Of a stretch of 64,000 bases of DNA, positions 1-64,000 are shown one piece after another; positions within the stretch are counted from its first letter, which is position 1; every line of letters starts with the position of its first letter. Source of the DNA: Candidatus Yanofskybacteria bacterium (GTDB lineage Bacteria > Patescibacteriota > Minisyncoccia > 2-02-FULL-40-12 > GWA2-44-9); NCBI GenBank assembly GCA_003151795.1, contig PLYL01000008.1, forward strand, positions 3,103 to 67,102. Direction: 5' to 3'. The translations under genes and the position numbers were made by a program. The notes below the pieces were generated by a model. It searched no databases and was not told where the DNA came from. It saw only the letters and a list, made by a program, of their open reading frames with translations.

Positions 1-470
1 CTTCGGGCGACTGGAGTGGTTCAAAGGGTCCAAGCGGTAGTGAAGTTGTCGGACCGTTTGCAGTGGACGGCACCAAGACCTACACATTGACATGCGATGG
101 AGGCGTCGGCACGGCGGTTCTCGTCGTCGGCCAGGGGGGACCGGGCGGTGATGCCAACACTGTCACTTCGCCCGACGGTTCCGTGACGGTCACGATTGTC
201 CAGCTGATTCCGGCGGCTGGCCCGCTAGTACCAGGGCAGCCGCAAATGATGAAGGTGCACGTCGTTAACAGAGGCGACGATCAGATTGAAATAGAAAATG
301 ACGTTTTCAATTCCATACATGATTTTCCAGCTCGCTCCGAAAATGATTCGAACTGGGGATCATCTTTCGGATCTCTCTCGGGTTCGTTCCCCATTATCCA
401 TCTGAAAGGAACATATAGCAAGACGTATCCACAGGTATCGTGGACGATGGAGTTCCCGGGCTGGCCTTAA
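1..470 (+). CDS. hypothetical protein, C-terminal part; reading frame is open to window edge (5'-truncated)
   Basis: ORF 63..470 in track; same frame has no stop back to nt 3; followed by intrinsic terminator. Confidence 0.5.
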   Translation, partial: SGDWSGSKGPSGSEVVGPFAVDGTKTYTLTCDGGVGTAVLVVGQGGPGGDANTVTSPDGSVTVTIVQLIPAAGPLVPGQPQMMKVHVVNRGDDQIEIENDVFNSIHDFPARSENDSNWGSSFGSLSGSFPIIHLKGTYSKTYPQVSWTMEFPGWP

Positions 471-479
471 GTCTCGCGA

Positions 480-530
480 AAGAAGCCCCGTGCTGAAAGC
501 ACCGCTTCTGGCGCGGGGCTTCTTTTGTTT
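480..530 (+). terminator. rho-independent terminator
   Basis: 11-bp stem aagaagccccg/cggggcttctt followed by ttttgttt. Confidence 0.6.
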
Positions 531-540
531 ATAAGATTGT

Positions 541-570
541 TTGTTATAGGTGTTCATTTAGTTTTATAAT
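541..570 (+). promoter_or_regulatory. putative sigma70-like promoter (-35 ttgtta, ~18 bp spacer, -10 tataat 565-570) giving a near-leaderless transcript at ATG 577
   Basis: hexamer spacing read from sequence; no SD before ATG 577. Confidence 0.35.
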
Positions 571-576
571 AGCGGT

Positions 577-3006
577 ATGCAGTCAAAGAGAATCTTTCTT
601 GTCTTTGGTTTAGGCTTTCTTTTATTTGTTTCTTTTTCTCACACCGCCAAGGCTACTCCTCTTGGGAATAATGGCGGTACCACCAGCGGTTACTATGAGG
701 TAGACGGCGATAATGAAACAAAGGATCAGACCTTTTGGTTGCCGGGTCCGGCCGGCCAGACGTTTTATTATGGCGTTAACTCCGCGGGCGATTCAAATGA
801 TCCTGGGTCAATGACGGTTGATATTTGTTTCTGGGGTACTGCGCCGGGGGCTATATTTTGTGAAACTCCAATCAGTAGCCAACCTATTGGTAACTCTTTT
901 AACGCTGGGGGATACAACCCTTACAGAATTCCCAATAGTGGAGATATTGGAGGGGGTATGGGCCTAAACGATGTTTCCTCATATCGCGTGTGGGTACATA
1001 TTTGGGTTGATAGTTCCAGTAAATACAAAACAGGGACTACGGTTACCGCATACGGCCGATATGTGGTGGCGGGGACTTTGAGCGCATCAGCCACAACTAT
1101 TTCGCCAGGTGATCCCGTAACACTTAATTTTAATGCCACTAATGGGATGAGAGGTTACGTATTTAATGTCAATACTGGACAGTATGTTTCTGATCAGCTT
1201 AGCCCTAATGGGTCATGGACAACTCATCCAAGCCAAACAACTACGTATCGCTTTGCCGTTTATGGACCAGGATTATACTGGTACGACGACTCTAGTAACT
1301 GGGTTAATACTAACGATGTAACAGTTACCGTCGCTTCTTTTGTAAACCTGAATTTTCAGGTGACGGATGGGTGTTCGGGCGGGCTGACGGCGACTCCGGC
1401 CACCATCACCCTAAACAATGATTACGGCGGAGGGACGACCACGACGGCTAATGGTTCTGGCTTCGCGACTATTTCTGTCAGTCCGAATACTAATATTGGA
1501 TGGAGTTCGGCGGTGAATGGGTATGATACCGTGGGCGGAAGTGTTAATTCCGGCAATGGGACGACCGTCAATGTGGTACAGACGCGCACCTGTGGCGGCG
1601 GCACCCCGACTCCAACACCCACACCCACCCCTTCTCCTACCCCCATAAACGCAACACCCACACCCACCCCTTCTCCTACCCCCATAAACGCAACACCCAC
1701 ACCCACCCCTTCTCCAACTCCCATAAACGCAACACCCACTCCGACACCTTCTCCAACTCCTACCTGCCAAGATTCGGCCGCCACTAACTATGGCGGGCCA
1801 TTACCATGCACCTATTCTCCAGCCCCCACTGCCCACATAACCGCCAATGGCCAAAGCGGCATTGTTTGGGTTCCGCTTTGGTCTCAACCAACAATAGCGT
1901 GGGTTTCAAACGCGGCCTCGTGCAATGTATATATCGGCACGAATCAAGGTTATGATAACACCAGTCCGTGGTCGGCGGGCCATGCCAACTATACTGCGAC
2001 TTCTCCGCCGATTGGAGGAGACACGGTATTTTTCTTGGTGTGCGATGGCGGGGCTAGTTCCGACGAGGTAACCGTGAGACCGTTGCCAGCCTCAACACCG
2101 ACGCCAACACCAGGAAGTAATTCCGGAGCGGATTCGTGCACGGTGACGGTGCAAGCCCGGCCCGGCCCGAGCGTATCATTAACGGCAAACCCGAGTACTT
2201 TAAACTGGAATAATTCCGGCTCGACGCTGAATTGGTCATCAAGCAACGCCGATGCTTGCGGTGCTTCCGTCGATTGGTCCGGCGTCAAAGCATTATCCGG
2301 TTCGCAGGGTATAGGGGCTCTGACGCCCGGAAGATACACCTACGTCCTGACCTGTTCCGGTAACGGCTCGGGTCAATCAACGGCGTACGTTACGGTCAAT
2401 TCGCCGGTGCCGACCGCTTATAGCGTGACCCATTCCGAACCGGATTATTGTTTATCCGGCCCGGGCGGCTATGTGGCTTGGTCATACTCTGACCCGTCAG
2501 GCAGTCCGCAAACCGCCTATGAAGTTAAAATCGGCGGTTATGATTCCGGAAAGTTAACTTCGTCTTCCAAGATATTCGCGATTCCGAACGGCGCCTTGAA
2601 TTTCAATAACACCTACAACGCCCAAGTCATGGTCTGGAACACCTACGACCAGCCGTCAGCATGGTCCACTCCAACCGCGAATTGGACGACCCCGCCGTAT
2701 GCCTATCCCGATGTTATCTCGCCATATCAATTCACCTGGCCGACTCCGCCTAAGCCCCAGCAGAATAAGCCGGTCCAGTTCACCGACCACACTGTGTTCG
2801 GCGCCGGCGGCAATCACTCCTGGAGCTGGAATTTCGGCGATGGCGGCACCTCGACCCAGCCGAGTCCAGCCCACACCTATACCACCATCGGCAATTATAC
2901 GGTTAATCTCATCGCTACCGACGCCGCCGGCCAGAGTTGCGGTCTTTCCCAATCTCTCAATGTTCAAAAACCCATTCCGGTCATTAAAGAAGTGGCGCCA
3001 AAATAA
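577..3006 (+). CDS. large secreted cell-surface protein: signal peptide, Pro/Thr-rich tandem repeats, C-terminal PKD-like domain
   Basis: N-term MQSKRIFLVFGLGFLLFVSFSHTAKA signal peptide; TPTPTPSPTPINA repeats; C-terminal 'WSWNFGDGGTS...YTVNLIATDAAGQS' PKD-type motif. Confidence 0.8.
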   Translation: MQSKRIFLVFGLGFLLFVSFSHTAKATPLGNNGGTTSGYYEVDGDNETKDQTFWLPGPAGQTFYYGVNSAGDSNDPGSMTVDICFWGTAPGAIFCETPISSQPIGNSFNAGGYNPYRIPNSGDIGGGMGLNDVSSYRVWVHIWVDSSSKYKTGTTVTAYGRYVVAGTLSASATTISPGDPVTLNFNATNGMRGYVFNVNTGQYVSDQLSPNGSWTTHPSQTTTYRFAVYGPGLYWYDDSSNWVNTNDVTVTVASFVNLNFQVTDGCSGGLTATPATITLNNDYGGGTTTTANGSGFATISVSPNTNIGWSSAVNGYDTVGGSVNSGNGTTVNVVQTRTCGGGTPTPTPTPTPSPTPINATPTPTPSPTPINATPTPTPSPTPINATPTPTPSPTPTCQDSAATNYGGPLPCTYSPAPTAHITANGQSGIVWVPLWSQPTIAWVSNAASCNVYIGTNQGYDNTSPWSAGHANYTATSPPIGGDTVFFLVCDGGASSDEVTVRPLPASTPTPTPGSNSGADSCTVTVQARPGPSVSLTANPSTLNWNNSGSTLNWSSSNADACGASVDWSGVKALSGSQGIGALTPGRYTYVLTCSGNGSGQSTAYVTVNSPVPTAYSVTHSEPDYCLSGPGGYVAWSYSDPSGSPQTAYEVKIGGYDSGKLTSSSKIFAIPNGALNFNNTYNAQVMVWNTYDQPSAWSTPTANWTTPPYAYPDVISPYQFTWPTPPKPQQNKPVQFTDHTVFGAGGNHSWSWNFGDGGTSTQPSPAHTYTTIGNYTVNLIATDAAGQSCGLSQSLNVQKPIPVIKEVAPK
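1612..1767 (+). repeat. tandem 39-nt repeat (~4 copies) encoding ATPTPTPSPTPIN units inside 577..3006
   Basis: direct reading: gcaacacccacacccaccccttctcctacccccataaac repeated. Confidence 0.9.
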
Positions 3007-3461
3007 TGACTAATTATTTTAAAGCAAATAAAAAATTTATTAGTGCCACGGTTGCGGTTGCGGTGATTATCGCGACAGCCATTTTATTGGGCCGAGCCGG
3101 ATATTTTCAGCATAAATTAACAAGCAACGAATTTTCCGGTATGATTACGGGTGTTCAGTATCGGGTTATCACGATGAAAGGGGTTTATACTGTTTCGCAA
3201 CAGACGAATACTGATCCGGCGGTCATCCGCGAAATTACAGCCTCAATCACTCCCGAAGCCAAGATTTATAAGCAATCGGGGAACCCGTTCGCGGGCCAAG
3301 CGGTTAAAACATCAGTTACGTTCGATGAGTTGACCGCCGACATTCAACAGAAAAAATTTGTGTTAGCTAAAATCCACGCCAGTTATGACATTAACTTTAA
3401 GTCCCATGTCGTTCCCTATGAAGTCGTATATACGACAGATCCGCATGTACCCATTCAATAA
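3006..3461 (+). CDS. hypothetical membrane-anchored protein
   Basis: ORF with N-terminal hydrophobic helix; ATGA start/stop overlap with upstream gene. Confidence 0.55.
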   Translation: MTNYFKANKKFISATVAVAVIIATAILLGRAGYFQHKLTSNEFSGMITGVQYRVITMKGVYTVSQQTNTDPAVIREITASITPEAKIYKQSGNPFAGQAVKTSVTFDELTADIQQKKFVLAKIHASYDINFKSHVVPYEVVYTTDPHVPIQ

Positions 3462-3463
3462 TT

Positions 3464-4285
3464 ATGATTAAAAAATTTCTATTATTAACACTATTGGTAT
3501 TAGCAGGGTTATCTTTTTATTTTCATCATGGCGTTCAAGCGGCGGGAACCGCAACTATCACCGCCAATGGCCAAAGCGGCATTGTTTGGGTCCCGCTTTG
3601 GTCTCAACCAACAATAGCGTGGACTTCAGATGCCAGCACTTGCGATGTTTTTATCGGTACGAATCAAGGCCATGGATCAGAGCCTTGGTCCTCGGGCCAT
3701 CCCAGCTATACCGCGACTTCTCCGCCGATTGGGGCAGACACGGTATTTTTCTTGGTATGTTATACCTCGCCCGATTTCGCGAACCCGTCTAGTTCCGACG
3801 AAGTAACCGTGAGGCCTCTTCCAGCCCCCACCGCCTCCATCATCGTCAATGGCTCACATGATGTGACCACATCCGTTCCTTCTGGAACTGCCGTAGAAGT
3901 AACATGGTCTTCCAATGCCACTTACTGCCAGGTGCATCGCGGTGACGCCACAAATGACGGCCCAATTGCCTGGGAAGGTGCAAATGGTGACGTCAGTACT
4001 CCTATTACGTCATACACTAGATTTCGTTTATATTGCCAGGGTCCGAACGGTTCAGCTTTTGACCAAGCCTCGGTGGATGTGTCTGCTCCACCCGCCGTCG
4101 TTACGCATATCAGTTGTGACCCGGGTACCGTAGCATATGGCGGATCATCAAATATATCTTGGTCTTCAAGTTATGCCTCGTCATGCACGGTCTCGCCGGG
4201 CGGCTGGTCGGGAATTTCCGGCGGGCCTAACTCGACCGGCACGCTTTACTCCTCGACGACTTACACGATAAGTTGCAGCCGGTAA
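3464..4285 (+). CDS. secreted protein sharing a ~90-aa domain (near-identical at DNA level) with 577..3006
   Basis: signal peptide MIKKFLLLTLLVLAGLSFYF; segment ITANGQSGIVWVPLWSQPTIAW... shared with upstream protein. Confidence 0.75.
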   Translation: MIKKFLLLTLLVLAGLSFYFHHGVQAAGTATITANGQSGIVWVPLWSQPTIAWTSDASTCDVFIGTNQGHGSEPWSSGHPSYTATSPPIGADTVFFLVCYTSPDFANPSSSDEVTVRPLPAPTASIIVNGSHDVTTSVPSGTAVEVTWSSNATYCQVHRGDATNDGPIAWEGANGDVSTPITSYTRFRLYCQGPNGSAFDQASVDVSAPPAVVTHISCDPGTVAYGGSSNISWSSSYASSCTVSPGGWSGISGGPNSTGTLYSSTTYTISCSR

Positions 4286-4292
4286 CAACTAA

Positions 4293-4322
4293 AATCCGCC
4301 CGCTTCGGCGGGTTGATTTTAG
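4293..4322 (+). terminator. rho-independent terminator
   Basis: aatccgcc/ggcgggtt stem, loop cgcttc, then gatttt. Confidence 0.65.
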
Positions 4323-4360
4323 TTGACCAAAAGTCATTTTTTTAGTACTATTTTCGAATT

Positions 4361-4906
4361 ATGATTGAAACACATCCCTTACCGGTTCACGTGGTGCGTA
4401 TCAAATTATTGAAGTCGCTTTTGGCGATGATTGAGAACTCTGCCAAGGGTGGCAACAACTATTTTTTCCGTAATTTATGGGCCGACGAAGACGGTAAAGA
4501 AATTGATATTTTGGAAAACGGTCAAAATTCGTGCTGTGCGCATGTGACTTGGATTTTGTATCTCCTGAACGATACCTTGGAGTATGCTAAAAAACCACAC
4601 TGGATAAAGTTTAAGCACGCGACGGTATTTTCGACCGAAAAAGATTTGCTGGCGAACGGCTGGTTTGAGATTAAAGACCATCGGCCCGGGGCGGTAATTA
4701 TCTGGGAACCGAGAACGGCTTCGGTGCACGGACTTTTGGGCGACAAAAACGCGGAGCTTCAGCACATTGGTTTTTGCGTCAGCGAGACCGAGGCGATTAG
4801 CAATGATTCCAAAAAGACAGGCTTCCCAGTTCGCCACCACATTACTTACAATGAAACTCGGCCGATTAAAAAAATTCTCTGGCATCCGGAGCTAGATAAT
4901 GACTAA
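4361..4906 (+). CDS. putative papain-like (C39-like) cysteine peptidase, paralog of next gene
   Basis: Cys motif NSCCAHVTWILYLL and downstream His (SVHGLLG) arranged like next ORF. Confidence 0.45.
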   Translation: MIETHPLPVHVVRIKLLKSLLAMIENSAKGGNNYFFRNLWADEDGKEIDILENGQNSCCAHVTWILYLLNDTLEYAKKPHWIKFKHATVFSTEKDLLANGWFEIKDHRPGAVIIWEPRTASVHGLLGDKNAELQHIGFCVSETEAISNDSKKTGFPVRHHITYNETRPIKKILWHPELDND

Positions 4907-4908
4907 TC

Positions 4909-5442
4909 ATGCAAGACATTAAAATCGAAGCCCCACTTTGCAATCAGTATGATAAAGCCCACGACGAATCGTGGGCTTATCGGATGTGCGCGCCGTGCTC
5001 GCTTTGGATGCTTCTGAAGCATCATGATTCAGGGTTTGCTTTATCGCCCTTGGATTTGCGTGACAAACTTATGGCCCGCGATGGCTATCTAGAGAATATC
5101 GGCTTTAAGCATCAGGCCATCGCCGATATGGCTCGCGAATACGGGCTGCCGCTCACGTACGCGAAGAGATTTTTTTACACGCCAGAAGAAAAGGAAATTG
5201 GGATGGCAATCATCGACAAAAATCTGGAAGCTGGCCAGCCGATCATGGTTTCTATGTTCTCACATTTTAATCCGGCTCGGGGCGGCCACATGCTTGTCAT
5301 TCACGGTCTGCAGAAATTTAATGGCGTAACAATCGGTTATTATATCCAAAGCTCCGACGCTTCGTTCCGGGGTCATAATTATTTCGTTACCAAAGAAGAA
5401 TTCGTCCCTAACTGGCGCGGAGGATTGGTGTATAAGGACTAG
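4909..5442 (+). CDS. peptidase C39_2-like cysteine peptidase
   Basis: MCAPCSLWMLL (cf. C39 CGPTSLAMVL nucleophile motif) and GGHMLVIHG His motif. Confidence 0.55.
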   Translation: MQDIKIEAPLCNQYDKAHDESWAYRMCAPCSLWMLLKHHDSGFALSPLDLRDKLMARDGYLENIGFKHQAIADMAREYGLPLTYAKRFFYTPEEKEIGMAIIDKNLEAGQPIMVSMFSHFNPARGGHMLVIHGLQKFNGVTIGYYIQSSDASFRGHNYFVTKEEFVPNWRGGLVYKD

Positions 5443-5490
5443 CAAAAACCCTCAAATTGTGATAGATTTTGGCTACCCAAATTGATATTT

Positions 5491-5567
5491 GGGGGTGTAG
5501 CTCAATTGGTTAGAGCGCGTCCCTGTCACGGACGAGGTTGCGGGTTCGAGTCCCGTCACTCCCGCCA
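5491..5567 (+). tRNA. tRNA-Asp (anticodon GTC)
   Basis: cloverleaf folded by hand: acceptor GGGGGTG/CACTCCC, anticodon stem CGTCC/GGACG with loop CTGTCAC, T-loop GGTTCGAGT, encoded CCA. Confidence 0.9.
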
Positions 5568-5624
5568 GTAAAAATGATATGATTCCCAAAGGTCGATGTA
5601 CTTAATTAACCTAATTACAAAACT

Positions 5625-5780
5625 ATGATAAAAGGAAATTTTCTTGGGGCGGCGATTGTCGCAATAATCTACACGGTCTATATCGTATGGAATCCTCTTG
5701 CGGCGAAAGGACACACAGTATTGATATTGGTGATTCTTAACGCTTTGACTATCGTGTTGATGGCTTTTGCATTCAAATGA
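5625..5780 (+). CDS. small hydrophobic protein (51 aa, two predicted TM helices)
   Basis: ATG..TGA ORF MIKGNFLGAAIVAIIYTVYIVWNPLAAKGHTVLILVILNALTIVLMAFAFK, below track cutoff; sits just upstream of ABC transporter. Confidence 0.3.
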   Translation: MIKGNFLGAAIVAIIYTVYIVWNPLAAKGHTVLILVILNALTIVLMAFAFK

Positions 5781-5807
5781 CACAAAGTTGAAATAAGAAG
5801 TTTCTAC

Positions 5808-6602
5808 ATGAACAATATAATTGAGGTCAGGAACCTCACGAAAAAATTCGATCATTCAAACGCCGTCGACGACGTGTCTTTTTCGGTGGCTGAAGGCGAG
5901 ATTTTTGCTTTTCTCGGGCCGAATGGCGCCGGCAAATCGACGGCCATCAGAATGCTGACGACCTTGCTCCACCCCACCAGCGGCACCATGGCCATCAATG
6001 GATTGGATCCCGTCCAGAAGCCCGATGCGGTTCGGCGGATGTTCGGGATTGTTTTTCAAGACCCCAGCCTGGACGATGAATTAACCGCTTGGGAAAATAT
6101 GGAATTTCACGGGATACTCTACGATATTCCCAATCCTTTGCGCCGAGACCGCATGAAGCAACTTCTTGAATTCGTCGAACTCTGGGACCGCAAAGATGAT
6201 TTAGTGAAAGAATTTTCCGGCGGGATGAAACGGCGCCTGGAAATCGCCCGGGGCCTGCTCCATCATCCGAAAATTATTTTTCTCGATGAACCGACGCTTG
6301 GCCTTGATCCGCAAACTAGAAACGGGATGTGGATGTATCTCAAAGAGCTGAATAAGAATGAAAACACGACCATTTTTTTCACCACGCACTACATGGAAGA
6401 AGCCGAGCGCATCGCCCAAAGAATCGCCATCATCGACCACGGGAAAATAATCGCTTCAGGAACATCGGAGGAATTGAAACGGCAAACGGCCACCGCTTCA
6501 CTCGAAGAAGCTTTCCTGAAGCTGACCGGAAAAACAATCCGCGACGAATCCGTTGGTTCGGCCGAGCACATGCGGACGGCCCGGCGCATGTGGCGGAGAT
6601 AG
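5808..6602 (+). CDS. ABC transporter ATP-binding protein
   Basis: Walker A GPNGAGKST, signature SGGMKRRLEIA, Walker B IFLDEPT. Confidence 0.9.
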   Translation: MNNIIEVRNLTKKFDHSNAVDDVSFSVAEGEIFAFLGPNGAGKSTAIRMLTTLLHPTSGTMAINGLDPVQKPDAVRRMFGIVFQDPSLDDELTAWENMEFHGILYDIPNPLRRDRMKQLLEFVELWDRKDDLVKEFSGGMKRRLEIARGLLHHPKIIFLDEPTLGLDPQTRNGMWMYLKELNKNENTTIFFTTHYMEEAERIAQRIAIIDHGKIIASGTSEELKRQTATASLEEAFLKLTGKTIRDESVGSAEHMRTARRMWRR

Positions 6603-7360
6603 CTTTTATTATTATGAAAAAAATATACATTCTTTGGCTAAGGCAAATTAAGCGGTATCTGCGGTCCCGCTCGCGCATCGTGGGTTCTTTGGCTCAACCA
6701 ATCTTGTTCCTGCTGGCGCTAGGCTATGGTTTTGGTTCGGTGTTCCAGCAGGCCGGCCAGGGCAATTACGTCGAATTCTTGGCGCCGGGGATTATCGGCA
6801 TGGGCATTATTTTTACGGCGATTTTTACCGGAATCGAGATTATCTGGGATCGCCAGTTCGGATTTTTAAAAGAAATGATGGTCGCGCCGGTCTCGCGCTT
6901 GAGCATCATGTTCGGGCGGACGCTGGGCGGGGCGACGATTGCCGTGATGCAAGGCATTATCGTGCTCGCCCTTTCGCTTTTCTTGGGATTCCATCCTTAT
7001 GCCTGGGCGGGGATTTCGCTGGCCATCGGGGTGATGTTTTTGATTGCCCTTCTTTTTACCGCTCTTGGCACCATGATTACGTCGTTGCTCGACGACATGC
7101 AGGGGTTCCAGCTGATTATGAACTTTCTGGTGATGCCCTTGTTCTTTCTGTCCGGCGCCTTGTTTCCGCTCAAGGGCCTGCCGCCGGCCCTGGCCATCAT
7201 CGCCCGACTCGATCCGCTCTCCTACGGAATTGATGCGCTCCGCATCCTCCTGATTAATGTCGGCTTTTACGGCCTGGGCACGGATATTCTTGTTTTGACC
7301 GCGGTAACCGCCGTCTTCTTGTGGCTGGGAAGTTATTTCTTCAAAAAAATTCAGATTTAA
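6590..7360 (+). CDS. ABC-2 type transporter permease
   Basis: 6-TM ORF overlapping ATPase stop; ABC-2 permease-like. Confidence 0.75.
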   Translation: MAEIAFIIMKKIYILWLRQIKRYLRSRSRIVGSLAQPILFLLALGYGFGSVFQQAGQGNYVEFLAPGIIGMGIIFTAIFTGIEIIWDRQFGFLKEMMVAPVSRLSIMFGRTLGGATIAVMQGIIVLALSLFLGFHPYAWAGISLAIGVMFLIALLFTALGTMITSLLDDMQGFQLIMNFLVMPLFFLSGALFPLKGLPPALAIIARLDPLSYGIDALRILLINVGFYGLGTDILVLTAVTAVFLWLGSYFFKKIQI

Positions 7361-7370
7361 CAAAATTACG

Positions 7371-7757
7371 ATGCAAATAATGAAGCACAAGCATTTTTGG
7401 CGTTACGTCTTTGCAGGATTATTGATTGCGCTCATCGCGCTGCTGGGCTGGCTGATTTTTGACGTCAGAGATTTGTATCGCGGAGGCATGTTAAGGCCGA
7501 CGGGGGGATTCCGCCGGACGTATGTTCGAGAGCAGGCATCGGATACTTCTCAAATTCAGAGTTGGATGACTTTTTCGTACATTAATCATATTTTTAATCT
7601 GCCGCCAGCCTATCTGGCGTCGGCGTTGGCCATTCAAGACAGCCGTTACCCGGATTTAATCGTTAGCCAGTACGCCAAAAGTAAAAACCTGATTGATGCT
7701 GATTTTTTGAAGCAGGTCCAAGATTCAGTGAGTCAGTATCTTCAGAGCGCTCATTAA
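7371..7757 (+). CDS. hypothetical membrane protein
   Basis: ORF with N-terminal TM helix. Confidence 0.5.
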   Translation: MQIMKHKHFWRYVFAGLLIALIALLGWLIFDVRDLYRGGMLRPTGGFRRTYVREQASDTSQIQSWMTFSYINHIFNLPPAYLASALAIQDSRYPDLIVSQYAKSKNLIDADFLKQVQDSVSQYLQSAH

Positions 7758-8360
7758 ATGAGTTTAGTCTTTCAGAACATTCTTGGCTGGATTCTGGTCT
7801 ATAAATACTCCACGCTCTTTGCGGTTTCGTTTCTTTCTTCTCTCGGGGTGCCGTTGCCGGCCGCCGCGAGCACGGTGGCCTCGGCCGCTTTCGCGAGCCA
7901 GGGCTATCTCAACCTGGGAGCGGTTTTAATCGTGGGCCTGCTCGGAAATATTATCGGTGATTTCGCCGCCTACGGCTTAGTGAGAAAATACGGCAAACCG
8001 GTTTTGTACTGGTTTCATCTGGGGAAAGTGGTCGAATCTCAAGTTTTAAAAAATGTCGAGAATATCGAGAATACCTACAAAGCCACGGTGATCATGGCCA
8101 GCCGTTTTCAGGATCAGGCCACGACCCTCGTGAATATTATTGCCGGCCTGGGCAACATGGACTTCAAGCACTTCGCGCTCTATGCGGTTATTGGCGACGT
8201 CCTGCAGATTTTGTTTTACAGCGCTATCGGCTATTTCTTCGCCGGGAGCTGGCAGTCATTATATAACGCGGTTGGCGTGTTTGGCTGGCTGATTATTCTC
8301 GGCACGACCGTGGTGGCGATTCTAGCCTCGCGCAAATTTGTAAAACAATTATTAAAATAA
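7758..8360 (+). CDS. DedA/TVP38 family membrane protein
   Basis: DedA-like pattern (…LGVPLPAAASTVASAAFASQG…GNIIGDFAAYGLVRKYG…). Confidence 0.65.
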   Translation: MSLVFQNILGWILVYKYSTLFAVSFLSSLGVPLPAAASTVASAAFASQGYLNLGAVLIVGLLGNIIGDFAAYGLVRKYGKPVLYWFHLGKVVESQVLKNVENIENTYKATVIMASRFQDQATTLVNIIAGLGNMDFKHFALYAVIGDVLQILFYSAIGYFFAGSWQSLYNAVGVFGWLIILGTTVVAILASRKFVKQLLK

Positions 8361-9451
8361 TGAAAAAAGATATCGTCCTTTATTTTGCGGTTCTTTGGAT
8401 TCTGGCGCCGGCGGCGAGCCAAGCCAGCTATCATTTTGCCGATTTTAAGGGCCATCCGCCGCTGCATATTTATTCGGCCAATAAAAAGACGCCGACCGGC
8501 CTATCGCCGGATAAAATCAAATCCGCGTACAACTTGCCGGCCACGGGTGGCAAGGGCGTCATCGCGATTATTGACGCTTATGCTTCGCCGACGCTCGAGA
8601 AGGATTTAGCCGTCTTTAATTCTGCTTTTGGTCTGGCTTCCTGCACGGTCGCGAATGGCTGTCTAGAATTGCACCCCATGGCCGCAAAAATGACCGCGAA
8701 TTCCGGCTGGGCTTTGGAAACCGCGCTCGATGTTGAGTGGGCCCACGCGATTGCGCCCCAGGCCAAGATTCTTTTGGTCGAAGCGGTGACGCCGAGCGGC
8801 GCAAATTTAATTAACGCGGTTGATTATACCCGTGGCCGAAGCGATGTTGCGGCTATCTCGATGAGCTGGGGCGGAGCGGAATTTTCTGATGAAACAACGC
8901 TTGATACTCATTTCGTCAGCAGTTACGGCGCGATATTTTTTGCTTCTTCCGGTGATAATGGCGCCGGGGTCAGTTGGCCGGCCTCGTCGCCGCATGTGGT
9001 CGGCGTCGGGGGCACCACATTGACGTTTAGTAAAACAGGCGCTTTTCAAAAAGAGTTAGCGTGGCCGGGAAGCGGGGGCGGGGTCAGCGCCTATGAATCC
9101 CAGCCCTCATTTCAAGCTGGCTATAATATCAGCAAAGCCAATAAGCATCGGGCCGTGCCCGACGTCTCTTACAACGCCGATCCGAAATCAGGCTACTCGG
9201 TCTATGAAAAAGGAGCGTGGTACGTGCTGGGCGGGACGAGCGCCGGCGCGCCGCAATGGGCGGCCATTCAAGCGTTAGGCGGAACGGCTTCGAACGATAA
9301 GTTTTATACCGACAAGGCAGGAGATAATAACAAGAATTACTTTCGAGACATCATAAGCGGAAGCAATGGCGATTGCACCTATTACTGCGACGCGCACAAA
9401 CACTACGACTATATCACTGGCCTCGGCTCGCCATTAACCGCAACATTTTAG
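8360..9451 (+). CDS. secreted S8/S53 (sedolisin-like) serine peptidase
   Basis: signal peptide; IAIIDAYASP… Asp region, GGTSAGAPQWAA Ser motif. Confidence 0.7.
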   Translation: MKKDIVLYFAVLWILAPAASQASYHFADFKGHPPLHIYSANKKTPTGLSPDKIKSAYNLPATGGKGVIAIIDAYASPTLEKDLAVFNSAFGLASCTVANGCLELHPMAAKMTANSGWALETALDVEWAHAIAPQAKILLVEAVTPSGANLINAVDYTRGRSDVAAISMSWGGAEFSDETTLDTHFVSSYGAIFFASSGDNGAGVSWPASSPHVVGVGGTTLTFSKTGAFQKELAWPGSGGGVSAYESQPSFQAGYNISKANKHRAVPDVSYNADPKSGYSVYEKGAWYVLGGTSAGAPQWAAIQALGGTASNDKFYTDKAGDNNKNYFRDIISGSNGDCTYYCDAHKHYDYITGLGSPLTATF

Positions 9452-9820
9452 TTGTCAGATTTAGTCAAAATTGGTAGAGTAAAGCCCATGCATCGGCCCA
9501 TGCTTGTTATTTTGGGAATCGGAATTCTGGCCGCGATCGCGGTGGGGATTTTGATGTATTCGACCGATCCGTTTACGGCCAGCACGGGGATTAAGGCGCT
9601 ACTTTTTATTTCGGTTTTTATTTTGATTATGAGTGTCTCGGCCCTTGTGCTTTATGGAATCGCGGTGGCGTGGCATAACGGGATGCGATATTTTTTCGCG
9701 AACTATTTCGGCCCGGAAGAATCATATTTTAAATCAAGTTTTCAGGGCGCGGTATTGGTTACGGTAATAATGATGCTCGTAATCGGTCTGCGCCGATTCG
9801 GATTACTGCAATGGAAATAA
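9452..9820 (+). CDS. hypothetical membrane protein
   Basis: ORF with 3 predicted TM helices. Confidence 0.5.
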   Translation: MSDLVKIGRVKPMHRPMLVILGIGILAAIAVGILMYSTDPFTASTGIKALLFISVFILIMSVSALVLYGIAVAWHNGMRYFFANYFGPEESYFKSSFQGAVLVTVIMMLVIGLRRFGLLQWK

Positions 9821-10278
9821 AGGTTGAAAAAATACTTCAGAACAAAAATATAGGATATAAGTTAATAAAATTAAGCGAAGCTGCTTTTAGCGTGAGCGAT
9901 GTCATTAATAATTCAGGTGGTACCATCAACCCGAATGAGATTTGTAAAACAATAATCCTCAGGGGTAAAAAGTCTGGCAAAAAGTTTGCCGTCTTGTTGC
10001 GCGGTATCGATAGGCTGGATTTTTCTAAAGCTAAGAAGATTTTTGGGGAAGAAATGGCCATTGCCACAGCCGAAGAGGTTTTAGAAGCTAGCGGTGTTGA
10101 GCCTGGTGCGGTCTGCCCTTTTTTATTGAATGTGGCGCTGTTTATAGATAATAAAGTCCTGGACTTGGAAACGGTTAACTGTGGCTCCGGCGACCATTTA
10201 TACGGCATAGAATTTAAGTTGAAAGACCTTTTAAACAATTTAGATCATCAGACAATTGATATTTCTAAAACTCTCTAA
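9811..10278 (+). CDS. YbaK/ProX-like aminoacyl-tRNA deacylase domain protein
   Basis: similarity pattern to YbaK deacylase (…ICKTIILRGKK…GVEPGAVCPF…). Confidence 0.6.
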   Translation: MEIKVEKILQNKNIGYKLIKLSEAAFSVSDVINNSGGTINPNEICKTIILRGKKSGKKFAVLLRGIDRLDFSKAKKIFGEEMAIATAEEVLEASGVEPGAVCPFLLNVALFIDNKVLDLETVNCGSGDHLYGIEFKLKDLLNNLDHQTIDISKTL

Positions 10279-10290
10279 ATTTCTCAGGAT

Positions 10291-10319
10291 TTGCTATAAA
10301 AGTAGCCATGTGGTAGAAT
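10291..10319 (+). promoter_or_regulatory. putative promoter (-35 ttgcta, 17 bp, -10 tagaat) of a short ORF-poor transcript
   Basis: hexamers and spacing read directly. Confidence 0.35.
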
Positions 10320-10435
10320 TAGACCAATGTCAGCTAAATTCATAACAACTGCATATTGGCTCAGCTTGCACTTTACCCCTGCCAATCGGGAGTTGTTTAG
10401 AATTTCTTCGTAAAATATCGTTAGTCCAAGGATAT

Positions 10436-10472
10436 TCTCAACAACCCCTGATTCCCGGGGGTTGTTTGTTTG
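10436..10472 (+). terminator. intrinsic terminator-like hairpin (aacaacccc/ggggttgtt + tgttt); coordinates +/-1
   Basis: 9-bp GC-rich stem followed by T-rich tract, ~145 nt downstream of the promoter above. Confidence 0.45.
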
Positions 10473-10483
10473 AGAGGTGAAGA

Positions 10484-11386
10484 GTGCTTACAACAGAGAT
10501 GATTGGCTCGTCGCACGAAACCGCCATGAATTCCGGGGTTGTCGAACTCCCTGGTCGTATCGTTCAGAGTGGACCCGTGTTCTATGGCACATCGGATCCA
10601 GTTCCAAATGTTTCGGAACTAATCTTGACGGCTATCGTGGCAATTCTGTGCCAACAGCCAGCTAAGTTTTCGGTCTATCGAGGTGGTCGAACTGAATACG
10701 CGAAGGCCTCGGAGCGCTATTCCAGGAATTTGGTTGATGCGGGGATTGTGCCATCGGTGGATGAAGCCATTCGTATCGTGGGAGAGTGGTTCGGCCTGCG
10801 GATCAATGTCGTTTCCTTCGAGACGATCATGGAGGCCGGCGGTATATGGAATATGCCGTTGATTGAAATCGCACAGGCCATTCGAACTTTGCGGCCAAAG
10901 CCACTACGTTTTTGCTACATGCCCGAGATTTATGTACCAGACAGCCCAGCCAAAACGATCTACACCAACGATAAATGGTTGGAGAAGAATTCTCTAAAGA
11001 CAGTGGCCGATCTTCACGAAACGGGCGGCTGGTTATCGGGCGCTTCGATCCACTACTCGCTCCGGCGGTTCTCGGAGAAGTTTGCGGATCATATCCACGT
11101 CGTTCCATTCGGGACCAAAGGTGACGTTTATCGGATGTATGACGGAAGCGGTTCAAGGTTTGTTCTAGCTCCGGCTCTTCACATCCGTCCAGCAGGAGCG
11201 GAGCCAGAGTGGTTACCACTGGAATTGAGAACCTTCGCGGCTATCATTCAGCTCTGGCCAGAAGCTGAGCGAGTTCAGCTCCGAGATCGGCTTGTCTCGG
11301 AAGTCTCCAAGGGTTTTGAAGGAACGACCCAGAAAATTAGCTTGGAGTTTCGATCGGTTCAGGACTATCGAGTTACGATTGCCTAA
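10484..11386 (+). CDS. hypothetical protein (GC-rich relative to neighbours)
   Basis: 300-aa ORF, no recognisable motif. Confidence 0.55.
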   Translation: MLTTEMIGSSHETAMNSGVVELPGRIVQSGPVFYGTSDPVPNVSELILTAIVAILCQQPAKFSVYRGGRTEYAKASERYSRNLVDAGIVPSVDEAIRIVGEWFGLRINVVSFETIMEAGGIWNMPLIEIAQAIRTLRPKPLRFCYMPEIYVPDSPAKTIYTNDKWLEKNSLKTVADLHETGGWLSGASIHYSLRRFSEKFADHIHVVPFGTKGDVYRMYDGSGSRFVLAPALHIRPAGAEPEWLPLELRTFAAIIQLWPEAERVQLRDRLVSEVSKGFEGTTQKISLEFRSVQDYRVTIA

Positions 11387-11390
11387 CGAT

Positions 11391-11419
11391 TGTGGGCCGA
11401 CCCGTTCGGCCGGCCCACA
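11391..11419. terminator. hairpin tgtgggccg…cggcccaca between genes (terminator-like, no T-tract)
   Basis: 9-bp perfect inverted repeat immediately after stop of 10484..11386. Confidence 0.35.
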
Positions 11420-11434
11420 ATCAACTTATTAATT

Positions 11435-12154
11435 ATGAAAAAATCAAAAACAATTAAAGATAAACGAGCATTAATATTTACTGCCCACCCCGATGATCAC
11501 TTACTGTGTGCTGGAACATTAATGTTGCTCAAAGAAAAAGGTTTCAAAATAACCGAAGTTGTATTTACTGGTGGAGAACAGAGCGTATGGTTTGGTTCTG
11601 ATAATTCTGTAATTGATAAAGAGGCTCTAAAAAGTGAGCGAAAGAAAGAGATATCTAAAGCATCTCGTATTATTGGTATTGATGAGACAATATTTCTCGG
11701 AGAACCAGACAGTGAAGTCACAAGGAGTTTAAATCTTATTCACCGGATCATGGCTATTGTCCGAGAGGTAAGGCCGTCAATAATTTTCACTCTCCACTAC
11801 AATGATTATCACCCTGATCACCGAGCTGTGGCGACTATCGTGACCGAAGCGGTAGATAGAGCTTCGTGGTCAGTAGCTCCACATCTGGGAGAATCACACA
11901 GAGCGGATATGCTCCTGTACACTGATGGTGAATACCTATGTCGGGCAGATTTTCTTGTGGACATTTCTAAATTTGAACCAAAGATAGAGAAAGCGATGGA
12001 TGCTTATGGTTCACAGATGAGAGAGAAGCACAGACGATTGAGTCGTTCCATTAGGGCATACCGAGGATTCTTCAAGCGGTCTAATGTCGCTGAAGCATTT
12101 GAAATCGGCGAAAGATATCCGATTGATTTAGAATTATTTTCTCTATTGTCATGA
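11435..12154 (+). CDS. LmbE/PIG-L family N-acetylglucosaminyl deacetylase
   Basis: AHPDDHLLCAGTL and HPDHRA motifs; ATG 11435 preferred over TTG 11390 in track. Confidence 0.75.
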   Translation: MKKSKTIKDKRALIFTAHPDDHLLCAGTLMLLKEKGFKITEVVFTGGEQSVWFGSDNSVIDKEALKSERKKEISKASRIIGIDETIFLGEPDSEVTRSLNLIHRIMAIVREVRPSIIFTLHYNDYHPDHRAVATIVTEAVDRASWSVAPHLGESHRADMLLYTDGEYLCRADFLVDISKFEPKIEKAMDAYGSQMREKHRRLSRSIRAYRGFFKRSNVAEAFEIGERYPIDLELFSLLS

Positions 12155-13173
12155 AAAAGTTAAATCAAAAAATTCTGTTGGTCCACGACTACCCCGCACT
12201 ACATGGTGGAGGCGTTGTTCAGTTAAATTTAGATTTGGCAAAATCTCTAATCCAAAAAGGTTCACAGGTCACGATTGCCGTTCCAGAATATAACCCCGAT
12301 CTAAAGAAGTTGATAACAGAGAGCGACCAAATTTTGGTCAGCTTATCTAGTAAATTCAGAGAGATGGGTAAGAAATCGATTAGAATTGCTAGGGCTTGTG
12401 GTAAGCCTTACAAGGTTTGGTTACACACAAAATTGCCAGAAAATTATTGCGATTCTGAACAAGGAAAAGAAATGCAAAAAGTTTTATCTGATAAATTTTG
12501 CCTATCTTTTATTTGCGTTTCTCAAAGTGTCGCCGATGATATGGTCGCTAACTTTGGTTTTTCTTTGAAGGTAGCAGTTGTCTATCCGGGTGTATACATG
12601 GCTCAAAGATTTGAAGCTGACTCGCTGAACCTTGTGCTTAAAAGCGACGTTCTGTTCGCTGGAAGACTGTCTACTGAAAAAGGTGGCGATATATTTATCA
12701 GGGCTTTCAGTAAGCTTTTAAAGAATTCGCCAAATCTTAAAGGCGTGATTATTGGTGACGGGGAAGAAAAAAACTCGCTGGTTGAGTTGGCTTTTAATCT
12801 TGGAATTAAAAAGTCTATAACTTTTTTACCTGCGTGTAGCAGAGAAGAACTTTTCAAATACATCCGAAATACTCGTCTATTTTGTGTTTCATCTCGCACA
12901 GAATCTTTTTGTATAACATTAGCCGAAGCTCTTGCCTTAGGAGCTACAGTAGTCGCGCCAAACAGGGGTGGTCCGATTGAAGTATTGGATTCGGGAAGAT
13001 TTGGCTACTTGTTTAAACCAGAGGATCCTAATGATCTTGCTAGGATTCTTAAAGTGGCTCTATCTGAAAATCTATCAAGTAAGTTACTCCAAAAACTTTA
13101 TGTCATGAGACGATTTAATGCTAGTGTTCAGTTTATTCAGATGGCTAAGCTCGTAATATCGCCGAATTGGTAA
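12151..13173 (+). CDS. GT4 (group 1) glycosyltransferase
   Basis: C-terminal GT4 signature region (…FAGRLSTEKGGDIFIRAF…LAEALALGATVVAPNRGGPIEV…). Confidence 0.8.
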   Translation: MKKLNQKILLVHDYPALHGGGVVQLNLDLAKSLIQKGSQVTIAVPEYNPDLKKLITESDQILVSLSSKFREMGKKSIRIARACGKPYKVWLHTKLPENYCDSEQGKEMQKVLSDKFCLSFICVSQSVADDMVANFGFSLKVAVVYPGVYMAQRFEADSLNLVLKSDVLFAGRLSTEKGGDIFIRAFSKLLKNSPNLKGVIIGDGEEKNSLVELAFNLGIKKSITFLPACSREELFKYIRNTRLFCVSSRTESFCITLAEALALGATVVAPNRGGPIEVLDSGRFGYLFKPEDPNDLARILKVALSENLSSKLLQKLYVMRRFNASVQFIQMAKLVISPNW

Positions 13174-13270
13174 CCCGACCTTACCCCTGCCCTAAAAGCT
13201 ATGAAATTCTCTAGAACGTATGGAATTATAGTCCAAAAACATCTATACTATTGTTAACAATATACACCAT

Positions 13271-14401
13271 ATGAATATTACAGTTCCAGAAGATAATAAC
13301 CTGTTAGATAAAGTTGAGGCAAGGCAAGATGCTGAGGGTTTGCGAATCAAGCGATTCTTGGCGATGCCGGATCTATCGCGTACTGAAGGCAGTCCGATCA
13401 AGGAGGTTGTTGAACGGATTCTCGCGCTCCCTGATTTTGCGGGCTTGGATGTTATTGAAGTTCCGGAAATAGTGCCGACTGATATTCATTTTGATCTATT
13501 TGATTTTCCCGCCGATCATCCGGCGCGATCTAAATCCGACACGTATTACGTAGACGATAACCATATTCTTCGCACCCACACGACGGTGATGTGGTACTAC
13601 TATCTGCAGGATCCTGATGTTAAACGCCGTATGGCTGAGGGTGAGCCCGTAGGTTGTTTCTGTTTTGGCAAGGTCTATCGCAAAGATGAGATTGATCGGA
13701 ATCACATGAATGTCTTTCACCAGATTGACGGTTGGTATCTCGCCCCAAAAGATAAAAAGATAATTGGTGCGAAAGAATTAGAAGAGGCTCTCCGAGGAAT
13801 TGGTCGGGCGGTATTTGGTCCAGACACCCCGCTCAATATAATTCCGGATACTTTTCCATTTACTGATCCATCCCGTCAAATGGAAGTAGAAAAGAAGGGT
13901 GTCTGGCTCGAAGTCTTGGGGAGCGGTGTCGTGAAGGGGAGCGTGCTCGAAAAATTTGGCGTGGATTCTTCTAAATGGAACGGTTGGGCGTTTGGGCCGG
14001 GTATTGAACGTCTGGCGATGGTTTCCATGGAATTGCCCGATATTCGTTTGCTCTGGTCACAGGATGAGCGGGTGAAGAAACAGCTCAAGCTCGGCCAGAA
14101 ATTCAAAGAAGTTTCCAAGTACCCACCAATCGTTCGCGATATTTCGTTCATCGTCCACAAGGATTTCATCCCCAACAATTATTTCGATTTAATTCGCGAT
14201 ATCGGCGGAGATTTGGTGGAAGAAGTTCATCTTCTCGATAAATACGAAAACGCCGAAAAATTCGGGCCCGATAAAATCAGCTATACTTACCGTATCACTT
14301 ATCGCTCTATCGACCGCACTCTCACGACCGAAGAAATTGAGCCGCTTCAAGAAAGAGTAATCTCGGAAACCAAGAAACAGTTCCAAGCGGAAATCCGGTA
14401 G
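13271..14401 (+). CDS. pheS: phenylalanyl-tRNA synthetase alpha subunit
   Basis: class II aaRS motifs (FPFTDPS…; GWAFGPGIERLAM motif 3). Confidence 0.9.
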   Translation: MNITVPEDNNLLDKVEARQDAEGLRIKRFLAMPDLSRTEGSPIKEVVERILALPDFAGLDVIEVPEIVPTDIHFDLFDFPADHPARSKSDTYYVDDNHILRTHTTVMWYYYLQDPDVKRRMAEGEPVGCFCFGKVYRKDEIDRNHMNVFHQIDGWYLAPKDKKIIGAKELEEALRGIGRAVFGPDTPLNIIPDTFPFTDPSRQMEVEKKGVWLEVLGSGVVKGSVLEKFGVDSSKWNGWAFGPGIERLAMVSMELPDIRLLWSQDERVKKQLKLGQKFKEVSKYPPIVRDISFIVHKDFIPNNYFDLIRDIGGDLVEEVHLLDKYENAEKFGPDKISYTYRITYRSIDRTLTTEEIEPLQERVISETKKQFQAEIR

Positions 14402-14403
14402 TT

Positions 14404-15321
14404 ATGTATAAATATCATTTGCCAAAACCAATTATCATAAAGCTCAATGATGAGTCAGGTTTTCGGTTAAGACAAAAAGCGGCAGAACATATTTCCATAA
14501 ATCAAAATAAAACCGGCGCCGAGCGGGGAAGTTCCGAGGAGCAAGGCTTTGGGGCGCTCGCGGAGATGGTTATACGAAATAAATTGGGTATGCCGGAAAT
14601 AAATCCCAAAGACCATCCTTTAGGATATGACCTCCTACTCCCTTCTGGAATAAAAGTTGATGTTAAATGTCGCGGCGGAACATTACCGTTTAAGGAAGAA
14701 TACGAAAGTAGTGACGGTATCGCAAGGGAAGCAAAGCATAATTTCTTCGCGCGCCAAATGCATGACGAAAGACTGGACGCCGATATTTATGTTATGACCC
14801 ATCTTGAAACTCCCAGCAAAAGAGAACTCCCGGGTACGACCAGACAAAGAAAATGGATATTGTACGTTTGCGGATGGGTATCAAAAGAGCGGGTTGCGAA
14901 TGAAGGCGTTTATCTGCCGCGAGGCTCTCTCACTGAACAAGGAAGAACATGGTTTCCGTATCGCGGGCAAGAGATAGAATATTATAATCGTAATCTGAAC
15001 GGATTAGAGAAGATGGAAGATTTATTGAGCATTGAATTGCCAGACGTTGAGAAAGACAGAAATCATAAGGGTGATTTAAACTTAACTTCCGCCGACGCAA
15101 TAAGGATAGCCTATGATCTTATTGGCCGTGGAGTGTTAAACGAAAAACACCTTGCTTTTATTCAGAAGGAAGCGGGTATATCAAAAATCGTGAAACCGAT
15201 TCTGAACCCGAATCAATATTTTCACTTGCTGTACTGGCTTAAAGAAAAAGGCGCTCTGACTGAAGTAGAAATAAAAAAAGCGAAAGAGATCCTTAAAGAA
15301 GAACCTTTTGATGGAATTTAA
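14404..15321 (+). CDS. putative PD-(D/E)xK nuclease, candidate restriction endonuclease partner of adjacent methyltransferase
   Basis: 'GYDLLLPSGIKVDVKCRGG' fits D…(D/E)xK; AT-rich; convergent with MTase gene, 4-nt overlap of stops. Confidence 0.35.
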   Translation: MYKYHLPKPIIIKLNDESGFRLRQKAAEHISINQNKTGAERGSSEEQGFGALAEMVIRNKLGMPEINPKDHPLGYDLLLPSGIKVDVKCRGGTLPFKEEYESSDGIAREAKHNFFARQMHDERLDADIYVMTHLETPSKRELPGTTRQRKWILYVCGWVSKERVANEGVYLPRGSLTEQGRTWFPYRGQEIEYYNRNLNGLEKMEDLLSIELPDVEKDRNHKGDLNLTSADAIRIAYDLIGRGVLNEKHLAFIQKEAGISKIVKPILNPNQYFHLLYWLKEKGALTEVEIKKAKEILKEEPFDGI

Positions 15322-16433
15322 AATAGCCTACTTGTATTGGCTCTGTATTGAGCCGCCGCCTCTTTCGTTCTTTTTCTAGAAATCTCCACATAGTCAACCT
15401 TATGCTTTTTAAAGAGATAGACTTCTTCATTTTTCTCAATCCCAATAAATTTTCTTCCTTCCAAAACTGCCGAGACAAGAAAGCTTCCGCTCCCACAAGT
15501 ATTATCTAATACAATATCACCCTCTTTAGTAAAGGTGCGAACAAGATAACGGCCAAGCTCTATAGGTTTTTGTGTAGGATGAAAAACTTCACCTTCGCTC
15601 TCGGCGGTTTTAAAATAAACTACATCGGTCGGATACCTCTCACCGTTACTTTTTACCTCTACTGTTTTGAAGTCGCCGTAGCTTCCTGTTAGCTGATCTT
15701 TTCTGAATCCTTTATTGTACGGTTCGCCGTATGTCATTTGAGGATTGTAGATTGGCTGATTTTTGTAAAAGATACAAATGTCTTCGTGTTTTCGCAGCGG
15801 CTGTTTTTTTGCGTTCAAAAAATTTGTGGGCTTTGATTTAATCCAGGTAATTTTGTACTTGAAAAGTTTTGGTTTAGAGAGCATTAAGTTAGCCGTAAAA
15901 AGTCCTTGGCCCGTGAGAGCGATTGCCCCGTTATCTTTAATAATCCGCTCGTAGTGTGTCCATAGCTGATCCAGCGGGATCACGCTATCCCAATGATTTT
16001 GAGTAGTGCCGTAGGGTAAATCGCACAAAATCATGTCCACAGATTTTGAGGGTATATCCACCATTATTTCCAAACAGTCGCCTTTGATTACCTTGTTTTC
16101 AAAATCAGTGATTATTTTTTTGCTTTTCTCTACTTTTGCTCCTATTTCTTCCGCTCCCATATTTTTTCGTAGGTACCATAAGCAATAGGTATTTACTGGC
16201 AGGCCCTCTTGATTGGCGCGTTGTTCAAGTTCCAGATAAGAATCTGTTCCAAGTAGGCCACGTAATTCACTACTCCCAAAATTAGCAATATTTTTGTATA
16301 GATCTTTATTCCTTTCTCCAAAGGCTAAGATAAATCCCTTTGCTTTCGGGTTAACATCTTTGTAGTCGGGGAAATAGACTGCTTTGAAAGTTTGGTGACT
16401 CGGCATAGATATATTATAGTATGATACCCCCAT
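15318..16433 (-). CDS. site-specific DNA methyltransferase (N6-adenine/N4-cytosine, beta class)
   Basis: motif IV 'DLPYG' (DPPY variant) precedes motif I 'DNTCGSGSF'; 'HPTQKP' motif. Confidence 0.85.
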   Translation of the reverse strand: MGVSYYNISMPSHQTFKAVYFPDYKDVNPKAKGFILAFGERNKDLYKNIANFGSSELRGLLGTDSYLELEQRANQEGLPVNTYCLWYLRKNMGAEEIGAKVEKSKKIITDFENKVIKGDCLEIMVDIPSKSVDMILCDLPYGTTQNHWDSVIPLDQLWTHYERIIKDNGAIALTGQGLFTANLMLSKPKLFKYKITWIKSKPTNFLNAKKQPLRKHEDICIFYKNQPIYNPQMTYGEPYNKGFRKDQLTGSYGDFKTVEVKSNGERYPTDVVYFKTAESEGEVFHPTQKPIELGRYLVRTFTKEGDIVLDNTCGSGSFLVSAVLEGRKFIGIEKNEEVYLFKKHKVDYVEISRKRTKEAAAQYRANTSRLF

Positions 16434-16448
16434 TATTTATATATGGTT

Positions 16449-16457
16449 TTATCCACA
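16449..16457 (+). promoter_or_regulatory. consensus DnaA box TTATCCACA upstream of gyrB
   Basis: exact 9-mer; single copy seen. Confidence 0.3.
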
Positions 16458-16487
16458 ATCCTAGACAAAACTATCCAGTCCGAACCC

Positions 16488-16516
16488 TTGTTTGGCGGGT
16501 AGTAAAATGCTACAAT
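16488..16516 (+). promoter_or_regulatory. gyrB promoter (-35 ttgttt, 17 bp, -10 tacaat)
   Basis: hexamers and spacing read directly; start codon 15 nt after -10 (very short leader, no SD). Confidence 0.5.
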
Positions 16517-16531
16517 TATACAGTATAAAAC

Positions 16532-19500
16532 ATGGCTGATAAAGAGCTCAAAAAATCCGAATATACCGCCAAAGATATCCAAGTTCTTGAGGGGCTGGAA
16601 CCGGTCCGGAAACGGCCGGGGATGTATATCGGCTCGACGGGCGTCGACGGCTTGCATCACCTCATCTGGGAAGTGTTCGACAACTCGATTGACGAAGCCA
16701 TGGCCGGCCACGCCCATCATATCGAGGTTGGGCTTTTGGCCGACAACAAAGTTCGCGTCGCTGACGATGGCCGCGGCATCCCGACCGATATCCATCCTAA
16801 GACCAAAAAATCCGCCCTCGAAACCGCGGCCACGGTCTTGCATGCCGGCGGTAAATTCGAACAAGGCGCGTATAAAGTTTCCGGCGGTTTACACGGCGTC
16901 GGTTTGTCTGTTGTAAACGCGCTCTCGACCTGGATGAAAGCCGAAGTCTATCGCAAGCCGGATATCTTCGCTCAAGAATACAAAATCGGCAAACCGCAGG
17001 GGCCGGTCAAAAAAGTCGGGACCACCAAAAAGACAGGGACGACGATTACTTTCCAGCCCGACCCGACTATTTTCCCCGATACAACCTTCGACCTGCCGTA
17101 TATTCTTAATCACATTCGCCAGCAGGCCTACTTGACCAAGGGCGTTAAGATTACCGTGACTGATGCCCGTAATCCGATTATTGTCGCCGGCAAAGATGGC
17201 AACCTGCCTGCCGGCAGGCAGGGAAAACAGGAAGCGCCGTTCGATTACACGTTTTATTTCGAAGGCGGGATTATGTCGTACGTTGATTTTTTGAATCACG
17301 GCGAAGAGGTCAAAAACAAAAACATTTTTTATGTCGGTAAGGAACAGCAGGACATGTTCGTCGAAGTTTCTCTGCAGTATATCGAAGAGCTCACGAGCCG
17401 AGAATTATCTTTTGCCAACAACATCCATACGATTGAGGGCGGGACGCATCTGACTGGTTTTCGTACCGCGCTGACCAGAATTTTGAATGACTACGCGCGC
17501 AAGAACGGATTTTTGAAAGAAAAAGACGATAACTTGTCAGGCGAAGACGTCCGGGAAGGCTTGACGGTGGTGATTTCAATCAAACTTCGCGAACCTCAAT
17601 TCGAAGGCCAGACCAAAGCCAAGCTCGGTACAACCGAAGCCCGCAATGCCGTCGAGACCGTGATGACCGTTGAGTTCACGGACTGGCTGGAGCGTAATCC
17701 GAACGATGCTCGGGCGATTCTCGAAAAAGTTATCCTGGCCTCGAAAGCCCGTCTCGCGGCCAAAGCGGCTCGCGATACGGTGCTGCGCAAGGGCGCCCTG
17801 GAAGGCATGACCTTGCCGGGCAAGCTCGCCGATTGTTCCAGCCGGGATGCTTCGGAATCCGAATTGTTTATCGTCGAGGGCGACTCGGCCGGCGGATGTT
17901 TTTCGGGCGATACAAAAGTCGCTTTGCTTGATGGCAGGAACCTTTCGTTTAAGGAATTAGTAGAGGAGGACATGACTGGTAAGAAAAACTACTGCTACAC
18001 CATCAAAAATGACGGCAATGTCAGCGTGGCCCAAATTTTACATCCGCGAATTACTAAAAAGAACGCAGAAATAATAAGGGTTACTTTAGATAATAAAGAG
18101 GAAATTAGATGTACCCCAGATCATAAATTTATGTTGCGAGACGGGACTTATAAGGAAGCTCAATACCTAACAAAAAAGGATTCGTTGATGCCATTGTATA
18201 GAAGGTTGTCTAAAATCGCCGGTCGGATAACCATCAAAGGTTATGAGATGGTATATAATCCCGCCGAACATTATTGGCGGTTCACTCATGTTTTGGCGGA
18301 TCAATACAATCTTGCTCGAGATGTCTATACTCCTGAAGGTGGGGAAGCTCGGCATCACAAAGATTTTAATAAGCTGAACAACAACCCCGACAACTTGGTT
18401 CGTATGGGGAAACAAGAACATTTAATGTTTCATACGCAATGGCTTGAAAAGACAGCCCGAACACCGGAAGTATTAGAAAAACTGCGTAAGATTAGACAAA
18501 GTCCTGAATATCGCGCCAAAATAAGCCAGACCATGAAAATGCCAGCCATGCGGGCAATGCTTAGTGAACGCGCGAAGAAACAATGGGAAAATAAAGAATA
18601 TAAGGAATTTATGAATTCCAAGTTTTTAGAATTCTATAATTCCAATGAAGAATATCGAAAAACTAATAATAAACTTCTTAATAAAGCCCAAAAAACTTAT
18701 TGGGCCAGTAAAGACAATCGTCATGAACAGGCCAAGCGAGTTGCAGATTTCTTTGATAAAAATCCGGAATACCGAGCCTTGCTTTCTCAACAGGCGAAAC
18801 GGCAGTGGGACAATAAAGAGCTGGTGGCTTGGCGAAGTTTGGAGACTAAAAAACAGTGGACCCCCGAGTTCAGAGCCAAGAGAAAAGAGGCTTATAGCAA
18901 AACATACTTTACCCATACGATTAAATTTATGAAGGGTATTTTTGATCGGGATCATTTTCTTGATCAGTATGATGTCTTGAGAATTCAAAATAAAAGTCGA
19001 AATTTGTTACGAAGTGAAACATTCTGCCACAGGTTCTTTGACGACAATCCAACCGCCATGCTAGATGCGGTAAAAAACTATAACCATAAAATTAGGAAGG
19101 TAGAGAAATTAATTGAATGGACTGATGTCTATGATTTAGAAGTCTCTGGGACTCACAATTTTGCTTTGGCAAGTGGTGTCTTTGTTCACAATAGTTCCAA
19201 GCAAGCCCGTAATCGCCATACCCAAGCCATCTTGCCGTTGCGCGGGAAGATTTTGAATGTCGAAAAAGCCCGTCTCGACAAAATGCTCGCCTCGCAAGAA
19301 ATCCGCAATTTGATTATCGCTATGGGTACGGCCATCGCCGAGGAGTTTGATTTATCCAAATTGCGCTACCACAAGATTGTCATCATGACCGACGCCGACG
19401 TTGACGGCGCCCATATCCGGACATTGTTGCTCACGCTTTTCTATCGATATTTCCCGCAAGTTATCGCGGGCGGCCATTTGTATATCGCACAACCGCCGTT

Positions 19501-19933
19501 ATACAAAGTGCAAAAAGGAACCAAGATTCAATACGCATACAACGACGCGGAGAAAGATAAGGTGCTCGATATGTATCGAAAGGAAGCAGGCGAGAAAGCC
19601 GTCACCAAACCGAAAAAAATAAAAACAGACGCCGGCTTTGAAGTAACGGATCTTGATGGCAATGGCGCGGAACCCTCTTTCGCTGAAGCTTCGGCGGGCG
19701 AGGAAAAAATCGCTGGTGTTTCTCTCCAGCGTTACAAAGGTCTTGGTGAAATGAATCCGGACCAGTTGTGGGAAACCACCCTCAATCCCGAGAACCGAGT
19801 CTTACTTCGTGTTGATGTGAAAGATGCCCAAGCGGCCGACAAGGTCTTTGATATTCTGATGGGCTCCGATGTCATGCCCCGCAAGAAATTTATCCAGACC
19901 CACGCCAAGTCAGTAGTTAATCTAGATATCTAG
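16532..19933 (+). CDS. gyrB: DNA gyrase subunit B, interrupted in-frame by an intein
   Basis: N-term GHKL ATPase motifs; EGDSAGG|C…HN|[26 protein letters not shown]; C-term [10 protein letters not shown]. Confidence 0.95.
   Translation: [1133 protein letters not shown]
17897..19192 (+). mobile_element. GyrB intein (~432 aa) with HNH homing-endonuclease-like core and repeated basic motifs
   Basis: starts Cys (tgt 17897), ends His-Asn (19187-19192), +1 Ser; internal '[29 protein letters not shown]' HNH motif; repeats PEYRAK.SQ..K..W.NKE. Confidence 0.85.
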
Positions 19934-20014
19934 CAGGTTGACAGTTGATAAGCCTTTTGGTACTCTGCGGGTACGCCCTCGGGCGGTTTTTAGATAGTTT
20001 TAGCTAATCATTTT

Positions 20015-20197
20015 ATGGCAAATATTCCGCAATTTTTCCGAGAAGTCCGCGTGGAGATGTCCAAGGTGGTGTGGCCGACTAGCCGACAGCTAGTGATTTA
20101 CACGCTCGTGGTCATTGTTTTGAGCGTGCTTTTGGCCGTATTTCTGGGCGCGCTCGATTTAGGATTCCAGACGATATTAACCAAGTACATATTGTAA
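20015..20197 (+). CDS. secE: preprotein translocase subunit SecE
   Basis: 60-aa single-TM protein immediately upstream of nusG; conserved position and sequence style. Confidence 0.75.
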   Translation: MANIPQFFREVRVEMSKVVWPTSRQLVIYTLVVIVLSVLLAVFLGALDLGFQTILTKYIL

Positions 20198-20209
20198 TAA
20201 ATCGGAGTC

Positions 20210-20276
20210 ATTTATCCGCCCGAGGCGGATGAGAAGTTTGCAACTACTCACTCCGTTCGCAGGCAAACATCACATG
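20210..20276 (+). repeat. 67-bp leader repeat copy 1 (palindrome ATCCGCCcGAGGCGGAT + conserved tail ending in ATG of nusG)
   Basis: 66/67 identical to 20823..20889. Confidence 0.85.
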
Positions 20277-20819
20277 CCCAAACAAGTTGAAACAGGACAA
20301 CGCAATTGGTTCGCGATTCATACCTATGCCGGGTATGAGGATAACGTCGCGCGCAATTTAACCCAGCGGATTGAGTCGCTCGGTTTTGAAAATAAGATTT
20401 TTAATGTTTTGGTCCCGAAAGAAAAAAAGATTCGCATCAAATCCGGCAAGCGCGAGACCATCGAAGAGAAGATTTATCCGGGCTACGTCTTGGTGGAAAT
20501 GATTGTCGACGATGCTTCGTGGTATGTCGTGCGCAACACGCCCAACGTCACCGGCTTCATCGGCGCCGGGACCGTGCCGACACCGCTCGCGCCAGGCGAA
20601 GTGGAAGTTTTGCTCAAGCGCATGGGCGTGGATGAGCCGAAATACAAGATTGACGTGGCGGCGGGCGACCGAGTCAAGATTACCGACGGGCCGTTCAAAG
20701 ATTTCGACGGCAAGATTGCCGAGATTGACCCCGAGAAAGGCCGTGTTAAAGTGCTGGTGACGATTTTCGGGCGCGAGACGCCAGTCGAATTAGACTTTTT
20801 ACAGATTAAAAAATTATAA
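20274..20819 (+). CDS. nusG: transcription termination/antitermination factor NusG
   Basis: NGN and KOW domain motifs; start at ATG 20274 (MPKQ…) rather than track 20229. Confidence 0.9.
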   Translation: MPKQVETGQRNWFAIHTYAGYEDNVARNLTQRIESLGFENKIFNVLVPKEKKIRIKSGKRETIEEKIYPGYVLVEMIVDDASWYVVRNTPNVTGFIGAGTVPTPLAPGEVEVLLKRMGVDEPKYKIDVAAGDRVKITDGPFKDFDGKIAEIDPEKGRVKVLVTIFGRETPVELDFLQIKKL

Positions 20820-20822
20820 ATA

Positions 20823-20889
20823 ATTTATCCGCCAGAGGCGGATGAGAAGTTTGCAACTACTCACTCCGTTCGCAGGCAAACATCACATG
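20823..20889 (+). repeat. 67-bp leader repeat copy 2 (ends in ATG of rplK)
   Basis: 66/67 identical to 20210..20276. Confidence 0.85.
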
Positions 20890-21306
20890 GCCAAGAAAAT
20901 CAAGACAATCGTAAAGTTACAGGTTATCGCCGGTGGTTTAGAGCCGTCAAAAATCGGGCAGGCTTTGGGGCCTCATGGTTTGAATCTCCAGCAGTTCATG
21001 TCGCAGGTCAACGAAGCGACCAAAGACAAAGCCGGCCAGCAGATTCCGGTCGAGATTACGATTTATGACGACCGGACGTTCTCATTTATTTTAAAGACTC
21101 CGCCGGCCGCTTATCTTTTGCACCGAGCTGCGGGGATTGAAAAGGGTTCGGGCGTGCCCAACAAGACTAAAGTCGGCACCGTGACCAAAGCCCAAGTTAA
21201 AGAAATTGCCGAACAAAAGATGGGCGACTTGAACGCCAACGATATCAATGCCGCCGCCAAGATTATCGAAGGCACCGCCCGCTCGATGGGCATCGACGTT
21301 AAGTAG
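20887..21306 (+). CDS. rplK: 50S ribosomal protein L11
   Basis: [17 protein letters not shown]… L11 N-terminus; start ATG 20887. Confidence 0.9.
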
Positions 21307-21322
21307 ATTTTATCAAGAACTA

Positions 21323-21362
21323 CCAAATTAAAGCCCCGACTTGCGTCGGGGCTTTAATTTGG
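21323..21362. terminator. long perfect hairpin (ccaaattaaagccccgac/gtcggggctttaatttgg) after rplK
   Basis: 18-bp stem, loop ttgc; U-rich 3' arm. Confidence 0.55.
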
Positions 21363-21413
21363 TAGTATTCTCAAGGTTCGTTTATAACCTAATTTCACCG
21401 AGAGGTCAGCTTT

Positions 21414-22115
21414 ATGATTCCGAATCCGTATCCGGGAATTTTCATCGCCGTTGATGGTATCAATGGCTCCGGCAAAACGACCCAGGTTCAACTCTTGGAA
21501 AAATGGCTTCGGGAGCAGTATCCGACGCCAACGCTGGATTCTCACCATTCTGGCCGAGTCATCGAAGTTTTCAAGGAGCCGAACAAGGATGGCGAGTACG
21601 GCAAGCGAATCTACGAGGAATTGAACAAAGGTTTAGAAGGCTTGGCCATCAAGGATCCGATGAGCTTTCAAACTTGGTACGCTTGTGACAGCAAGGCCAA
21701 CCTGGAACTCAATGTGATTCCTCGGCTGAAGCTCGGCGGCATCGTCATTCTGGATCGTTTCCGTTCGTCTTTGGTGCATGGAGCTATTTCTGTCCATGAC
21801 ATTGATATACTGATGATGAAGAATCAGATCATCATTGGCGAACATTTCATCTTGCCGGATGCCTTGTTTATTATCGACACGCCAGTCGAAGCGGCCATGG
21901 AACGTCTAAAAGAGAAGGGCCGTGCGCTCGACGCTCAGGAAAACAGAGCCGATCAAGAGCGTACCGCCGGATATTTTCTGGCGTTTGCGGAGAAATATCC
22001 CAACTGTGTCGTCATCAAAGATGGTGGCGATTCGGCAAGCCTGAAATCCAAGCATCTGCAGATCAAGGCTCACGTTCAAAAGTTGCTGGAACAAAAACCT
22101 GCTCGTGGGATTTAG
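21414..22115 (+). CDS. tmk: thymidylate kinase
   Basis: P-loop IAVDGINGSGKTTQ; Tmk-like layout. Confidence 0.8.
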   Translation: MIPNPYPGIFIAVDGINGSGKTTQVQLLEKWLREQYPTPTLDSHHSGRVIEVFKEPNKDGEYGKRIYEELNKGLEGLAIKDPMSFQTWYACDSKANLELNVIPRLKLGGIVILDRFRSSLVHGAISVHDIDILMMKNQIIIGEHFILPDALFIIDTPVEAAMERLKEKGRALDAQENRADQERTAGYFLAFAEKYPNCVVIKDGGDSASLKSKHLQIKAHVQKLLEQKPARGI

Positions 22116-22126
22116 GGGAGGAATTT

Positions 22127-23056
22127 ATGTCTGAACACTCTGGCAGTGAACTACCGGCTCGAATTTTGAATGACCTTCAAACAAGTTTTCGACCAGTGAA
22201 CAAAGGCGCGGAGAAGTGGCTCTACCGGCCCATTCCATGCTTGAACCACGGCTTTGTTTATCTCGTCGACTACATGGGCAACGACGAAGCCATCGCCCAG
22301 GCGGCCCGAGTTTCCTACGGCACCGGCACCAAGAAAGCCCAGACCGACGCCGGCCTGATCCGCCATCTCTTACGGCATGCTCACACCACGCCGTTCGAAA
22401 TGGTCGAATTCAAGTTCCACTGCAAGATGCCGATTTTCGTGGCGCGTCAGTGGATTCGTCATCGCATGGCGAGTGTCAACGAATACTCCGGCCGGTATTC
22501 GGAGATGTTGGACGAGTTCTATCTGCCGGAGCCGGAAGTCATCAGAAAACAGTCGGTCAGCAATCGCCAGGGCCGAGGAGATGACCTCACTGTCGAACAG
22601 CAGAGAGAAGTGATCAGTATTCTCAAGGCCGAGTTCGCAAGCCAGTACGATGCGTACCAGAAATTGCTGCGCATGGACGTGGCCAAAGAACTGGCTCGCA
22701 TCGGCCTGTCGGTCGCGAACTATACCCAGTGGTACTGGAAGATTGATCTCCACAACCTCATGCATTTTTTGCGGTTGCGTCTCGACAGCCATGCCCAGCA
22801 CGAAATTCAGGTCTACGGCCAGGCCATGGCCCGAATCATCGAGAGCGCCGTCCCGATTGCCTACCAGGCTTTCTCGGACTACCGTCTGAATGCCATGTCT
22901 CTGACGGCACTGGATATCTCTTTTATCCAGTCAGGAGGCTGGCCACGGAGCGAGGAGCAGGTGTTGAAGGAACTGGCGGCACGATTCAGCAACAAACGGG
23001 AACGAGACGAGTGTCTCCAGAAACTCAAGCAACTTTCATTAGTCAGGAGAGAATAG
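22127..23056 (+). CDS. thyX: FAD-dependent thymidylate synthase ThyX
   Basis: ThyX motif [14 protein letters not shown]. Confidence 0.9.
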
Positions 23057-23610
23057 TGTCCATCAAACCAGACAGTTGGATTCGGCGCATGGTTAAAGAA
23101 CATGCCATGATTGAGCCGTTCGTAGACGAACAGATGCGAGAGGGCGTCATCTCATACGGTGTCTCGTCATATGGCTACGATCTTCGGGTCGGTAGTAGCT
23201 TCAAGGTATTCACGAATGTGTACAATGTAGTCGTGGATCCGAAGCATTTCGACCCGAAGTCTCTCGTAGATTTTGAGACTGACGTTTGCATCATCCCGCC
23301 GAACTCCTTCGCGCTTGCCGGAAGTGTCGAGTATTTCCGGATTCCGCGGAACGTCCTGACAGTGTGTCTGGGGAAGTCTACCTATGCCCGCTGTGGGATC
23401 ATTGTGAATGTCACCCCGTTTGAACCGGAATGGGAAGGTCACGTTACTCTAGAAATCTCCAACACGACGCCTCTCCCTGCGAAAATCTACGCCAACGAAG
23501 GCCTCGCCCAGGTCTTGTTCTTTGAAAGTGACGAAGTTTGCGAAACTTCGTACAAAGACAAGAAGGGGAAGTATCAAGCCCAACGTGGCGTTACTCTGCC
23601 GAGGATCTAA
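23053..23610 (+). CDS. dcd: dCTP deaminase (start GTG 23053 overlapping thyX stop, or ATG 23098)
   Basis: SYGYDLRVG and downstream dUTPase-fold motifs. Confidence 0.8.
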
Positions 23611-23636
23611 TCATTCTTGGCAGATCAGGTTATTAG

Positions 23637-23667
23637 GCCCCGGAAACGAATTCCGGGGCTTTTTTTA
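23637..23667 (+). terminator. rho-independent terminator
   Basis: gccccggaa/ttccggggc stem + ttttttt. Confidence 0.8.
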
Positions 23668-23695
23668 TCGAATAAATCGTGGTAAATTAAGCATT

Positions 23696-25198
23696 ATGAA
23701 ATACCAGCCGGTTGTCGGACTCGAAATTCACGCGGCGGTCAAAACCAAGACCAAGATGTTTTGTGATTCGCTGAATGATCCGGATGAGAAACGGCCGAAT
23801 TGGAATGTCTGCCCGATTTGCATGGGCCATCCGGGAACGATTCCAGTTATCAACGAAGAGGCGGTCAAGAAAGTTATTATGACGGGCTTGGCTTTGAATT
23901 GTTCCATTGCGCGCGATACTTTTTTCGAGCGCAAGAACTATTTTTATCCCGATTTGCCGAAGGGCTATCAGATTTCTCAATATCAAAAACCGTTGTGTTT
24001 CGGAGGCTACTTGGAAATTAAATCCGAAGCACGAAATCCTAAATCCGAAATAAATTCGAATATAAAAAATTCAAAAAGAATAAACATTACCCGAATTCAT
24101 CTAGAGGAAGACGCGGGCCGGCTCCAGCATGACCCATCGGGAGATTTCTCTTTGGTGGACTATAATCGGGCGAGTGTCCCGCTCATGGAACTCGTGACCG
24201 AGCCAGATTTTACTAACGGAGATGATGTGCGAGCGTTCGCGGAAGAGTATCAGCTGATTTTGAAATATATCGGCGCGTCGGATGCCGATATGGAAAAAGG
24301 TCTGATGCGGGTCGAGGTCAATATTTCTCTGACTAACGCTGACGGTTCCTACGGCACCAAAGTGGAAATTAAGAATCTCAATTCTATCGCCGCCGCCGCC
24401 GCATCGGTGGATTATGAAATGGCCCGGCAGAAAGAATTGATTGAAAGCGGGGGAGAAGTGGCGGCCGAGACACGCGGGTGGGACGAAAATAAAAAGGCGA
24501 CTTTCAGCCAGCGTTCCAAAGAGGAAGCCCATGACTATCGCTATTTTCCCGAACCGGATTTGCCGCCGTTGAAAATACAGGAATTACGAAGTAGGAATAA
24601 TGAATTAGGAGAAGAAAACCGAGGAGGATTTTATATTGATGAAATCCGAGCCATGTTACCTGAACTGCCACAGGCTAGACGTGAACGATTCAAGAAGCAA
24701 TATGGTTTACCAGATGCAGATGTTGAAATATTCACGACCGATAAGGAACTGGGAAATTACTTTGAGCATGTGGTATCGGAACTCGGCGATAACAGCCTCG
24801 CTAAATTGGCCGCCAACTATCTCATCACCGAAATCAGAAAACACGGCGGAGTGGTCGGAATCAAAATTACGCCCGCCGATTTCGCGGATTTTATTAAGCG
24901 CATCGCGAAGAAGGAAATCTCTTCCTCCGGCGCGCAAACGGTATTGGAAGAAATGTTCAAAACCGGCGCTTCGCCCGAACAAATCATTAAAGAAAAAGAT
25001 TTGGGCCAAGTTTCAGATGCCGGCGCCCTGGATGCGGTAGTAGATAAGGTCCTTGCCGATAATGCCAAAGCGGTAGAAGATTACAAGAAAGGCAAGGAAG
25101 CACCGTTGAAATTCCTAATCGGCATGGCCATGCGCGAAAGCAAGGGGAAGGGGAATCCCCAAGTTTTAGAAGAGATGATTAAACAAAAGCTCTTGTAA
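23696..25198 (+). CDS. gatB: Asp/Glu-tRNA(Asn/Gln) amidotransferase subunit B
   Basis: MKYQPVVGLEIHAAVKTKTKMFC… RIHLEEDAGRL; ATG 23696 (track 23522 is an upstream extension). Confidence 0.9.
   Translation: MKYQPVVGLEIHAAVKTKTKMFCDSLNDPDEKRPNWNVCPICMGHPGTIPVINEEAVKKVIMTGLALNCSIARDTFFERKNYFYPDLPKGYQISQYQKPLCFGGYLEIKSEARNPKSEINSNIKNSKRINITRIHLEEDAGRLQHDPSGDFSLVDYNRASVPLMELVTEPDFTNGDDVRAFAEEYQLILKYIGASDADMEKGLMRVEVNISLTNADGSYGTKVEIKNLNSIAAAAASVDYEMARQKELIESGGEVAAETRGWDENKKATFSQRSKEEAHDYRYFPEPDLPPLKIQELRSRNNELGEENRGGFYIDEIRAMLPELPQARRERFKKQYGLPDADVEIFTTDKELGNYFEHVVSELGDNSLAKLAANYLITEIRKHGGVVGIKITPADFADFIKRIAKKEISSSGAQTVLEEMFKTGASPEQIIKEKDLGQVSDAGALDAVVDKVLADNAKAVEDYKKGKEAPLKFLIGMAMRESKGKGNPQVLEEMIKQKLL
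24026..24085 (+). repeat. in-frame dispersed-repeat copy inside gatB (encodes SEARNPKSEINSNIKNSK)
   Basis: cgaaatcctaaatccgaaat resembles reverse complement of intergenic element at 34483..34546. Confidence 0.4.
24581..24614 (+). repeat. in-frame dispersed-repeat copy inside gatB (encodes ELRSRNNELGEE)
   Basis: gaattacgaagtaggaataatgaattaggagaag matches miaA copy and 55132..55174 arm. Confidence 0.5.
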
Positions 25199-26168
25199 GT
25201 TTCTCGGCGTTTTTCTCGGTTTTTAGCCAGCGGATTTCTTTGTTGCGTTTGAACCAGGTCATCTGGCGTTTGGAGTATTGAATTTCAGAAAGCGTAACTA
25301 ATTTTTTTGTTTCAGTTAAAGAGGTATTTCCCTTCAGGTATTCAAGGATGATTCGATAGCCTAATCCTAAATTATGAAGTCGTTGCCAAGAAATTCCGTT
25401 TGCGCGGAGTTTTTTAACTTCGGCAATCAGACCTTGTTTGAATCGGGCCGAGAGACGAGCGGAGATTCTTTGGTCAAGATTTTTAGGATTTAAACCGAGC
25501 CAAAGGACATCGTAAGGCGATTGTTTTTTAATTTGACCAACAGGCTGGCCGGTCGCGATAACAATCTCAATTGCGCGAATCAGGCGGCGGGGATTATGGC
25601 GGTCGATGTTTTGGGCTCTTTCTGGGTCGAGCTTTTGCAATCGAGCGAATAATTGTTCCGGAGTTTGTTTCTCGAGTTTCGTGCGGAGTTTATAGTTGGG
25701 CGGTACTTCCGGCAGAGAGAAGTTGTAGATAAGCGTATCAATGTATTGTCCCGTTCCGCCGACGATAATTGGTAGTTTGTTTCTTTTTAAAATATTTTTG
25801 ATAGCGCGCTGAGCGAGCTTTTGAAATTGGGCCACGCTAAAAATCCGTTTTGGATTAGCGACATCGATGAGATGATGTCTGATTCCGTTTGAGTAGTACT
25901 CATTCCTAATTCCTAATTCATAATTCCTACTTCTGTCTTTTGAGACTTTACCCGTGCCGATGTCCATTCTACGATATACTTGGCGCGAATCAGCGGAGAT
26001 AATCTCGCCATTGAATTTTCGGGCTAACTGAATCGCCAGGTCAGATTTTCCTGACGCAGTCGGGCCCACGATTACGATTATTTTAGGCTTGCCCAGTATA
26101 TCAACATCGACCCGCCTGCGGTTTTTGGAGACTGTCGAAGTTGTATTACTGGGTTTGATTTTGACCAT
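25179..26168 (-). CDS. miaA: tRNA dimethylallyltransferase
   Basis: P-loop GPTASGKS, …ISADSRQVYRRMDIGTGK. Confidence 0.9.
   Translation of the reverse strand: MVKIKPSNTTSTVSKNRRRVDVDILGKPKIIVIVGPTASGKSDLAIQLARKFNGEIISADSRQVYRRMDIGTGKVSKDRSRNYELGIRNEYYSNGIRHHLIDVANPKRIFSVAQFQKLAQRAIKNILKRNKLPIIVGGTGQYIDTLIYNFSLPEVPPNYKLRTKLEKQTPEQLFARLQKLDPERAQNIDRHNPRRLIRAIEIVIATGQPVGQIKKQSPYDVLWLGLNPKNLDQRISARLSARFKQGLIAEVKKLRANGISWQRLHNLGLGYRIILEYLKGNTSLTETKKLVTLSEIQYSKRQMTWFKRNKEIRWLKTEKNAEKLTRAFV
25902..25934. repeat. in-frame dispersed-repeat copy inside miaA (encodes RSRNYELGIRNEYY on - strand)
   Basis: attcctaattcctaattcataattcctacttctg. Confidence 0.5.
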
Positions 26169-26243
26169 GAAGTATGCGATAGTATACGCTCACATTGGTT
26201 CGTTGACAAGACTAAACATTCTTAGGCTCGACAAGGGGGACTT

Positions 26244-26813
26244 GTGGTTGTAAAAGCTCTGGATAAGCTTTTGTTTTTGACCCTCCTCTTCGTTGCCGGG
26301 CTTATCAGCATCTGCAACGTGGACTGGGTTCTCGCTCCCTTCATGGCCAGCCCCTTTTTTGGGGCTCATATTGGAGCAGTCTCGCTCAAGGAACGAGTAC
26401 TGATCGTGACCCTGGTGTCATTTATCGGTGCGAACTACGTCTATTGGTTCGCGAGATTTACCGACAGGCGCATTCGTGGATACGAAGAGAAGGGCCAGAC
26501 CTTAGCTGTGCTCGAATCTTCACCTCGCTGGCAGGACCAGAGAAGGGCAGCATTCATCCGCCGTCACCAAAAACTTGTTGCTCGCGATAACATCTGGGCG
26601 ATGAGGATGAGGAATTACGGTTGGCCGCTGGCGATGGGTGTCGGATTAGTTCCAGAGTTCATCACAATACCGTTCATGCGGACGACCCTAATCACTTTCT
26701 GTGCTATCTGGGAATCCCGTCAGGGGTTCGTGGTCTACTTGGCGGCCGAAGCGGCCAAGAACCTTACCTGGGGCACGCTGTGGGCCTGGCTGTGGATTAG
26801 ATTCTTTCACTAA
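26244..26813 (+). CDS. hypothetical membrane protein (GC-rich)
   Basis: ORF with several TM helices. Confidence 0.5.
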   Translation: MVVKALDKLLFLTLLFVAGLISICNVDWVLAPFMASPFFGAHIGAVSLKERVLIVTLVSFIGANYVYWFARFTDRRIRGYEEKGQTLAVLESSPRWQDQRRAAFIRRHQKLVARDNIWAMRMRNYGWPLAMGVGLVPEFITIPFMRTTLITFCAIWESRQGFVVYLAAEAAKNLTWGTLWAWLWIRFFH

Positions 26814-26830
26814 TGATTTGAGGAGGTGGT

Positions 26831-27199
26831 ATGACAGCCAGACATATGCAATCGTGTAAGTCGTGGGAAGATATTTTGGGAGGCGGACCGCGCGAAGAAC
26901 TCGGAAAAAGAATTGTGGCGAAGGCGCGAAATGCCGCTAACGTTGCGCGGGAACGCCAGCGTAAGAAAACGCCTCAACAACGCGACCCAAAAAAGGAAGC
27001 CTGGGCGGGTATTGTATGTGTTTCGGTGGAAGGACATTCTCTTGAGCAGGGAATGTGGCTCTTCGAACACATACGTGTTGCTACGGCAATCCTTAGAAAA
27101 GAAGGCTACATGGTCGAGCCGGACGCCTATCTTGAAGGGGAAGTCGAAAACCGGGTCTTCATTGCCGGCGTGAGATTCCTGCGGCTTGGGAAATTATGA
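26831..27199 (+). CDS. hypothetical protein (GC-rich)
   Basis: ORF with SD-like ggaggtggt upstream. Confidence 0.45.
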   Translation: MTARHMQSCKSWEDILGGGPREELGKRIVAKARNAANVARERQRKKTPQQRDPKKEAWAGIVCVSVEGHSLEQGMWLFEHIRVATAILRKEGYMVEPDAYLEGEVENRVFIAGVRFLRLGKL

Positions 27200-27218
27200 T
27201 CTGAAGCCGCGAATAACA

Positions 27219-27252
27219 GCGCGGGCCCGAGGGCCCGCGCAATTTATTTTTT
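27219..27252. terminator. bidirectional rho-independent terminator between 26831..27199 and thrS
   Basis: gcgcgggccc/gggcccgcgc palindrome + aatttatttttt. Confidence 0.75.
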
Positions 27253-28965
27253 GAGGCTGATTTCTTCTTTCAGTTGAGCGACGGCAGTGTCTATGAGCAT
27301 GGTGCCCATGTCGCCTTGACCGTGTTTGCGGACGGCGACGGTTTGCGCGTCGACTTCTTTGTCTCCGATCACGAACAGATAGGGGATTTTTTGGGTCTCG
27401 GCGTTGCGGATTTTTTTGCCGAGGGTTTCGTTTTCGTTATGAAGCTCAACCCGGACGCCGGCATGTTTTAATTTGTGCACGACGGCTTCGGCCCAGGCTT
27501 GTTGCTTTTCGGTTATAGTAATGACGGCGACTTGGACTGGCGAAAGCCAGAGCGGAAACGCACCGGCGTAGTGTTCAATAATAATTCCAAGGAATCTCTC
27601 AAGCGAGCCATACACTACGCGATGGACAACTACTGGCGTTTTTTTATTTCCGTCTCGGTCGGTGTAATAGAGTTCAAAGCGTTTCGGTAACTGGAAGTCA
27701 AGCTGAATAGTGCCCATCTGCCATTCACGGCCAAGACAGTCCTTCATTAAGATATCTATTTTTGGCCCATAAAAGGCGGCGTCGCCTTCTGCCACGATGT
27801 ATTCTTTGCCGGATTTTTTAAGAATCTCCCTAAGTTTTTCTTCAGCTTTATCCCAAGTCGCTTTCTCTCCTAAAAATTTTTCCGGCCTCGTTCCCAGGCG
27901 GAAAGAGTATTCAAGATTGAATATGCCATAAAACTTTTTACAGATTTCAAAAATATGTTCGTATTCATCTCCGATCATTTCTTCGGAGATAAAGTTATGA
28001 GAATCGTCTTGTTGGAATGAGCGGACTCGTAAGAGGCCATTAAGCGTCCCGCTTCGTTCATAGCGATGCAAACGATCGGTATCGGACAGCCGGATCGGAA
28101 GATCTTTGTAGCTCACTTGCATGGATTTGAAGACCACCATCGCATTCGGACAATTCATCGGTTTGATGCCGTAAATTTCGTTTTCTCCCATATCCGCGAT
28201 AAACATATCGTCTTTATAATGTTCCCAATGGCCGGAAATTTTCCAAAGTTCCGCCTTATTCACAAGCGGACTCGCTATTTCTTGATATCCGAGGGCACTA
28301 TGTTCAACTCGCCAGTAATTAACGAGTTCGTTGTAAATGATAAGTCCTTTCGGTAACCAGTAGGGCATGCCGGGTGAAGTTTCATGAAACATAAAAAGGC
28401 CGAGCTGGGGTCCGAGTTTCTTGTGGTCGCGCTTCCTTGCTTCTTCGAGGAGTATTAAATGTTTCTGCAGTTCGTCTTTGGTCGCGAAGGCTAGGCCGTA
28501 AATGCGGGTGAGCTGGGGATTCTTTTCATCACCGCGCCAGTAGGCGCCGGCGAGACGCGAGAGTTTGAAGGCTTTGGGATTGAGGTCTTTGATATTCTCG
28601 ACATGACCGCCTCGGCAGAGGTCGGTGAAATTTCCCGAAGTATAGAGAGTTATTGTTTCACCTTTTTTAACCAGTTCATCAATTAATTCTTCTTTGTAAG
28701 GGTTACTGGCGAATTGTTGCTTGGCTTCATCGGCGGAAACTTCTCGGCCTTCAAAACCTTGCCATGTTTTTAAAATCTCGCGCATCTTGTCTTCAATTTT
28801 CGGGAGGTCGGTGTCCGAAACTTTTTCCGGAATATCGATGTCGTAATAGAAACCATCGTCGATGGCCGGCCCGATGGCTAATTTAGAACCGGGATATAAA
28901 TCCAAAACCGCCGCCCCGAGCAAGTGGGCGAGAGAATGGCGGATATGTTCAATAGGGGAAGCCAT
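27244..28965 (-). CDS. thrS: threonyl-tRNA synthetase (no N-terminal TGS domain)
   Basis: HSLAHLL editing-domain motif, class II core, anticodon-binding domain. Confidence 0.9.
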   Translation of the reverse strand: MASPIEHIRHSLAHLLGAAVLDLYPGSKLAIGPAIDDGFYYDIDIPEKVSDTDLPKIEDKMREILKTWQGFEGREVSADEAKQQFASNPYKEELIDELVKKGETITLYTSGNFTDLCRGGHVENIKDLNPKAFKLSRLAGAYWRGDEKNPQLTRIYGLAFATKDELQKHLILLEEARKRDHKKLGPQLGLFMFHETSPGMPYWLPKGLIIYNELVNYWRVEHSALGYQEIASPLVNKAELWKISGHWEHYKDDMFIADMGENEIYGIKPMNCPNAMVVFKSMQVSYKDLPIRLSDTDRLHRYERSGTLNGLLRVRSFQQDDSHNFISEEMIGDEYEHIFEICKKFYGIFNLEYSFRLGTRPEKFLGEKATWDKAEEKLREILKKSGKEYIVAEGDAAFYGPKIDILMKDCLGREWQMGTIQLDFQLPKRFELYYTDRDGNKKTPVVVHRVVYGSLERFLGIIIEHYAGAFPLWLSPVQVAVITITEKQQAWAEAVVHKLKHAGVRVELHNENETLGKKIRNAETQKIPYLFVIGDKEVDAQTVAVRKHGQGDMGTMLIDTAVAQLKEEISLKK

Positions 28966-28967
28966 TA

Positions 28968-29030
28968 GTAATTAGCGATTAGGACTTAGTCAATAAAGAA
29001 TAACAAATAAATTCAGTAAGTTAAAGAGCT
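28968..29030. repeat. intergenic copy of AGGACTTAG/AAGAAT-type dispersed repeat
   Basis: attaggacttag… shares core with 34483..34546. Confidence 0.35.
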
Positions 29031-29037
29031 TGATTTA

Positions 29038-29358
29038 GTGTTTAGATTATTGTATTATATAGACGAGGAGATTGCTATGAGTGGAGACTTCTATCTTGGC
29101 CCAGATTTCCGGGTTTTGGGGGAGGGTGCAGGAATGACAGACCGGCGAGCATCAAAGAAAAGATGGAACGAGGGGAAGATTCCTGGTCAATTGGGACAGG
29201 AACTCTCGAAAGAGGAACTGGCGGAGATTGATGCCCGGTTTGAAGGACTTTCACCGGTCCAGACACTTATCAAGCGAGCCGAAAAATGTGATCCGGAGGC
29301 AGTCAAACTCCTTCGTGAGCACCACGAACGGCGCGGGAGGAATGAACGTGCCGACTAG
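29038..29358 (+). CDS. hypothetical protein (GC-rich)
   Basis: 106-aa ORF followed by terminator. Confidence 0.45.
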   Translation: MFRLLYYIDEEIAMSGDFYLGPDFRVLGEGAGMTDRRASKKRWNEGKIPGQLGQELSKEELAEIDARFEGLSPVQTLIKRAEKCDPEAVKLLREHHERRGRNERAD

Positions 29359-29408
29359 CTCGGCGATGAAGGAGCAAAGCTCCGCGTCGCCGAGCTCCTT
29401 TGTTTTTA
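29357..29408 (+). terminator. rho-independent terminator
   Basis: agctcggcga/tcgccgagct stem, then cctttgttttta. Confidence 0.65.
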
Positions 29409-29411
29409 TGC

Positions 29412-29492
29412 GGTCAGCCGGGTAGTAGAAGTTGCTGTTGCAGCTTCGCTGCTCGGAAATGCAGCAACTTTCACTACCCGGTCAGCATCGCG
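29412..29492. repeat. long imperfect inverted repeat (~25-bp arms) overlapping dnaE stop codon
   Basis: gtcagccgggtagtagaagttgctg … cagcaactttcactacccggtcagc. Confidence 0.5.
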
Positions 29493-32400
29493 ATTGATTT
29501 CACATCATCACAGAGGAGCTTGAGGGCGCCGTCGCGGTCATTGATTTTGCCGGTGGTGACGACGATAGCATTTTCTTTAAACATTTCGGGATATTTTTCA
29601 TAGACATTCGGGAAGACGACGACTTCGATTTTTGAAGTGAGATCTTCAACCCAGGCGAACATCATCGGCCGGCCGGTTTTGGTAATTATTTTTTGAACTT
29701 TGGTCACAATTCCGCCGATTTTGATTTGGCTCGTGCTGTTTGGTTTCACGTCTTTGATGGCGACAGTCTTTTCTAATTTCATGGTTGGTGCGTATTCGTG
29801 GAGGGGATGGGCGGAAACAAAGAGGCCGAGCAGTTCTTTTTCCCACATTAATTTTTCGGAGTTGCGGGCGGGCGTGGTGGCATTGAGCCGAAAGGCCGGC
29901 AGAGCAATAGGGTCGTTGCCAAACAAACTGGCTTGGCCCATGCTAGTGCTTTTTTGTTTGTCGTGGGCGAAGGAAAGAAGGTTTTCCAGATTAAGCAATA
30001 ACATGTTCCGTTCGCCGAAAGAATCCAGCGCTCCGCATTTGATGAGGGCCTCGAGCGATTTTTTGTTGAGGTCTTTATTGTGCACTCGCGATACAAAATT
30101 TTCGATGTCGGTATAGGGGCCATTGGCTGTTCGTTCGGCGATAATCGCCTCGGCGATATTTTCGCCGAGATTTTTAATGGTCAAAAGCCCAAATCGGATT
30201 TGATCCCTTTGTTCCTTGTTCATTGTTCCCTGTTCACTGGCTTTAATGACCGTAAAATCTTTAAAAGAGGTGTTAATTTCCGGCGGTAAAACCGGAATTT
30301 TCATGCGCTGGCATTCTTCAATCACTTGAGCGACTCTCTCCGTGTCGCCCGATTCGGCCGTGAGAATGGCGCACATATATTCCGCGGAATAGTTAGCCTT
30401 CATGTACGCGGTCTGGTAGGCGACTCGGCCGTAGCAGGCGGCGTGGGCTTTATTGAAGCCATAGCCCTGGAACGGTTCGAATAAATTCCAGATTCCTTCG
30501 GCTTGTTCGGTCGTCATACCGCTATGGGTTTTACAACCTTCAACGAAAATAACATGCTGTTTGGCCATCTCGGCCGGAATTTTTTTGCCCACCGCTTTTC
30601 TAAATTTGTCGACGGATTCCCAATTGTAGCCGGCCAATTCCATGGCCGTGAACAGCAGGTCATCCTGATAGACCAAGACGCCGTAGGATTTTTCCAGCCA
30701 TTGTTTAGCTTTAGGGTGAAAATAAATAGTCGGACTCCGGCCTTGTTTGCGGGCGATGTACTCCGAGATGTTATTAATCGGACCGGGCCGATACAGCGCG
30801 ACCATGAGATTAATATCATGAATAGTGGTGGGTTTGAGTTCCATGAGATACTTAGTCATACCCGAGGAACCGCCCAGCTGGAAAACTCCTTCGGTATAGC
30901 CGTTGGCGAGCATGGTGAAGGTTTTTTTGTCGTCGAAAGGAATTTTTTCAATATCAATAGTGATGCCTTGGTGTTCTTTAACCAAGCGGACGGCGTTTTC
31001 TAAGATGGCCAAGTTGCGGATGCCCAAGACGTCGAGCTTAAGGAGGCCGACGCCGTCTTCGCCGACCGTGTACATGTCGTATTGCGTGATAAGGTTGTTG
31101 CCTTCTTTAGGATCGAACTGAATCGGCACGTATTCGATGAGCGGTCTGGGCGAAATAACGAGACCGGCGGCGTGGACCGAGACATGGCGGACCGTGCCTT
31201 CAAGCTTTTTGGCGATGTCCATAATCTGCCGAGTTTCCAAATCCCGTTCGTAGAGATTTTTTAATTCCGGTTCAAGTTCCAGCGCTCGTTCGATGGTCAT
31301 GGGGAATCCTTGAGAACCCATGGGGATGAGTTTGGCGAGCCGGTCGCCGACTTCGTAGGACTTGCCGGTGGCGCGAGCGACGTCCCGTACCGAACCGCGG
31401 GCGAGCATGGTGCCGAAGGTGCCGATTTGAGCGACTTTATCGGCGCCGTATTTCTTTTTGGCGTACTCCACGATTTCTTGACGGCGGTTATCGGCAAAAT
31501 CCATATCAATATCCGGCGCCGACGGGCGAAAAGGATTCAAAAATCTTTCAAACGGCAGCTGGAATTCAATAGGATTGACGCTAGTGATGCCGGAAAGATA
31601 GGCGACCAGGGAACCGGCGGCGGAACCGCGGACCGTGGTATAGATATTTGATTCGTGGGCAAAGCGAAGCAGGTCGGCGACGACCAAAAAATAGGGCGCG
31701 TAATTTTTGTTTTTGATAATCTCCAGTTCGTATTGGCGGCGGGTTTCGATTTCGGGGTTATTTTCTAATTCGCGTTCGACGGCCCCTTTTTTGGTCAGCT
31801 CGTCCAACATCTGATCGGATGTTTTGCCTGGTTCGAGTTCAAAATTAGGGAAGATGAATTTACCGAGGGTCAGTTCGATGTTGCAGCGGTCGGCGATTTT
31901 TTGCGTGTTCGCGACGGCTTCGGGAGTTTCCTTGAATCGTTCGACCGCTTCTTCGGTGGAAAGAAAATGATACTCGCCTTGGCCGGAAAATATCGCCGGA
32001 TCGCTGACGTCGGTGTGTGTGGAGATGGCGACCAAAGTTTTATGGGCGACCGCATCGTCTTTGCGGAGGTAGTGGGAGTCTTGCGTCGCGACGAGGGGAA
32101 TATTGTGTTTGCGGGCTAGCTCGAGAATCGCACTTTTCCATTCCGGGAACCATTCCATATCAGGATGGTGCATGATTTCCATATAATAGTTTTCGGGACC
32201 GAAGATGGCCTGGTATTCCAGAACAATTGCTTCCGCTTTTTCTTTGTCGCCGTGCTGAATGGCTCGGCCTAACTCACTGCCGGGACAGCCCGAAAGACAA
32301 ATCAAGCCTTCAGCGTGCTGGCGGAGCAAGTCTTTATCGACACGCGGTTTGTAATAGAAGCCCTCGAGGTGGGCCGAGGTGGTGAGCCTGATTAAGTTTT

Positions 32401-32695
32401 GGTAGCCCGTCAAATCTTTCGCCAGCAAAGTGAGATGATAGCGCTTATTGTCGATTTGAGGTTCCTTTTGCAGTCGGCTCCGGTTGGCGACGTAGGCCTC
32501 AACGCCGATGATGGGTTTGATGCCGTTCTTCTTGCAGGCGGTATAAAAATCAATCGCGCCGTACATCACGCCGTGGTCCGTCAGCGCGATAGCGGTCTGG
32601 CCGTGTTCCTTCGCCAGCTTCACCATTTGATCTATCTGCGACATCCCATCCAATAATGAATAATGGCTATGTGTATGTAAATGAACAAATTTCAT
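29474..32695 (-). CDS. dnaE: DNA polymerase III alpha subunit
   Basis: PHP domain MKFVHLHTHSHYSLLDG; polymerase core motifs. Confidence 0.95.
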   Translation of the reverse strand: MKFVHLHTHSHYSLLDGMSQIDQMVKLAKEHGQTAIALTDHGVMYGAIDFYTACKKNGIKPIIGVEAYVANRSRLQKEPQIDNKRYHLTLLAKDLTGYQNLIRLTTSAHLEGFYYKPRVDKDLLRQHAEGLICLSGCPGSELGRAIQHGDKEKAEAIVLEYQAIFGPENYYMEIMHHPDMEWFPEWKSAILELARKHNIPLVATQDSHYLRKDDAVAHKTLVAISTHTDVSDPAIFSGQGEYHFLSTEEAVERFKETPEAVANTQKIADRCNIELTLGKFIFPNFELEPGKTSDQMLDELTKKGAVERELENNPEIETRRQYELEIIKNKNYAPYFLVVADLLRFAHESNIYTTVRGSAAGSLVAYLSGITSVNPIEFQLPFERFLNPFRPSAPDIDMDFADNRRQEIVEYAKKKYGADKVAQIGTFGTMLARGSVRDVARATGKSYEVGDRLAKLIPMGSQGFPMTIERALELEPELKNLYERDLETRQIMDIAKKLEGTVRHVSVHAAGLVISPRPLIEYVPIQFDPKEGNNLITQYDMYTVGEDGVGLLKLDVLGIRNLAILENAVRLVKEHQGITIDIEKIPFDDKKTFTMLANGYTEGVFQLGGSSGMTKYLMELKPTTIHDINLMVALYRPGPINNISEYIARKQGRSPTIYFHPKAKQWLEKSYGVLVYQDDLLFTAMELAGYNWESVDKFRKAVGKKIPAEMAKQHVIFVEGCKTHSGMTTEQAEGIWNLFEPFQGYGFNKAHAACYGRVAYQTAYMKANYSAEYMCAILTAESGDTERVAQVIEECQRMKIPVLPPEINTSFKDFTVIKASEQGTMNKEQRDQIRFGLLTIKNLGENIAEAIIAERTANGPYTDIENFVSRVHNKDLNKKSLEALIKCGALDSFGERNMLLLNLENLLSFAHDKQKSTSMGQASLFGNDPIALPAFRLNATTPARNSEKLMWEKELLGLFVSAHPLHEYAPTMKLEKTVAIKDVKPNSTSQIKIGGIVTKVQKIITKTGRPMMFAWVEDLTSKIEVVVFPNVYEKYPEMFKENAIVVTTGKINDRDGALKLLCDDVKSIAMLTG

Positions 32696-33222
32696 ATATA
32701 AAGTACTTGCCCGCCAAAATTTTGCTTTGCAAAACTTAGGCGGGTGAAGAGATGAACGAAATTATTTGTCGGATTTGAATCCATAGAGGTTTAAGCGCGA
32801 TTCACAGGATCAACCTATGCACGCTCGGATAAGTACTTAGAGATTGTATTTCATTGGCAGAAAGAATCCAGGGGATAACTAAAAAATAAAAAACCGCTGA
32901 AAATTTGACCACCCTAAGTCTCAAAGTTGGAATCATAAGCACCAGACGGTACGTACTAGAAGTGTGACAGGTAGAAGTCTTGCTTCTTTGCTGACCCGCA
33001 GGAACTATGTGTTTCGGTCATACTTTTTTCAAAGCATTTTTATAATACCAAGAGGATACGCATTTCAGCCGATGCTGCATCAAGCAACATATCGGGCATT
33101 AGAGTGGCCAAATTTTTAGAGGTCTACTTTTATTATACTCTTAAAAATTTATCACGCAATTGTGGGTAGGAAAATTATACTTGATTTTTATTAGGTAATG
33201 ATTTATAATACTGACCAAGGGG

Positions 33223-33522
33223 GTGGAAATGGCCAAAAAAGCCAAGAAGAAGAAAGCACCAAAGAAGCTGAGCCAGCGGGAACTGGTGAACGAGTTGTTA
33301 TCCTTTGAGCATCTCGATGAGATCACTCTTGTTAGCAAGGATAGTCCGGCGAAGGAATGCGTGTTTGAGTATATTCGTCAGATTTCCAAACCAGAACGAG
33401 CGAGCGATGACATGGTCGCTAGAATCGTTTTTCATGGTTTGGCGCAACTTGAAGCAGAGGCGTGGCAGCTTCGACAAGATCTATATCGAAGTTGCTCTTC
33501 GAACGGTCATCCGGTCCTATAG
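33223..33522 (+). CDS. hypothetical protein with Lys-rich N-terminus
   Basis: ORF with ggggg SD-like upstream. Confidence 0.4.
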   Translation: MEMAKKAKKKKAPKKLSQRELVNELLSFEHLDEITLVSKDSPAKECVFEYIRQISKPERASDDMVARIVFHGLAQLEAEAWQLRQDLYRSCSSNGHPVL

Positions 33523-33532
33523 TCCATGTTCC

Positions 33533-33588
33533 GCACGCTCGTCAGGAAAGGCACGTTCGCTTTCCGAGGGCGTGCTTTTTAATTTTTA
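33533..33588 (+). terminator. terminator-like structured hairpin + T-tract
   Basis: gcacgc/gcgtgc stem with nested ggaaag/ctttcc, then tttttaattttt. Confidence 0.45.
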
Positions 33589-34098
33589 TAAATAAAACGC
33601 CGGAGGCTCGTCTGTGGCCTCCGGCTGTCGTCTGAACGTGCGGGATCGGAATTCTAGGCCGCGTTGGGTCGGCACTCCAGCGGGCCCTTGTGAATCTACC
33701 TGTTCGCTGTGGTTCTCTCCCGGCCCTGGCCTGTAGGCCAAGATGTGGAACCCCTTCTTGATGCTCGGGAGGTCTCGCTCAATGAGCGTAGCCTTCAGTT
33801 GCGGTTCAACGGCGGACCGGTCGGAGGTTCGGAACGCCGTCGCGGTGAGTCTCGAGTAGTCGATCTCCCGCTTGACGCTGATTCCGACCAGGTCGCCTTG
33901 AAGGTCTTTCGTGCTGACCAGACGCCCGTAATCTCCTGCAGTGCTAACTTTGCAGAAGGCGATGACTTCTTTGAAGTCGCCGTACACTCTCACCCTTCCA
34001 TCCTGGTCGACTTCCACAAGTACTGTCTGGCCGTGACTTCGCTCAATCTCAAACTTGCTCGACATGGTTACCCTCCAGTGAAATCCAATCAAGACCAT
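33586..34098 (-). CDS. hypothetical protein (GC-rich; likely real start at internal MSSKFEIE…)
   Basis: ORF in ~60% GC segment. Confidence 0.45.
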   Translation of the reverse strand: MVLIGFHWRVTMSSKFEIERSHGQTVLVEVDQDGRVRVYGDFKEVIAFCKVSTAGDYGRLVSTKDLQGDLVGISVKREIDYSRLTATAFRTSDRSAVEPQLKATLIERDLPSIKKGFHILAYRPGPGENHSEQVDSQGPAGVPTQRGLEFRSRTFRRQPEATDEPPAFYL

Positions 34099-34257
34099 GC
34101 TACTCCATCTATAAATTCTGTAAATACATAGATGGGTGATTTAATTTGCAAAAGAAATCTTTTTGTGGTATCATCTTCAAGTAGTTAATATTAGTTGTTG
34201 GCGATTGGATTTTAGAGATTTATCTAAGTTCTAATGGCTAATTACTGAATTCTATCC

Positions 34258-34482
34258 GTGGCAGTACCGAGACACCATATGGCCAAAGGGAAGCAGCTGC
34301 GCCGACGCAGTCATTTGGCGTTGAAGAGCGGCACCTTAACGAAATGCGCTCATTGCGCTAAAATGATTATGCCGCATCAGGTTTGCAAATTCTGCGGTTT
34401 CTACAAAGGCCGAGAAGTTGTAAATGTTCTCGGTAAGGAATTAAAGAAGCAGGAAAAGCGCACCGCACAGCGTACAAGATAG
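34258..34482 (+). CDS. rpmF: 50S ribosomal protein L32
   Basis: MAVP…RRRSH…C..C…C..C zinc-ribbon pattern. Confidence 0.75.
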   Translation: MAVPRHHMAKGKQLRRRSHLALKSGTLTKCAHCAKMIMPHQVCKFCGFYKGREVVNVLGKELKKQEKRTAQRTR

Positions 34483-34546
34483 AATTTAGGACTCAGGATT
34501 TAGGACTTAGATTTGACTAAGTTCTAACTTCTAAGTTCTAACTCCT
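34483..34546. repeat. intergenic inverted-repeat element (TAGGACT/TAGAACT units)
   Basis: left taggactcaggatttaggacttag vs right ctaagttctaacttctaagttctaa. Confidence 0.55.
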
Positions 34547-34552
34547 TTATAA

Positions 34553-35074
34553 GTGGCATCACGTCATCTCTCTCGCAGCGTCGCAATGCAGTCCCTCTAC
34601 GAATGGGATTTTAAGGGCAGTAAAAAAGAAGACCTCGCCGACATTGTCGGGCGCAATATCGAAGAATTCGCTTCCGGTGTTGACGACCCGACGTTTATCG
34701 TCCAGATTGTCCAGGGCGTCGTTAAAAATCTCGACAAGATAAATGCGATTATCGAAAAAGCGGCCCCGCAGTGGCCCTTGGCCCAGATTGCCATTGTTGA
34801 TCGCAATGTCTTACGGATTGGTTTGTACGAATTGCTTTTCGGTAGCCGAGATGAAGTGCCGCCCAAAGTGGCCATCAACGAAGCCATCGAATTGGCCAAA
34901 TCATTCGGCGGAGATTCGTCCGGCAAATTCGTAAATGGTGTATTGGGTACCGTCTATCGTGAAATCGGCGAACCGGGCAAAAACGACGTCGCAAAATCAC
35001 GCGACCCCGAAGACAGCGAGCCAATCGAGGGCGTGCCAGTTGATGATGAGCCAGTGGAAGCACAGGAGAAATAA
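34553..35074 (+). CDS. nusB: transcription antitermination factor NusB (with acidic C-terminal extension)
   Basis: NusB-fold sequence pattern. Confidence 0.8.
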
Positions 35075-35084
35075 TAATTTAATA

Positions 35085-35151
35085 GAATTAAGAGTTAAGA
35101 ATTACGAATTAAGATTTTCAATCTTACTTCTTAATTCTTACTTCGTACTTC
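35085..35151. repeat. intergenic inverted-repeat element (AAGAATTA units)
   Basis: gaattaagagttaagaattacgaattaaga … tcttacttcttaattcttacttcgtacttc. Confidence 0.6.
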
Positions 35152-35160
35152 TTTGTGAAT

Positions 35161-35850
35161 ATGGCAGAAAATTTATCTAAACTAGAATCCAGTATCGGAG
35201 TCATTTTTCGTGACAAAAATCTTTTATTGCAGGCGCTGACTCATCGTTCGTATATCAATGAAAATCCGAAGTGGCCTTTAGACCATAATGAACGCTTGGA
35301 ATTCCTGGGTGATGCCGTGCTGGAGCTGGTAGTGACGGAGCATCTTTATCGGACTTATCCCAATCCGGAGGGGGAATTAACCAATTGGCGTGCGGCGCTG
35401 GTGAATGCCGTGATGCTCGCCGATATTTCTAAGGTTTTTGATTTAAATGAATATATGCTGTTGTCGCGGGGCGAAGCTAAAGACACCGGCCGGGCTCGTC
35501 AATACATTCTCGCTAACGCGATGGAAGCCGTCATCGGCGCCATTTATCTCGACCAAGGTTACGAAAAATCAGCCGAGTTTATCCATACTTTTATTTTGAG
35601 CGAACTCCCGCGCATTATTAAAAACAATCTCTATCGCGACGCCAAAAGTTTATTCCAAGAAAAAGCCCAAGAGCAAGTCGGCGTGACCCCGAATTACGAA
35701 GTCATCCAAGAATGGGGTCCCGACCACGCCCGTCAATTTAAAGTCGGCGTCTATCTCGGCAAAGACCTCATCGCCGAAGGCGAAGGCCCCTCCAAACAAG
35801 AAGCCCAGCAAAAAGCGGCCGAAACTGCACTGAAAGCCAAGGGTTGGTAA
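35161..35850 (+). CDS. rnc: ribonuclease III
   Basis: ERLEFLGDAVLELVV catalytic motif, C-terminal dsRBD; ATG 35161 (track GTG 35155). Confidence 0.85.
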   Translation: MAENLSKLESSIGVIFRDKNLLLQALTHRSYINENPKWPLDHNERLEFLGDAVLELVVTEHLYRTYPNPEGELTNWRAALVNAVMLADISKVFDLNEYMLLSRGEAKDTGRARQYILANAMEAVIGAIYLDQGYEKSAEFIHTFILSELPRIIKNNLYRDAKSLFQEKAQEQVGVTPNYEVIQEWGPDHARQFKVGVYLGKDLIAEGEGPSKQEAQQKAAETALKAKGW

Positions 35851-35860
35851 TTTTATTTGA

Positions 35861-36865
35861 ATGATCTGGCTTCTGTTTCTTATTGCCTATATCATCGGCT
35901 CACTGTCTCCCGGTTATTTTTTTAGTCGTGTGGTGAAAGGAATTGATATCCGAAAGCATGGCGACTTCAATACCGGCGCGACCAATGTCTATCGCGTCGT
36001 CGGTCCCGGATATGGCGTGATGACGGCGTCTTTCGATTTTTTCAAACCCATACTGGTATATTGGCTGGCAATTCGATATTTCGGGATGGGCCCGACCTTG
36101 GCCATAGTGCCGGGCTTGTTTGTTGTGATCGGCCACGTCTGGCCGTTCTATTTGAATTTTCGCGGAGGGAAAGGCGCCGCTTCGCTCCTTGGACTTGCCA
36201 TCGCGGTCATAATTTCAGATCGGAATTGGGTCACGCTAGGGTTCGTCTCGGCCGCCGGGATCTATATGCTTTATCTGTCGCGACGGCTCCAAGGGCTCTG
36301 GTCAATCAGAAAAACCCTCAAGCTTGGGGCTCTCATCCTGCCGTTCGGGTTCATACAAATTTCGGCCAAAGCGTTCCTTGCCATCACCGGGGCATTGCTG
36401 GCCGCGGCCATGGTTTTTGACGTGGTCCGGTCCTTGTCCCCCAAGATCAATCGTTGGTATCTGGCCCGGGGCCAGTTCGCCAAACAAAAGGAGCGACGGC
36501 GCCTCTCCGGTTATACCTTGTTTCTCTTGAGCGCGTTCACACTGTTCTATCTATTCCCGAAAGACATCACTCTTGTCGCCATAACCTTCTTCATCATCGC
36601 CGATCTGGCCGGACCGATTGGCGGGCGATTGATGTTACATAAAGAGATCACGCACAGCAAAACATGGGGCGGGGCCATATTGATATTCATATTGTGCGTC
36701 ATCGCGGGCTACTTCATGACCAATTTGTCGCCGGTGGCCGTCAGTTGGCGGCTCATCGTGGTCGGATCGCTGTCAGTCTCGGTTCTCGATCAATTGTCGT
36801 TCTTGCTCGATGATAATTTGCTGGTGCCACTCGGCACAGCTACGCTGGCCTTGCTGTTCCGTTAG
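35861..36865 (+). CDS. PlsY-like glycerol-3-phosphate acyltransferase with ~130-aa extra C-terminal membrane domain
   Basis: GDFNTGATNVYRVVG (cf. GSGNxGATN) and PlsY TM layout. Confidence 0.6.
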   Translation: MIWLLFLIAYIIGSLSPGYFFSRVVKGIDIRKHGDFNTGATNVYRVVGPGYGVMTASFDFFKPILVYWLAIRYFGMGPTLAIVPGLFVVIGHVWPFYLNFRGGKGAASLLGLAIAVIISDRNWVTLGFVSAAGIYMLYLSRRLQGLWSIRKTLKLGALILPFGFIQISAKAFLAITGALLAAAMVFDVVRSLSPKINRWYLARGQFAKQKERRRLSGYTLFLLSAFTLFYLFPKDITLVAITFFIIADLAGPIGGRLMLHKEITHSKTWGGAILIFILCVIAGYFMTNLSPVAVSWRLIVVGSLSVSVLDQLSFLLDDNLLVPLGTATLALLFR

Positions 36866-36877
36866 GTTTTTTCTAGA

Positions 36878-37255
36878 ATGGCAGAGATACCCAGATTTCA
36901 AATGAAAGACTATATCCGAATCACGTTCTATGGGGTCGGTATTCTGATCATGCTGGCGCTCGTTCCATCGGTGACGAACGACTATCTGCTTACAGCTGTG
37001 TACGTTGCCTTTATCGCTCTTGCGCTGATATCCAAAAAAGAACGTGCGGATTACTTGTTTCTCGCTCTCGGATTTTTCGGGGTCATTCTTGGAGAATATT
37101 TTTTTGTGCGGACGGGCGTGGAGACTTTTAATCGCAACACGCTCTTCGGTATCATGCCATTATGGTTGCCGTTCCTCTGGGCATTTGTATTTTTATCAAT
37201 GAAACGAATCTTCTGGCTTCTCGTCAAAGACTACTGGCATATCCAACTGAAATAA
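36878..37255 (+). CDS. hypothetical membrane protein
   Basis: 125-aa ORF with 3-4 TM helices. Confidence 0.45.
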   Translation: MAEIPRFQMKDYIRITFYGVGILIMLALVPSVTNDYLLTAVYVAFIALALISKKERADYLFLALGFFGVILGEYFFVRTGVETFNRNTLFGIMPLWLPFLWAFVFLSMKRIFWLLVKDYWHIQLK

Positions 37256-37302
37256 ATCCAACAGAAAGCGGCCGAAACCGCCTTGCAGAAAAAGGGCTGG
37301 TA
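37256..37302 (+). repeat. diverged duplicate of rnc 3' end (encodes …QKAAETALQKKGW*)
   Basis: ~75% nt identity to 35806..35850 (…QQKAAETALKAKGW*). Confidence 0.5.
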
Positions 37303-37308
37303 AGAAAA

Positions 37309-37330
37309 GTGCCGCCCGTACGGGCGGCAC
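37309..37330 (-). terminator. perfect palindrome gtgccgcccgtacgggcggcac; terminator for - strand gene (T-tract on - strand)
   Basis: followed on - strand by ttttctt. Confidence 0.6.
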
Positions 37331-37336
37331 CGAGTA

Positions 37337-37711
37337 CTACTGAAGATCGCTTGGTACTTCTATTCTACGAATCCCGTCAAGATCTTTGACAATGATGGTC
37401 TTGCCTTTGATGAGGTTCAAGACCGCATCGCGGCAATCTTTTTTGGTCCTTCCTTTTGTGGCGATTTTCTTTCGTCGGATTTCCTCGATAACGGTTTCTT
37501 CAGTTTGTTTGACCATGGTCTTGGTTTCCACCACAACCAGATAATCAAACGTTGGGTATCGAATCTCGCATCCCCATGTCTCGGTGGTTTTGTTGGCAAT
37601 CTTGGAGCCAATCGTGTAATGTCTCGGTTGCATAACAGACCACTCTCGGCAGGTCCTCCTCGTGAAACGAAGTTCAAGATCTTGATTTTCAACGAACCGT
37701 TCTAGTTTCAT
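37337..37711 (-). CDS. hypothetical protein (paralog-like C-terminus with 37809..38183)
   Basis: both end in …RRIEVP…/…RKIEVP…. Confidence 0.4.
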   Translation of the reverse strand: MKLERFVENQDLELRFTRRTCREWSVMQPRHYTIGSKIANKTTETWGCEIRYPTFDYLVVVETKTMVKQTEETVIEEIRRKKIATKGRTKKDCRDAVLNLIKGKTIIVKDLDGIRRIEVPSDLQ

Positions 37712-37808
37712 AACCGTGCCCTTCCGAGTCTAGCACACCATCAAGACAGGGCCTGTTCATAAAAACGCAAAGCCCACGGCTTTGCGTGGGCGAGTTAGGA
37801 AAGCACTT

Positions 37809-38183
37809 TCAGCGGAGGTTCTTGGGAACCTCGATCTTTCTGTCATGTCCTTCACGAGAACGCACGGTCACGATGATTCCACGAACGTGGCCGAGAAGGA
37901 CTTTTCTCCCCTCTTTCTTTGTACTCCGCCGGTCCGCGTCGAAATGAAGAGCGTGCCCGCCCCTATCGAGATCTTTGAGGATGACCGTCTCGTCTCGTCC
38001 ATTGGCGGGGCGAAGCGAGAAGCCCCATGAACGGAAGGTTCGTTCAACCGAGCGGTAAGTGCCCGGCTTGCTTCCAGAAACCCGCGTCTGGTTCATCATG
38101 AGATTACTGATTACCAGAACCTGATGCTTACGGAAGAACTGTTCCATCGTTTGCATAAAGACTCCTTGGCCGAGATTATACAT
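37809..38183 (-). CDS. hypothetical protein
   Basis: ORF, GC-rich. Confidence 0.4.
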   Translation of the reverse strand: MYNLGQGVFMQTMEQFFRKHQVLVISNLMMNQTRVSGSKPGTYRSVERTFRSWGFSLRPANGRDETVILKDLDRGGHALHFDADRRSTKKEGRKVLLGHVRGIIVTVRSREGHDRKIEVPKNLR

Positions 38184-38225
38184 CAGCTTGCATTAAAAGT
38201 AAATATCTGATAAAATAACGAAACA

Positions 38226-38669
38226 ATGTTAACTATGCGCTTACAACGAATCGGAAAGAGGGGTCAGGCCTATTTCCGGATTATCGTCACCGAACACACC
38301 AAGAAACCGCAAGGGGAATACTTGGAGCTTTTAGGTTCTTATGACCCGCATAAGAAGAGCTTATTGGTTAAGAAAGAACGCATTGAGCACTGGATGTCCA
38401 AAGGCGTCCAATTGTCTCCGACGGTCAATAATTTACTTGTAAACAACAAAATCATCGTCGCCGCCAAGAAATTAAGCTGGAAGCCAAAGGTTGTGGCTAA
38501 GGCAGTTGCCGCGCCTGTCGCACCGAAGGCTAAAGTTGAAAGTACTCCAGAATCTGTCAGTGAAGCTGAACCAGAAGCGGTTGTTGAAGTCGCACCCGAG
38601 GTGCCAGTAGAAGTTCCGGTTGAAGAGCCGAAAAAAGAAGAAGCTCCCGTAGAAACTCCGGCAGAATAA
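38226..38669 (+). CDS. rpsP: 30S ribosomal protein S16 with Ala/Pro/Glu/Val-rich C-terminal extension
   Basis: MLTMRLQRIGKRGQAYFRIIV…. Confidence 0.85.
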   Translation: MLTMRLQRIGKRGQAYFRIIVTEHTKKPQGEYLELLGSYDPHKKSLLVKKERIEHWMSKGVQLSPTVNNLLVNNKIIVAAKKLSWKPKVVAKAVAAPVAPKAKVESTPESVSEAEPEAVVEVAPEVPVEVPVEEPKKEEAPVETPAE

Positions 38670-38698
38670 ATTGACCACCTGGAGGTGGTCAATTTTCA
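38670..38698 (+). terminator. rho-independent terminator
   Basis: ttgaccacc/ggtggtcaa + ttttc. Confidence 0.6.
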
Positions 38699-38700
38699 CT

Positions 38701-39336
38701 ATGCGTATTATTAAGATTGATCTCAAACAGGATTACTCCGCTGCCATCAAGGAAGCTATTGATATCTTGAAGATGGGCGGGACGATTGTCTATCCGACCG
38801 ATACGGTCTATGGATTAGGTTGCAACGCGCTAGACGAGATTGCGGTCCGGCATATTTTTGATATTAAAAATCGAAGCTCAAAACCGTTGCCGATTCTGGC
38901 CCGCGATATGAAATGGGTCGAAGAGCTAGCCTATCTGACTGACCAACATCGCAAACTGGCGGATAAATTCTGGCCCGGCAAATTCACGCTGGTTTTACCC
39001 AAAAAAGACATTGTCCCACCCATTGTTACGACTGGTCTGCCCGCCGTCGGTATCCGGATTGCTGACTTTGTGTTTACCGATAAATTATTGGGCGCTTTTG
39101 GTTATCCGCTCGTGGCGACCTCGGCGAATATTTCGGGTGAACCGGCGACAGGGGATATCGAGAGTATTATCGCGTCCTTGGGCACCCAGCCTCGTCGACC
39201 CGATTTGGTTATCGACGCGGGCGTTTTGCCTCCCTCTAATTCTTCGGTCGTCATCGATTGTTCAACCGACAAGCCCAAAGTGATCCGCGTTGGCCCCTCC
39301 AAACCAGAAGACCTTTTGAAATTATTAGAAATATAG
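38701..39336 (+). CDS. tsaC: L-threonylcarbamoyladenylate synthase (YrdC/TsaC family)
   Basis: TIVYPTDTVYGLGCNALDE motif; ATG 38701. Confidence 0.8.
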   Translation: MRIIKIDLKQDYSAAIKEAIDILKMGGTIVYPTDTVYGLGCNALDEIAVRHIFDIKNRSSKPLPILARDMKWVEELAYLTDQHRKLADKFWPGKFTLVLPKKDIVPPIVTTGLPAVGIRIADFVFTDKLLGAFGYPLVATSANISGEPATGDIESIIASLGTQPRRPDLVIDAGVLPPSNSSVVIDCSTDKPKVIRVGPSKPEDLLKLLEI

Positions 39337-39350
39337 TTCATACTTAGTCC

Positions 39351-39875
39351 ATGAATACATCCATTTTTCTTGCGATAAACAACTGGGCGGGTCGTTGGGG
39401 TTGGCTCGATGGTTTGATGGTCTTTTGCGCCGAGTATCTGATGTACGTGATGATTTTGGTCGTGCTGGTCTATGCGATTCGGAATTACAAAAAGTATCGG
39501 GATATGGCGATCGTCTCGATTGGTTCGGCCCTCGTGGCTCGATTCGGTGTCGCTACTTTTATTCGGCATTTTTATTACAGTTCTCGGCCGTATTGGATTT
39601 TGACCAATGTCCATCTTCTGCTCGCTCGCGAAACGGAAAGTTCCTTCCCGTCGGGCCATGCGATATTTATGTTCGCCCTGGCGACCGGCGTTTATCGATA
39701 TAACAAAAAAGCCGGCTGGTGGTTCTACGCCTCGGCCTGCCTGGTCGGTTTCGCCCGCATCTTTGCTGGCGTCCATTGGCCCTATGATATTGTGGCAGGT
39801 GCCGTTCTCGGTGTTTTGACCGCTTTGGTGTGCGGATGGTTATTTAGAAAATTTAAACACGTTGTCGGGTTGTAA
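39351..39875 (+). CDS. PAP2-superfamily phosphatase
   Basis: PSGH … FARIFAGVHWPYDIVAG motifs. Confidence 0.75.
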   Translation: MNTSIFLAINNWAGRWGWLDGLMVFCAEYLMYVMILVVLVYAIRNYKKYRDMAIVSIGSALVARFGVATFIRHFYYSSRPYWILTNVHLLLARETESSFPSGHAIFMFALATGVYRYNKKAGWWFYASACLVGFARIFAGVHWPYDIVAGAVLGVLTALVCGWLFRKFKHVVGL

Positions 39876-39947
39876 AATAAGCTCCTATTTTTAGCGCAGT
39901 GGATAACCTTGTTGTAATTATAAATTTGTTGTATCGTACAGGTACAC

Positions 39948-40466
39948 ATGGGGAAAGCTCTGGAAAGAGGTGTTATTGCCACTAAAATCGACCAGCGTCT
40001 TTATAAGAACGCCGTTTTGTATTTTATTAAGTACTGTAATAATCGTTATCTCCACCAAACTAAACTTAACAAGCTTTTGTATTATTTAGATTTTATTTCC
40101 TATCGTGATAATAAAAAATCAGTTACGGAGGATGTTTATATTCATAAGCAATATGGTCCAGTGCCTGCACACGCAGATGAGATATTGACTCAACTCAAAC
40201 AGCAAGGTGCTATTGGAACAAGTATGTCTTCCCACAAAGACGGAGAGATGATAAGTTTTGAATTGAAAGATGAATCGCAATTAGATGAATCGGTTTTTTC
40301 TCCAGAACAAAAGAAGCTCCTCAAAGAAATTTGTGATGAGTTTGGGGGTTGGCCAACTGAAAAGATTGTTGCCCAAACTCATTTAGAAGCTCCTTGGTTT
40401 TATTCAAAGCCTTATGAAATCGTCGATTATGCCTACGCACAAGACATCGGTTTCTTCAGGAAATAA
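39948..40466 (+). CDS. Panacea (DUF4065)-domain putative antitoxin
   Basis: TKLNKLLYYLDF…HKQYGPVPAH… pattern typical of DUF4065 phage-associated proteins; AT-rich. Confidence 0.55.
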   Translation: MGKALERGVIATKIDQRLYKNAVLYFIKYCNNRYLHQTKLNKLLYYLDFISYRDNKKSVTEDVYIHKQYGPVPAHADEILTQLKQQGAIGTSMSSHKDGEMISFELKDESQLDESVFSPEQKKLLKEICDEFGGWPTEKIVAQTHLEAPWFYSKPYEIVDYAYAQDIGFFRK

Positions 40467-40474
40467 TCAGAGCC

Positions 40475-40858
40475 ATGTCGTGGGTATATATCGAGAGAGA
40501 GCAATTTGTCCGTATGTGTGACAAACTGGATATATCAGCCACCGTCAGAGAATCTATAAAATCATGGGCACCCACTGTATCTAGATATGAGATACCACGC
40601 CAAAAACTAGTTTATCGGTCTCCTAAAAATAAATATGAAGCTTGGGCTGCTGGGCTTCCTAACCCAGATAGTAATAAAGGTAAAAGTGGTGGCTACAGGG
40701 TTGTTTATTATCTAGATCTTATTGAAAAAACGATAAACTTGGATTTTATTGAGGATAGAAAGAATCTAGGTTTTAAAGATGAAGGTCATCGTAAAAAAGA
40801 CGGCTATAATGATTATATTCGTGGTCTCAAAGAATTTTTAAAAGAGAATGATTGTTAA
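40475..40858 (+). CDS. HigB/RelE-like (Gp49-type) putative toxin
   Basis: KGKSGGYRVVYYLD… motif characteristic of HigB-2/RelE-family toxins. Confidence 0.55.
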   Translation: MSWVYIEREQFVRMCDKLDISATVRESIKSWAPTVSRYEIPRQKLVYRSPKNKYEAWAAGLPNPDSNKGKSGGYRVVYYLDLIEKTINLDFIEDRKNLGFKDEGHRKKDGYNDYIRGLKEFLKENDC

Positions 40859-40860
40859 TT

Positions 40861-40890
40861 AAAACCACCGATAGAATATCGGTGGTTTTA
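40861..40890. terminator. bidirectional rho-independent terminator
   Basis: aaaaccaccgatagaatatcggtggtttt. Confidence 0.8.
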
Positions 40891-40894
40891 ATTT

Positions 40895-40981
40895 TGGTGC
40901 CGCTGGTCGGACTCGAACCGACAAGGGATTGCTCCCACGACATTTTGAGTGTCGCATGGTTGCCAATTTCATCACAGCGGC
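40895..40981 (-). tRNA. tRNA-Leu (anticodon CAA), long variable arm
   Basis: acceptor GCCGCTG/CAGCGGC, anticodon stem CGACA/TGTCG with loop CTCAAAA, variable hairpin GGGAgcaaTCCC, T-arm GTCGG-TTCGAGT-CCGAC, CCA. Confidence 0.85.
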
Positions 40982-41054
40982 ATATTGACACTATAGCATT
41001 TTATCACCTATTTTTCAATTGAAAATTTTATTAAATAGGTTAGAATGAACGCAT

Positions 41055-41819
41055 ATGGCACGCGTCATCGCAATCTGCAATCAAAAAGGGGGAGTGGGAA
41101 AAAGTACCACGAGTACGAATATTTGCGCCTATATGGCGGCAATGGGGAAGTACGTGCTTTTGGTTGATTTGGATTCTCAAGCCAACGCGACGGTGGGACT
41201 GGGGATTTCGGTCGGGCCGGAAGATTCTCATATTTATCACGCTCTCATCAATGACCAGAATCCGGCGGGGATGTTGAAAAAAACCAGCATGTTCGGATTC
41301 GATATTCTGCCGGCCGGCCAGAGTCTGGCTGGGGCGACGGTCGAGCTAGTAACAATGGAAGAGCGGGAATTAAGATTGAAAAAAGTTTTGAATTCTCTCC
41401 GCACCAATTACGATTTTATTATTATTGACTGCCCGCCGTCCCTGGGCCTTTTGACCGTCAATGCTTTAGCGGCGGCGGAACGGATTATCATTCCTGTTCA
41501 GTGCGAATATTATGCCCTGGAAGGCTTGGGCCAGTTACTTAAAACAATCGAGCTAATCCGCCAGGGGTTGAATCCCGATTTGCAGGTCTTGGGAGTATTG
41601 CTTACAATGTATGATAGGCGGAATCAGTTGGCGAATCAGGTCGTGAACGAAGTCCATCGCAATTTTCCCGGCCGAGTCTTTGATGCCGTAATTCCTCGAA
41701 CAGTCTCCCTGGCCGAAGCGCCGAGTTTTGGAAAAACAATCCTGCAGTTCGACCCGAATTCCAAAGCCGCTCGTGCCTACCGCCAATTGGCAGAAGAAGT
41801 CATTAAATACAGTAATTAA
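41055..41819 (+). CDS. parA: chromosome partitioning ATPase ParA/Soj
   Basis: deviant Walker A KGGVGKST. Confidence 0.9.
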   Translation: MARVIAICNQKGGVGKSTTSTNICAYMAAMGKYVLLVDLDSQANATVGLGISVGPEDSHIYHALINDQNPAGMLKKTSMFGFDILPAGQSLAGATVELVTMEERELRLKKVLNSLRTNYDFIIIDCPPSLGLLTVNALAAAERIIIPVQCEYYALEGLGQLLKTIELIRQGLNPDLQVLGVLLTMYDRRNQLANQVVNEVHRNFPGRVFDAVIPRTVSLAEAPSFGKTILQFDPNSKAARAYRQLAEEVIKYSN

Positions 41820-41820
41820 T

Positions 41821-42711
41821 ATGTCTATGGATAAAAAATTTTTCGGGCTTGGCAAGGGTTTAGGTTCGCTTATTCCTGAAGGAGCGAAGATGATGCAACC
41901 GACTTCTCAAAAAGAGAATGTTTTTTATGTGGAAGTGGCCAAGATTGAGGCCAATCCCGATCAGCCTCGGCAGGATTTTGATAATGATTCGCTCAAAGAG
42001 TTGGCCAGCTCGATTCGCAAGTATGGCGTGCTTCAGCCGTTGCTGGTTTCCAAAGTGGAAACTTTGTCGGTCAAGGGGATAGACGTCTCCTACAATTTAA
42101 TTGCCGGCGAACGCCGTCTACGCGCCGCCAAGATGGCCGGCTTGCCCCACGTGCCGGTGATTATCCGCGATGATTTCCGCCATGAACGGGACCGTCTTGA
42201 AGTGGCCTTGATCGAAAATGTCCAGCGCGAAGATTTGAATCCGCTTGAAGAAGCCGACGCGTACCTCCGCCTTTCCAAAGAATTCAGCCTGACCCAAAAA
42301 GAAATTGCCGAAAAAGTCGGCAAGTCCCGTGAAGTCGTGGCCAACACCATTCGCTTGCTCAACTTGCCCCAAGACATCAAAGACGCTCTCCGCGCCGGCA
42401 AGATTGCCCGCGCCAGCGCTCGCGCCTTACTCGCGTTCAACGACCCTGCTAAACAACGCCAGGTTTACGAGAGCATTCTCGCCGGGGGAGTATCTTCCCG
42501 CGATGTTGAAACCGCCGCCGCCGTCAACAAGCCCAGCACCAAACGCCCGCGCCTCACCGAAGGCAAGTTTGTGGAACTGGAAAAGAATCTCGCAGACACC
42601 CTCGGCACCCACGTCTCCATCCAAGGTGCCGTCGCCTCCGGCGGCCGAATCGTCATCAAATTCGCCTCCCTCGAAGACCTCAACAAAATCGCAAAGACCA
42701 TCGTCGACTAA
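41821..42711 (+). CDS. parB: chromosome partitioning protein ParB/Spo0J
   Basis: LIAGERRLRAAKMAGL ParB box; ATG 41821. Confidence 0.9.
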   Translation: MSMDKKFFGLGKGLGSLIPEGAKMMQPTSQKENVFYVEVAKIEANPDQPRQDFDNDSLKELASSIRKYGVLQPLLVSKVETLSVKGIDVSYNLIAGERRLRAAKMAGLPHVPVIIRDDFRHERDRLEVALIENVQREDLNPLEEADAYLRLSKEFSLTQKEIAEKVGKSREVVANTIRLLNLPQDIKDALRAGKIARASARALLAFNDPAKQRQVYESILAGGVSSRDVETAAAVNKPSTKRPRLTEGKFVELEKNLADTLGTHVSIQGAVASGGRIVIKFASLEDLNKIAKTIVD

Positions 42712-42996
42712 ATGGATACATTCTTAATTATAGGAGTAGTTGCGATTATCTGGATTTTAGAATCGATTAAAAAAGTACTTGTAAGCATTAGAACATTACT
42801 TGAATTACCCTCGAGCGCCAAGAAAAAATATGATGAAGAATTAAGTAAATTAAGTGATGAAATTGAAACAGATCGTATTGCGGTATTAATTTCTCCGTCC
42901 GGCGAAGTCGAAAATGGGTTCAAAAAACACCTAGAAGAGTTAATTGAAAAACGGAAACATATTTTAGAACAAAGAAAGAAATACTTTCACGATTAA
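42712..42996 (+). CDS. hypothetical small membrane/coiled-coil protein
   Basis: ORF starting at parB stop. Confidence 0.45.
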   Translation: MDTFLIIGVVAIIWILESIKKVLVSIRTLLELPSSAKKKYDEELSKLSDEIETDRIAVLISPSGEVENGFKKHLEELIEKRKHILEQRKKYFHD

Positions 42997-43004
42997 TCCG
43001 AAAC

Positions 43005-43034
43005 AACCAAAAACCGCCTAGGCGGTTTTTGGTT
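43005..43034. terminator. bidirectional terminator, perfect palindrome aaccaaaaaccgcctaggcggtttttggtt
   Basis: read directly. Confidence 0.8.
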
Positions 43035-43040
43035 AGAGTC

Positions 43041-43229
43041 CTATCTCTTTTTCTTCGGTGCTCTCTGGGAAAGATCGCTAGCTGCAACAGATTTTTTCTG
43101 TCGGTGAGAGGTTTTCTTATCCCTCAACATCTTAGAAGCGATTTTCGCCATCTTTGCTGATGTTCTTCTGCTTTTAGGCATAGGAAGAAAGTAAATGGAA
43201 TAATTTTCGGCAATAACACGTGGCCGCAT
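43041..43229 (-). CDS. small basic hypothetical protein (uncertain)
   Basis: 62-aa Lys/Arg-rich ORF ending just before terminator. Confidence 0.25.
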   Translation of the reverse strand: MRPRVIAENYSIYFLPMPKSRRTSAKMAKIASKMLRDKKTSHRQKKSVAASDLSQRAPKKKR

Positions 43230-43634
43230 CCAGCAAGTTCTACCTTCACTGATTTCAGGAAATGCTGTTTCAGTTATTGTTTCTCGACATTTACCCCAAG
43301 TACTGGTTTAAGTTATTTGGATTTTTCAAGGCGACCAAATTCGATAGTCCGGCTATATTATATAAAAATAAAAAACTTGACGAAAGGTTAATAAGAATGG
43401 TTTGGGGACAACTTTGTGGACAACTAAAACAAGCGAAGTGATTGCTATTTTTCTCAATCTGCACAATCGGCTCTATTTCAGCGACTCTGACGCTATTTCT
43501 CTGGGTACCGAACCGAGGATGTCGAAAACGGCCCGTTAGGGCCGCATGGTTCGACAGGAGTTGCTTCGGTCGGTCAGAGAAATTAGGAAGAGTCGTTAGA
43601 AATAGTCCGAGCGGAAGCCTGAGAAAAATGGCAA

Positions 43635-43925
43635 TTACGGAGCGACCTTTTTGGTATTCTTGCACTTCGGGAAATTGGAGCAGGCTTTGAACTTGCCGAA
43701 CTGGCCAGTGCGGATGATGAAGTGGCCGGTACCGCATTTGTCGCAGACTTCGTCGGTCATGACGGGGGCGTCGGCGCCGGTGGGCGGAGCTTTCTTTTCG
43801 ATATATTTGCAGTTCGGATAATTCGAACAGGCAGTGAAGTTGCCAAACTTCCCAGACTTTACAACCAGATTGCCGACATGGCATTCGGGACAAGTTTTTC
43901 CGGCGTTGTTTTTTGGGTCAGACAT
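43635..43925 (-). CDS. topoisomerase-type C4 zinc-finger protein (two zinc ribbons)
   Basis: CPECHVGNL…ACSNYPNCKY and CDKCGTGHF…ACSNFPKCK. Confidence 0.65.
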   Translation of the reverse strand: MSDPKNNAGKTCPECHVGNLVVKSGKFGNFTACSNYPNCKYIEKKAPPTGADAPVMTDEVCDKCGTGHFIIRTGQFGKFKACSNFPKCKNTKKVAP

Positions 43926-43929
43926 GAAA

Positions 43930-44157
43930 TTAGAGAAGTTTTTTAAAATCTTCGATTGAAATATTGATGTCGCGGATAATTGCTCGCAGAGTGCCACGAG
44001 GAATATCTTTGCCAGCATGGCGAGCGACCACCGCTCGACGGCCATCTGGGTGTTTAAAAATTACGTGCGAGCTACCGGTTTCGCGATGTTCTAAAAATCC
44101 AAGTTTATGGAGGATCTGGATTAATGCCCGATCTTTAATTACGGGAAGAGGAGACAC
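43930..44157 (-). CDS. hicA: HicA-like mRNA interferase toxin
   Basis: …LHKLGF…GSSHVIFKHPDGRRAVVARHAGKDIPRGTL… HicA pattern. Confidence 0.7.
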   Translation of the reverse strand: MSPLPVIKDRALIQILHKLGFLEHRETGSSHVIFKHPDGRRAVVARHAGKDIPRGTLRAIIRDINISIEDFKKLL

Positions 44158-44159
44158 GG

Positions 44160-44390
44160 CTAGGCGGTGAACTGAATACTTTCAAAAACCTCAATCCCTC
44201 TATCTTCCGGAATTGCTTCTCCATCGGCCTTGAGGCTACGGAGATACACGTCGATGGCATCACGTACATTGGCTCGTGTTTCTTCTAGAGACTCACCCCA
44301 CGTATGACAGCCTGGCAAGGCGGGAACAGAGGCGTGAAAAGTATTATTTTCATCTGGTTCAATAATAATGCGATATGTATAGGATTTCAT
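44160..44390 (-). CDS. hicB: HicB-like antitoxin
   Basis: …FHASVPALPGCHTWGESLEETRANVRDAI… HicB/UPF0150 pattern. Confidence 0.65.
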   Translation of the reverse strand: MKSYTYRIIIEPDENNTFHASVPALPGCHTWGESLEETRANVRDAIDVYLRSLKADGEAIPEDRGIEVFESIQFTA

Positions 44391-44399
44391 AATCTGATT

Positions 44400-46745
44400 C
44401 TAGGATTCTTTAGATGAAGTGTCAATGACAGCGATTTCCCCACTAGTAGAATCTTCAATGGCCTTCGGCTTTTTGGGAGTTGAAAATTCACTACCCGGCT
44501 TAGGCTTTCCATATTTTTTAGCAGGTTTAACTGGTTTTGATTTCCATATTACCAATGCTTCCTGCAGTTCGGCTTCGCTTTCGGGTTTCTTGCCCATCAG
44601 GAAGGTACAATCGGGCCAGCGGGAACAGGCATAAAAGAGTTTACCACGGCCGCGGGATTTTTTCTCCACAACATCGCCAGTCAGACAGTTCGGGCATTTG
44701 AATCCGGTCTTGTTGAAGATTTTGGAAATACCCTTACATTTAGGATAATCGACACAACCGAGGAAATAGCCGAAGCGCCCGCGGATTACTTTCATGGGTT
44801 TGCCGCAGATAGGGCACATTTCGCCTTTGGTTTTTTCTTCCAGTTCTTTTATTTTGGCGGCTTCTTCGGGCATAGGAAGCGAAACTTTGCTCCCAGGTTC
44901 GGGACAGGCGAGGAATTTACCGTTGCGTCCGAATTTAACGAGCATCATTTTACCGCAGTGCGGGCAAGGCGTAGTCGATTCGACGATTAGTTTTTCGACG
45001 AGTTCCGTTTTTTCTTTTAAGTTCTTGGCGAAAGGCGCGTAGAATTCTTCCACCACCGGCACCCATTTAATTTTGCCTTCGGCAATATCATCAAACTCTT
45101 CTTCAATGTGCGAGGTGAAATTTATGTCGATGACTTCTGGGAAGTTCTCAACGAGCATGTCGTTGACCGAAAAGCCAATTTCGGTGGGTTTATATTTCTT
45201 GTCTTCTTTTTCGACGTAGCCGCGGTCCTGAATCGTGGTGAGGGTCGGCGCATAGGTCGAAGGACGGCCGACGCCCGCGGCTTCAAGGGTTTTAATGAGC
45301 GAGGCGTCGGTGTATCTGGGCGGCGGTTCGGTGAAGTGCTGGTCTTTGGCGAGCTTAATCAGATTTAATAATTCTTTTTGGGACAATTCCGGAAGTTGGC
45401 CGTCTTCGTATGAGTCTTCTTCAGTCTTTTCGTCGTCTTCTTTGGTTTCGGTATAGGCGCGGATGAAGCCGTCAAATTTAACCGCTTGGCCGTTGGCGCG
45501 GAAGGTGTATTTTCTTGATTCTTGATTCTTGCTTCGTGCTTCTATATCCGCGGCGGTTTGGTCGAGAATGGCAACCTGCATCTGGCAGGCGATGGTCCGT
45601 TTCCAGATCAAGTCATAGAGGCGGAGCTGGCCGGAATCCAAATCTTTGTCGAGACTGTCGGGCAAGCGGGATAAATCGGTGGGCCGGACGGCTTCGTGAG
45701 CTTCCTGGGCGCCTTTGGATTTGTTGAGGAATGAGCGGGGCGCGTCGAGGCAATATTCCTTGCCAAATTGTTTCTTGATGACTTCTTGGGCTTGAGCCAG
45801 GGCAATTTCCGAGATATGCAAACTGTCGGTGCGCATGTAGGTAATCATGCCGGTTTCGTATAATCTCTGGGCCAAGGTCATGGTCTGTTTGGCGGAGAAG
45901 CCGAGTTTCTTGGCTGCTTCTTGCTGGAGAGTGGAAGTCGTAAATGGCGCGGGCGGGGTCCGTTTGACTTCTTTTTTCACGACGTCGATGACTTTATATT
46001 CGGCGCCGACTAATTCGTCGGTAATTTTTTTAGCGTCGGCTGGATTTTTAATGCCCAATCGGTCGATTGATTCTTCGCCCCCGCCTGGCCGGCCGGCAGG
46101 GATTTTGACGAGCCGAGCTTTGAAAGTCTTGTCCTCGTCTTTTTTAGAAAGGTCGGCTTCGACGGACCAGTATTCTTGGGGCGTGAATTTTAGGATTTCG
46201 CGTTCGCGCTCCACGACGAGGCGGACGGCGACGCTTTGGACGCGGCCCGCGGAAAGGCCGGAGCGGATTTTTTTCCACAGGAAGGGCGAGAGTTTGTAAC
46301 CGACGAGGCGGTCGATGATGCGCCGGGCCTGTTGGGCGTCGACGAGATTCTGGTCGAGCTGGCGGGGATGAGCGATGGCTTTTTCAATCGCGGGTTTGGT
46401 AATTTCATGGAAGACGACGCGTTCGGTCTTGCCGGCCGTGGTTTTCTTATCCAGGCCGAGGGCGTGGGCGAGATGCCAGGCGATGGCTTCGCCTTCGCGG
46501 TCCGGGTCGGTGGCGAGAATCACCATGTCGGCTTTGGCCGCCGCGGTTTTGAGTTCGCTGACAATCTTCTTGGCTTTTGTCGGAATAATATATTCAGGTT
46601 TGAAATCGTGGGCGATATCGATGCCGATGCCTTTCTTGGGTAAGTCGCGGATATGGCCGAAAGAGGATTTAACGACAAAATCGCCGCCGAGGAAGCGGGA
46701 GATGGTTTTAGCTTTGGTTGGGGATTCGACGATTATTAACTGCAT
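44400..46745 (-). CDS. topA: DNA topoisomerase I
   Basis: Toprim N-terminus, catalytic core, three C-terminal zinc ribbons, Lys-rich tail. Confidence 0.95.
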   Translation of the reverse strand: MQLIIVESPTKAKTISRFLGGDFVVKSSFGHIRDLPKKGIGIDIAHDFKPEYIIPTKAKKIVSELKTAAAKADMVILATDPDREGEAIAWHLAHALGLDKKTTAGKTERVVFHEITKPAIEKAIAHPRQLDQNLVDAQQARRIIDRLVGYKLSPFLWKKIRSGLSAGRVQSVAVRLVVEREREILKFTPQEYWSVEADLSKKDEDKTFKARLVKIPAGRPGGGEESIDRLGIKNPADAKKITDELVGAEYKVIDVVKKEVKRTPPAPFTTSTLQQEAAKKLGFSAKQTMTLAQRLYETGMITYMRTDSLHISEIALAQAQEVIKKQFGKEYCLDAPRSFLNKSKGAQEAHEAVRPTDLSRLPDSLDKDLDSGQLRLYDLIWKRTIACQMQVAILDQTAADIEARSKNQESRKYTFRANGQAVKFDGFIRAYTETKEDDEKTEEDSYEDGQLPELSQKELLNLIKLAKDQHFTEPPPRYTDASLIKTLEAAGVGRPSTYAPTLTTIQDRGYVEKEDKKYKPTEIGFSVNDMLVENFPEVIDINFTSHIEEEFDDIAEGKIKWVPVVEEFYAPFAKNLKEKTELVEKLIVESTTPCPHCGKMMLVKFGRNGKFLACPEPGSKVSLPMPEEAAKIKELEEKTKGEMCPICGKPMKVIRGRFGYFLGCVDYPKCKGISKIFNKTGFKCPNCLTGDVVEKKSRGRGKLFYACSRWPDCTFLMGKKPESEAELQEALVIWKSKPVKPAKKYGKPKPGSEFSTPKKPKAIEDSTSGEIAVIDTSSKES
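45514..45542. repeat. in-frame dispersed-repeat copy inside topA (encodes EARSKNQESRK on - strand)
   Basis: cttgattcttgattcttgcttcgtgcttc. Confidence 0.45.
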
Positions 46746-46760
46746 GTAACTGATTTAACC

Positions 46761-46865
46761 TTGAGAACTAACCCTTTCGCCCCAGACCCATGAAACCAGT
46801 CCCGTCGGTTTCCCCACTGCTGTGGGACCCCTTCCACTACTGGGGCTTAAAGGGTCAGTTCTCAA
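46761..46865. repeat. 105-bp element with ~25-bp near-perfect terminal inverted repeats between dprA and topA
   Basis: ttgagaactaaccctttcgccccag … ctggggcttaaagggtcagttctcaa; inner hairpin cccactgctgtggg; followed by ttttt. Confidence 0.55.
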
Positions 46866-46868
46866 TTT

Positions 46869-47732
46869 TTATTCTGACTTGCGAAAAATTCCGCCGGCCA
46901 TTTGTTTGATATGGCCCTGGATTTCCATGAGCGCGAGTGCGCCCATAACTTCTGACGCGCCAAACTTACTCTCTTCTATGATAGCGTCGATGTTTAAAGG
47001 GCCGTGTTCTTCGAGCACCGCAAGAATAGTAGCATGGGTTGGGTCGATTGTGGAGAGACGCGAAGATTTTGCGAGGGGAAGTTTGGAATAATCATCCAGG
47101 ACATCATGCGCAGAGGCGACTAGTTTTGCGCCGGTCCGAATGAGTTTATGCGGGCCCATCGATTTCGATGAAAAAATATTTCCCGGCACTGCGAAGACAT
47201 CGCGATTCTGTTCTCCGGCCAGCCGAGCTGTAATTAAAGAACCGCTCTTTTCATCGGCTTCGATAATGAGAACACCTTTTGATAAACCACTGATGATACG
47301 GTTTCGTTCGGGGAAGGACTGCTTGCCCGCTGGCTTCTTGCCAGGATGCTCGGAAATTATTAAGCCATTATTTTTCAAAATATCCAGCCCGAGCCGACGG
47401 TTTGTTTCCGGCGTTATAGTATCAATGCCTGAACCAAGGATGGCGATGGTCTTGCCGCCGCAATCAAGCGTGGCGCGATGGGCGACAGCATCAATACCCA
47501 AGGCTAGACCGCTCACAATCGTGAAATGGCGGGCGAGGCCAGGGACAATTTGCTGGGCGGCTTCTCGGCCATAGGGCGTCATCGAGCGCGTGCCGACGAC
47601 GGCGAAGCATTCCGTTTTGAATAACGCGATATTTCCACGGCAATATAAAACTTCCGGCGGATCCGAAATGTGTTTCAGGAGTTTCGGATAAGCCTTTGAT
47701 GTTCGCTCGACTTTGATGACGGGATAATCCAT
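46869..47732 (-). CDS. dprA: DNA processing protein DprA/Smf
   Basis: VGTRSMTPYGREAAQQIV…GLALGIDAVAH pattern. Confidence 0.85.
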   Translation of the reverse strand: MDYPVIKVERTSKAYPKLLKHISDPPEVLYCRGNIALFKTECFAVVGTRSMTPYGREAAQQIVPGLARHFTIVSGLALGIDAVAHRATLDCGGKTIAILGSGIDTITPETNRRLGLDILKNNGLIISEHPGKKPAGKQSFPERNRIISGLSKGVLIIEADEKSGSLITARLAGEQNRDVFAVPGNIFSSKSMGPHKLIRTGAKLVASAHDVLDDYSKLPLAKSSRLSTIDPTHATILAVLEEHGPLNIDAIIEESKFGASEVMGALALMEIQGHIKQMAGGIFRKSE

Positions 47733-47799
47733 GGATAGCCCATATTACCCCGGGAAACTGGAAAAAAGCAAATTAATGTGTTAGATTAGCGCATACAAT

Positions 47800-48528
47800 A
47801 TGCATCTGTCCGTCATCATTCCCGCGAAAAATGAAGAGAAGTTTATCGGGCCGACCGTGGCCTCGGTTTTCGAATATTTAACCGCACGCAACATTGAGCA
47901 CGAAATTCTGGTGGTGACGAATAAATCGACCGACAAAACCGGGGAAATCGTGAATGAACTGCAGGCTTCTACAGTTCCAACGGTTCGTCTTTTAGATTAC
48001 CCCAAAAATGGCGGCAAAGGTTTCGCCGTCCGGGAAGGCATGTTGCGGGCGAAGGGCGACTACCGGTTGTTTATGGATGCCGATAATTCGACTAAAATAG
48101 ACCAGCTTGAGCTGATGATGCCCTATTTTGAAAAGGGCTATGATGTCGTCATCGGTTCAATTCGCGCTCCCGGCCATGAAGTCGTTCGAGGCAGTGAATC
48201 GTGGCTTAGAATTTTTCTAGGCCGCCTCGCGGGCTGGTATACGCGCATTATTCTTTTGCCGGGGATTCTTGATACCCAGCGGGGATTCAAAATTGTGACG
48301 GCCAAAGCGACGCAAGATATCTTCTCCCGCTCCAAGATTACCCAATGGGGTTTTGACATGGAGATGCTCGCTCTCGCGCGCAAATTTGGTTACAAAATCA
48401 AAGAAGTGCCAGTGAAGTGGCACAACAGTCCCAATACCGAGTCGCACCCGCGCCTATCGGCATATGTCGAAACCCTCCTGGACACCCTTCGTATTAAGCG
48501 TGATTTATTACTCGGCCGGTATAAGTGA
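47800..48528 (+). CDS. GT2 glycosyltransferase (polyprenyl-phosphate sugar synthase-like)
   Basis: VIIPAKNEE…, DADNS (DxD) motif. Confidence 0.8.
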   Translation: MHLSVIIPAKNEEKFIGPTVASVFEYLTARNIEHEILVVTNKSTDKTGEIVNELQASTVPTVRLLDYPKNGGKGFAVREGMLRAKGDYRLFMDADNSTKIDQLELMMPYFEKGYDVVIGSIRAPGHEVVRGSESWLRIFLGRLAGWYTRIILLPGILDTQRGFKIVTAKATQDIFSRSKITQWGFDMEMLALARKFGYKIKEVPVKWHNSPNTESHPRLSAYVETLLDTLRIKRDLLLGRYK

Positions 48529-48540
48529 TATACTAATCAG

Positions 48541-49548
48541 GTGCTAAACGAATTCCGACAAGATCCGGTTTCGGGCGAGTGGGTGCTATTTTCGACGGCT
48601 CGAAGCAAGAAACCCCGCCCCAAAGACGAAGCGCCTTTCTATCAATCAAAGGAAGAATGTTTTTTTGAGCCGGAACGGATGGCCCAACAAGAAACTCCCG
48701 TGGCTGTATATAATCACGGCCAGATTGTAAATAATCTCTTGGCCGATTGGACGACGGTGGTGGTTCCGAACAAATTTCCGGCGTTGAAGCAGGGCATTTG
48801 CGGGCCAATAATTAATGTCGGACCGTTCACCGTGGCCGATGGCAGCGGTTTTCACGAACTGGTGATTACCCGCGATCATGAGAAGAGCTTCGCCCAATTC
48901 AGTGATGCCGAAACCGCCGAAGTCATTCAAGCTTACAGAGACCGGTATGCCGTTATCGCCAAAGATAATTGCGGAGAATATATTTCTATTTTTCATAATC
49001 ACGGCCGGCTCGCGGGCGCGTCCGTCTATCACAATCATTCTCAAATTCTTTCGATGCCCATGGTACCGACCTCTATTGTTCGGCACATGGATGGCGCCCG
49101 AGAGTATTTTAAAAAAACCGGCAGACGAATTCATGAAGTCCTGCTGGCGTGGGAAATGGCCGAGGACAAAAGAGTTGTTTATCAGAACGAGCATTTTATC
49201 GTCCTGTGTCCGTACGTGAGCCGGTCGGCGTATGAAATTAAGATTTTTCCGAAGCGCCCCAGCGCCAATTTTGGCGATATTTCCGATATTGAAATGCCGT
49301 TTCTTGCCAATGCTTTGACAGCCGTGTTAAAAAAACTTTTCACAGCGTTTAATGATATCGATTACGCGTTTTTCATCCATACGGCGCCGCCGAAAAAAGA
49401 AGGCTTGCCCAGCATATACGATTTTTACCAGTGGCACGTGGAAATTATGCCCCGCACCGGAATTGATGCCGGTCTTGAACTGGAAACAAACGTGCTTGTG
49501 AATACCGTCGACCCCGATGAAGCGGCGACGGCATTGAGAAACGCATAA
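48541..49548 (+). CDS. galT: galactose-1-phosphate uridylyltransferase-like HIT-family protein (GTG start)
   Basis: HNHGRLAGASVYHNHSQ (H-x-H-x-Q) active-site motif. Confidence 0.75.
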   Translation: MLNEFRQDPVSGEWVLFSTARSKKPRPKDEAPFYQSKEECFFEPERMAQQETPVAVYNHGQIVNNLLADWTTVVVPNKFPALKQGICGPIINVGPFTVADGSGFHELVITRDHEKSFAQFSDAETAEVIQAYRDRYAVIAKDNCGEYISIFHNHGRLAGASVYHNHSQILSMPMVPTSIVRHMDGAREYFKKTGRRIHEVLLAWEMAEDKRVVYQNEHFIVLCPYVSRSAYEIKIFPKRPSANFGDISDIEMPFLANALTAVLKKLFTAFNDIDYAFFIHTAPPKKEGLPSIYDFYQWHVEIMPRTGIDAGLELETNVLVNTVDPDEAATALRNA

Positions 49549-49553
49549 TTGTC

Positions 49554-50162
49554 ATGATTAATTTTTTAGCTAATATCGCTATTCACTTGTTGACCGTTGG
49601 CGGCTATAGCGGGTTGTTTGTCTTATCATTGCTTGAAAGCGCGGCGATTCCGATTCCATCGGAAGTAGTATTGCCGTTCGCGGGATTTTTGGTGGCATCA
49701 GGGCAATTTTCATTATGGACGGCGGTGATTGTGGCCACCATTGCTAATCTTGTTGGTTCAGCCATCTTGTTTTGGATTGGCATTTCGGGCGGCCGCTGGA
49801 TTCTGGAACGCTATGGCAGGTATGTATTGATTCAGAAACATGACATTGAAATCGGCGAAGCTTGGTTCGAGCGCCACGGCACCAAAGCCGTTTTTTACGG
49901 CCGACTATTGCCCTTGGTGCGGACATTTATATCGTTGCCGGCCGGCGTCAGCCGAATGAATTTTAAAAAGTTTTCGCTCTATACGGTTCTCGGCGCTTTG
50001 CCGTGGAATTTTGTCCTTATCTATGCCGGATACAAAACTGGCGAGCATTGGGATTCGCTCCGGCCATACTTCCATATAGCCGACATTGTTATCGGGATAT
50101 TCCTAGTGATACTTATCGGTTGGTATGCGTTCAAAAAACTCAAAAAGAAGAATGCCCAGTAG
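49554..50162 (+). CDS. DedA family membrane protein
   Basis: DedA signature G…YGRLLPLVRTFISLPAG. Confidence 0.7.
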   Translation: MINFLANIAIHLLTVGGYSGLFVLSLLESAAIPIPSEVVLPFAGFLVASGQFSLWTAVIVATIANLVGSAILFWIGISGGRWILERYGRYVLIQKHDIEIGEAWFERHGTKAVFYGRLLPLVRTFISLPAGVSRMNFKKFSLYTVLGALPWNFVLIYAGYKTGEHWDSLRPYFHIADIVIGIFLVILIGWYAFKKLKKKNAQ

Positions 50163-50292
50163 TGAAAGTCCGACTAGTTTTGCTTGGCGCTTTCAATAAT
50201 TTACTTTTAAGCTTAGTATAAATAAAAAATGTCTCGATGTGCGCTTTGTCCAGCAAAACAGAAAGCGCAGGTCGGACTTCTACTATCTGGGC

Positions 50293-51075
50293 ATGGCTAA
50301 AAAATATATTGTCGCCAACTGGAAAAATCATCCCGACTCTTGGGCGGAAGCTGAAAGTATTTTGAATTATATTGACGAGCATTTAAAGGGCATAGCGAAT
50401 CAAGAATCGTCTCTCGTTGTTTGCCCGCCATTCGTGTTTCTCGAAGAAGTTTCTAGAGTCATACAATTATCTCAACTTACCCAGAAAGCCGAACTTGGCG
50501 CGCAGGATATTGCAATAAATGACTCAATATCATTGACGGGGGGAATTTCGGGCATGATGTTGGTCAAACTTGGCGCCCGCTACGTGATTATCGGCCACTC
50601 TGAACGGCGTTGGCCTCGCGGTGAAAGCGCCGGCACCGGCGAGTCAAATCAAATCGTGAACTTAAAAATTAAACAAGCCTTGGCCGACGGCTTAATTCCG
50701 ATTGTGTGCGTCGGCGAAAAAGACCGGGCCGACGATTATATTAAATGGCTGAAGCAACAGGTCGGCGCGACGTTTGCCGGTTTATCCGGCGATCAAATCA
50801 GCCGGTGTTTAATTGCTTACGAACCGGTCTGGGCCATCTCGACCAACCCCGACGCCCGGCCCGACACGCCCGAATCCGCACTGGAATCAATCTCCGCGAT
50901 TCGAGATTTTTTGGCCGAAAATCATTCCCCGGCCGACGTCAGAATTCTTTACGGCGGTTCGGTGACCGAAAAAAACGCCAAAGACTTTCTTTCGTTGTCT
51001 GAAATCGCCGGTGTCCTCGTCGGTGGCGCCAGCATCCGCAAAGAAGAATTCGTCCAGATTATCAAACAGGTCTAG
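50293..51075 (+). CDS. tpiA: triosephosphate isomerase
   Basis: ANWKNH…, IIGHSERR; ATG 50293 (track 50239 is an upstream extension). Confidence 0.9.
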   Translation: MAKKYIVANWKNHPDSWAEAESILNYIDEHLKGIANQESSLVVCPPFVFLEEVSRVIQLSQLTQKAELGAQDIAINDSISLTGGISGMMLVKLGARYVIIGHSERRWPRGESAGTGESNQIVNLKIKQALADGLIPIVCVGEKDRADDYIKWLKQQVGATFAGLSGDQISRCLIAYEPVWAISTNPDARPDTPESALESISAIRDFLAENHSPADVRILYGGSVTEKNAKDFLSLSEIAGVLVGGASIRKEEFVQIIKQV

Positions 51076-51149
51076 GATTTGCTCTATACTTTACAGTGTG
51101 TTATAATTTGACTCCCCAGTATTAGTAGAGGGGAGAAAGGTAAATAGAC

Positions 51150-51440
51150 GTGATTCTGTCAGAAGGAAGTTCTGTTTTTGTCATCGATAATCCAGGGAGC
51201 GCTCCAGCCATAGAACTTCGGCTCCGCTTTCCTGGGCGGTCGTTCAAGATTGCCAGGGAACCACATCCCTGCAACTGCCCGCCATGGATGCCTAAAGATG
51301 ACGAAGCTTGCTCGGAGACCTGCCCGAGCCGCCAGTTCACAATTGAAGTTCCTCAAGGAGACAAGTTCGTCAAGAGGCGCGTAATGGTACGCGACTTCAG
51401 GATAGTGGAACAAGTAGCTCCAGTCCATACGTCCGCTTAG
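51150..51440 (+). CDS. hypothetical protein, GTG start, strong SD (aggggagaaagg)
   Basis: GC-rich 96-aa ORF between tpiA and pgk; antisense ORF 51159..51476 considered less likely. Confidence 0.4.
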   Translation: MILSEGSSVFVIDNPGSAPAIELRLRFPGRSFKIAREPHPCNCPPWMPKDDEACSETCPSRQFTIEVPQGDKFVKRRVMVRDFRIVEQVAPVHTSA

Positions 51441-51539
51441 GCGGACACAACGCTCCGCGCACTCGCACGATGCCATCTGGCATCGTGCCCCGAGCCCGGA
51501 GCTTTTGATTTTGTCTTATTTTAATGTACGATATGTAGG

Positions 51540-52613
51540 ATGCGAACTCTTCGAGACATCCCAGATTTAAAAGATAAAAAAGTCCTGTTACGGGTGGATT
51601 TTAATGTGCCCGTAAGTGAAAATGGGCAGATTGATGATGCGTTTCGAGTTAAGAAACAAAAAGAAATTCTAGACTTCCTTATCAGCCACGGCGCCAAAGT
51701 TGTGATGGTGTCGCATATCACGGCTACGCCAAGTTTCGCTGATTTAATACCCCAATTTCACATCCTGCTCGGTCTTGAAATTAATTTTATAAAATCGTTT
51801 GCTAATATCGGCGAGTATTTGGAACATTATGCCGGGCCCGCTCTACTAGATAATATTCGTCAGAATGAAGGCGAAGAAAAAAATGACTCCGATTTCGCGA
51901 AGCAGTTAGCTCAAGAATTTGATTTGTATATAAACAACGCGTTTGGCGAATGCCATCGGGATTATGCTTCTGTTTCGGCAATCACCAAATTTTTGTCGAG
52001 CTATGCCGGGCCATTGGTTGAGCAAGAAGTCGCTCAATTAAACAAAGTTATTGACGCGCCCAAAGAAGGCAAAGTGGTGATTATGGGCGGAGCGAAGGCT
52101 TCAACCAAAGTCCCGGTCATCAAAAATCTTATTGATAAATCGGAGGCGATACTGCTAGGCGGGGTCGTGGCCAATGATGTTCTCAAAGAAAAAGGCCAAG
52201 ACATGGGCAGTTCGGTGGTGGATGCCGAGGCACATGATTTGCTGGTCGGTCTCGATTTGAATGATTCCAGATTAGTGATTCCCAAAGATTTTATTATTTT
52301 TGATAACAAAATTCTGGATATCGGTGACGAAACCATGCGTCACTACATGGACATCGTTTCCAAAGCCACGATGATTATTTGGAATGGCCCACTGGGATTG
52401 TTTGAGAATCCCGTCTTCGCCAAAGGTACCAACGAGATTGCCCAAGCAATTATAGAATCATCGGCATTCAAAGTCATCGGCGGCGGCGACACGATATCCG
52501 CGGTTGATAAAATCGGTCTGTTGGCTAAATTCGATTTCGTCTCCACCGGCGGCGGCGCGATGCTCGCGTTTCTGGCGGGCGATAAATTGCCCGGCATAGA
52601 AGCATTGAATTAA
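51540..52613 (+). CDS. pgk: phosphoglycerate kinase
   Basis: LLRVDFNVP N-terminus and PGK hinge motifs. Confidence 0.9.
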   Translation: MRTLRDIPDLKDKKVLLRVDFNVPVSENGQIDDAFRVKKQKEILDFLISHGAKVVMVSHITATPSFADLIPQFHILLGLEINFIKSFANIGEYLEHYAGPALLDNIRQNEGEEKNDSDFAKQLAQEFDLYINNAFGECHRDYASVSAITKFLSSYAGPLVEQEVAQLNKVIDAPKEGKVVIMGGAKASTKVPVIKNLIDKSEAILLGGVVANDVLKEKGQDMGSSVVDAEAHDLLVGLDLNDSRLVIPKDFIIFDNKILDIGDETMRHYMDIVSKATMIIWNGPLGLFENPVFAKGTNEIAQAIIESSAFKVIGGGDTISAVDKIGLLAKFDFVSTGGGAMLAFLAGDKLPGIEALN

Positions 52614-53071
52614 TGAAAAACAAAATTACTATTTATACCGATGGGGGAGCGAGGGGGAATCCGGGGCCGGCGGGGATTGGGATTGTCATTGACGGATTGG
52701 CGGGCGGGAAGAAAACATTCGGCGAATATATTGGCGAGACGACCAATAACGAAGCCGAGTATCGGGCGTTGATTGTGGCATTGCAGAAATTAAAAAAACT
52801 GGCGGGCAAAAAAAAGTTGGAACAAGTTGATTGCTACGCCGACAGCGAATTGATGGTCAAACAGTTAAACGGCGAATATAAAGTTAAAGACACGAATCTC
52901 CGGGGACTTTTTATGGAAGTTTTAAAACTCAAATCGGAATTCAAGGTTCCGATATTATTTCATCATATCAAGCGGGCCCAAAACGCCGAAGCGGATGAAT
53001 TACTGAACCAAGTCCTTGATAAAGAGACGGGAAAACCCAGGTTTGATTACAAAGCTAAGGATATGGTATAA
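52613..53071 (+). CDS. RNase H-like protein
   Basis: IYTDGGARGNPGPAGIG…NNEAEYRAL…D catalytic residues. Confidence 0.75.
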   Translation: MKNKITIYTDGGARGNPGPAGIGIVIDGLAGGKKTFGEYIGETTNNEAEYRALIVALQKLKKLAGKKKLEQVDCYADSELMVKQLNGEYKVKDTNLRGLFMEVLKLKSEFKVPILFHHIKRAQNAEADELLNQVLDKETGKPRFDYKAKDMV

Positions 53072-53072
53072 T
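53043..53072 (+). promoter_or_regulatory. rnpB promoter: -35 ttgatt, 18 bp, extended -10 TGgTATAAT (inside 3' end of upstream CDS)
   Basis: read directly; RNA P1 begins ~7 nt downstream. Confidence 0.55.
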
Positions 53073-53075
53073 GAG

Positions 53076-53603
53076 GCGTCAGTACGCAGGCAATTGGTCG
53101 CCATAGGCGACAGGAAAGTCCGGGCACTATCCCGCACATAGCAAGCACTAGTTGCTTTCGCAATACGTATAGCGTGTTTGCGAAGAAAACGAGAATAAGA
53201 CGAGATACGTTGTTAATTAAACAATGTGTCGCAACAGTATTGCCAGTGCTTGCTATGTGCGGGAAACGGTAATGGGTAACTCCCATACACGGCAACGTGA
53301 GAGGTGCGAGCAGAGACGGCTTGTCTCGAAAGAGACGGCAAGCTAAACCCAGACCATTGATTTATCAAAGGTCACAGCTTAGCTCTCATCGGGGATACAA
53401 GATGAGAGGTGAAACGGCTAAATCCTTACTGGAGTGCAAGATCAAAGTCCCGCCCGCTTTTACCTAAAAGTGGGGCGGGATTACAAGTAGATCGCTTGAG
53501 CTCGCGAGCAATCGCGAGCCTAGATAAATAATTGTCGAGGCCCGCCACACTCATTCATGAGTGATGAGGGCTAGTACAGAACCCGGCTTATTACGTACTG
53601 ACC
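53076..53603 (+). ncRNA. rnpB: RNase P RNA (bacterial type, with AT-rich expansion)
   Basis: GGAAAGTCCGGGC (P4 5'), …GGGAAACGGTAA…, CCTAGATAAATAATTGTC, ACAGAACCCGGCTTA (P4 3'); P1 pairing of gtcagtacg with cgtactgac. Confidence 0.85.
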
Positions 53604-53638
53604 AAAATCGTCCGCCTCGGCGGGCGATTTTGTTTTAT
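53604..53638 (+). terminator. rho-independent terminator of rnpB
   Basis: atcgtccgcc/ggcgggcgat (one G·U) + tttgtttt. Confidence 0.8.
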
Positions 53639-55059
53639 TGAAAAATGCTTCTGGACATGTTAGTATTTATATTGTGAAAAAAGCCGACCTATTCTTCAAT
53701 GTCATCCGTCTGCCCGTTGATTTCGGGATGCTCATGTTAGCCGGGCTGACCGCCTATATTCTCCGCACTCAAGTCTTGGCGAGTCTTCGGCCCGTTTATT
53801 TTCAGCTAAACTTGCCGTTAATCTCGTACCTTTCCCTCGTGGCAGTGGTGGCTTTAGTGTTTCTTGGCGCCTACGCAATTTCCGGATTATATTCCATGAA
53901 AATCCGCATCGGCAAGGCCGAGGAACTTCTCAAAGTTATTGTCGCGTCTTCGGCCGGCCTTATGCTCGTTATCGTTTTCATATTCTTGCAGCAAGCTCTA
54001 TTTAATTCTCGTTTTCTCGTTCTCGGCGCATGGATTCTCGCGATGTTATTTGTTTCCGTTGGCCGGCTCTTGGTGCGCTATTTCCAGTATATCGCGATAA
54101 CTCGCTATGACTTCGGTATTCAGCGGGCGGTCTTGATTGGCGGCGATGAACTCGCGAAAGGATTGAAAACTCAACTCGAACAGAACCCATCTTCCGGCTA
54201 TCGGATTATCGCGCACTGGGACAAGCCTCAACTGGAAACACTTGCCCAGTTGGGCGATACGGTGGACGAAGTTTTACTGGTCACACCTCATTACGCCGAC
54301 GAACAGATCATTGATTTGGTAGACTTCTGCCACGAACATCATATCGTGTTTAAGTTCGTCCCGAATTTATACAAAACGCTTACTAAACATCTTGATGTCG
54401 ACACGATTGGCACGGTGCCGGTGATTGAGCTCAAACGTACCCCACTGGATGGCTGGGGCAAAGTATTTAAACGCACTCTTGATATTATTGGTGCCAGCCT
54501 AGGGCTTATTATTTTGTCTCCGGTATTTTTAATAATTGCTATCGCGGTGAAGTTAAATACTAAAGGGCCAGTATTTGTGTCGCTTGAACGGGTGAGTAAA
54601 AATAGAAAATTTGATTTGTATAAATTCCGTTCAATGATAGACCACGCCCATGATTTAAATCACGAATTACGTTCTAAATACAACGATCGCCCGAATGCTG
54701 GTCCGTTGTGGAAAATGCGCGATGATCCACGCGTGACTGCTATCGGAAAATTTATTCGAAAAACAAGATTAGATGAATTGCCCCAGCTCTGGAATGTTTT
54801 GAAGGGCGATATAAGTCTCGTCGGTCCGCGTCCGCATCAGCCTGATGAGATTGCTCGATACCAAAAACATCACAAAAAAGTCCTCGCCATCAAAGCCGGC
54901 GCGACGGGCCTGGCCCAGGTTTCCGGCAGTTCCGACTTGCCGTTTGACGAAGAAGTTACGCTCGATAGTTTCTATATTGAAAATTGGTCGATGGGCATGG
55001 ACTTCAAAATTATCTTCCGAACCGTCTTTAAGATGTTGCACGACCACTCGGCAGTCTAA
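53638..55059 (+). CDS. polyprenyl-phosphate sugar phosphotransferase (WbaP/CpsE-type 'bacterial sugar transferase')
   Basis: C-terminal domain [28 protein letters not shown]…GP…; TTG 53638 or ATG 53728 start. Confidence 0.8.
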
Positions 55060-55063
55060 CCTA

Positions 55064-55174
55064 GAAGCAAGAATATAGAGTTAAGAATTAAGCGGGATTG
55101 AATGCTGAGCTATAAATTGGTAGCTTTGTTTCGTGCTTGATCTTAATTCTTGATTCGTAATTCCTACTTCTTCC
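55064..55174. repeat. intergenic inverted-repeat element of AAGAATTA family (arms 55064-55096 and 55132-55174)
   Basis: gaagcaagaatatagagttaagaattaagcggg … cgtgcttgatcttaattcttgattcgtaattcctacttcttcc. Confidence 0.6.
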
Positions 55175-55176
55175 TT

Positions 55177-56256
55177 ATGCACATCGCTTTTGTCCATGAA
55201 TATCTCAATCAGTTCGGCGGGGCCGAGCGGATGCTGGCCGTGCTCGCGGAGATGTTTCCGACAGCGCCGATTTATACGTTGCTTTATGATGAAAAGGCGA
55301 CCCGCGGATTATTTAAAGGCCGAGCCGTCAAAACTTCATTCCTTCAGAAATTTCCAGGGGCGGTAGCTCATCACGAATGGTATCCGTTGCTGATGCCTCT
55401 CGCGATTGAGCAATTTGATTTCTCCGCCTACGATGTCGTCATCTCGGTTTCGGCCTCATTCGCGAAAGGCATTATCACCAAACCGGCCGCTCGGCACATT
55501 TGCTACTGTCTCACGCCGCCGAGATTTCTTTGGGACAATAGTCAGAAGTTTGGCAAGGACTTTGGCTTTCCGCCCGTGATTCGATTCGCCAGCCAGCCGC
55601 TGATTTCGTATCTGCGGATGTGGGATCACTCGGCGGCCGATCGCGTCGATGAGTTCTGGCGGATATCTGATTTTGTGGGCAAGCGAATTCAAAAATATTA
55701 TCATCAAGATTCCAAGCTCATCTATCCGCCCGTCGACACGACAGCCTTTCCCATGGCCGCCGAACCGCCCGAAGATTATTTTCTTATGGCCGGCCGGCTC
55801 GTTTCTTATAAAAAATTTGATGTCGCGATTAAGGCATTCAATGAACTGGGACTACCGTTAAAAATTGTCGGCACGGGCCCGGAGTTGGGGAATTTAAAAC
55901 GCCTGGCTAGTAAAAATATCGAATTTCTCGGCCAAGTGGATGACGCAGAATTGGCCCGCCGATACCAAGAAGCTCGCGCTCTGATATTCCCGCAAGAAGA
56001 AGACTTCGGAATCGTGCCGTTGGAAGCGATGGCCTCCGGCCGGCCCGTGATCGCCTATCGGGGCGGGGGAGCGGAAGAGACAATCATTGAAAATGAAACC
56101 GGGATATTTTTTGATACTCAAACTCCCGAAGCTATTATTGAGGCGGTCAAAAAATTTAGCGCTCAAAAATTTTCTTCAGCGACATGCCACGCTCAAGCGG
56201 AGCGATTCAGTACGTCTCGTTTCAAAGAGGAAATTAAAAAAGCCCTGAACCTATGA
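55177..56256 (+). CDS. GT4 glycosyltransferase
   Basis: EDFGIVPLEAMASGRPVIAYRGGGAEE; ATG 55177 downstream of repeat. Confidence 0.8.
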   Translation: MHIAFVHEYLNQFGGAERMLAVLAEMFPTAPIYTLLYDEKATRGLFKGRAVKTSFLQKFPGAVAHHEWYPLLMPLAIEQFDFSAYDVVISVSASFAKGIITKPAARHICYCLTPPRFLWDNSQKFGKDFGFPPVIRFASQPLISYLRMWDHSAADRVDEFWRISDFVGKRIQKYYHQDSKLIYPPVDTTAFPMAAEPPEDYFLMAGRLVSYKKFDVAIKAFNELGLPLKIVGTGPELGNLKRLASKNIEFLGQVDDAELARRYQEARALIFPQEEDFGIVPLEAMASGRPVIAYRGGGAEETIIENETGIFFDTQTPEAIIEAVKKFSAQKFSSATCHAQAERFSTSRFKEEIKKALNL

Positions 56257-57380
56257 TTATTGGCGTCGACATTCGTCCGATGTCAGGTTTAAAGACCGGC
56301 ATTCAGGAATATACCGAGCAAATTCTGGCTTATCTGATTCCGCTCGCGCCCGAGCACACATTTAAATTATTCTTTTCTTCTTTTCGCGGGAGAGCGCCCG
56401 ACCGGCCGTGGATGCACGCGCCAAATGTCCAGATTGTCCAATACCGGATTCCCAATAACTTCTTGTTTTTTATGGGGAGCATGTTTGGATATCCTTTCAT
56501 TGATGATTTGATTGGCGGTGCGGACGTATTTTTCTCGCCTCATTTTTTCCTCGCGCCGCTCTCAAAGGCGTGCCGGCGCGTAACAACGTTTCACGATCTT
56601 TCGTATCTTCGGTTTCCCGAATTTTTCACGTGGCGGAAACGCTGGTGGCACACGATTGAAATGGATCCCGCACGCCAAGCTAGATTTTCCAATCAAATTA
56701 TTGCCGTGTCGGAATCAACTAAGACCGACCTGGCCGATTGCTATCAGATTGATCCCGCTAATATTGCCGTCGTTCATTCGGGGACCGTCGCGGCCCGTCC
56801 GGAAAATGAGACGCTTCTTCAATTTAAAAAAACGCACAATCTTCCCGAGCGATTCATTTTGCATGTCGGCACTCTGGAACCCCGCAAAAATATTGTCGGA
56901 CTTATCCGAGCGTTTAATATTTTAAAAAACCAAGCGGGGCATGAAGATGTTGAACTCGTGCTCATTGGAAAAGAAGGCTGGCAATTTCAAAACATTTTTA
57001 AAGAAATTCAAAAGTCTCCTTTTAAGTCCCACATTCGCCGTCTGGGCCATATCGCCGGCGATTTAGCCCCGTATTACAGCTCGGCGGCCGTATACGTTTG
57101 TCCGTCTTTTTTTGAGGGTTTTGGCTTTCCGGTTCTGGAAGCGATGGCCTGCGGGACGCCGGCGATTGTCTCGGCCAATTCTTCCTTGCCGGAAGTGGCC
57201 GGCGATGCGGGCCTTTTCATAAATCCGTATGATATTTCCGAAATTGCCGAAGCTTTAAAGGCTGTTCTGTCTGAACCATTGATTCGCGCTCGAATGATTA
57301 AAAAGGGCCTCGTCCAAGCTGAAAAATTCGGATGGGACAGTGCGGCTCGACAAACACTCGATATTTTAATCCGGGAATAG
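56253..57380 (+). CDS. GT4 glycosyltransferase
   Basis: FFEGFGFPVLEAMACGTPAIVSANSSLPEV. Confidence 0.8.
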   Translation: MIIGVDIRPMSGLKTGIQEYTEQILAYLIPLAPEHTFKLFFSSFRGRAPDRPWMHAPNVQIVQYRIPNNFLFFMGSMFGYPFIDDLIGGADVFFSPHFFLAPLSKACRRVTTFHDLSYLRFPEFFTWRKRWWHTIEMDPARQARFSNQIIAVSESTKTDLADCYQIDPANIAVVHSGTVAARPENETLLQFKKTHNLPERFILHVGTLEPRKNIVGLIRAFNILKNQAGHEDVELVLIGKEGWQFQNIFKEIQKSPFKSHIRRLGHIAGDLAPYYSSAAVYVCPSFFEGFGFPVLEAMACGTPAIVSANSSLPEVAGDAGLFINPYDISEIAEALKAVLSEPLIRARMIKKGLVQAEKFGWDSAARQTLDILIRE

Positions 57381-57428
57381 GCGAACCATCCACAGGCCTC
57401 ACCGATACTTTAGGGGTATAATTAGGCC

Positions 57429-60005
57429 ATGCCAGGCAGTGAAAATGGCGGGCAAGCGATGTTTGACGTGAAGCCGGTGGATGAATCCGGCGCTCTTGAT
57501 GTTCAAAAAATCGACGCCGTTCAGCCGATAATCAACCTCGCCTCATTCAGGCCCAAGAAGCGCGCCGTGGCGCAGAAGCAAGAAGCAAGAATTAAGAATC
57601 AAGAGGAAAAAATTACCTCGCTAGTTACGCCGTCCGAAGAAATGTTGCCGCCGGTGATTGGTTTGCCGTCTCGCCAGGATATCAAAGAGCAGTTCGAGGA
57701 ACTCATGAATCATGACCTCGATCTGGGTATCGAGCTGGCGCAAATAAATATTATTAACCCACCCAAATTTTCCGGAGAAAAACTTAGGCGGGCAAGGCCT
57801 CGCTATCAAATTATTCAAAGCCGTTCGTCGAGAGTCCCCGCGCCTGAAGATGACCTATACGCGCCGCTCATCGCCGCTATCCATCAATCGGCCAAAACCA
57901 TTTCTCATGAAGAATATATCAGTCCGGAAATTCTCGCCGAGCTCGATGCAACCCTGATACCCAACGAGCTTTCTCAATCGGCCGAGACGGATGTGCGATC
58001 GCTCTTTGCTGGACCATCGATTCAGCTCATCGCTAAAAAGAAATCTTTTCCGAAGGCGTCTCGTATTCGCAAATGGCCTAAATTTAAAATTCCTCGAGCC
58101 TATGTTTTTATCGCTATTGCTGCGGCCATTGCGCTGGCGCTTATCATTCTTTATGGCTTTCACGTGAAGCGCCAGATTGTGCAACAGAGCTCGGCCGCCG
58201 TGGCCAATCTCCAGACCGCTCAAGGCGATTTAAAAGCGCTTGATTTTAAAAACGCTTCCCAAGATTTCTTTTCGGCCTACGCTGATTTTTCTCAAGCCGG
58301 CAATAGTTTGAATGTCTTCGGCGCGGGCATTACCGACATTCTTTCAGCTCTGCCGGGCGGGAGTACGCTCAAGTCCGCCAAGAATTTGGTCCAAGTCGGC
58401 CAGTTGCTTTCGGCCGCTGGCACATCAATGACGACGGCGCTTGATGCGGTTGCCAAGACCGGCGCAATTAGCGACCCCACTAATCCCCAGGTGCCAATCG
58501 GGCCGATTGTCAGCGCTTTGAAGAAGGCGCTTTTAGCTTCTCAACAGCAAGTGGCCCAAGCGAGCACGCTCATGGCTGATATTGATAGCAGTATCATTCC
58601 TATCGACAAGCAGGCCGGCTTTGATGATTTGAAAGCCAAACTGCCAGAGTTGGAAGCGGGCGTGAATATGAGCGCCGACTATGCCAAGTTTTTTGAAAAT
58701 TTAATCAATAACGGTAACGCCAAATATCTTGTGATGTTCCAGAACGGTTCCGAACTTCGGCCCACGGGCGGGTTTCCGGGGACGTATGGCGTGGTCTCGT
58801 TTACTGATGGCAAGATGGACAGCCTGTTTGTTGATGATGTCTATAATCTCGACGGCCAGCTCAAAGAAAACATTATCCCTCCGCTTCAGCTTCAGCACAT
58901 TACGCCCAATTGGGGGATGCGCGATTCCAATTGGTATGTCGATTTTCCAACGTCGGCCCGTAACATTCAAGCCTTTTATAAAAAAGAATCTGGCCAAAGC
59001 GTGGATGGCGTAATCATCATCAATCCCGAAATGATTGCGAAGATTCTCGATATTGTCGGGCCGATTGATATGCCCCAATACCACCTCACCCTCACGGCTG
59101 ATAATGTCCTCACGACCATCCAAAGCCAAGTCGAGTATGGCACGAATCGGGTCCAGCCTAAACAAATCGTCAAAGATTTCGCGCCGTTACTGCTGGCAAA
59201 AATATACTCCGCTGGTTCAGATAAATGGCTTCAAATTTTCAACACGCTTATCTTAAGCATGAATCAGCGCGATGTCTTGATGTCTTTTAATAACTTATCT
59301 CTCGAAAGCTTCGTGACTGACAAAGGCTTCGGGGGCCAAGTCCAGGAGGCGAAAGGCCAGGACTATCTGATGCCCGTCATCACTAACATCAAAGGTTCTA
59401 AAACCGACGCTGTCACGGATACGTCATTCGCAATCGATACGACATTTGACGGTACAACCGCTGTCCACACGCTCACCATTACCCGCCAACATAACGGCGG
59501 CGGGGAGAAGTTTGGATTCTATAATAAACAAAATCCGGCCTATGTCCGCGTCCTCGTGCCTGATGGTGCAGAACTGGTTTCCGTGACTGGCAATGACCAG
59601 CCGAACTTCGCTCCGATTATCAACTACGCGAAAGATAAGAGTTTTGTTCGTGATGACGAATTGAATGTTTTCGAGACAAGCGGGACGACCGACAATGCGA
59701 CTGACGTCGTAACCTATCGCGAATCCGGCAAAACCGAATTCGGCTTCTGGCTCATCACCGATCCCGGAAAATCAAAGACCGTCACGGTCACTTATCGCGT
59801 CCCGAATGCCTTGACTGATAAGGCCTACCAACTCTACATCCAGAAACAGCCCGCTCTCGTGGTAAAGAATTTCTCATTCTCGATGCAAAAACCTGACGGT
59901 CTCATGCCCGACGCTTCGGCTCCGGTCCTGACTACTGATGGTTCGTCATACGACTACTCGGCACCGCTCACCGAAGACCTTGCCGTCAAGGTTAATTTCA
60001 AGTAA
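57429..60005 (+). CDS. DUF4012-family membrane-anchored extracytoplasmic protein
   Basis: single N-terminal TM (AYVFIAIAAAIALALIILYGF); YLVMFQNGSELRPTGGFPGTYGVV DUF4012-like core. Confidence 0.6.
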   Translation: MPGSENGGQAMFDVKPVDESGALDVQKIDAVQPIINLASFRPKKRAVAQKQEARIKNQEEKITSLVTPSEEMLPPVIGLPSRQDIKEQFEELMNHDLDLGIELAQINIINPPKFSGEKLRRARPRYQIIQSRSSRVPAPEDDLYAPLIAAIHQSAKTISHEEYISPEILAELDATLIPNELSQSAETDVRSLFAGPSIQLIAKKKSFPKASRIRKWPKFKIPRAYVFIAIAAAIALALIILYGFHVKRQIVQQSSAAVANLQTAQGDLKALDFKNASQDFFSAYADFSQAGNSLNVFGAGITDILSALPGGSTLKSAKNLVQVGQLLSAAGTSMTTALDAVAKTGAISDPTNPQVPIGPIVSALKKALLASQQQVAQASTLMADIDSSIIPIDKQAGFDDLKAKLPELEAGVNMSADYAKFFENLINNGNAKYLVMFQNGSELRPTGGFPGTYGVVSFTDGKMDSLFVDDVYNLDGQLKENIIPPLQLQHITPNWGMRDSNWYVDFPTSARNIQAFYKKESGQSVDGVIIINPEMIAKILDIVGPIDMPQYHLTLTADNVLTTIQSQVEYGTNRVQPKQIVKDFAPLLLAKIYSAGSDKWLQIFNTLILSMNQRDVLMSFNNLSLESFVTDKGFGGQVQEAKGQDYLMPVITNIKGSKTDAVTDTSFAIDTTFDGTTAVHTLTITRQHNGGGEKFGFYNKQNPAYVRVLVPDGAELVSVTGNDQPNFAPIINYAKDKSFVRDDELNVFETSGTTDNATDVVTYRESGKTEFGFWLITDPGKSKTVTVTYRVPNALTDKAYQLYIQKQPALVVKNFSFSMQKPDGLMPDASAPVLTTDGSSYDYSAPLTEDLAVKVNFK
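57575..57606 (+). repeat. in-frame dispersed-repeat copy (encodes QEARIKNQEE)
   Basis: gaagcaagaagcaagaattaagaatcaagagg. Confidence 0.45.
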
Positions 60006-60023
60006 CATCTTATCGAGGTTGTT

Positions 60024-60359
60024 ATGGATGAAGAAGTCCCTGAGGAAGTTCTTCGACAGAAGCCTGAAGAGCCCCTGGAACACGTTGGCTATTTCTCCGA
60101 ACGGATTGTTTGGACTGACGGCGACCTGGAGCGAATACTCGCGTTCGGGTGGCTGGAGATGAATCGGCGGTACCGTGGTGATTGTTTCCTCGATCTTCTT
60201 CTCAACAACGAGGGCCACGACGAATCTCAAGAAACGACTCAGCGTGATGCGCGAGTGGCCGCCACGGTTGTTCAGTGGTTCGGTTCGAACTGCGGTTTCG
60301 GCTTTATGGTGGACTGTCTCCGTAAAGCTGGTTACCAAGTTTCCGAACAGCCGAAGTAA
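60024..60359 (+). CDS. hypothetical acidic protein (GC-rich)
   Basis: 111-aa ORF followed by strong terminator. Confidence 0.4.
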   Translation: MDEEVPEEVLRQKPEEPLEHVGYFSERIVWTDGDLERILAFGWLEMNRRYRGDCFLDLLLNNEGHDESQETTQRDARVAATVVQWFGSNCGFGFMVDCLRKAGYQVSEQPK

Positions 60360-60364
60360 AAACT

Positions 60365-60398
60365 AACGACCGGCCAAGCCCGGTCGTTACCTTTTTTA
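60365..60398 (+). terminator. rho-independent terminator
   Basis: aacgaccgg/ccggtcgtt + accttttttat. Confidence 0.75.
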
Positions 60399-60420
60399 TC
60401 CCCATAAGATACACTTTATA

Positions 60421-60531
60421 TAATGCTTAAATCTCGGATATTGCGGGCGAGTGTGATTATTGGGACGTTTAGTTTTGGGGTGGCGGCGGTGGGGCAGAAA
60501 CTAGTGCCGACTATTCAGTCAACAATGTTTT
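60421..60531 (+). pseudogene. truncated duplicate of murJ 5' end (36-codon ORF MLKSRILRASVIIGTFSF…)
   Basis: first ~60 nt ~85% identical to murJ start at 61196 (MFKSKILRASVIIGGFSF…). Confidence 0.55.
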
Positions 60532-60612
60532 AATAATTTTTATCATTAGAGGCAGTATGTTCCAAAATGGAACTAACTGAATTTTTGTCCAACCCTTTTG
60601 AATCAGACAGGA

Positions 60613-60655
60613 ACTTCATTAGTAATGTGCATTTTTTGCACATTACTAATGAAGT
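60613..60655. promoter_or_regulatory. perfect palindrome: 19-bp arms acttcattagtaatgtgca / tgcacattactaatgaagt, 5-nt ttttt spacer; candidate operator upstream of mazF-like gene
   Basis: read directly; 17 bp upstream of ORF start 60672. Confidence 0.55.
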
Positions 60656-60671
60656 TATTTGAAAATCATGA

Positions 60672-61100
60672 ATGACTGTTTTAGTTTTTCAAAAATTGTG
60701 GTTTAATTTTTCTATGTCTAAAGATTTCAAGGCATGGCATGATAAAAAGGCGGATATTGATGAGATAGTGAAAAGACTGTTTTTCCATGAGCGAGAGATT
60801 TGGTATTGCCATCTAGGGCTTAACATTGGATTTGAACAAGACGGAAGAGGGGAAGATTTCTTAAGACCAATAATAGTGCTAAGAAAATTTAATAAAGAGG
60901 TACTCTGGATTGTCCCACTTACACATACCAAGAAAAATAGTAGATATTATTACTCTTTTAATTTTGTTGGTGCTACAAGTACAGCCATACTTTCACAGCT
61001 TAAACTTATTGATAGTCGCCGTTTGTCTTATAAAATAGGAGAAATTGATAGTGAAAGCTTTTTAAGTCTAAAACAAAAACTCAAGGTGATTTTGCCTTGA
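60672..61100 (+). CDS. MazF/PemK-like endoribonuclease toxin (solitary; no antitoxin ORF recognised)
   Basis: …EIWYCHLGLNIGFEQDGRGEDFLRPIIVLRKFNKEVLWIVPLTHTKK… and C-terminal …QLKLIDSRRLSYKIGEI… PemK-like pattern; AT-rich. Confidence 0.5.
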   Translation: MTVLVFQKLWFNFSMSKDFKAWHDKKADIDEIVKRLFFHEREIWYCHLGLNIGFEQDGRGEDFLRPIIVLRKFNKEVLWIVPLTHTKKNSRYYYSFNFVGATSTAILSQLKLIDSRRLSYKIGEIDSESFLSLKQKLKVILP

Positions 61101-61113
61101 GTTTTTGTTTTTT
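61076..61113 (+). terminator. rho-independent terminator
   Basis: aaaactcaagg/ccttgagtttt + tgtttttt. Confidence 0.7.
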
Positions 61114-61195
61114 ACCTCTGTCTTTCGACAGAGTCGAGCCGAAGCCATTTGTAGCTACATCCTATCAAATAACTTATTAACTGTCAAATCAATCA

Positions 61196-62533
61196 ATGTT
61201 CAAGTCTAAGATATTGCGGGCGAGTGTGATTATTGGGGGATTTAGTTTTGTGGCTGATCTCGTTGCGTTGTTGAGAGACAGAATACTCACGTCGCATTTT
61301 GGAGCCACAAGGATGCTGGATATTTATTACAGCGCGTTCAAACTGCCGGATTTAGTTTTTAATTTGTTAGTGCTAGGGGCGGTATCCTCGGCGTTTATTC
61401 CGGTGTTCGTCGGGGAGTACAAAAAAGACGAGAAGAATGCGTGGCGCGTGGCGCAGAATTTTACCAGCATTGTTTTCGCGATGGTGCTTGTGTTCGCGGG
61501 CGTGCTGTGGATATTCGCGGGCTCGGTGGTTACGCTGATTGCGCCGGGGTTTATCGGCGCGGATAGACAGCTGGCGATTTCACTCACGCGAATAATGCTT
61601 TTGTCGCCAGTATTATTTTCGTTAAGTACGATTTGCGGTTCGATCTTGCAATCGCTCCAGCGATTCTGGGCCTATGCTATCGCGCCGGTGTTGTATAACG
61701 CGGGCATTATCGCGGGCGCGGTGTATTTCGTACCGTTGATGCGAGCCCATGGCTATCCTGAAGTCTATGGTTTGGGCTGGGGCGTGGTCTTGGGCGCTTT
61801 CGCGCATTTTGTATTGCAGTTTATCGCCGCGCGGATGGCCGGATTTAAATTTAAAGCGGTCTTTGATTTCGGCGATAAGAATTTCAGAAAGATATTTCGA
61901 TTGATGATTCCGCGTACCATCGGTCTGGGCGCGTACAGCATTGATTCGGCAGTGGTGAACGCGTTCGCCTCGACGATGACGGCCGGGAGCATCGCCGTTT
62001 TGAACGTCGCCAATAATTTGCAGTTCGTGCCGATTTCGGTGGTAGGCGTGGCCGTGGCCACGGCCGTGTTTCCGAAACTATCGGGCCACGGGTCGGATAA
62101 TGAGATGAAAGAATTTAAGCAAAAATTATATTCGGCTCTCCGAAACACCGCTTTCATTGTTACGCCCCTCGCGATTGCGGGAATATTCTTATCCCACTGG
62201 GCGATTAATTTTTTGTTCGGCGCCGGTTTATTCCATAGCGCCAGCGTGGGGCTCACGGCCTCGGTCCTGGCGATCTTTATGTTCGGGATTCCGGCCCAGA
62301 GCCTGATCCCGATTCTTTCCCGAGCCTTCTACGCTTTGCACAATACCAAGGCCCCTGTGCTTATTTCCATTTTTTCGATTATAATTAACTTAAGTCTGGC
62401 GTGGTTCTTTGGCGTCGTCCACGGCGGAGGCGTGAAGGGCCTGGCGATCGCGTTTGCTATCGCGGGGAATGTCAATTTCCTTCTGCTGTGGATATCTTTT
62501 ACAAGATTCTTTAAACGTGGTATAACAAGATAG
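61196..62533 (+). CDS. murJ: lipid II flippase MurJ/MviN
   Basis: 12+ TM ORF with MurJ N-terminal pattern. Confidence 0.85.
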   Translation: MFKSKILRASVIIGGFSFVADLVALLRDRILTSHFGATRMLDIYYSAFKLPDLVFNLLVLGAVSSAFIPVFVGEYKKDEKNAWRVAQNFTSIVFAMVLVFAGVLWIFAGSVVTLIAPGFIGADRQLAISLTRIMLLSPVLFSLSTICGSILQSLQRFWAYAIAPVLYNAGIIAGAVYFVPLMRAHGYPEVYGLGWGVVLGAFAHFVLQFIAARMAGFKFKAVFDFGDKNFRKIFRLMIPRTIGLGAYSIDSAVVNAFASTMTAGSIAVLNVANNLQFVPISVVGVAVATAVFPKLSGHGSDNEMKEFKQKLYSALRNTAFIVTPLAIAGIFLSHWAINFLFGAGLFHSASVGLTASVLAIFMFGIPAQSLIPILSRAFYALHNTKAPVLISIFSIIINLSLAWFFGVVHGGGVKGLAIAFAIAGNVNFLLLWISFTRFFKRGITR

Positions 62534-62553
62534 TACCCTAAACAGGAGAACCT

Positions 62554-62814
62554 ATGTCATTTGAACGACGATTCAGTAAGGTGGTGGCGAAAGAAAAGAA
62601 GAAAGAATTCTTCGGTCCGGACGGACATTTCACCAGTTTCGGTATTGAAGAATGGCTCTATGGCGATGTCAGCTACAGGAGTCAGCGTAAGAATCATCGA
62701 CCAGGCAAAGAACATCTAGCGATGTGTAAGACCTGCTCGGGTTTTATTCAACAGCGCCGTCTCACGGATCCAGGGGACAAGAGTCACGCCGTTCCTGTGG
62801 GAGATAGGGACTAA
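62554..62814 (+). CDS. hypothetical protein (GC-rich)
   Basis: 86-aa ORF with aggagaacc SD-like. Confidence 0.35.
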   Translation: MSFERRFSKVVAKEKKKEFFGPDGHFTSFGIEEWLYGDVSYRSQRKNHRPGKEHLAMCKTCSGFIQQRRLTDPGDKSHAVPVGDRD

Positions 62815-62856
62815 GGGCCTCGCCGACGCGGGGCTCTCTCAATTTTTAACTTAACC

Positions 62857-64000
62857 ATGAATATTAGAAATTTTTGTATCATCGCCCACATTGATCATGG
62901 AAAATCGACCCTCGCGGATCGATTTTTAGAATTGACGGGTACGGTCGAGAAGCGAAAGATGCACGAACAGTATTTGGATACCATGGATTTGGAGCGCGAG
63001 CGAGGTATTACTATTAAACTCCAGCCGGTGCGGATGAATTATCAATACAAAGACGAAGCCTACATGCTTAATCTGATTGACACTCCCGGGCATGTTGATT
63101 TTACTTATGAAGTTTCGCGGTCGTTGGCGGCCGTGGAAGGGGCGATACTTTTAGTGGACGCATCCAAAGGCGTCCAAGCCCAGACGCTCGCGAATTTACA
63201 CCTCGCCCAACAGCAGAAACTAGTAATTGTACCCGTGATAAATAAAATAGATTTGCCGAATGCCCGCACCCTGCAAGTCAAAGAAGAACTGGCATACTTA
63301 CTCGGTATTGAGCCGGAAGAGATTCTAGAAATATCCGCCAAAAGCGGGTTAGGCGTCGAAGAACTTCTTCAGCGCGTGATTGAAAAGGTACCTTCACCCT
63401 CCCAAATTTTGTCTGACAAAAATTGGGAGGGCAAGCCAACCACAACTTCAGCCGAAGTCGAATTGAAGGCGCTCATTTTTGATTCTTCTTTTGATACCTA
63501 TAAAGGCGTGATCGCGTATGTCCGCGTCTTCAGCGGTTCCTTAAAACAGAGCATGCCGATTAGCGCGTACGCGTCGCGGGCGAAGGCCGAAGTGCTTGAA
63601 GTCGGCTATTTTTCTCCCGGTTTGGTCGAATCAAAACTTTTGGGTCCGGGTGAAATCGGCTATATCGCGACAGGCCTAAAAGATCCAGGCCAGATTCGGG
63701 TCGGCGATACGATTACAGATCAGAATTACGAAGCAAGAAGTAAGAATCACGAATTTAAACCTCTGGCGGGCTACAAAGAACCTCGGCCGATGGTGTTCGC
63801 CAGTTTCTTCCCCGTCGAAGGCGAAGCCTATGATCTGCTCAAAGACGCGCTGTCGAAGCTCAAGCTGACCGACGCCTCGCTGATTTATGAGCCGGAATCT
63901 TCCGCCGGACTGGGCCGGGGCTTTCGAGTTGGATTTTTGGGGATGCTGCACGTGGAAATTATATCCGAGCGGTTGCATCGGGAATTTAATTTGAATTTAA
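62857..64000 (+). CDS. lepA: elongation factor 4 (LepA), 3'-truncated by window edge
   Basis: IIAHIDHGKSTLADR G1, DTPGH G3, NKID G4; not in ORF track because no stop in window. Confidence 0.9.
   Translation, partial: MNIRNFCIIAHIDHGKSTLADRFLELTGTVEKRKMHEQYLDTMDLERERGITIKLQPVRMNYQYKDEAYMLNLIDTPGHVDFTYEVSRSLAAVEGAILLVDASKGVQAQTLANLHLAQQQKLVIVPVINKIDLPNARTLQVKEELAYLLGIEPEEILEISAKSGLGVEELLQRVIEKVPSPSQILSDKNWEGKPTTTSAEVELKALIFDSSFDTYKGVIAYVRVFSGSLKQSMPISAYASRAKAEVLEVGYFSPGLVESKLLGPGEIGYIATGLKDPGQIRVGDTITDQNYEARSKNHEFKPLAGYKEPRPMVFASFFPVEGEAYDLLKDALSKLKLTDASLIYEPESSAGLGRGFRVGFLGMLHVEIISERLHREFNLNL
63724..63756 (+). repeat. in-frame dispersed-repeat copy inside lepA (encodes NYEARSKNHEF)
   Basis: gaattacgaagcaagaagtaagaatcacgaattt. 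Confidence 0.45.

Follow-up and report, generated by a model that had tools for sequence, protein, structure and literature searches.

A strongly conserved leader RNA with overlapping alternative helices before nusG and rplK in a Yanofskybacteria-like genome

Why does one and the same short sequence run up to the start codons of two different genes, nusG and rplK? The question is raised by a stretch of 64,000 nucleotides (hereafter the window) from a Yanofskybacteria-like (Parcubacteria) genome of an uncultivated groundwater bacterium. The locus bears on how CPR bacteria without L1 control L11, the product of rplK; leaders of nusG are essentially undescribed, and in the literature we found no nusG or rplK leader in CPR. 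Our analysis revealed at this locus a compact and very strongly conserved leader RNA with the classic layout of an overlapping-helix switch, which has moved between nusG and rplK and has kin before secE and gyrB. The repeat is very probably a functional, selected cis-acting RNA leader that was copied from nusG to rplK, while the way in which it works has to be discussed with more reserve.

The repeat, the gene starts and the limits of the transcript

The features of the locus are as follows.

19938..19966, + strand: promoter-like TTGACA-17-TACTCT, from the sequence
19974..19992, + strand: hairpin CGCCCTCGGGCG plus GTTTTTA, directly 3' of the promoter-like site (whole feature 19938..19992)
20015..20197, + strand: secE, 60 aa, from the ORF list, with the SecE Pfam on the orthologous gene of relatives
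20210..20276, + strand: leader copy 1, before nusG, 67 nt including the ATG
20274..20819, + strand: nusG, true start 20274 (MPKQVETGQ...), where the alignment of relatives begins at residue 1; stop 20817-20819
20823..20889, + strand: leader copy 2, before rplK, with P1 at 20827-20843, the 2:3 hairpin at 20837-20870, P2 at 20849-20881 and the ATG at 20887-20889
20887..21306, + strand: rplK (L11), true start 20887 (MAKKIKT...), no rplA after it
21320..21365, no strand assigned: long perfect hairpin after rplK, with only TATTCTC after the stem on the + strand

The original prediction of a near-identical direct repeat is borne out: 20210-20276 and 20823-20889 agree at 66 of 67 positions with an offset of +613, and the single difference that it named is C20221 in the nusG copy against A20834 in the rplK copy, the first base of the hairpin loop. 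The palindrome is likewise as described, ATCCGCC-NGA-GGCGGAT with 7 bp and a 3-nt loop, at 20214-20230 and 20827-20843; the conserved tail, 46 nt including the ATG, is identical between both copies; and each copy ends, as claimed, with the ATG that aligns to residue 1 of NusG or L11 in about 90 relatives. It was wrong, however, that copy 1 begins right after the upstream stop codon, as it begins 13 nt past the secE stop (TAA 20195-20197, with another in-frame TAA behind it); copy 2 begins 3 nt past the nusG stop. The repeat is not an artefact of assembly, because the same two-copy arrangement is found in an independent 952-bp JGI contig (L001). Allowing as many as 3 mismatches, we found no third copy in the window of 64 kb (and 0 matches in 100 shuffles), nor does an unfiltered covariance-model search of the window give any copy beyond the two, and in the 185,579 GTDB species-representative genomes the repeat has 1 exact match.

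The absence of an SD sequence, noted before as a peculiarity, holds within 15 nt of either ATG but is unremarkable, because most genes in the window have none. A GAGG does lie about 50 nt upstream of the ATG, within the loop and 3' arm of the first hairpin, and it bears on where the two proteins begin. Both genes had been said to be wrongly extended through the repeat, and this proves correct: the extended ORFs from 20229 and 20842 exist and are artefacts, the ATG at 20229-20231, at the end of the first hairpin, being the false annotated start of nusG that gives a 196-aa NusG in public annotation. Could this upstream ATG be real, providing a 15-aa N-terminal extension common to NusG and L11, or a regulatory uORF? 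In both copies it is in frame and preceded by GAGG at a distance of 3 nt, the whole family retains a start codon (AUG, GUG or UUG) at the position, and public annotation uses it; yet a spacing of 3 nt is too short for an SD sequence, all 181-aa homologues begin at MPKQ, and the frame varies among the K-type members too. In L002 and L083 a 1-nt insertion puts the upstream start out of frame while nusG and rplK stay intact, so that we reject the extension and regard a real upstream start as extremely improbable. The U and G of the upstream start are conserved because they form the closing pair of the first hairpin. This corrects a recurrent annotation error, namely false N-terminal extensions of 12-50 aa on NusG and L11 in public CPR genomes.

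As for the transcript, the promoter-like site with the hairpin CGCCCTCGGGCG, which is kept in L002, L036, L083, L090 and L093, would represent the terminator of gyrB and/or an attenuator in the secE leader and is the likely upstream limit of the secE-nusG-rplK transcript. The hairpin at 21320..21365, scored by the terminator scan on the - strand only, probably closes the transcription unit; downstream of rplK the window has tmk-like, thyX and dcd genes. No sigma-70-like hexamer pair was found inside the leader element, and the only promoter-like site in the promoter check of the element region is at 20725-20752, inside nusG.

Selection and duplication history of the leader

Compared with L002 the leader is identical at 65 of 68 positions, where four-fold synonymous sites agree at 0.44 in nusG, 0.38 in rplK and 0.45 in secE; compared with L096 it is identical at 61 of 61, where the four-fold identity is 0.575. 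By this comparison of sequences the nusG-copy leader is under strong purifying selection, being conserved far above the 38-58% identity of four-fold sites in relatives. Its changes are few and are structure-neutral or compensatory: the loop base of the first hairpin is C, A or G, one extra A occurs in the bulge of the second, one C->U change mends an A.C mismatch, and in L090 the first hairpin has changed from AUCCGCC/GGCGGAU to ACCCGCC/GGCGGGU, i.e. from U-A to C-G, L088 having a G.U there. The supposition of a functional cis element at the RNA level is thus sustained by conserved helices, compensatory changes and a conservation far above that of synonymous sites.

In the nearest relatives (L096-99, L002 and L090) the element stands before nusG and not before rplK; L083 has it solely before rplK; it is missing or replaced in L084, L086, L088 and L092. 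This distribution indicates that the rplK copy in the window is a recent, lineage-specific duplication of the nusG leader. The leader is native to nusG, and the copy before rplK displaced the leader that is found there in the nearest relatives. Moreover, the loop AGA in the first hairpin of copy 2, common to L096, L083, L090 and L088, is the ancestral state. A feature conserved jointly at nusG and rplK, as originally proposed, is therefore not what relatives show. Coordinated regulation of nusG and rplK would nevertheless become more plausible by another observation: other lineages repeatedly evolved paired nusG/rplK leaders, of other sequence families, and such pairs are seen in 6 of 19 genomes, as compared with 7 of 342 comparisons between genomes. 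We rejected L093 as evidence of leader transfer: it joins L002-like sequence to sequence that is 99% L004-like from position 4751 on, with the junction at the 5' end of nusG or just within the gene, so that it is a recombinant or a chimeric contig and uninformative.

That several close relatives have no leader at nusG, or a different one, means that the leader is dispensable. Absence in close relatives, or copies at many unrelated loci, would have spoken against the original prediction; the element is indeed patchy among relatives, but with two copies in the window it is not a generic repeat. Intergenic palindromic repeats such as REP and MITE-like elements come to mind, as these too are short, imperfect, bulged, repeated and patchy between strains. 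A selfish or neutral repeat, that is a small mobile palindrome, a chance local duplication or a gene conversion without host function, would account for the patchiness in close relatives, the association with different genes, the occasional inversion and the near-identical copies in diverged genomes. We hold it highly doubtful, considering that there are 2 copies in 64 kb and the single exact match in GTDB representatives, that terminal inverted repeats and target duplications are absent, and that the element keeps an orthologous position before nusG in the window, L096-99, L002 and L090 with a fixed register and orientation to the start codon, under selection and with compensatory changes.

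Three alternative helices and a possible switch

The 60 nt before each ATG comprise four segments, seg1 (AUCCGCC), seg2 (GGCGGAUGAGAAGUU), seg3 (AACUACUCACUCCGUU) and seg4 (GCAGGCAAAC), which can form three mutually exclusive helices, P1 (1:2), the 2:3 hairpin and P2 (3:4). In copy 1 these are:

20214..20230, + strand: P1 hairpin, seg1 ATCCGCC (20214-20220), loop CGA, start of seg2 GGCGGAT (20224-20230)
20224..20257, + strand: alternative 2:3 hairpin, GGCGGATGAGAAGTT (20224-20238) pairing with AACTACTCACTCCGTT (20242-20257)
20236..20268, + strand: P2 hairpin (3:4), GTTTGC-AA-CTAC-[TCACTCCGTTC]-GCAG-GCAAAC

P1 has a fold energy of about -13 kcal/mol, and P2, whose 3' arm stops 5 nt short of the ATG, has -7.1 kcal/mol (z -2.4); the 2:3 hairpin has -13.3 kcal/mol (z -3.0) in the window and, as a perfect 16-bp helix, -25.8 (z -6.5) in L083. 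Across five sequences the pairing of both conformers amounts to 92-95%, compared with 31-47% when the partners are slid, and the 2:3 hairpin is 94.7% paired in 5 relatives against 35-47%, though the power of covariation is low because this N-type set has five sequences only, at 94% identity. Every substitution in seg2 and seg3 preserves the 2:3 pairing (G-C to G.U, A-U to G.U, and an inserted G that pairs the bulged C); 4 of the 5 N-type sequences do not form pair 39-53 of P2b. In relatives whose leader is 200 nt long, RNAalifold independently recovers P1 and P2. We rejected base pairing between the P2 loop and the CGGAGU that lies upstream of copy 1, as it exists at that copy only.

Ribosome-driven leaders with alternative hairpins are well known, for example the trp-type attenuator, where 1:2 and 3:4 compete with 2:3, and the translational coupling in E. 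coli rpmI-rplT and in MS2 coat-replicase. The window leader resembles them in its four segments with exclusive 1:2, 2:3 and 3:4 helices, in a seg1 that is reachable from the preceding frame, and in a last helix at the regulated site. We propose, tentatively and with doubt slightly outweighing belief, that the conserved leader acts on translation initiation as a two-state switch, by which each gene may be coupled to the translation of the preceding one; this degree of belief applies to the whole statement with its switch mechanism, of which the switching, the trigger and the translational output are what we infer. With seg1 free, P1 and P2 would form and P2 would cover the landing site of the ribosome; with seg1 occupied or unwound, by a ribosome terminating on the preceding cistron or by some factor, seg2 would capture seg3, P2 would dissolve and the start region would become single-stranded. 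The translation of each gene would in this way be linked to that of the preceding gene, or to the factor in question, and blocking AUUUAUCCGCC would be expected to shift the leader from P1 and P2 to the 2:3 hairpin. The invariance of loops and linkers is explained as well, because the segments serve two alternative pairings.

In the rplK copy seg1 begins 7 nt past the nusG stop, and the distance to the upstream stop is 6-9 nt in WIN_K, L002_G and L090_G. When 16 nt from the upstream stop are masked in silico, the rplK copy and L002 exchange P1 and P2 for the 2:3 hairpin in their minimum-energy folds; the fold of L090 changes but retains P2, and the nusG copy of the window retains P1. In this nusG copy a terminating ribosome would not reach seg1, because it begins 16 nt past the stop, and in L083 there would be no switch, because the 2:3 hairpin dominates outright. 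Moreover in L088 a related cassette follows a promoter (in the gyrB 5' UTR) with no upstream cistron. P2 is a weak helix. Simple sequestration of the start codon is rejected, since the predicted opening cost of -15..+5 is ordinary, 6.3-6.4 kcal/mol at nusG and rplK, mid-rank among 43 genes of the window; masking seg1 raises the predicted accessibility modestly, from 0.55 to 0.67. This weak predicted occlusion of the start site may set the leader apart from structure-mediated translational coupling. It differs from the trp-type attenuator in having no leader peptide, the sole upstream start lying past seg1 in an unconserved frame, so that the trp-like role would fall to the preceding cistron; and its 3:4 helix is no terminator, being followed by AUCACAUG with no U tract. 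As a 60-nt leader it is easily synthesised and gives a direct test object for translational coupling, or for RNA-protein or RNA-rRNA feedback.

Instead of a switch, the leader could be a static operator for a shared trans-acting repressor, with the same RNA-binding protein controlling nusG and rplK. The candidates are L11, in place of the L1 feedback that was lost, a Nus factor or some other protein, which would bind P1, the linker and P2 and block the 30S subunit. The near-total conservation reaches unpaired bases, the hairpin with its 2-nt bulge stands 5 nt from the AUG, and the family occurs before several housekeeping genes in a clade without an adjoining rplA; Firmicutes offer a precedent in their dual L1 sites, which precede rplK and rplA (PMC3616713). 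However, the invariance of the loops is equally explained by the 2:3 pairing, the leader is interchangeable as well as dispensable among close relatives, and it has no likeness to E. coli 16S, 23S or 5S rRNA, with best scores within the shuffle range. We consider such an operator unlikely, though by no means far-fetched.

A termination signal, which the original prediction had also suggested, is not upheld: the terminator scan finds nothing on the + strand at copy 1 or copy 2. In fact the GC-rich 7-bp hairpin shortly past the stop codon is like an intrinsic terminator, whereas GAGAAGTTTG follows P1 rather than a U tract, and the conservation of the tail continues as far as the following start codon. 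More generally, the element might act on transcription, P1 being a weak or factor-dependent terminator-attenuator, or nusG being autoregulated through NusB/NusE at a BoxA-like site. The K-type extended P1 (GGGC-U-P1-GCUC) is followed by AUUUUU, with -20.8 kcal/mol and z -3.7, and the 3' half of P2 in the 200-nt relatives, GCUCUUGAACA, is a 10/11 match to BoxA. The BoxA consensus GYTCTTTAANA is found in suhB and nusE autoregulation, with no nusG case reported (PMC5725501). Sites for NusB-NusE in suhB, nusE and nusB are likewise short conserved RNA elements less than 50 nt from the start of a Nus-factor gene, but in the window the sequence is base-paired: the best match there, GTTCGCAGGCA, lies in the loop and 3' arm of P2, inside the helix, and reaches 6/11 (7/11 in L002), on a gamma-proteobacterial consensus that may not be the host's, so that BoxA is rejected for the window. 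BoxA-like words are about 2-fold enriched overall, mostly in terminator tails. With GAGAAGUUUG after P1 of the window in addition, a role in transcription appears decidedly improbable.

The leader family and the control of L11

The element is part of an undescribed leader family without an Rfam match. The hand-built family alignment of P2 is 93.5% paired against 33-49% for slid partners, with compensatory changes at 9 of 12 pairs, and covariance model R1 scores the P2 of the window at 44 bits. The members found by the covariance model always adjoin a start codon, that of nusG, rplK, secE, gyrB or a deaminase-like gene, in a register of 0-5 nt; the 200-nt relatives, which have no Rfam match, carry an extra domain inserted in the P1 loop. 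Rfam gives no match on the repeat at the gathering threshold (the window and 14 loci) or at E<=10 (the region), though Rfam 15 has no leader match even on the E. coli rplK leader, which makes its negatives uninformative for L1 leaders. No known aptamer class of riboswitch was matched in these scans, and 60 nt of simple hairpins leave no room for an aptamer. Complementarity between seg2 and seg3 is not significant family-wide (mean z -0.98), so that a 2:3 switch of the whole family is rejected outside the N-type, and the proposed switch may be specific to the subtype of the window.

In secE leaders the family hairpin is also met in inverted form, which indicates that some members work in either orientation. 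This would agree with a module of RNA processing or stability, in which cuts by RNase III or E in the intercistronic hairpins, or protection by them of the upstream mRNA at its 3' end and of the downstream mRNA at its 5' end, uncouple the amounts of SecE, NusG and L11; each spacer has two stable hairpins, and the long spacers of relatives are mostly large hairpins of unrelated sequence. A simple structure, however, need not keep every base of loop and linker across saturated synonymous divergence, and the fixed distance to the start codon points to initiation, so we regard such a module as improbable.

How, then, does the leader relate to the known control of rplK? The L1-interacting leader of rplK-rplA is known from E. 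coli and from many phyla, Firmicutes having dual sites (PMC3616713, PMC10931766), whereas the OD1-L1 Parcubacteria are reported without L1 altogether (PMC5220378). The earlier remark that rplA does not adjoin rplK is true clade-wide, as among about 90 loci only the most distant, L070, L072 and L078, have it. Like the L1 leader, ours is a short bulged hairpin just upstream of rplK, possibly twice per cluster, with a presumed action on translation initiation; unlike it, the ancestral site is nusG and not rplK. The L1 site has a stem of 6-12 bp and an internal bulge in which an unpaired A comes after a potential G-A pair (PMC3616713), while the bulge of P2 is AA (AAA in L002 and L083), on the 5' strand only, with no G and nothing unpaired opposite. 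Against E. coli 16S, 23S and 5S rRNA, which are not the clade's own, the leaders match no better than shuffled sequences, and mimicry of 23S helices 76-78 is absent (E. coli 23S); by the same alignments we rejected an imitation of the rRNA sites for L11, L1 or the anti-SD. An L1 leader is therefore rejected, with no adjoining rplA, no G-A bulge and no 23S similarity.

The commonest rplK leader in relatives is a hairpin with the loop (C/U)UGCUUCU(A/G), which is exactly reverse-complementary to the loop of 23S helix 43, UAGAAGCA, the binding site of L11. It is conceivable, though quite improbable, that in L1-less Parcubacteria portable leader cassettes replaced the lost L1 feedback by reading the state of the ribosome through RNA-RNA pairing. 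The UGCUUCU-loop hairpin could then sense L11-free rRNA; the cassette of the window would be a derivative in which the H43-like GAGAAG of seg2 pairs in cis with CU(A/U)CUC of seg3; and the domain added to the P1 loop of the 200-nt versions would be a sensor. If so, nusG, rplK, secE and gyrB would form a small post-transcriptional regulon. Besides this family, the same spacers hold at least three further uncatalogued families of structured RNA.

Anatomy and distribution of the repeat

The locus carrying the 67-nt element is organized as follows.

17897-19192: 432-aa intein within gyrB
20015-20197: secE
20210-20276: element, copy 1
20274-20819: nusG
20823-20889: element, copy 2
20887-21306: rplK
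21320-21365: strong hairpin after rplK, followed by tmk-like, thyX, dcd and gatB

As the original prediction stated, the two near-identical copies differ at a single base (C20221 versus A20834) and end at the start codons, and in the alignment of about 90 relatives the terminal ATG encodes residue 1 of NusG (MPKQV...) and of L11 (MAKKIK...); the last 46 nt, ATG included, do not differ between them. No third copy exists in the 64-kb window at up to 3 mismatches, the same repeat search on 100 shuffles gave 0 matches to the element, and a covariance-model scan of the window without filters found none beyond these two, so a selfish repeat would be an improbable reading. The same arrangement is seen in an independent JGI contig (L001), and among GTDB species representatives the sole exact match is a Candidatus Yanofskybacteria MAG, the name also borne by the NusG homologues.

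The annotated extension of both genes through the repeat, already suspected to be false, is an artefact, with ATGs at 20229 and 20842 that lie within the first hairpin, on its 3' arm, and are in frame by accident. One additional A in the bulge breaks this frame in the relatives L002/L082 and L083 while nusG and rplK stay intact, GUG replaces the upstream ATG in L083 and L090, and the 181-aa NusG homologues all start with MPKQ; a real coding extension is thus the least probable of all readings. Similar over-extensions through other leaders occur in a handful of public NusG proteins of 192-232 aa.

Compared with L002, whose NusG is 96% identical, four-fold sites are effectively saturated (44% identical in nusG, 38% in rplK, 45% in secE) while the leader is identical at 65 of 68 positions; for L096-L099, the closest lineage to the window, present in four assemblies, the four-fold sites are 57.5% identical, whereas the leader agrees at 61/61 positions from ATCCGCC through ATG. 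The original view of the element as a feature shared by nusG and rplK does not extend to the lineage, for it stands upstream of nusG only in L096-99, L002 and L090, and of rplK only in L083. In L096-99 and L002 the rplK leader is a long hairpin of AT-rich, low-complexity sequence, the L090 contig stops short of rplK, just the final 10 nt (CGAACAUCAC) are left at nusG of L088, and the leader is absent or different in L084, L086 and L092. It follows from this distribution that the element is ancestral at nusG and that the rplK copy of the window is a lineage-specific duplication; the copy 2 loop AGA is the ancestral state and the copy 1 loop CGA the derived one. The L093 contig resembles L002 at about 100% as far as the nusG start, leader included, and L004 at 99% from nusG onward. 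The two parts meet at the nusG 5' end or just inside it, as a result of either natural recombination or chimeric assembly.

Alternative folds and a possible initiation switch

The element reads ATCCGCC-NGA-GGCGGAT (P1, pairing segments 1 and 2), GAGAA, GTTTGC-AA-CTAC-TCACTCCGTTC-GCAG-GCAAAC (P2, segments 3 and 4), ATCAC and ATG. The predicted energies are about -13 kcal/mol for P1 and -7.1 kcal/mol (z -2.4) for P2, while a third helix, pairing GGCGGAUGAGAAGUU of segment 2 with AACUACUCACUCCGUU of segment 3 (2:3; -13.3 kcal/mol, z -3.0), excludes both. The proposed check of structure conservation came out positively: in the five window-like (N-type) sequences both conformers are 92-95% paired against 31-47% with slid partners, and every substitution in segments 2 and 3 keeps the 2:3 pairs. 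In L083, where P1 and P2b have decayed, insertion of a G together with an A-to-U substitution gives a perfect 16-bp 2:3 stem (-25.8 kcal/mol, z -6.5). Three conserved overlapping helices within 60 nt would account for the invariance even of loop and linker bases, and theirs is the layout of a two-state leader. A static protein operator, which we consider rather unlikely, would account equally well for this invariance.

With segment 1 free, P1 plus P2 (about -20 kcal/mol) would be favoured over the 2:3 hairpin (-13 kcal/mol), which in turn would prevail over P2 alone (-7 kcal/mol) once segment 1 is masked. When 16 nt counted from the upstream stop codon are masked, about as far as a terminating ribosome would reach, the predicted fold flips for the rplK copy and for L002; in L090 the fold alters with P2 retained. 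From these predicted energies and the flip, we favour a translation-initiation switch that would tie each cistron to translation of the preceding one, or alternatively be triggered by a factor bound to segment 1 or P1. However, several results speak against the switch. P2 is weak, the start region is not unusually closed and opens only modestly upon masking in prediction, segment 1 of the nusG copy is 16 nt from the stop codon, and L083 is predicted to be locked in the 2:3 state; moreover, across the wider family described below 2:3 complementarity does not reach significance, the cassette is also found in a 5' UTR that has no cistron before it, and close relatives lack the leader altogether.

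The remaining readings are progressively less likely: an RNA processing or stability element is already doubtful, attenuation or a BoxA element slightly more so, followed by the selfish repeat and the coding extension. Among known systems, ribosome-driven alternative-hairpin leaders would be nearest in working, but the element is without their leader peptide and terminator. A terminator and a REP/MITE-type repeat were rejected as candidates, as were BoxA (6/11 matches; cf. PMC5725501) and an L1 leader (no L1 gene at the locus, wrong bulge, no rRNA mimicry; cf. PMC3616713). We file the element as a cis-regulatory mRNA leader of a new variety.

A wider family of leaders

The element's tail is a divergent member of a wider start-codon hairpin motif, consisting of P2a of 6-8 bp, whose 3' arm overlaps the start codon or ends 0-5 nt from it, a 2-nt bulge, P2b of 4 bp and a loop of about 11 nt, UCRCUNCGYUC. 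Its nine-sequence alignment is 93.5% paired against 33-49% when slid, with compensatory change in 9/12 pairs, the P2 structure being hand-derived from the same nine sequences that scored it. The covariance model R1, built from this alignment, matches leaders of rplK (L003, L005, L011, L033, L045, L052, L062, L088), nusG (L011, L033), secE (L067) and gyrB (L088, immediately 3' of a TTGATT-17-TATAAT promoter), and in L028 a copy carrying rplK's first codons before a deaminase-like gene; inverted copies lie in secE leaders of L005, L006, L035, L036-38 and L094. The rplK-type relatives have P1 in common with the window element (L088: GUCCGCC-AGA-GGCGGAU).

Class A leaders, about 200 nt long, carry an extra 115-nt domain within the P1 loop, which looks like a sensor domain put into the cassette. 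RNAalifold recovered the long-range P1 and P2 independently of our own structure, and class A is 76-83% conserved despite saturated synonymous sites. It lies before rplK and sometimes nusG (L011 2804-3003, 3547-3755; L033 2806-3003, 3547-3748; L045 1487-1689; L052 3547-3744; L062 3547-3749). A long-range helix of 16 bp closes these leaders, their inner stem shows compensatory changes, and the family hairpin follows. Class B, which is likewise conserved and structured and 130-170 nt long (..UAGAACGCAG..GAGGCAAAAGCGAG..GAGCCAUA..UAUGGCGAG..GGAGCUUUUAACGAA..CAAGUUAUAA-AUG), precedes nusG, rplK or a 97-aa gene that lies 5' of secE (L003 2805-3000; L012 2834-3000, 3547-3718; L013 3547-3710; L028 2810-3000; L035 2159-2329; L042 2085-2185; short forms in L086 and L092). 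All leader families show 76-94% identity between genomes with 24-48% identical synonymous sites, and neither they nor class B match Rfam.

Among 19 non-redundant genomes with both spacers of at least 40 nt, the secE-nusG and nusG-rplK spacers are similar in six (the window, L007, L011, L012, L033, L042), which represent four or five sequence families with no relation to one another, against 7/342 comparisons between genomes; both genes have therefore come to carry the same leader repeatedly.

The clade's commonest rplK leader is a simple hairpin 20-27 nt before ATG with loop (C/U)UGCUUCU(A/G), found in nusG-rplK spacers of L006, L024, L036-39, L050, L063, L071, L084, L086 and L095; the window rplK is without it. 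Of 47 spacers, 11 contain GCTTCT where about 1.5 occurrences would be expected; its reverse complement is present once. These loops are exact 7-8-nt complements of the 23S helix-43 loop UAGAAGCA, the L11/thiostrepton site; this may be coincidence, yet it is strand- and position-specific, and the hairpin merits separate study. In the 23S 5' domain of L072, an insertion of about 111 nt is 84% identical to sequence just upstream of the gene (5955-6051 versus 6340-6450).

Start signals and neighbouring sequences

The lack of a Shine-Dalgarno sequence at both genes, noted originally, is true but not distinctive, since most window genes lack one; only a few (22127, 26831) have a strong one. Some window promoters are 6-15 nt upstream of ATG, such as TATAAT 6 nt before the ATG at 57429 (57409-57431) and TACAAT 15 nt before that of gyrB (16495-16534), and -10 boxes so near suggest leaderless or very short-leader mRNAs. 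At 19938-19992, a promoter-like TTGACA-17-TACTCT, 5 nt past the gyrB stop, has directly 3' of it and ahead of secE a hairpin (CGCCCTCGGGCG, kept in several relatives) plus GTTTTTA; this is either the terminator of gyrB, with the secE promoter overlapping it, or a leader-proximal attenuator.

The observation that rplA is not adjacent to rplK holds in the window and nearly all relatives, only the most distant three (L070, L072, L078) having it. The absence of L1 has been reported for OD1-L1 Parcubacteria (PMC5220378), to which we infer that the window lineage belongs. The gyrB intein (CFSGDTK...VFVHN|S) is present in L088 and L093 (Pfam Intein_splicing) and absent from L092 and L094.

BoxA-like words (GTTCTTTAACA and variants; L051 2743, L053 4122, L058 4125, L062 4236, L064 3036, L028 5101, L036 4105, L039 4099) lie directly 3' of a terminator, 10-20 nt before the SD and ATG of a downstream gene, which is the tmk-like one in several of these loci; the window has GGTTCGTTTATAACC at the equivalent spot (about 21370-21390). 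The large ORF 577-3006 contains 39-bp tandem repeats (1574-1760) and shares a duplicated 260-bp segment (1837-2096) at 84-88% identity with ORF 3464-4285 (3557-3831). Quasi-periodic repeats of AT-rich words (AAGAATTAAGA, TTAGGACTTAG and the like), often in imperfect inverted pairs, occupy many window spacers:

24581-24610
25888-25942
28965-28989
34191-34215
34486-34510
35084-35152
45513-45543
55063-55179
57574-57620
63723-63752

Each relative has its own vocabulary of such words in the same spacers (e.g. L007, L018, L021, L022, L028, L002).

Follow-up and report, generated by a model that had tools for sequence, protein, structure and literature searches.

Tandem heptanucleotide arrays as lineage-specific in-frame insertions and intergenic inverted repeats in Parcubacteria

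The repeats scattered through a 64,000-nt stretch of Candidatus Yanofskybacteria DNA (the window) form a dispersed family of lineage-specific, in-frame insertions, which also builds intergenic inverted repeats. The repeat is a tandem heptanucleotide of about 4-6 units and about 35 nt, with the consensus A-N-G-A-A-K-Y in this genome. We consider it rather likely that the arrays are simple-sequence repeats with a heptanucleotide unit, which slippage or template switching multiplies in place and which selection then filters into disordered surface loops. The arrays of the window and their principal host genes are listed in Table 1.

Table 1. Heptad arrays and host genes in the window
Feature	Position	Strand	Units	Further data
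gatB CDS, host gene	23696-25198	+		Pfam GatB_N + GatB_Yqey; E = 8.5e-125 to T. maritima GatB 3al0_B
gatB insert 1, degenerate heptad array	24026-24070	+	CCGAAGC ACGAAAT CCTAAAT CCGAAAT ...	45 nt; peptide EARNPKSEINSNIKN
gatB insert 2, heptad array with tail	24579-24634	+	AGGAATT ACGAAGT AGGAATA ATGAATT AGGAGAA + tail	net +45 nt; peptide QELRSRNNELGEENRGG
miaA CDS, host gene	25179-26168	-		Pfam IPPT; E = 1e-54 to 2qgn_A
miaA heptad array	25901-25935	-	CAGAAGT AGGAATT ATGAATT AGGAATT AGGAATG (sense strand)	peptide RSRNYELGIRNE; TRF period 7, 4.6 copies, 88% matches
thrS	27244-28965	-		
Heptad array running into the thrS start codon	28960-28989	-	CTAAGTC CTAATCG CTAATTA CTAATGG	TRF period 14
dnaE heptad array	30207-30239	-	GTGAACA GGGAACA ATGAACA AGGAACA	4-9 aa extra; host ORF Pfam DNA_pol3_alpha
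Intergenic hairpin, two inverted heptad arrays	34480-34547	.	TAGGAYT x5 / CTAAGTT x4	TRF; fold -24.2 kcal/mol, z -3.78
Intergenic hairpin between nusB and rnc, inverted heptad arrays	35084-35152	.	AAGAATT type	inverted repeat, 33-nt arms, 82% complementary; z -3.12
topA heptad array	45510-45544	-	TAGAAGC ACGAAGC AAGAATC AAGAATC AAGAAAA	peptide EARSKNQESRK; 7-aa gap vs 6ozw_A
Intergenic hairpin, heptad-array arms and 49-nt center	55063-55171	.		inverted repeat; fold -37.4 kcal/mol, z -4.82
Heptad array in DUF4012 gene, N-terminal region of the protein	57573-57614	+		peptide QKQEARIKNQEEK; Pfam DUF4012
lepA heptad array	63721-63755	+	CAGAATT ACGAAGC AAGAAGT AAGAATC ACGAATT	peptide QNYEARSKNHEF; 6-aa gap vs Aquifex LepA 2ywe_A

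Period and abundance of the arrays

The head-to-tail arrangement of 7-nt units was detected by TRF at period 7 or 14, and autocorrelation and alignment of the units concurred. Seven period-7 arrays were found in the window, compared with none in 50 shuffles and none at the other periods from 5 to 12. A 23-mer pattern had four matches in the window where none was expected, and a 13-mer had 13 (2.3 expected). Across about 1.37 Mb of Parcubacteria loci, 85 period-7 arrays were counted, while no other period between 4 and 15 gave more than 6. Perfect runs of more than 3.5 units were confined to period 7; perfect arrays peaked at 4.5 units and never reached 5. Array length is likewise narrow, lying between 28 and 47 nt.

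A census of 132 arrays in Parcubacteria loci placed 69 within ORFs of at least 200 aa. On the sense strand, A exceeded T in 60 of 65 coding arrays. The units are drawn from a pool common within each genome, with 2.21 mismatches between units within a locus and 2.56 between loci (permutation p < 0.0005), and they show a polarity from 5'-GAAG to 3'-GAAT. A single locus, L017, carries several internally perfect arrays built from different units (AAATCCC, AAATTCC, AAAATTC and AAATTGT). Arrays of the AAGAAKY type were found in more than 120 metagenome contigs ranging from 32 to 71% GC. A literature search returned no description of heptamer repeats in Parcubacteria, CPR or Patescibacteria.

In-frame insertions in gatB and miaA

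The original prediction placed two copies in gatB and one in miaA, all in frame. This was borne out: the inserts measure 45, 45 and about 39 nt and are missing from the closest relatives and from the solved structures. Delimited against the nearest relatives (~80-90% amino acid identity), the second gatB insert is exactly 45 nt, at about 24590-24634, and the miaA insert is 39 nt, at 25884-25922. For the first gatB copy, an interval of 24026-24085 had been proposed; the insert itself accounts for 24026-24070, and the final ~15 nt are native sequence. TRF reports period 7 at 24020-24051. Compared with solved homologs, GatB shows a gap of 9-12 aa between 'LEI' and 'KRINITRIH' and another of 15 aa following 'PEPDLPPL', and MiaA a 13-aa gap relative to PDB MiaA at 'RSRNYELGIRNEY'.

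Alignment with orthologs showed the inserts of both proteins to be lineage-specific, being missing in close relatives, and the identical peptides are carried by none of the distant orthologs. In a codon alignment, the first gatB insert was missing from relatives L001, L002, L004, L005, L007 and L082. The miaA insert was missing in L081, L002 and L004; L082 and L001 hold another array at this position, and MiaA of L012 contains a complete inverted pair of arrays, in frame. Identical loops of GatB and MiaA have been struck repeatedly across lineages, each time with lineage-specific heptamers.

The expectation that the copies add hydrophilic loops at permissive positions also held. In the AF2 model of GatB, the first insert is the tip of a beta-hairpin with pLDDT <50 (residues 113-123), and the second is a coil linking the cradle domain to the helical domain. 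The arrays at site 1 of GatB are in phase with their native flanks and similar to them (GAAAT... / GAAAAA). At site 2, the short alleles already contain GAAG spaced 14 nt apart.

The words that the coding copies were said to have in common with intergenic inverted repeats were recovered as 10-11-mers. GAAGTAGGAAT is found in gatB site 2, in miaA and in a hairpin arm at 55160(-), and GGAATTACGAA in gatB site 2 and at 55154(-); the hairpin at 55063-55171 accordingly has 11-mers in common with both genes. TCCTAAATCC is common to gatB site 1 and the hairpin arm at 34496(-). The identity of 22 of 23 positions between gatB site 2 and miaA was discounted as evidence of a specific copying event, as random reassembly from the window's unit pool gives at least 22/23 in 22% of simulations.

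Arrays at one site switch sequence while the flanks stay unchanged. At gatB site 2, the window, L081 and L083 have identical flanks and three different 5-unit arrays, and the peptides of three relatives at this site all differ (QELRSRNNELGEENR, LGTMNNEQGTRTE and LESRIKNQELSGEH); the turnover observed is that between species. The length of the insert is held at 13-15 aa despite the changing sequence. The inserts represent a derived state. In the GatB tree, GatB of the window clusters with L001-L004 and P0002, where both inserts are missing, and the long allele of site 2 is patchily distributed. An ancestral insert with simple vertical inheritance was therefore rejected; the patchy distribution would require recombination or repeated gain and loss.

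Arrays in further core genes

Coding arrays add floppy loops of 6-15 residues and sit in the middle of the catalytic domains of essential enzymes, namely GatB, MiaA, TopA, DnaE, LepA and ValRS. In the syntenic conserved genes, seven insertions of at least 4 aa are specific to the window, and four of these are heptad arrays; within this group, much of the length variation among the proteins compared is due to such arrays. The topA array is shared with the relative L134 at the identical site, where 33 of 35 nt match, compared with ~82% in the surroundings. The dnaE array is an insertion with respect to L001, L002 and L004. The coding copies in topA, lepA, dnaE and the DUF4012 gene, as well as the tandem-heptamer nature of the repeat, had escaped the original prediction.

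Intergenic arrays and start codons

The intergenic hairpins lie directly in front of genes. The hairpin at 34480-34547 ends 6 nt upstream of the nusB start, that at 35084-35152 about 10 nt upstream of the rnc ATG, and that at 55063-55171 ends 6 nt upstream of a glycosyltransferase ATG. In orthologous loci the nusB-rnc spacer holds other heptad hairpins, except in L001, which is without any. A long hairpin upstream of rnc is present in the window, L134, L003 and L004, though its sequence has been replaced.

Compared with shuffles, the intergenic hairpins fold with z-scores of -3.1 to -4.8, whereas in-gene copies gave -0.76 (gatB 1), -0.16 (gatB 2), +0.79 (miaA), -0.23 (topA) and +1.40 (lepA). 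In-gene copies as hairpins were hence rejected for these five arrays, which fold no better than shuffles. The intergenic hairpins are unlikely to act as intrinsic terminators, judging from their AT-rich stems and from the sequence that follows, which has no T-run. A search of the whole window against Rfam at gathering thresholds returned nothing but a tRNA, and no known RNA family could be assigned to the arrays.

Of 64 non-coding arrays, 33 end between -6 and +25 nt from a start codon, a position occupied by 15% of random non-coding positions. That about half of the non-coding arrays adjoin start codons suggests a function for at least some copies, and the intergenic hairpins and leader arrays next to start codons may have a role at the RNA level.

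Origin of the arrays

Chance similarity arising from codon bias or low complexity would fit the A-rich coding strands, in which Lys, Glu and Asn codons are similar to the unit; an assembly artefact would be a further source. Both are effectively refuted. Ordinary codon bias, named in the original prediction as a possible explanation of the copies, fails because shuffles give zero arrays and period 7 alone is enriched. Moreover, orthologs lack the inserts, and arrays of this kind recur across numerous independent assemblies, the topA site of L134 among them. Another possibility is that the arrays are miniature mobile elements, similar to MITEs, REPs or Rickettsia palindromic elements. A transposase acting in trans would then move the intergenic hairpin as the complete element, and copies within genes would be halves or decayed forms of it that were inserted in frame. 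The true hairpins formed by intergenic copies are consistent with such elements, as are the complete in-frame inverted pairs in MiaA of L012 and in a YjeF-like gene of L114, the near-constant length of the module, the polarity of its units, the unit pool common within each genome and the patchy presence among relatives. However, the in-gene copies of the window do not fold, and comparison with empty sites revealed no recognizable TIRs or target-site duplications, the nearest of these sites being ~78-80% identical at the DNA level, which makes the insert boundaries uncertain. Internally perfect arrays with differing units in one genome are unlike the copying of a master element, and the unit pool alone would yield the 22/23 match of gatB with miaA by chance (P = 0.22). 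In addition, the 50 ORFs of the window (~64 kb of the genome) yielded no transposase, RAYT or reverse transcriptase. We regard a mobile origin as improbable.

Alternatively, selection might preserve the arrays for a function of their own. They could serve at the RNA level, as signals for RNase III or for translation initiation and, in the case of in-gene copies, as modulators of mRNA or translation, or else as advantageous disordered protein loops. The concentration of non-coding arrays near start codons argues for this, and a parallel exists in the TAACTGA repeats, which lie ahead of start codons (PMC4679880). The hairpin upstream of rnc persists despite sequence replacement, conservation of the topA array is higher than background, and gatB site 2 keeps its length while its sequence changes. 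On the other side, the peptides are not conserved, and the closest relatives manage without the inserts (P0002 has neither gatB insert, L081 no miaA insert). The in-gene arrays are unstructured and predicted to be disordered, and the hairpin of the nusB-rnc spacer is absent in L001. Maintenance by selection for a function is conceivable, though unlikely.

The origin that we favor is local amplification followed by selective filtering. Replication slippage or template switching would amplify a 7-nt unit in place, with the seed provided by microhomology to native codons rich in GAA/AAG or to another array. Arrays would be continually homogenized and mutated, and hence their sequence would turn over faster than that of the flanks. 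Amplification in place is suggested because single genomes hold perfect arrays of differing units, as in L017, because the arrays at GatB site 1 phase with and resemble the native flanks, and because short alleles of gatB site 2 already have the spaced GAAG motifs. Selection would retain only those array lengths that restore the reading frame and would keep the A-rich strand as sense, which gives no stop codons and a peptide rich in Lys, Glu, Asn, Arg and Ser. Arrays would further be retained only where a surface loop or a linker between domains tolerates them. Such a filter is supported by the excess of A over T in coding arrays and by the location of inserts in low-pLDDT loops. In proteins, we infer, the arrays are near-neutral disordered spacers rather than functional modules.

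The narrow range of array lengths is not obviously predicted by stepwise slippage, and the common unit pool together with the GAAG-to-GAAT polarity hints that a template is shared or that arrays are copied. The occurrence of AAGAAKY arrays over so wide a GC range, the high conservation of the topA array and the proximity of non-coding arrays to start codons likewise speak against the favored origin. One might imagine a dedicated process that writes arrays of ~32-35 nt (~4.5-5 units) at sites of microhomology across Parcubacteria, with AAGAAKY arrays in bacteria of 32-71% GC, and that serves as a main generator of new loops in essential enzymes and of hairpins or leaders at start codons. Candidates would be a stutter of polymerase or primase, or a repair reaction templated by RNA or DNA. 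Such a process would account for the fixed array size, the ceiling of ~4.5 perfect units and the unit pool within a genome; it is nevertheless a speculative and quite improbable proposal.

Implications for protein evolution and phylogeny

For protein evolution in reduced genomes, the arrays represent a case in which a non-triplet, 7-nt repeat builds and replaces disordered loops repeatedly at identical structural positions. They inflate apparent divergence and disturb alignments, and phylogenies based on CPR marker genes can be misled. At the same time, they flag the insertion-tolerant loops of GatB, MiaA, TopA and LepA. Parcubacteria constitute a dense natural data set on why heptamers, among unit sizes, expand in bacteria, offering frame-constrained coding copies as well as non-coding copies beside start codons.

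Relation to known repeat families

Among long simple-sequence repeats, those with a heptanucleotide unit are described as the commonest in many bacteria, and a proposed explanation is slippage of the polymerase (Mrazek 2007, cited in both PMC4692102 and PMC4679880). These repeats are the closest known class to the arrays described here and include the cyanobacterial STRR, the GGGAATC and GGGGAYT repeats of Xanthomonas and Nostoc, and TAACTGA of Beggiatoaceae (PMC4692102, PMC4679880). Common to both are a 7-nt unit in 2-6 tandem copies, many dispersed loci per genome with a lineage-specific unit, convergent inverted pairs among some copies, and many arrays directly upstream of start codons without a Shine-Dalgarno sequence. 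For both, slippage is a proposed mechanism. In contrast to the described families, which are mostly intergenic or at protein termini, about half of the arrays of the window's family lie in ORFs, and they re-strike identical protein loops in different lineages. Their units are A/T-rich, whereas the described ones are G-rich, and their host is a CPR/Parcubacteria lineage.

The likeness to Rickettsia palindromic elements that had been proposed holds in part. Like these elements, the arrays are dispersed through intergenic regions as well as, in frame, through unrelated housekeeping genes, here at permissive positions of gatB, miaA, topA, lepA and dnaE, and they add a surface-exposed peptide without destroying function. 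Rickettsia palindromic elements are palindromes of ~100-150 bp that belong to defined families, and the peptide they encode is conserved (PMC10969869). The in-gene arrays of the window, however, are non-palindromic tandem heptads of 33-45 nt without a conserved peptide. Since size, palindromy and peptide all differ, the likeness is one of outcome, not of membership.

A further parallel is provided by the tandem repeats of Borgs, which are reported to be fast-evolving, independently arising repeats that add disordered protein segments (PMC9879509). Compared with what is described there, the arrays of the window are short (~5 units) and reside in core genes of a bacterial chromosome. Their 7-nt unit, in a further difference from the Borg repeats, keeps the reading frame at some array lengths only.

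Heptad arrays in gatB, miaA and elsewhere in the window

The best matches of GatB in species genomes (75% identity) are labelled Candidatus Yanofskybacteria (Parcubacteria, CPR). In the window, gatB and miaA are convergent, with a 20-nt overlap. The original prediction held that both genes carry in-frame insertions related to intergenic repeats and resembling Rickettsia palindromic elements. The segments are indeed extra: alignment to solved structures left gaps at two segments of GatB (sites 1 and 2), 9-12 aa following 'YLEI' and 15 aa following 'PEPDLPPL', and at 13 residues of MiaA (RSRNYELGIRNEY). Codon alignments showed that both gatB inserts are exactly 45 nt. The sharing is equally real, 10-11-mers being common to the inserts and the arms of the intergenic hairpins. 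Read as DNA, all three segments are tandem heptamers: AGGAATT ACGAAGT AGGAATA ATGAATT AGGAGAA at gatB site 2, CAGAAGT AGGAATT ATGAATT AGGAATT AGGAATG on the sense strand of miaA and, more degenerate, CCGAAGC ACGAAAT CCTAAAT CCGAAAT at gatB site 1.

A scan of the window for the unit A-N-G-A-A-K-Y returned 12 runs, compared with 0-4 in shuffled sequences. Independently of the unit, 7 period-7 arrays were found against 0 in 50 shuffles, and no arrays at any other period from 5 to 12 were present in the window. Aligned, the arrays define a module of about 35 nt, or 5 units. The intergenic elements, each an inverted pair of arrays, fold as long hairpins (z relative to shuffles -3.1, -3.8 and -4.8); the in-gene arrays of the window show no such folding (z -0.8 to +1.4). 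The window yielded neither a transposase nor a reverse transcriptase nor any known RNA family.

Coordinates of genes, arrays and related features (window positions unless a locus is named)
Feature	Position	Strand	Remark
gatB	23696-25198	+	
miaA	25179-26168	-	
topA heptad array	45510-45544	-	unit scan
lepA heptad array	63721-63755	+	unit scan
DUF4012 gene heptad array	57573-57614	+	unit scan
dnaE heptad array	30207-30239	-	period-7 scans, not unit scan
Intergenic inverted pair	34480-34547		
Intergenic inverted pair	35084-35152		nusB|rnc spacer
Intergenic inverted pair	55063-55171		
Array ending just before a start	34516-34546		
Array ending just before a start	35121-35153		
Array ending just before a start	55142-55171		
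Array ending just before a start	28960-28989		
nusB|rnc spacer, L134	2296-2493		
nusB|rnc spacer, L004	~12419-12495		
nusB|rnc spacer, L001	19446-19565		
lepA palindrome	63397-63431	+	in frame
gyrB	16532-19933	+	1133 aa

A different element lies within lepA, a perfect 17-nt palindrome (CCCTCCCAAATTTTGTC and GACAAAAATTGGGAGGG) inside a 14-aa segment absent from Aquifex LepA. It is non-heptadic, has a strong fold (z -4.4) and comes nearer than the reported gatB and miaA copies to being a true palindromic element in frame.

The inserts are derived and turn over in place

GatB was taken from 79 related loci. The window protein clusters with those of loci L001-L004 and, among database proteins, with P0002 (89-90% identity). 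The site-2 insert is absent from all of these; the site-1 insert is absent from L001, L002, L004 and P0002, while L003 has a short unrelated insert. MiaA has the short canonical form in L081, L002 and L004, and in L082 and L001 a different array of AAAATTT units stands at the same place (peptide TLPKSKFKILNLKFPKN). Surplus residues (4-9) were also found at the arrays of dnaE, topA and lepA, and heptad arrays make up 4 of the 7 window-specific insertions of at least 4 aa scorable against syntenic relatives.

Inserts occupy GatB site 1 in 26 and site 2 in 12 of 80 sequences, and their DNA is heptadic with lineage-specific units, such as (AAATCCC)4 in L015, L017 and L048, (GAAATCC)4 in L039, (ATTACCA)4 in L025 and (AATCTAG)4 in L013. 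The window, L081 and L083 have the same site-2 flanks (TTGAAAATAC ... GGATTTTATATTGA) enclosing three different 5-unit arrays that encode three unrelated peptides; arrays thus turn over in place. By contrast, the topA array is 33/35 identical in L134, although identity in the DNA around it is about 82%. Site-1 arrays keep the phase of the native flanks and are similar to them (GAAAT... / GAAAAA), and short site-2 alleles already hold GAAG motifs 14 nt apart; both observations fit local amplification seeded by microhomology. The AF2 model of GatB (pLDDT 83) has insert 1 at a beta-hairpin tip, between strands 101-109 and 126-138, with pLDDT <50 at residues 113-123; insert 2 is modelled as coil linking strand 292-295 to helix 314-319, where the cradle domain meets the helical domain.

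Site 2 (24570-24650) occurs as two allele types, short 'HFExxD-IExIK' and long 'KI...GFYIDEI', when the window, L081 and L083 are compared with L082 and L001-L004. The long allele has near-identical DNA flanks and is patchy on the GatB tree, a pattern suggestive of exchange by recombination between lineages or of gain and loss on repeated occasions; L081 and L083 share one sample of origin. At the MiaA site (orthologous to window ~25880-25950 in L001, L082, L019, L008, L009, L007, L012 and L026), long alleles have common flanks 'KV-x-RD-x-T ... YYSxG' and a 5' flank forming a 9-bp hairpin, AAAGTnnnn-CGAGA-nnnnACTTT, with covarying arms (TTTTG/CAAAA, TCGCG/CGCGA, TCCGA/TCGGA). In L007 the insert is a perfect 16-bp palindrome; in L012 it is a complete in-frame pair of inverted heptad arrays. 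These patterns point to either selection for a hairpin or templated fold-back copying.

Heptad arrays across the group

Such arrays are a general feature of the group. In 1.36 Mb of sequence, made up of the window and 80 GatB loci, 85 arrays of at least 4 units at ≥85% had period 7, compared with at most 6 at each other period from 4 to 15. A slightly looser threshold gave 132 arrays, 69 of them within ORFs of at least 200 aa. A exceeded T on the sense strand in 60 of 65 coding arrays, a bias that looks like a selection filter, since stop codons and hydrophobic residues result from the pure T-rich orientation. Arrays measure 28-47 nt (mode ~35), and their units vary by lineage (AAATCCC, AAATTGT, AATGTAG, AATCTAG, ATTACCA and others), with higher similarity within a locus than between loci. 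Perfect period-7 runs in 81 GatB loci and the window numbered 38 at 2.5 units, 12 at 3, 8 at 3.5, 4 at 4, 13 at 4.5 and 0 at 5 or more. This distribution is non-geometric, with a second peak at 4.5 units and an apparent ceiling on perfect run length.

The pattern GAAGYANGAAGYAAGAATYAAGA matched at least 120 metagenome contigs of 32-71% GC. Among the matches listed were CPR genes, namely those for TopA (same site), ValRS (three heptad inserts) and RecX and a YjeF-like one that has the two arms in frame; other listed matches form AT-rich islands within DNA of high GC, and several are located just upstream of ATG. AAGAAGY/AAGAATY arrays form such islands in the metagenome contigs L084-L170, at up to 71% GC, and a conserved leader-like copy directly precedes ATG in L118, L152, L162, L166 and L170.

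Arrays beside start codons

More than half of the non-coding arrays in L001-L083 (33/64, 52%) end between -6 and +25 nt from a start codon (ORFs of at least 100 aa), compared with 15% of random non-coding positions. No obvious Shine-Dalgarno sequence separates array end and start codon. Window examples adjoin nusB, rnc, a glycosyltransferase gene (55178) and thrS. The arrangement parallels the TAACTGA repeats of Beggiatoaceae. The nusB|rnc spacer of the window, that of L134/L003 and that of L004 have distinct heptad hairpins; that of L001 has none. In four relatives, the RNase III gene is immediately preceded by a long hairpin of differing heptads, which, speculatively, could be a site of autoregulation or processing by RNase III.

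Nature of the repeats

The repeats fit the class of heptanucleotide simple-sequence repeats. Among long repeats this class is known to be the most over-represented one in many bacteria, and polymerase slippage has been proposed to explain it (Mrazek 2007, as cited in PMC4692102 and PMC4679880). What is new is the host group, together with the large coding share, the reuse of the same loops and the location in catalytic cores of essential enzymes. The predicted likeness to Rickettsia palindromic elements holds for the outcome, but not for size, palindromy or a conserved peptide. Simple slippage does not explain the narrow size, the cap at ~4.5 perfect units, the polarity of the arrays from 5'-GAAG to 3'-GAAT or the common unit pool, so that a process driven by a template or an enzyme may be involved. 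The similarity between gatB and miaA was rejected as proof of a copy event, because it is expected by chance from the common unit pool (P = 0.22).

Other features of the window

An intein splicing domain (residues 465-887) is inserted before the Toprim domain of GyrB. The ORF at 577-3006, encoding a PKD-domain protein of 809 aa, contains a C-rich 39-nt tandem repeat (1613-1754, +; 3.6 copies, 95% matches), the unit being a multiple of three. The kilobase with the highest AT content in the window (GC 0.37) contains, at 39948-40858 (+), a gene for a SocA/Panacea-domain antitoxin and, after it, a 127-aa ORF that has no annotation; the two may be a toxin-antitoxin pair.

Follow-up and report, generated by a model that had tools for sequence, protein, structure and literature searches.

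Convergent arrays of heptanucleotide repeats form palindromes in the spacers flanking nusB in a Parcubacteria genome

Gene context of the two spacers

The analyzed stretch of DNA, a 64-kb sequence hereafter called the window, was assigned to the Candidate Phyla Radiation (Patescibacteria, Parcubacteria) and placed near Candidatus Yanofskybacteria. In two locus collections, neither of which contains a relative of the same species, the RNase III of its closest public relatives is at most 91% identical. The genes rpmF, nusB and rnc follow each other on the + strand and are separated by two spacers with a GC content of 30% (spacer 1) and 21% (spacer 2); that of the window is 47.7%. The rnc product is canonical, with an RNase III domain, the ERLEFLGD signature and a dsRBD, and a plsY-like gene was found directly after rnc in the Pfam run. 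The region is composed as follows.

34258-34482, + strand: rpmF, ribosomal protein L32 (Pfam Ribosomal_L32p, E 7.6e-17)
34483-34552: spacer 1, between rpmF and nusB, with a hairpin at 34486-34541
34486-34510, + strand: left arm of spacer 1, array TTAGGAC/TCAGGAT/TTAGGAC/TTAG with period 7 in Tandem Repeats Finder (TRF), pairing with 34517-34541
34511-34516, + strand: loop of spacer 1, ATTTGA (fold)
34517-34541, + strand: right arm of spacer 1, array CTAAGTT/CTAACTT/CTAAGTT/CTAA (TRF period 7 with 88% matches; fold)
34553-35074, + strand: nusB, start codon GTG (Pfam NusB, E 1.3e-35)
35075-35154: spacer 2, between nusB and rnc, with a hairpin at 35084-35152
35084-35116, + strand: left arm of spacer 2, array AGAATTA/AGAGTTA/AGAATTA/CGAATTA/AGATT (inverted-repeat search; TRF period 7; profile 21.1 bits)
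35117-35119, + strand: loop of spacer 2, TTC (inverted-repeat search, fold)
35120-35152, + strand: right arm of spacer 2, with the reverse complement AGAAGTA/CGAAGTA/AGAATTA/AGAAGTA/AGATT (inverted-repeat search, TRF, fold, profile)
35155 or 35161 to 35850, + strand: rnc (Pfam Ribonucleas_3_3, E 1.5e-42, and dsrm, E 5e-17)

A promoter-like site is located at 34145-34174, upstream of rpmF. Scanning the spacers for sigma-70-like promoters yielded nothing on the sense (+) strand; the sole match overlapping a spacer was weak and antisense (35098-35071, spacer 2). A promoter within the arrays was therefore rejected. A Shine-Dalgarno motif precedes only 9 of the 70 genes of the window. Because the motif is rare genome-wide, its absence before nusB and rnc is uninformative and was dropped as a functional clue.

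Structure of the spacer elements

An earlier reading of the sequence alone had described both spacers as filled by imperfect palindromes of short tandem units, and this was confirmed for 34486-34541 and 35084-35152. It had put the unit size at 7 to 9 nucleotides; the tandem arrangement holds, but according to TRF all four arms are arrays with a period of exactly 7, comprising 3.6-4.6 units per arm (3.6-5.1 when all arms of the window are included). In spacer 1 the arms TTAGGACTCAGGATTTAGGACTTAG and CTAAGTTCTAACTTCTAAGTTCTAA, of 25 nt each, enclose a loop of 6 nt and form a stem of 23 predicted base pairs (6 GC, 14 AU and 3 GU). The minimum free energy (MFE) is -24.1 or -24.2 kcal/mol, depending on the flanks included in the fold (z = -3.4), and was equalled by one of 200 shuffled sequences. 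The right arm ends 11 nt before the GTG of nusB. The hairpin of spacer 2 is the longest inverted repeat of the window. Its 33-nt arms are 82% complementary and form 28 predicted base pairs around a loop of 3 nt, with an MFE of -18.6 or -19.0 kcal/mol, again depending on the flanks (z = -3.4), and 2-8 nt separate the right arm from the rnc start. The folds thus agree with the long RNA hairpins between co-directional genes that had been predicted from the sequence.

In the stem of spacer 2, mismatches coincide with positions 1 and 5 of the unit, which are the variable ones. The arms therefore resemble two separate draws from the pool of unit variants and not exact complements that are maintained as such. 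The sense strand folds better than the antisense strand for all three palindromes of the window, the third of which is described below. Comparison of 34483-35154 and 55063-55171 with the Rfam covariance models yielded no match at E <= 1.

Distribution of arrays within the window

Two further sites, 28968-29030 and 55064-55174, had been regarded as members of the same family. The latter is a true palindrome, but the former turned out to be a single four-unit arm without partner, in a region that folds no better than shuffled sequences (z = +0.39). Three intergenic features accompany the spacer elements.

55063-55171, + strand: third palindrome, with spacer-2-type units, arms 55063-55094 and 55140-55171 (inverted-repeat search, fold, profile)
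28960-28992, - strand: single arm in the thrS leader, CTAAGTC/CTAATCG/CTAATTA/CTAATG, running into the thrS start codon
34221-34247, + strand: single arm in the rpmF leader, CTAAGTT/CTAATGG/CTAATTA/CTGAAT, with about 80% identity to the arm in the thrS leader

The arms of the third palindrome wrap a more GC-rich inner hairpin, and the right arm adjoins an ATG at 55177. Its MFE of -39.8 kcal/mol was equalled by none of the shuffled sequences. In total, 12 array sites are present in the 64 kb, five of them intergenic and seven within open reading frames (ORFs), so that the further copies expected by the sequence-only reading exist in the window alone. A search for arrays with periods of 4-15 (at least 17 of 21 matches) detected eight with period 7, five with period 14 and none with any other period.

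Eight copies, read on the purine-rich strand as sense, align over about 31 nt with the consensus AGAAGTA-AGAAnTA-AGAATTA-AGAATTA-AGA and have identical unit number (4 to 4.5) and unit order. Four of them are the arms of spacer 2 and of the palindrome at 55063-55171, and four are located on the coding strand of ORFs. A profile of these eight copies detected a ninth at 24581-24610 (nhmmer, 13.1 bits; the maximum in 20 shuffled windows was 7.6). Spacer 1 and the arms in the rpmF and thrS leaders constitute a TTAGRAC/CTAAGTT sub-type. The copies are about 75-85% alike, only by way of the unit theme, and the single arms are not palindromic themselves. The family has a loose consensus, approximately AGAAGYA-NGAAKYA-AGAATYA-AGAATYA-AGA, in addition to the TTAGRAC/CTAAGTT sub-type, and each spacer element is a convergent pair of arrays of about four heptanucleotide units that belong to this loose, dispersed family. 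Its members take three forms: palindromes that fill spacers, single arms located in 5' leaders, and single arms inserted in frame into housekeeping genes, at variable surface loops of the encoded proteins.

Five genes of the window (nusB, rnc, thrS, rpmF and the gene at 55177) have an array next to their start codon, always with the pyrimidine-type strand as sense. Such an arrangement would be expected if the pyrimidine-type array (CTAAnnn, TCTTAnn) were a leader element that binds a protein or the ribosome as single-stranded RNA or DNA and is masked by the opposite arm. The TAACTGA repeats in Beggiatoaceae (PMC4679880) provide a precedent, and the rarity of Shine-Dalgarno motifs could be taken to point in the same direction. 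However, this rarity is genome-wide and says nothing about individual leaders, the units differ between genomes, and in relatives purine-rich and pyrimidine-rich arms are found next to the start codon with about equal frequency. We consider a leader element very unlikely. A conserved arm orientation, which is true in the window, was likewise rejected as it fails across relatives.

In-frame arrays inside protein genes

Seven single arms are located in frame inside ORFs of the window, including those encoding GatB, MiaA and TopA.

24020-24066, + strand: first array in GatB, in frame, a 12-aa insertion compared to solved GatB structures
24581-24610, + strand: second array in GatB, ELRSRNNELGEENRG, in frame, 15 extra residues compared to solved structures
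25900-25934, - strand: array in MiaA, in frame, a 13-aa insertion, RSRNYELGIRNEY
30206-30240, - strand: array with GAACAAG-type units in the 1073-aa ORF 29474-32695, located in a loop of variable length
45513-45543, - strand: array in TopA, in frame, EARSKNQES
57574-57604, + strand: array in a DUF4012 protein, in frame near the N-terminus, QKQEARIKNQE
63728-63757, + strand: array in the ORF starting at 62857, in frame, YEARSKNHE

Compared to solved structures, TopA carries 7 additional residues that coincide exactly with the array; with close relatives included, the insertion amounts to 6-7 aa. Among the relatives, locus L082 shares 30 of the 31 nt of this insert, L081 has a different insert, and L087 and L002 have none. 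The second GatB insert is confined to the window and missing in all close relatives that were compared. The loops that carry the inserts in TopA, GatB and MiaA are hot spots of length variation among close relatives, and the same MiaA loop harbors different heptamer arrays in other lineages, e.g. SSKVKSEKLKVLR with AAAGTTA units in L004. Some of the variable loop insertions that conserved proteins of these Parcubacteria display may thus stem from the arrays. The comparison across species shows that the copies in ORFs persist, whereas the intergenic palindromes are replaced. As the single arms in ORFs have no stem, the existence of the family does not depend on a hairpin function.

The inserts have the peptide motifs EARSKN and RSRN.ELG in common, because one DNA element is read in one frame. 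In-frame insertions with common motifs in housekeeping genes, together with the agreement of eight copies and one weaker copy in unit order and length (about 31 nt), could be interpreted as traces of a mobile element family (REP/REPIN, RPE or MITE-like) spread by a dedicated transposase. However, the consensus is limited to the heptamer theme. The arms are direct arrays and represent neither palindromic REP units nor terminal inverted repeats around a core; the elements in spacer 1 and spacer 2 lack a core, as only loops of 6 and 3 nt separate their arms. Units within a genome are hardly more alike than units of different genomes (2.35 vs 2.57 mismatches, see below), and the similarity of the copies in ORFs can be explained by a coding filter, i.e. 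the absence of stops and the encoding of hydrophilic residues in all three frames. This makes a transposase-driven family highly improbable.

Heptamer arrays in related Parcubacteria

The comparison comprised 160 related Parcubacteria loci with rpmF-nusB-rnc synteny, obtained from genomes and metagenomes, and the gene order is conserved in all of them. The orthologous spacers very often hold tandem-heptamer palindromes, mostly with other unit sequences, such as GAAAACT in L001, GGAATCA/CATGATT in L081 and AGTATTA in L098. The rpmF/nusB and nusB/rnc spacers of L001 and L082, both from the Hainich groundwater wells, are identical to each other. Units of the GAATYA type occur upstream of rnc in a subset of loci (L081, L011, L102, L105, L109 and L119), and this sharing within part of the lineage suggests a long persistence of the locus upstream of rnc.

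The heptamer period predominates throughout. The first set of loci (1.28 Mb) contained 94 period-7 arrays and the second set (0.88 Mb) 119, whereas no single period outside the multiples of 7 exceeded 18 and 13 arrays, respectively. In the window together with 80 loci, 108 of 156 arrays (about 69%) were located in the approximately 11% of non-coding DNA, as delimited by crude gene calls. Convergent array pairs were found three times in the window and at least 29 times in relatives. Unit distances averaged 2.35 mismatches within genomes and 2.57 between genomes (permutation p < 0.0005). As units of one genome are thus only slightly closer to each other, a single tight family per genome was rejected. 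At 55063-55171 as well as in L010 and L013, the inner hairpin enclosed by the heptamer arms is richer in GC, suggesting that pre-existing stems serve as nucleation sites for arrays.

The arrays are concentrated upstream of rnc. In the first set 18 of 71 nusB/rnc junctions harbored an array vs 44 of 1081 other junctions (odds ratio 8, p = 4e-9), and in the second set 25 of 67 vs 33 of 712 (odds ratio 12, p = 5e-14); these statistics are based on crude gene calls, and the Fisher p-values overstate independence since the loci are phylogenetically related. At the neighboring junctions, rpmF/nusB and rnc/next gene, arrays were found in 4-16%. The hot spot also extends to stem depth. When spacers of 40-220 nt were compared irrespective of heptamers, at least 20 nested base pairs were predicted in 78% of nusB/rnc spacers vs 39% of other co-directional spacers (Mann-Whitney p ~9e-5). 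In about 40% of the loci, however, the nusB/rnc spacer is too short for any hairpin. Thus, the stem is dispensable.

The low frequency at the neighboring junction bears on the possibility that the palindromes act as attenuators, terminators or REP-like 3' stabilizers, which would reduce read-through from the strongly expressed rpmF into nusB and rnc or shield the upstream mRNA from 3' exonucleases. Their position between co-directional genes with different expected expression would suit this function, as would the stability of the predicted stems and the fact that arrays prolong a terminator-like inner hairpin at 55063-55171 and in L013. However, a GC-rich stem followed by a U tract is absent, and the canonical terminators of the window (479-525 and 21319-21366) differ from the palindromes by their GC-rich top and U tail. 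Neither spacer nor 55063-55171 gave a terminator-like match on the sense strand, so that a Rho-independent terminator was rejected. Moreover, the rpmF/nusB junction, where attenuation would matter most, was not significantly enriched in the first set. An attenuating or stabilizing role is therefore regarded as unlikely.

The strand on which the hairpins are more stable was analyzed as well. No bias was detected at the nusB/rnc hairpins of relatives, where the sense strand was more stable in 16 cases and the antisense strand in 13. Thus, a G:U signature that would point to selection on the sense RNA is lacking at this junction, and since the 29 heptamer hairpins were mixed in this respect, G:U pairs were dropped as proof of a role at the RNA level. 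Other deep intergenic hairpins showed a modest sense-strand bias (78 vs 46, p = 0.005).

The lack of strand bias at nusB/rnc is in line with the view that the arrays are tolerated by-products, i.e. non-functional heptanucleotide microsatellites and palindromes that arise from a lineage-specific mutational bias. They would stay where they do little harm, namely in spacers and in surface loops of proteins, and the hot spot upstream of rnc would be inherited history. Several observations fit. The arrays occupy the whole spacer between the stop codon of one gene and the start codon of the next, as if their expansion had made the spacer, and the spacer is missing altogether in many relatives. Single arms in ORF loops are arrays without pairing, and unit sequences turn over fast between genomes. 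Polymerase slippage has been invoked earlier for an excess of heptamer SSRs, according to a passage of PMC4692102 that cites this work. On the other hand, mutational bias does not readily account for an 8-12-fold enrichment at one junction in two locus sets while the adjoining junctions are near background, for the enrichment of long non-heptamer stems at the same junction, or for the modest sense-strand bias of other deep hairpins. A by-product without function is somewhat less likely than the explanation preferred below, but it is the main competitor of that explanation and a strong one.

Proposed origin and function

The explanation that we tentatively prefer, with a probability somewhat short of one half, combines the demonstrated identity of the spacer elements as pairs of arrays with two proposals: their origin by slippage and inverted copying, and the use of the resulting stems as substrates of RNase III. 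With regard to origin, arrays would expand and contract in steps of 7 nt through replication slippage. An array beside a hairpin could be copied in inverted orientation via intramolecular template switching, giving rise to convergent pairs, and the arms would then be homogenized one by one. According to this proposal, the separate homogenization of the arms would explain why mismatches occur where the unit varies, at positions 1 and 5.

With regard to function, the arms would pair in the polycistronic rpmF-nusB-rnc RNA into AU-rich stems of 23-28 bp, a length appropriate for RNase III substrates. The predicted nusB/rnc stem is the rnc 5' leader and would most likely serve as a site of processing by RNase III or of autoregulation, and the rpmF/nusB stem may be a second intercistronic site affecting processing or stability. 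By analogy with the rnc leader of E. coli, the AU-rich stems are possibly RNase III substrates and the stem in the rnc leader a putative processing or autoregulatory site, a reading for which we claim tentative confidence only. The sign of any regulation via the rnc leader cannot be deduced.

The anatomy of the stems, the orthologous heptamer hairpins, the excess of period 7, the location of most arrays in non-coding DNA, the hot spot upstream of rnc, the stem depth at this junction, the canonical rnc gene, the lack of sense-strand promoters and canonical terminators in the spacers and the GC-richer inner hairpins argue for the combined explanation. Several points were counted against it. Strand asymmetry is lacking at nusB/rnc, about 40% of the loci have no room for a hairpin there, the arm orientation varies between genomes, single arms occur in ORFs without a stem, and a repeat locus, once seeded, can persist without selection.

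A more far-reaching and unlikely reading is that in Parcubacteria modules with heptamer periodicity, each about 30 nt long, are propagated by a copy-and-paste process, with inverted pairs serving as cut sites for RNase III and single arms adding loops to proteins. If this were true, cleavage by RNase III at inverted pairs would yield mRNAs with short leaders in genomes where Shine-Dalgarno motifs are rare, RNase III would have a feedback site in its own leader, and single arms would repeatedly provide essential proteins (TopA, GatB, MiaA) with new loops.

Comparison with known systems

Cyanobacteria, Xanthomonas and Beggiatoaceae have for decades been known to carry dispersed heptanucleotide repeats, for which no function has become accepted; such repeats are now found at high density in very small genomes of Parcubacteria. 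No account of heptamer arrays in CPR bacteria came up in our literature search. New aspects are the lineage, the AT-rich and heterogeneous units, the palindromes that fill whole spacers, the concentration of arrays upstream of rnc and the repeated occurrence of in-frame insertions in essential proteins. The reproducible hot spot in the rnc leader leads to the testable hypothesis that the stems are substrates of RNase III and its site of autoregulation, and lineage-specific in-frame insertions found in essential enzymes are attributable to arrays of 7-nt units. For annotation, the spacers should not be called mobile elements, terminators or small RNAs.

The palindromes had been likened to REP/BIME or RPE elements. 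With REPs they share short dispersed repeats and hairpins between co-directional genes, and with RPEs the in-frame copies in conserved genes. The latter resemblance is evident from the insertions in TopA (+6-7 aa), GatB (+12 and +15 aa) and MiaA (+13 aa), but a conserved palindromic consensus is lacking, and membership in either class is not supported in view of the missing long consensus, the direct arrays, the copies in ORFs and the differing units in relatives. REPs are individually palindromic, strictly extragenic and tied to RAYT transposases (PMC3116915), whereas the arrays described here are direct and also present in ORFs. REP, REPIN and BIME were rejected as the arms lack conserved, nearly identical palindromic units of 20-40 nt and consist of direct heptamer arrays, seven of which are located in frame in ORFs. 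RPEs have a length of 100-150 bp and a conserved consensus and remain palindromic inside ORFs, which is not the case here. RPE was rejected because a palindromic consensus of approximately 100-150 bp is required; the palindromes of the window measure 56-109 nt, share heptamers only, and the single arms in ORFs comprise about 31 nt. CRISPR and TIGR arrays, which consist of repeats of 20 nt or more interrupted by unique spacers beside cas or tas genes, were rejected as the 7-nt units are contiguous without spacers and neighbor rpmF, nusB and rnc. Iterons and CsrA sites were rejected on anatomical grounds.

The rnc leader of E. coli reportedly contains a stem-loop (rncO) that is the site of RNase III autoregulation, as described by Bardwell et al. 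in 1989 and Matsunaga et al. in 1996. The predicted 28-bp stem in the rnc 5' leader of the window exceeds the approximately 20 bp needed for an rncO-like element. Both systems thus have a long double-stranded stem, here a predicted one, in the 5' leader of rnc on an operon transcript. Homology in sequence or structure is not discernible, however, as the stem described here is a palindrome of heptamer arrays.

With respect to dispersed heptanucleotide repeats of the STRR or Xanthomonas type, the arrays have 7-nt units in at least three copies, are present at many loci, are enriched in intergenic DNA and form convergent pairs. STRR repeats are said to have been described in cyanobacteria by Mazel et al. 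in 1990, and Elhai et al. reportedly described in 2008 small dispersed repeats of 21-27 nt in Nostoc, some of them hairpin-forming, that are associated with heptamer arrays. The cyanobacterial STRR and Nostoc heptamers resemble the Parcubacteria arrays in being dispersed, located near start codons or promoters and divided into several unit families (bioRxiv 10.1101/2022.06.06.494920, Pradhan et al.), and regulatory roles have been suspected for the Nostoc heptamers (same reference). They differ by phylum and units, an enrichment upstream of rnc was not reported for them, and paired palindromes are rare in Nostoc, unlike here.

In Beggiatoaceae, TAACTGA arrays of 2-6 copies are located directly upstream of start codons, as are several of the arrays described here (MacGregor 2015, PMC4679880). 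The respective genes lack Shine-Dalgarno sites, and some arrays occur in ORFs and in ribosomal protein operons (PMC4679880). However, TAACTGA repeats are nearly always direct and in one orientation (1 of 170 inverted), and a single unit is shared across phyla (PMC4679880), in contrast to the heterogeneous units of the Parcubacteria.

Each Xanthomonas genome has 70-75 pairs of GGGAATC heptamer arrays in convergent (inverted) orientation (Rehm et al. 2015, PMC4692102). Like the arrays of the window and its relatives, they are short tandem 7-nt arrays that are mostly intergenic, occur at many loci and often form convergent stem-loop pairs; the position of the loci is kept between relatives while length and sequence vary, and no function has been assigned (PMC4692102). 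The Xanthomonas units are G-rich, capable of forming G-quadruplexes and dominated by one unit per genome, whereas those described here are AT-rich, heterogeneous and not capable of G-quadruplex formation. In addition, the Parcubacteria arrays fill whole spacers in a genome of roughly the 1-Mb class and are concentrated upstream of rnc. Their nearest known counterparts are the cyanobacterial STRRs and the inverted GGGAATC pairs of Xanthomonas; they are not copies of REP/BIME or RPE elements.

Structured RNA elements

The window has several structured elements besides the heptamer hairpins, i.e. the palindromes of tandem 7-nt arrays in the spacers on either side of nusB and at 55063-55171.

Inverted-repeat and structured features of the window
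479-525: canonical-looking terminator
4286-4325: canonical-looking terminator
21319-21366: canonical-looking terminator
40857-40893: canonical-looking terminator
46746-46868, minus strand: highly structured leader between ORF 46869-47732 and topA (inverted repeat and fold)

The four terminator-like elements possess a long stem with a GC-rich top and A/U-rich flanks, and are clearly distinct in form from the heptamer hairpins. The leader at 46746-46868 folds into a GC-rich core inside a 17-bp outer stem (MFE -61.6 kcal/mol, z -6.7). A search of this segment against Rfam gave no match, and the predicted fold is possibly that of a cis-regulatory RNA of unrecognised type upstream of topA.

The spacers around nusB were also compared among related Parcubacteria loci with rpmF-nusB-rnc synteny. 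The rnc leaders of L003, L004 and L089 share a GC-rich, non-heptamer element (...ctctcggctac...attgattg..ctctcgct...), which differs from the heptamer hairpins and may represent a distinct conserved RNA. The rpmF|nusB spacer of L089 and L098 harbors an insert of ~470 nt with CTAATnn heptamer arrays on both sides, which may contain a small ORF.

Translation starts and coding sequences

Window-wide, a Shine-Dalgarno motif precedes only 9 of the 70 called genes. TATAAT-like hexamers are positioned 5-10 nt upstream of many start codons (e.g. 577, 13271, 16532 and 57429), and this proximity suggests that leaderless or very short-leader mRNAs are frequent.

Tandem repeat
1613-1754: 39-nt repeat, 3.6 copies, 95% identity

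This repeat lies within the 809-aa ORF 577-3006 and corresponds to a 13-residue protein repeat. Past its Pfam domain, NusB has a ~30-residue acidic C-terminal tail (residues 137-173; 34983-35074, the 3' end of nusB), the length of which differs between relatives.

RNase P RNA

53078-53606: RNase P RNA, bacterial class A (Rfam match)

At 88.9 bits, the match falls short of the gathering score (100). It contains an inserted perfect 20-bp inverted repeat (53130-53149 / 53245-53264) and spans 529 nt, compared with 367 nt in the model.
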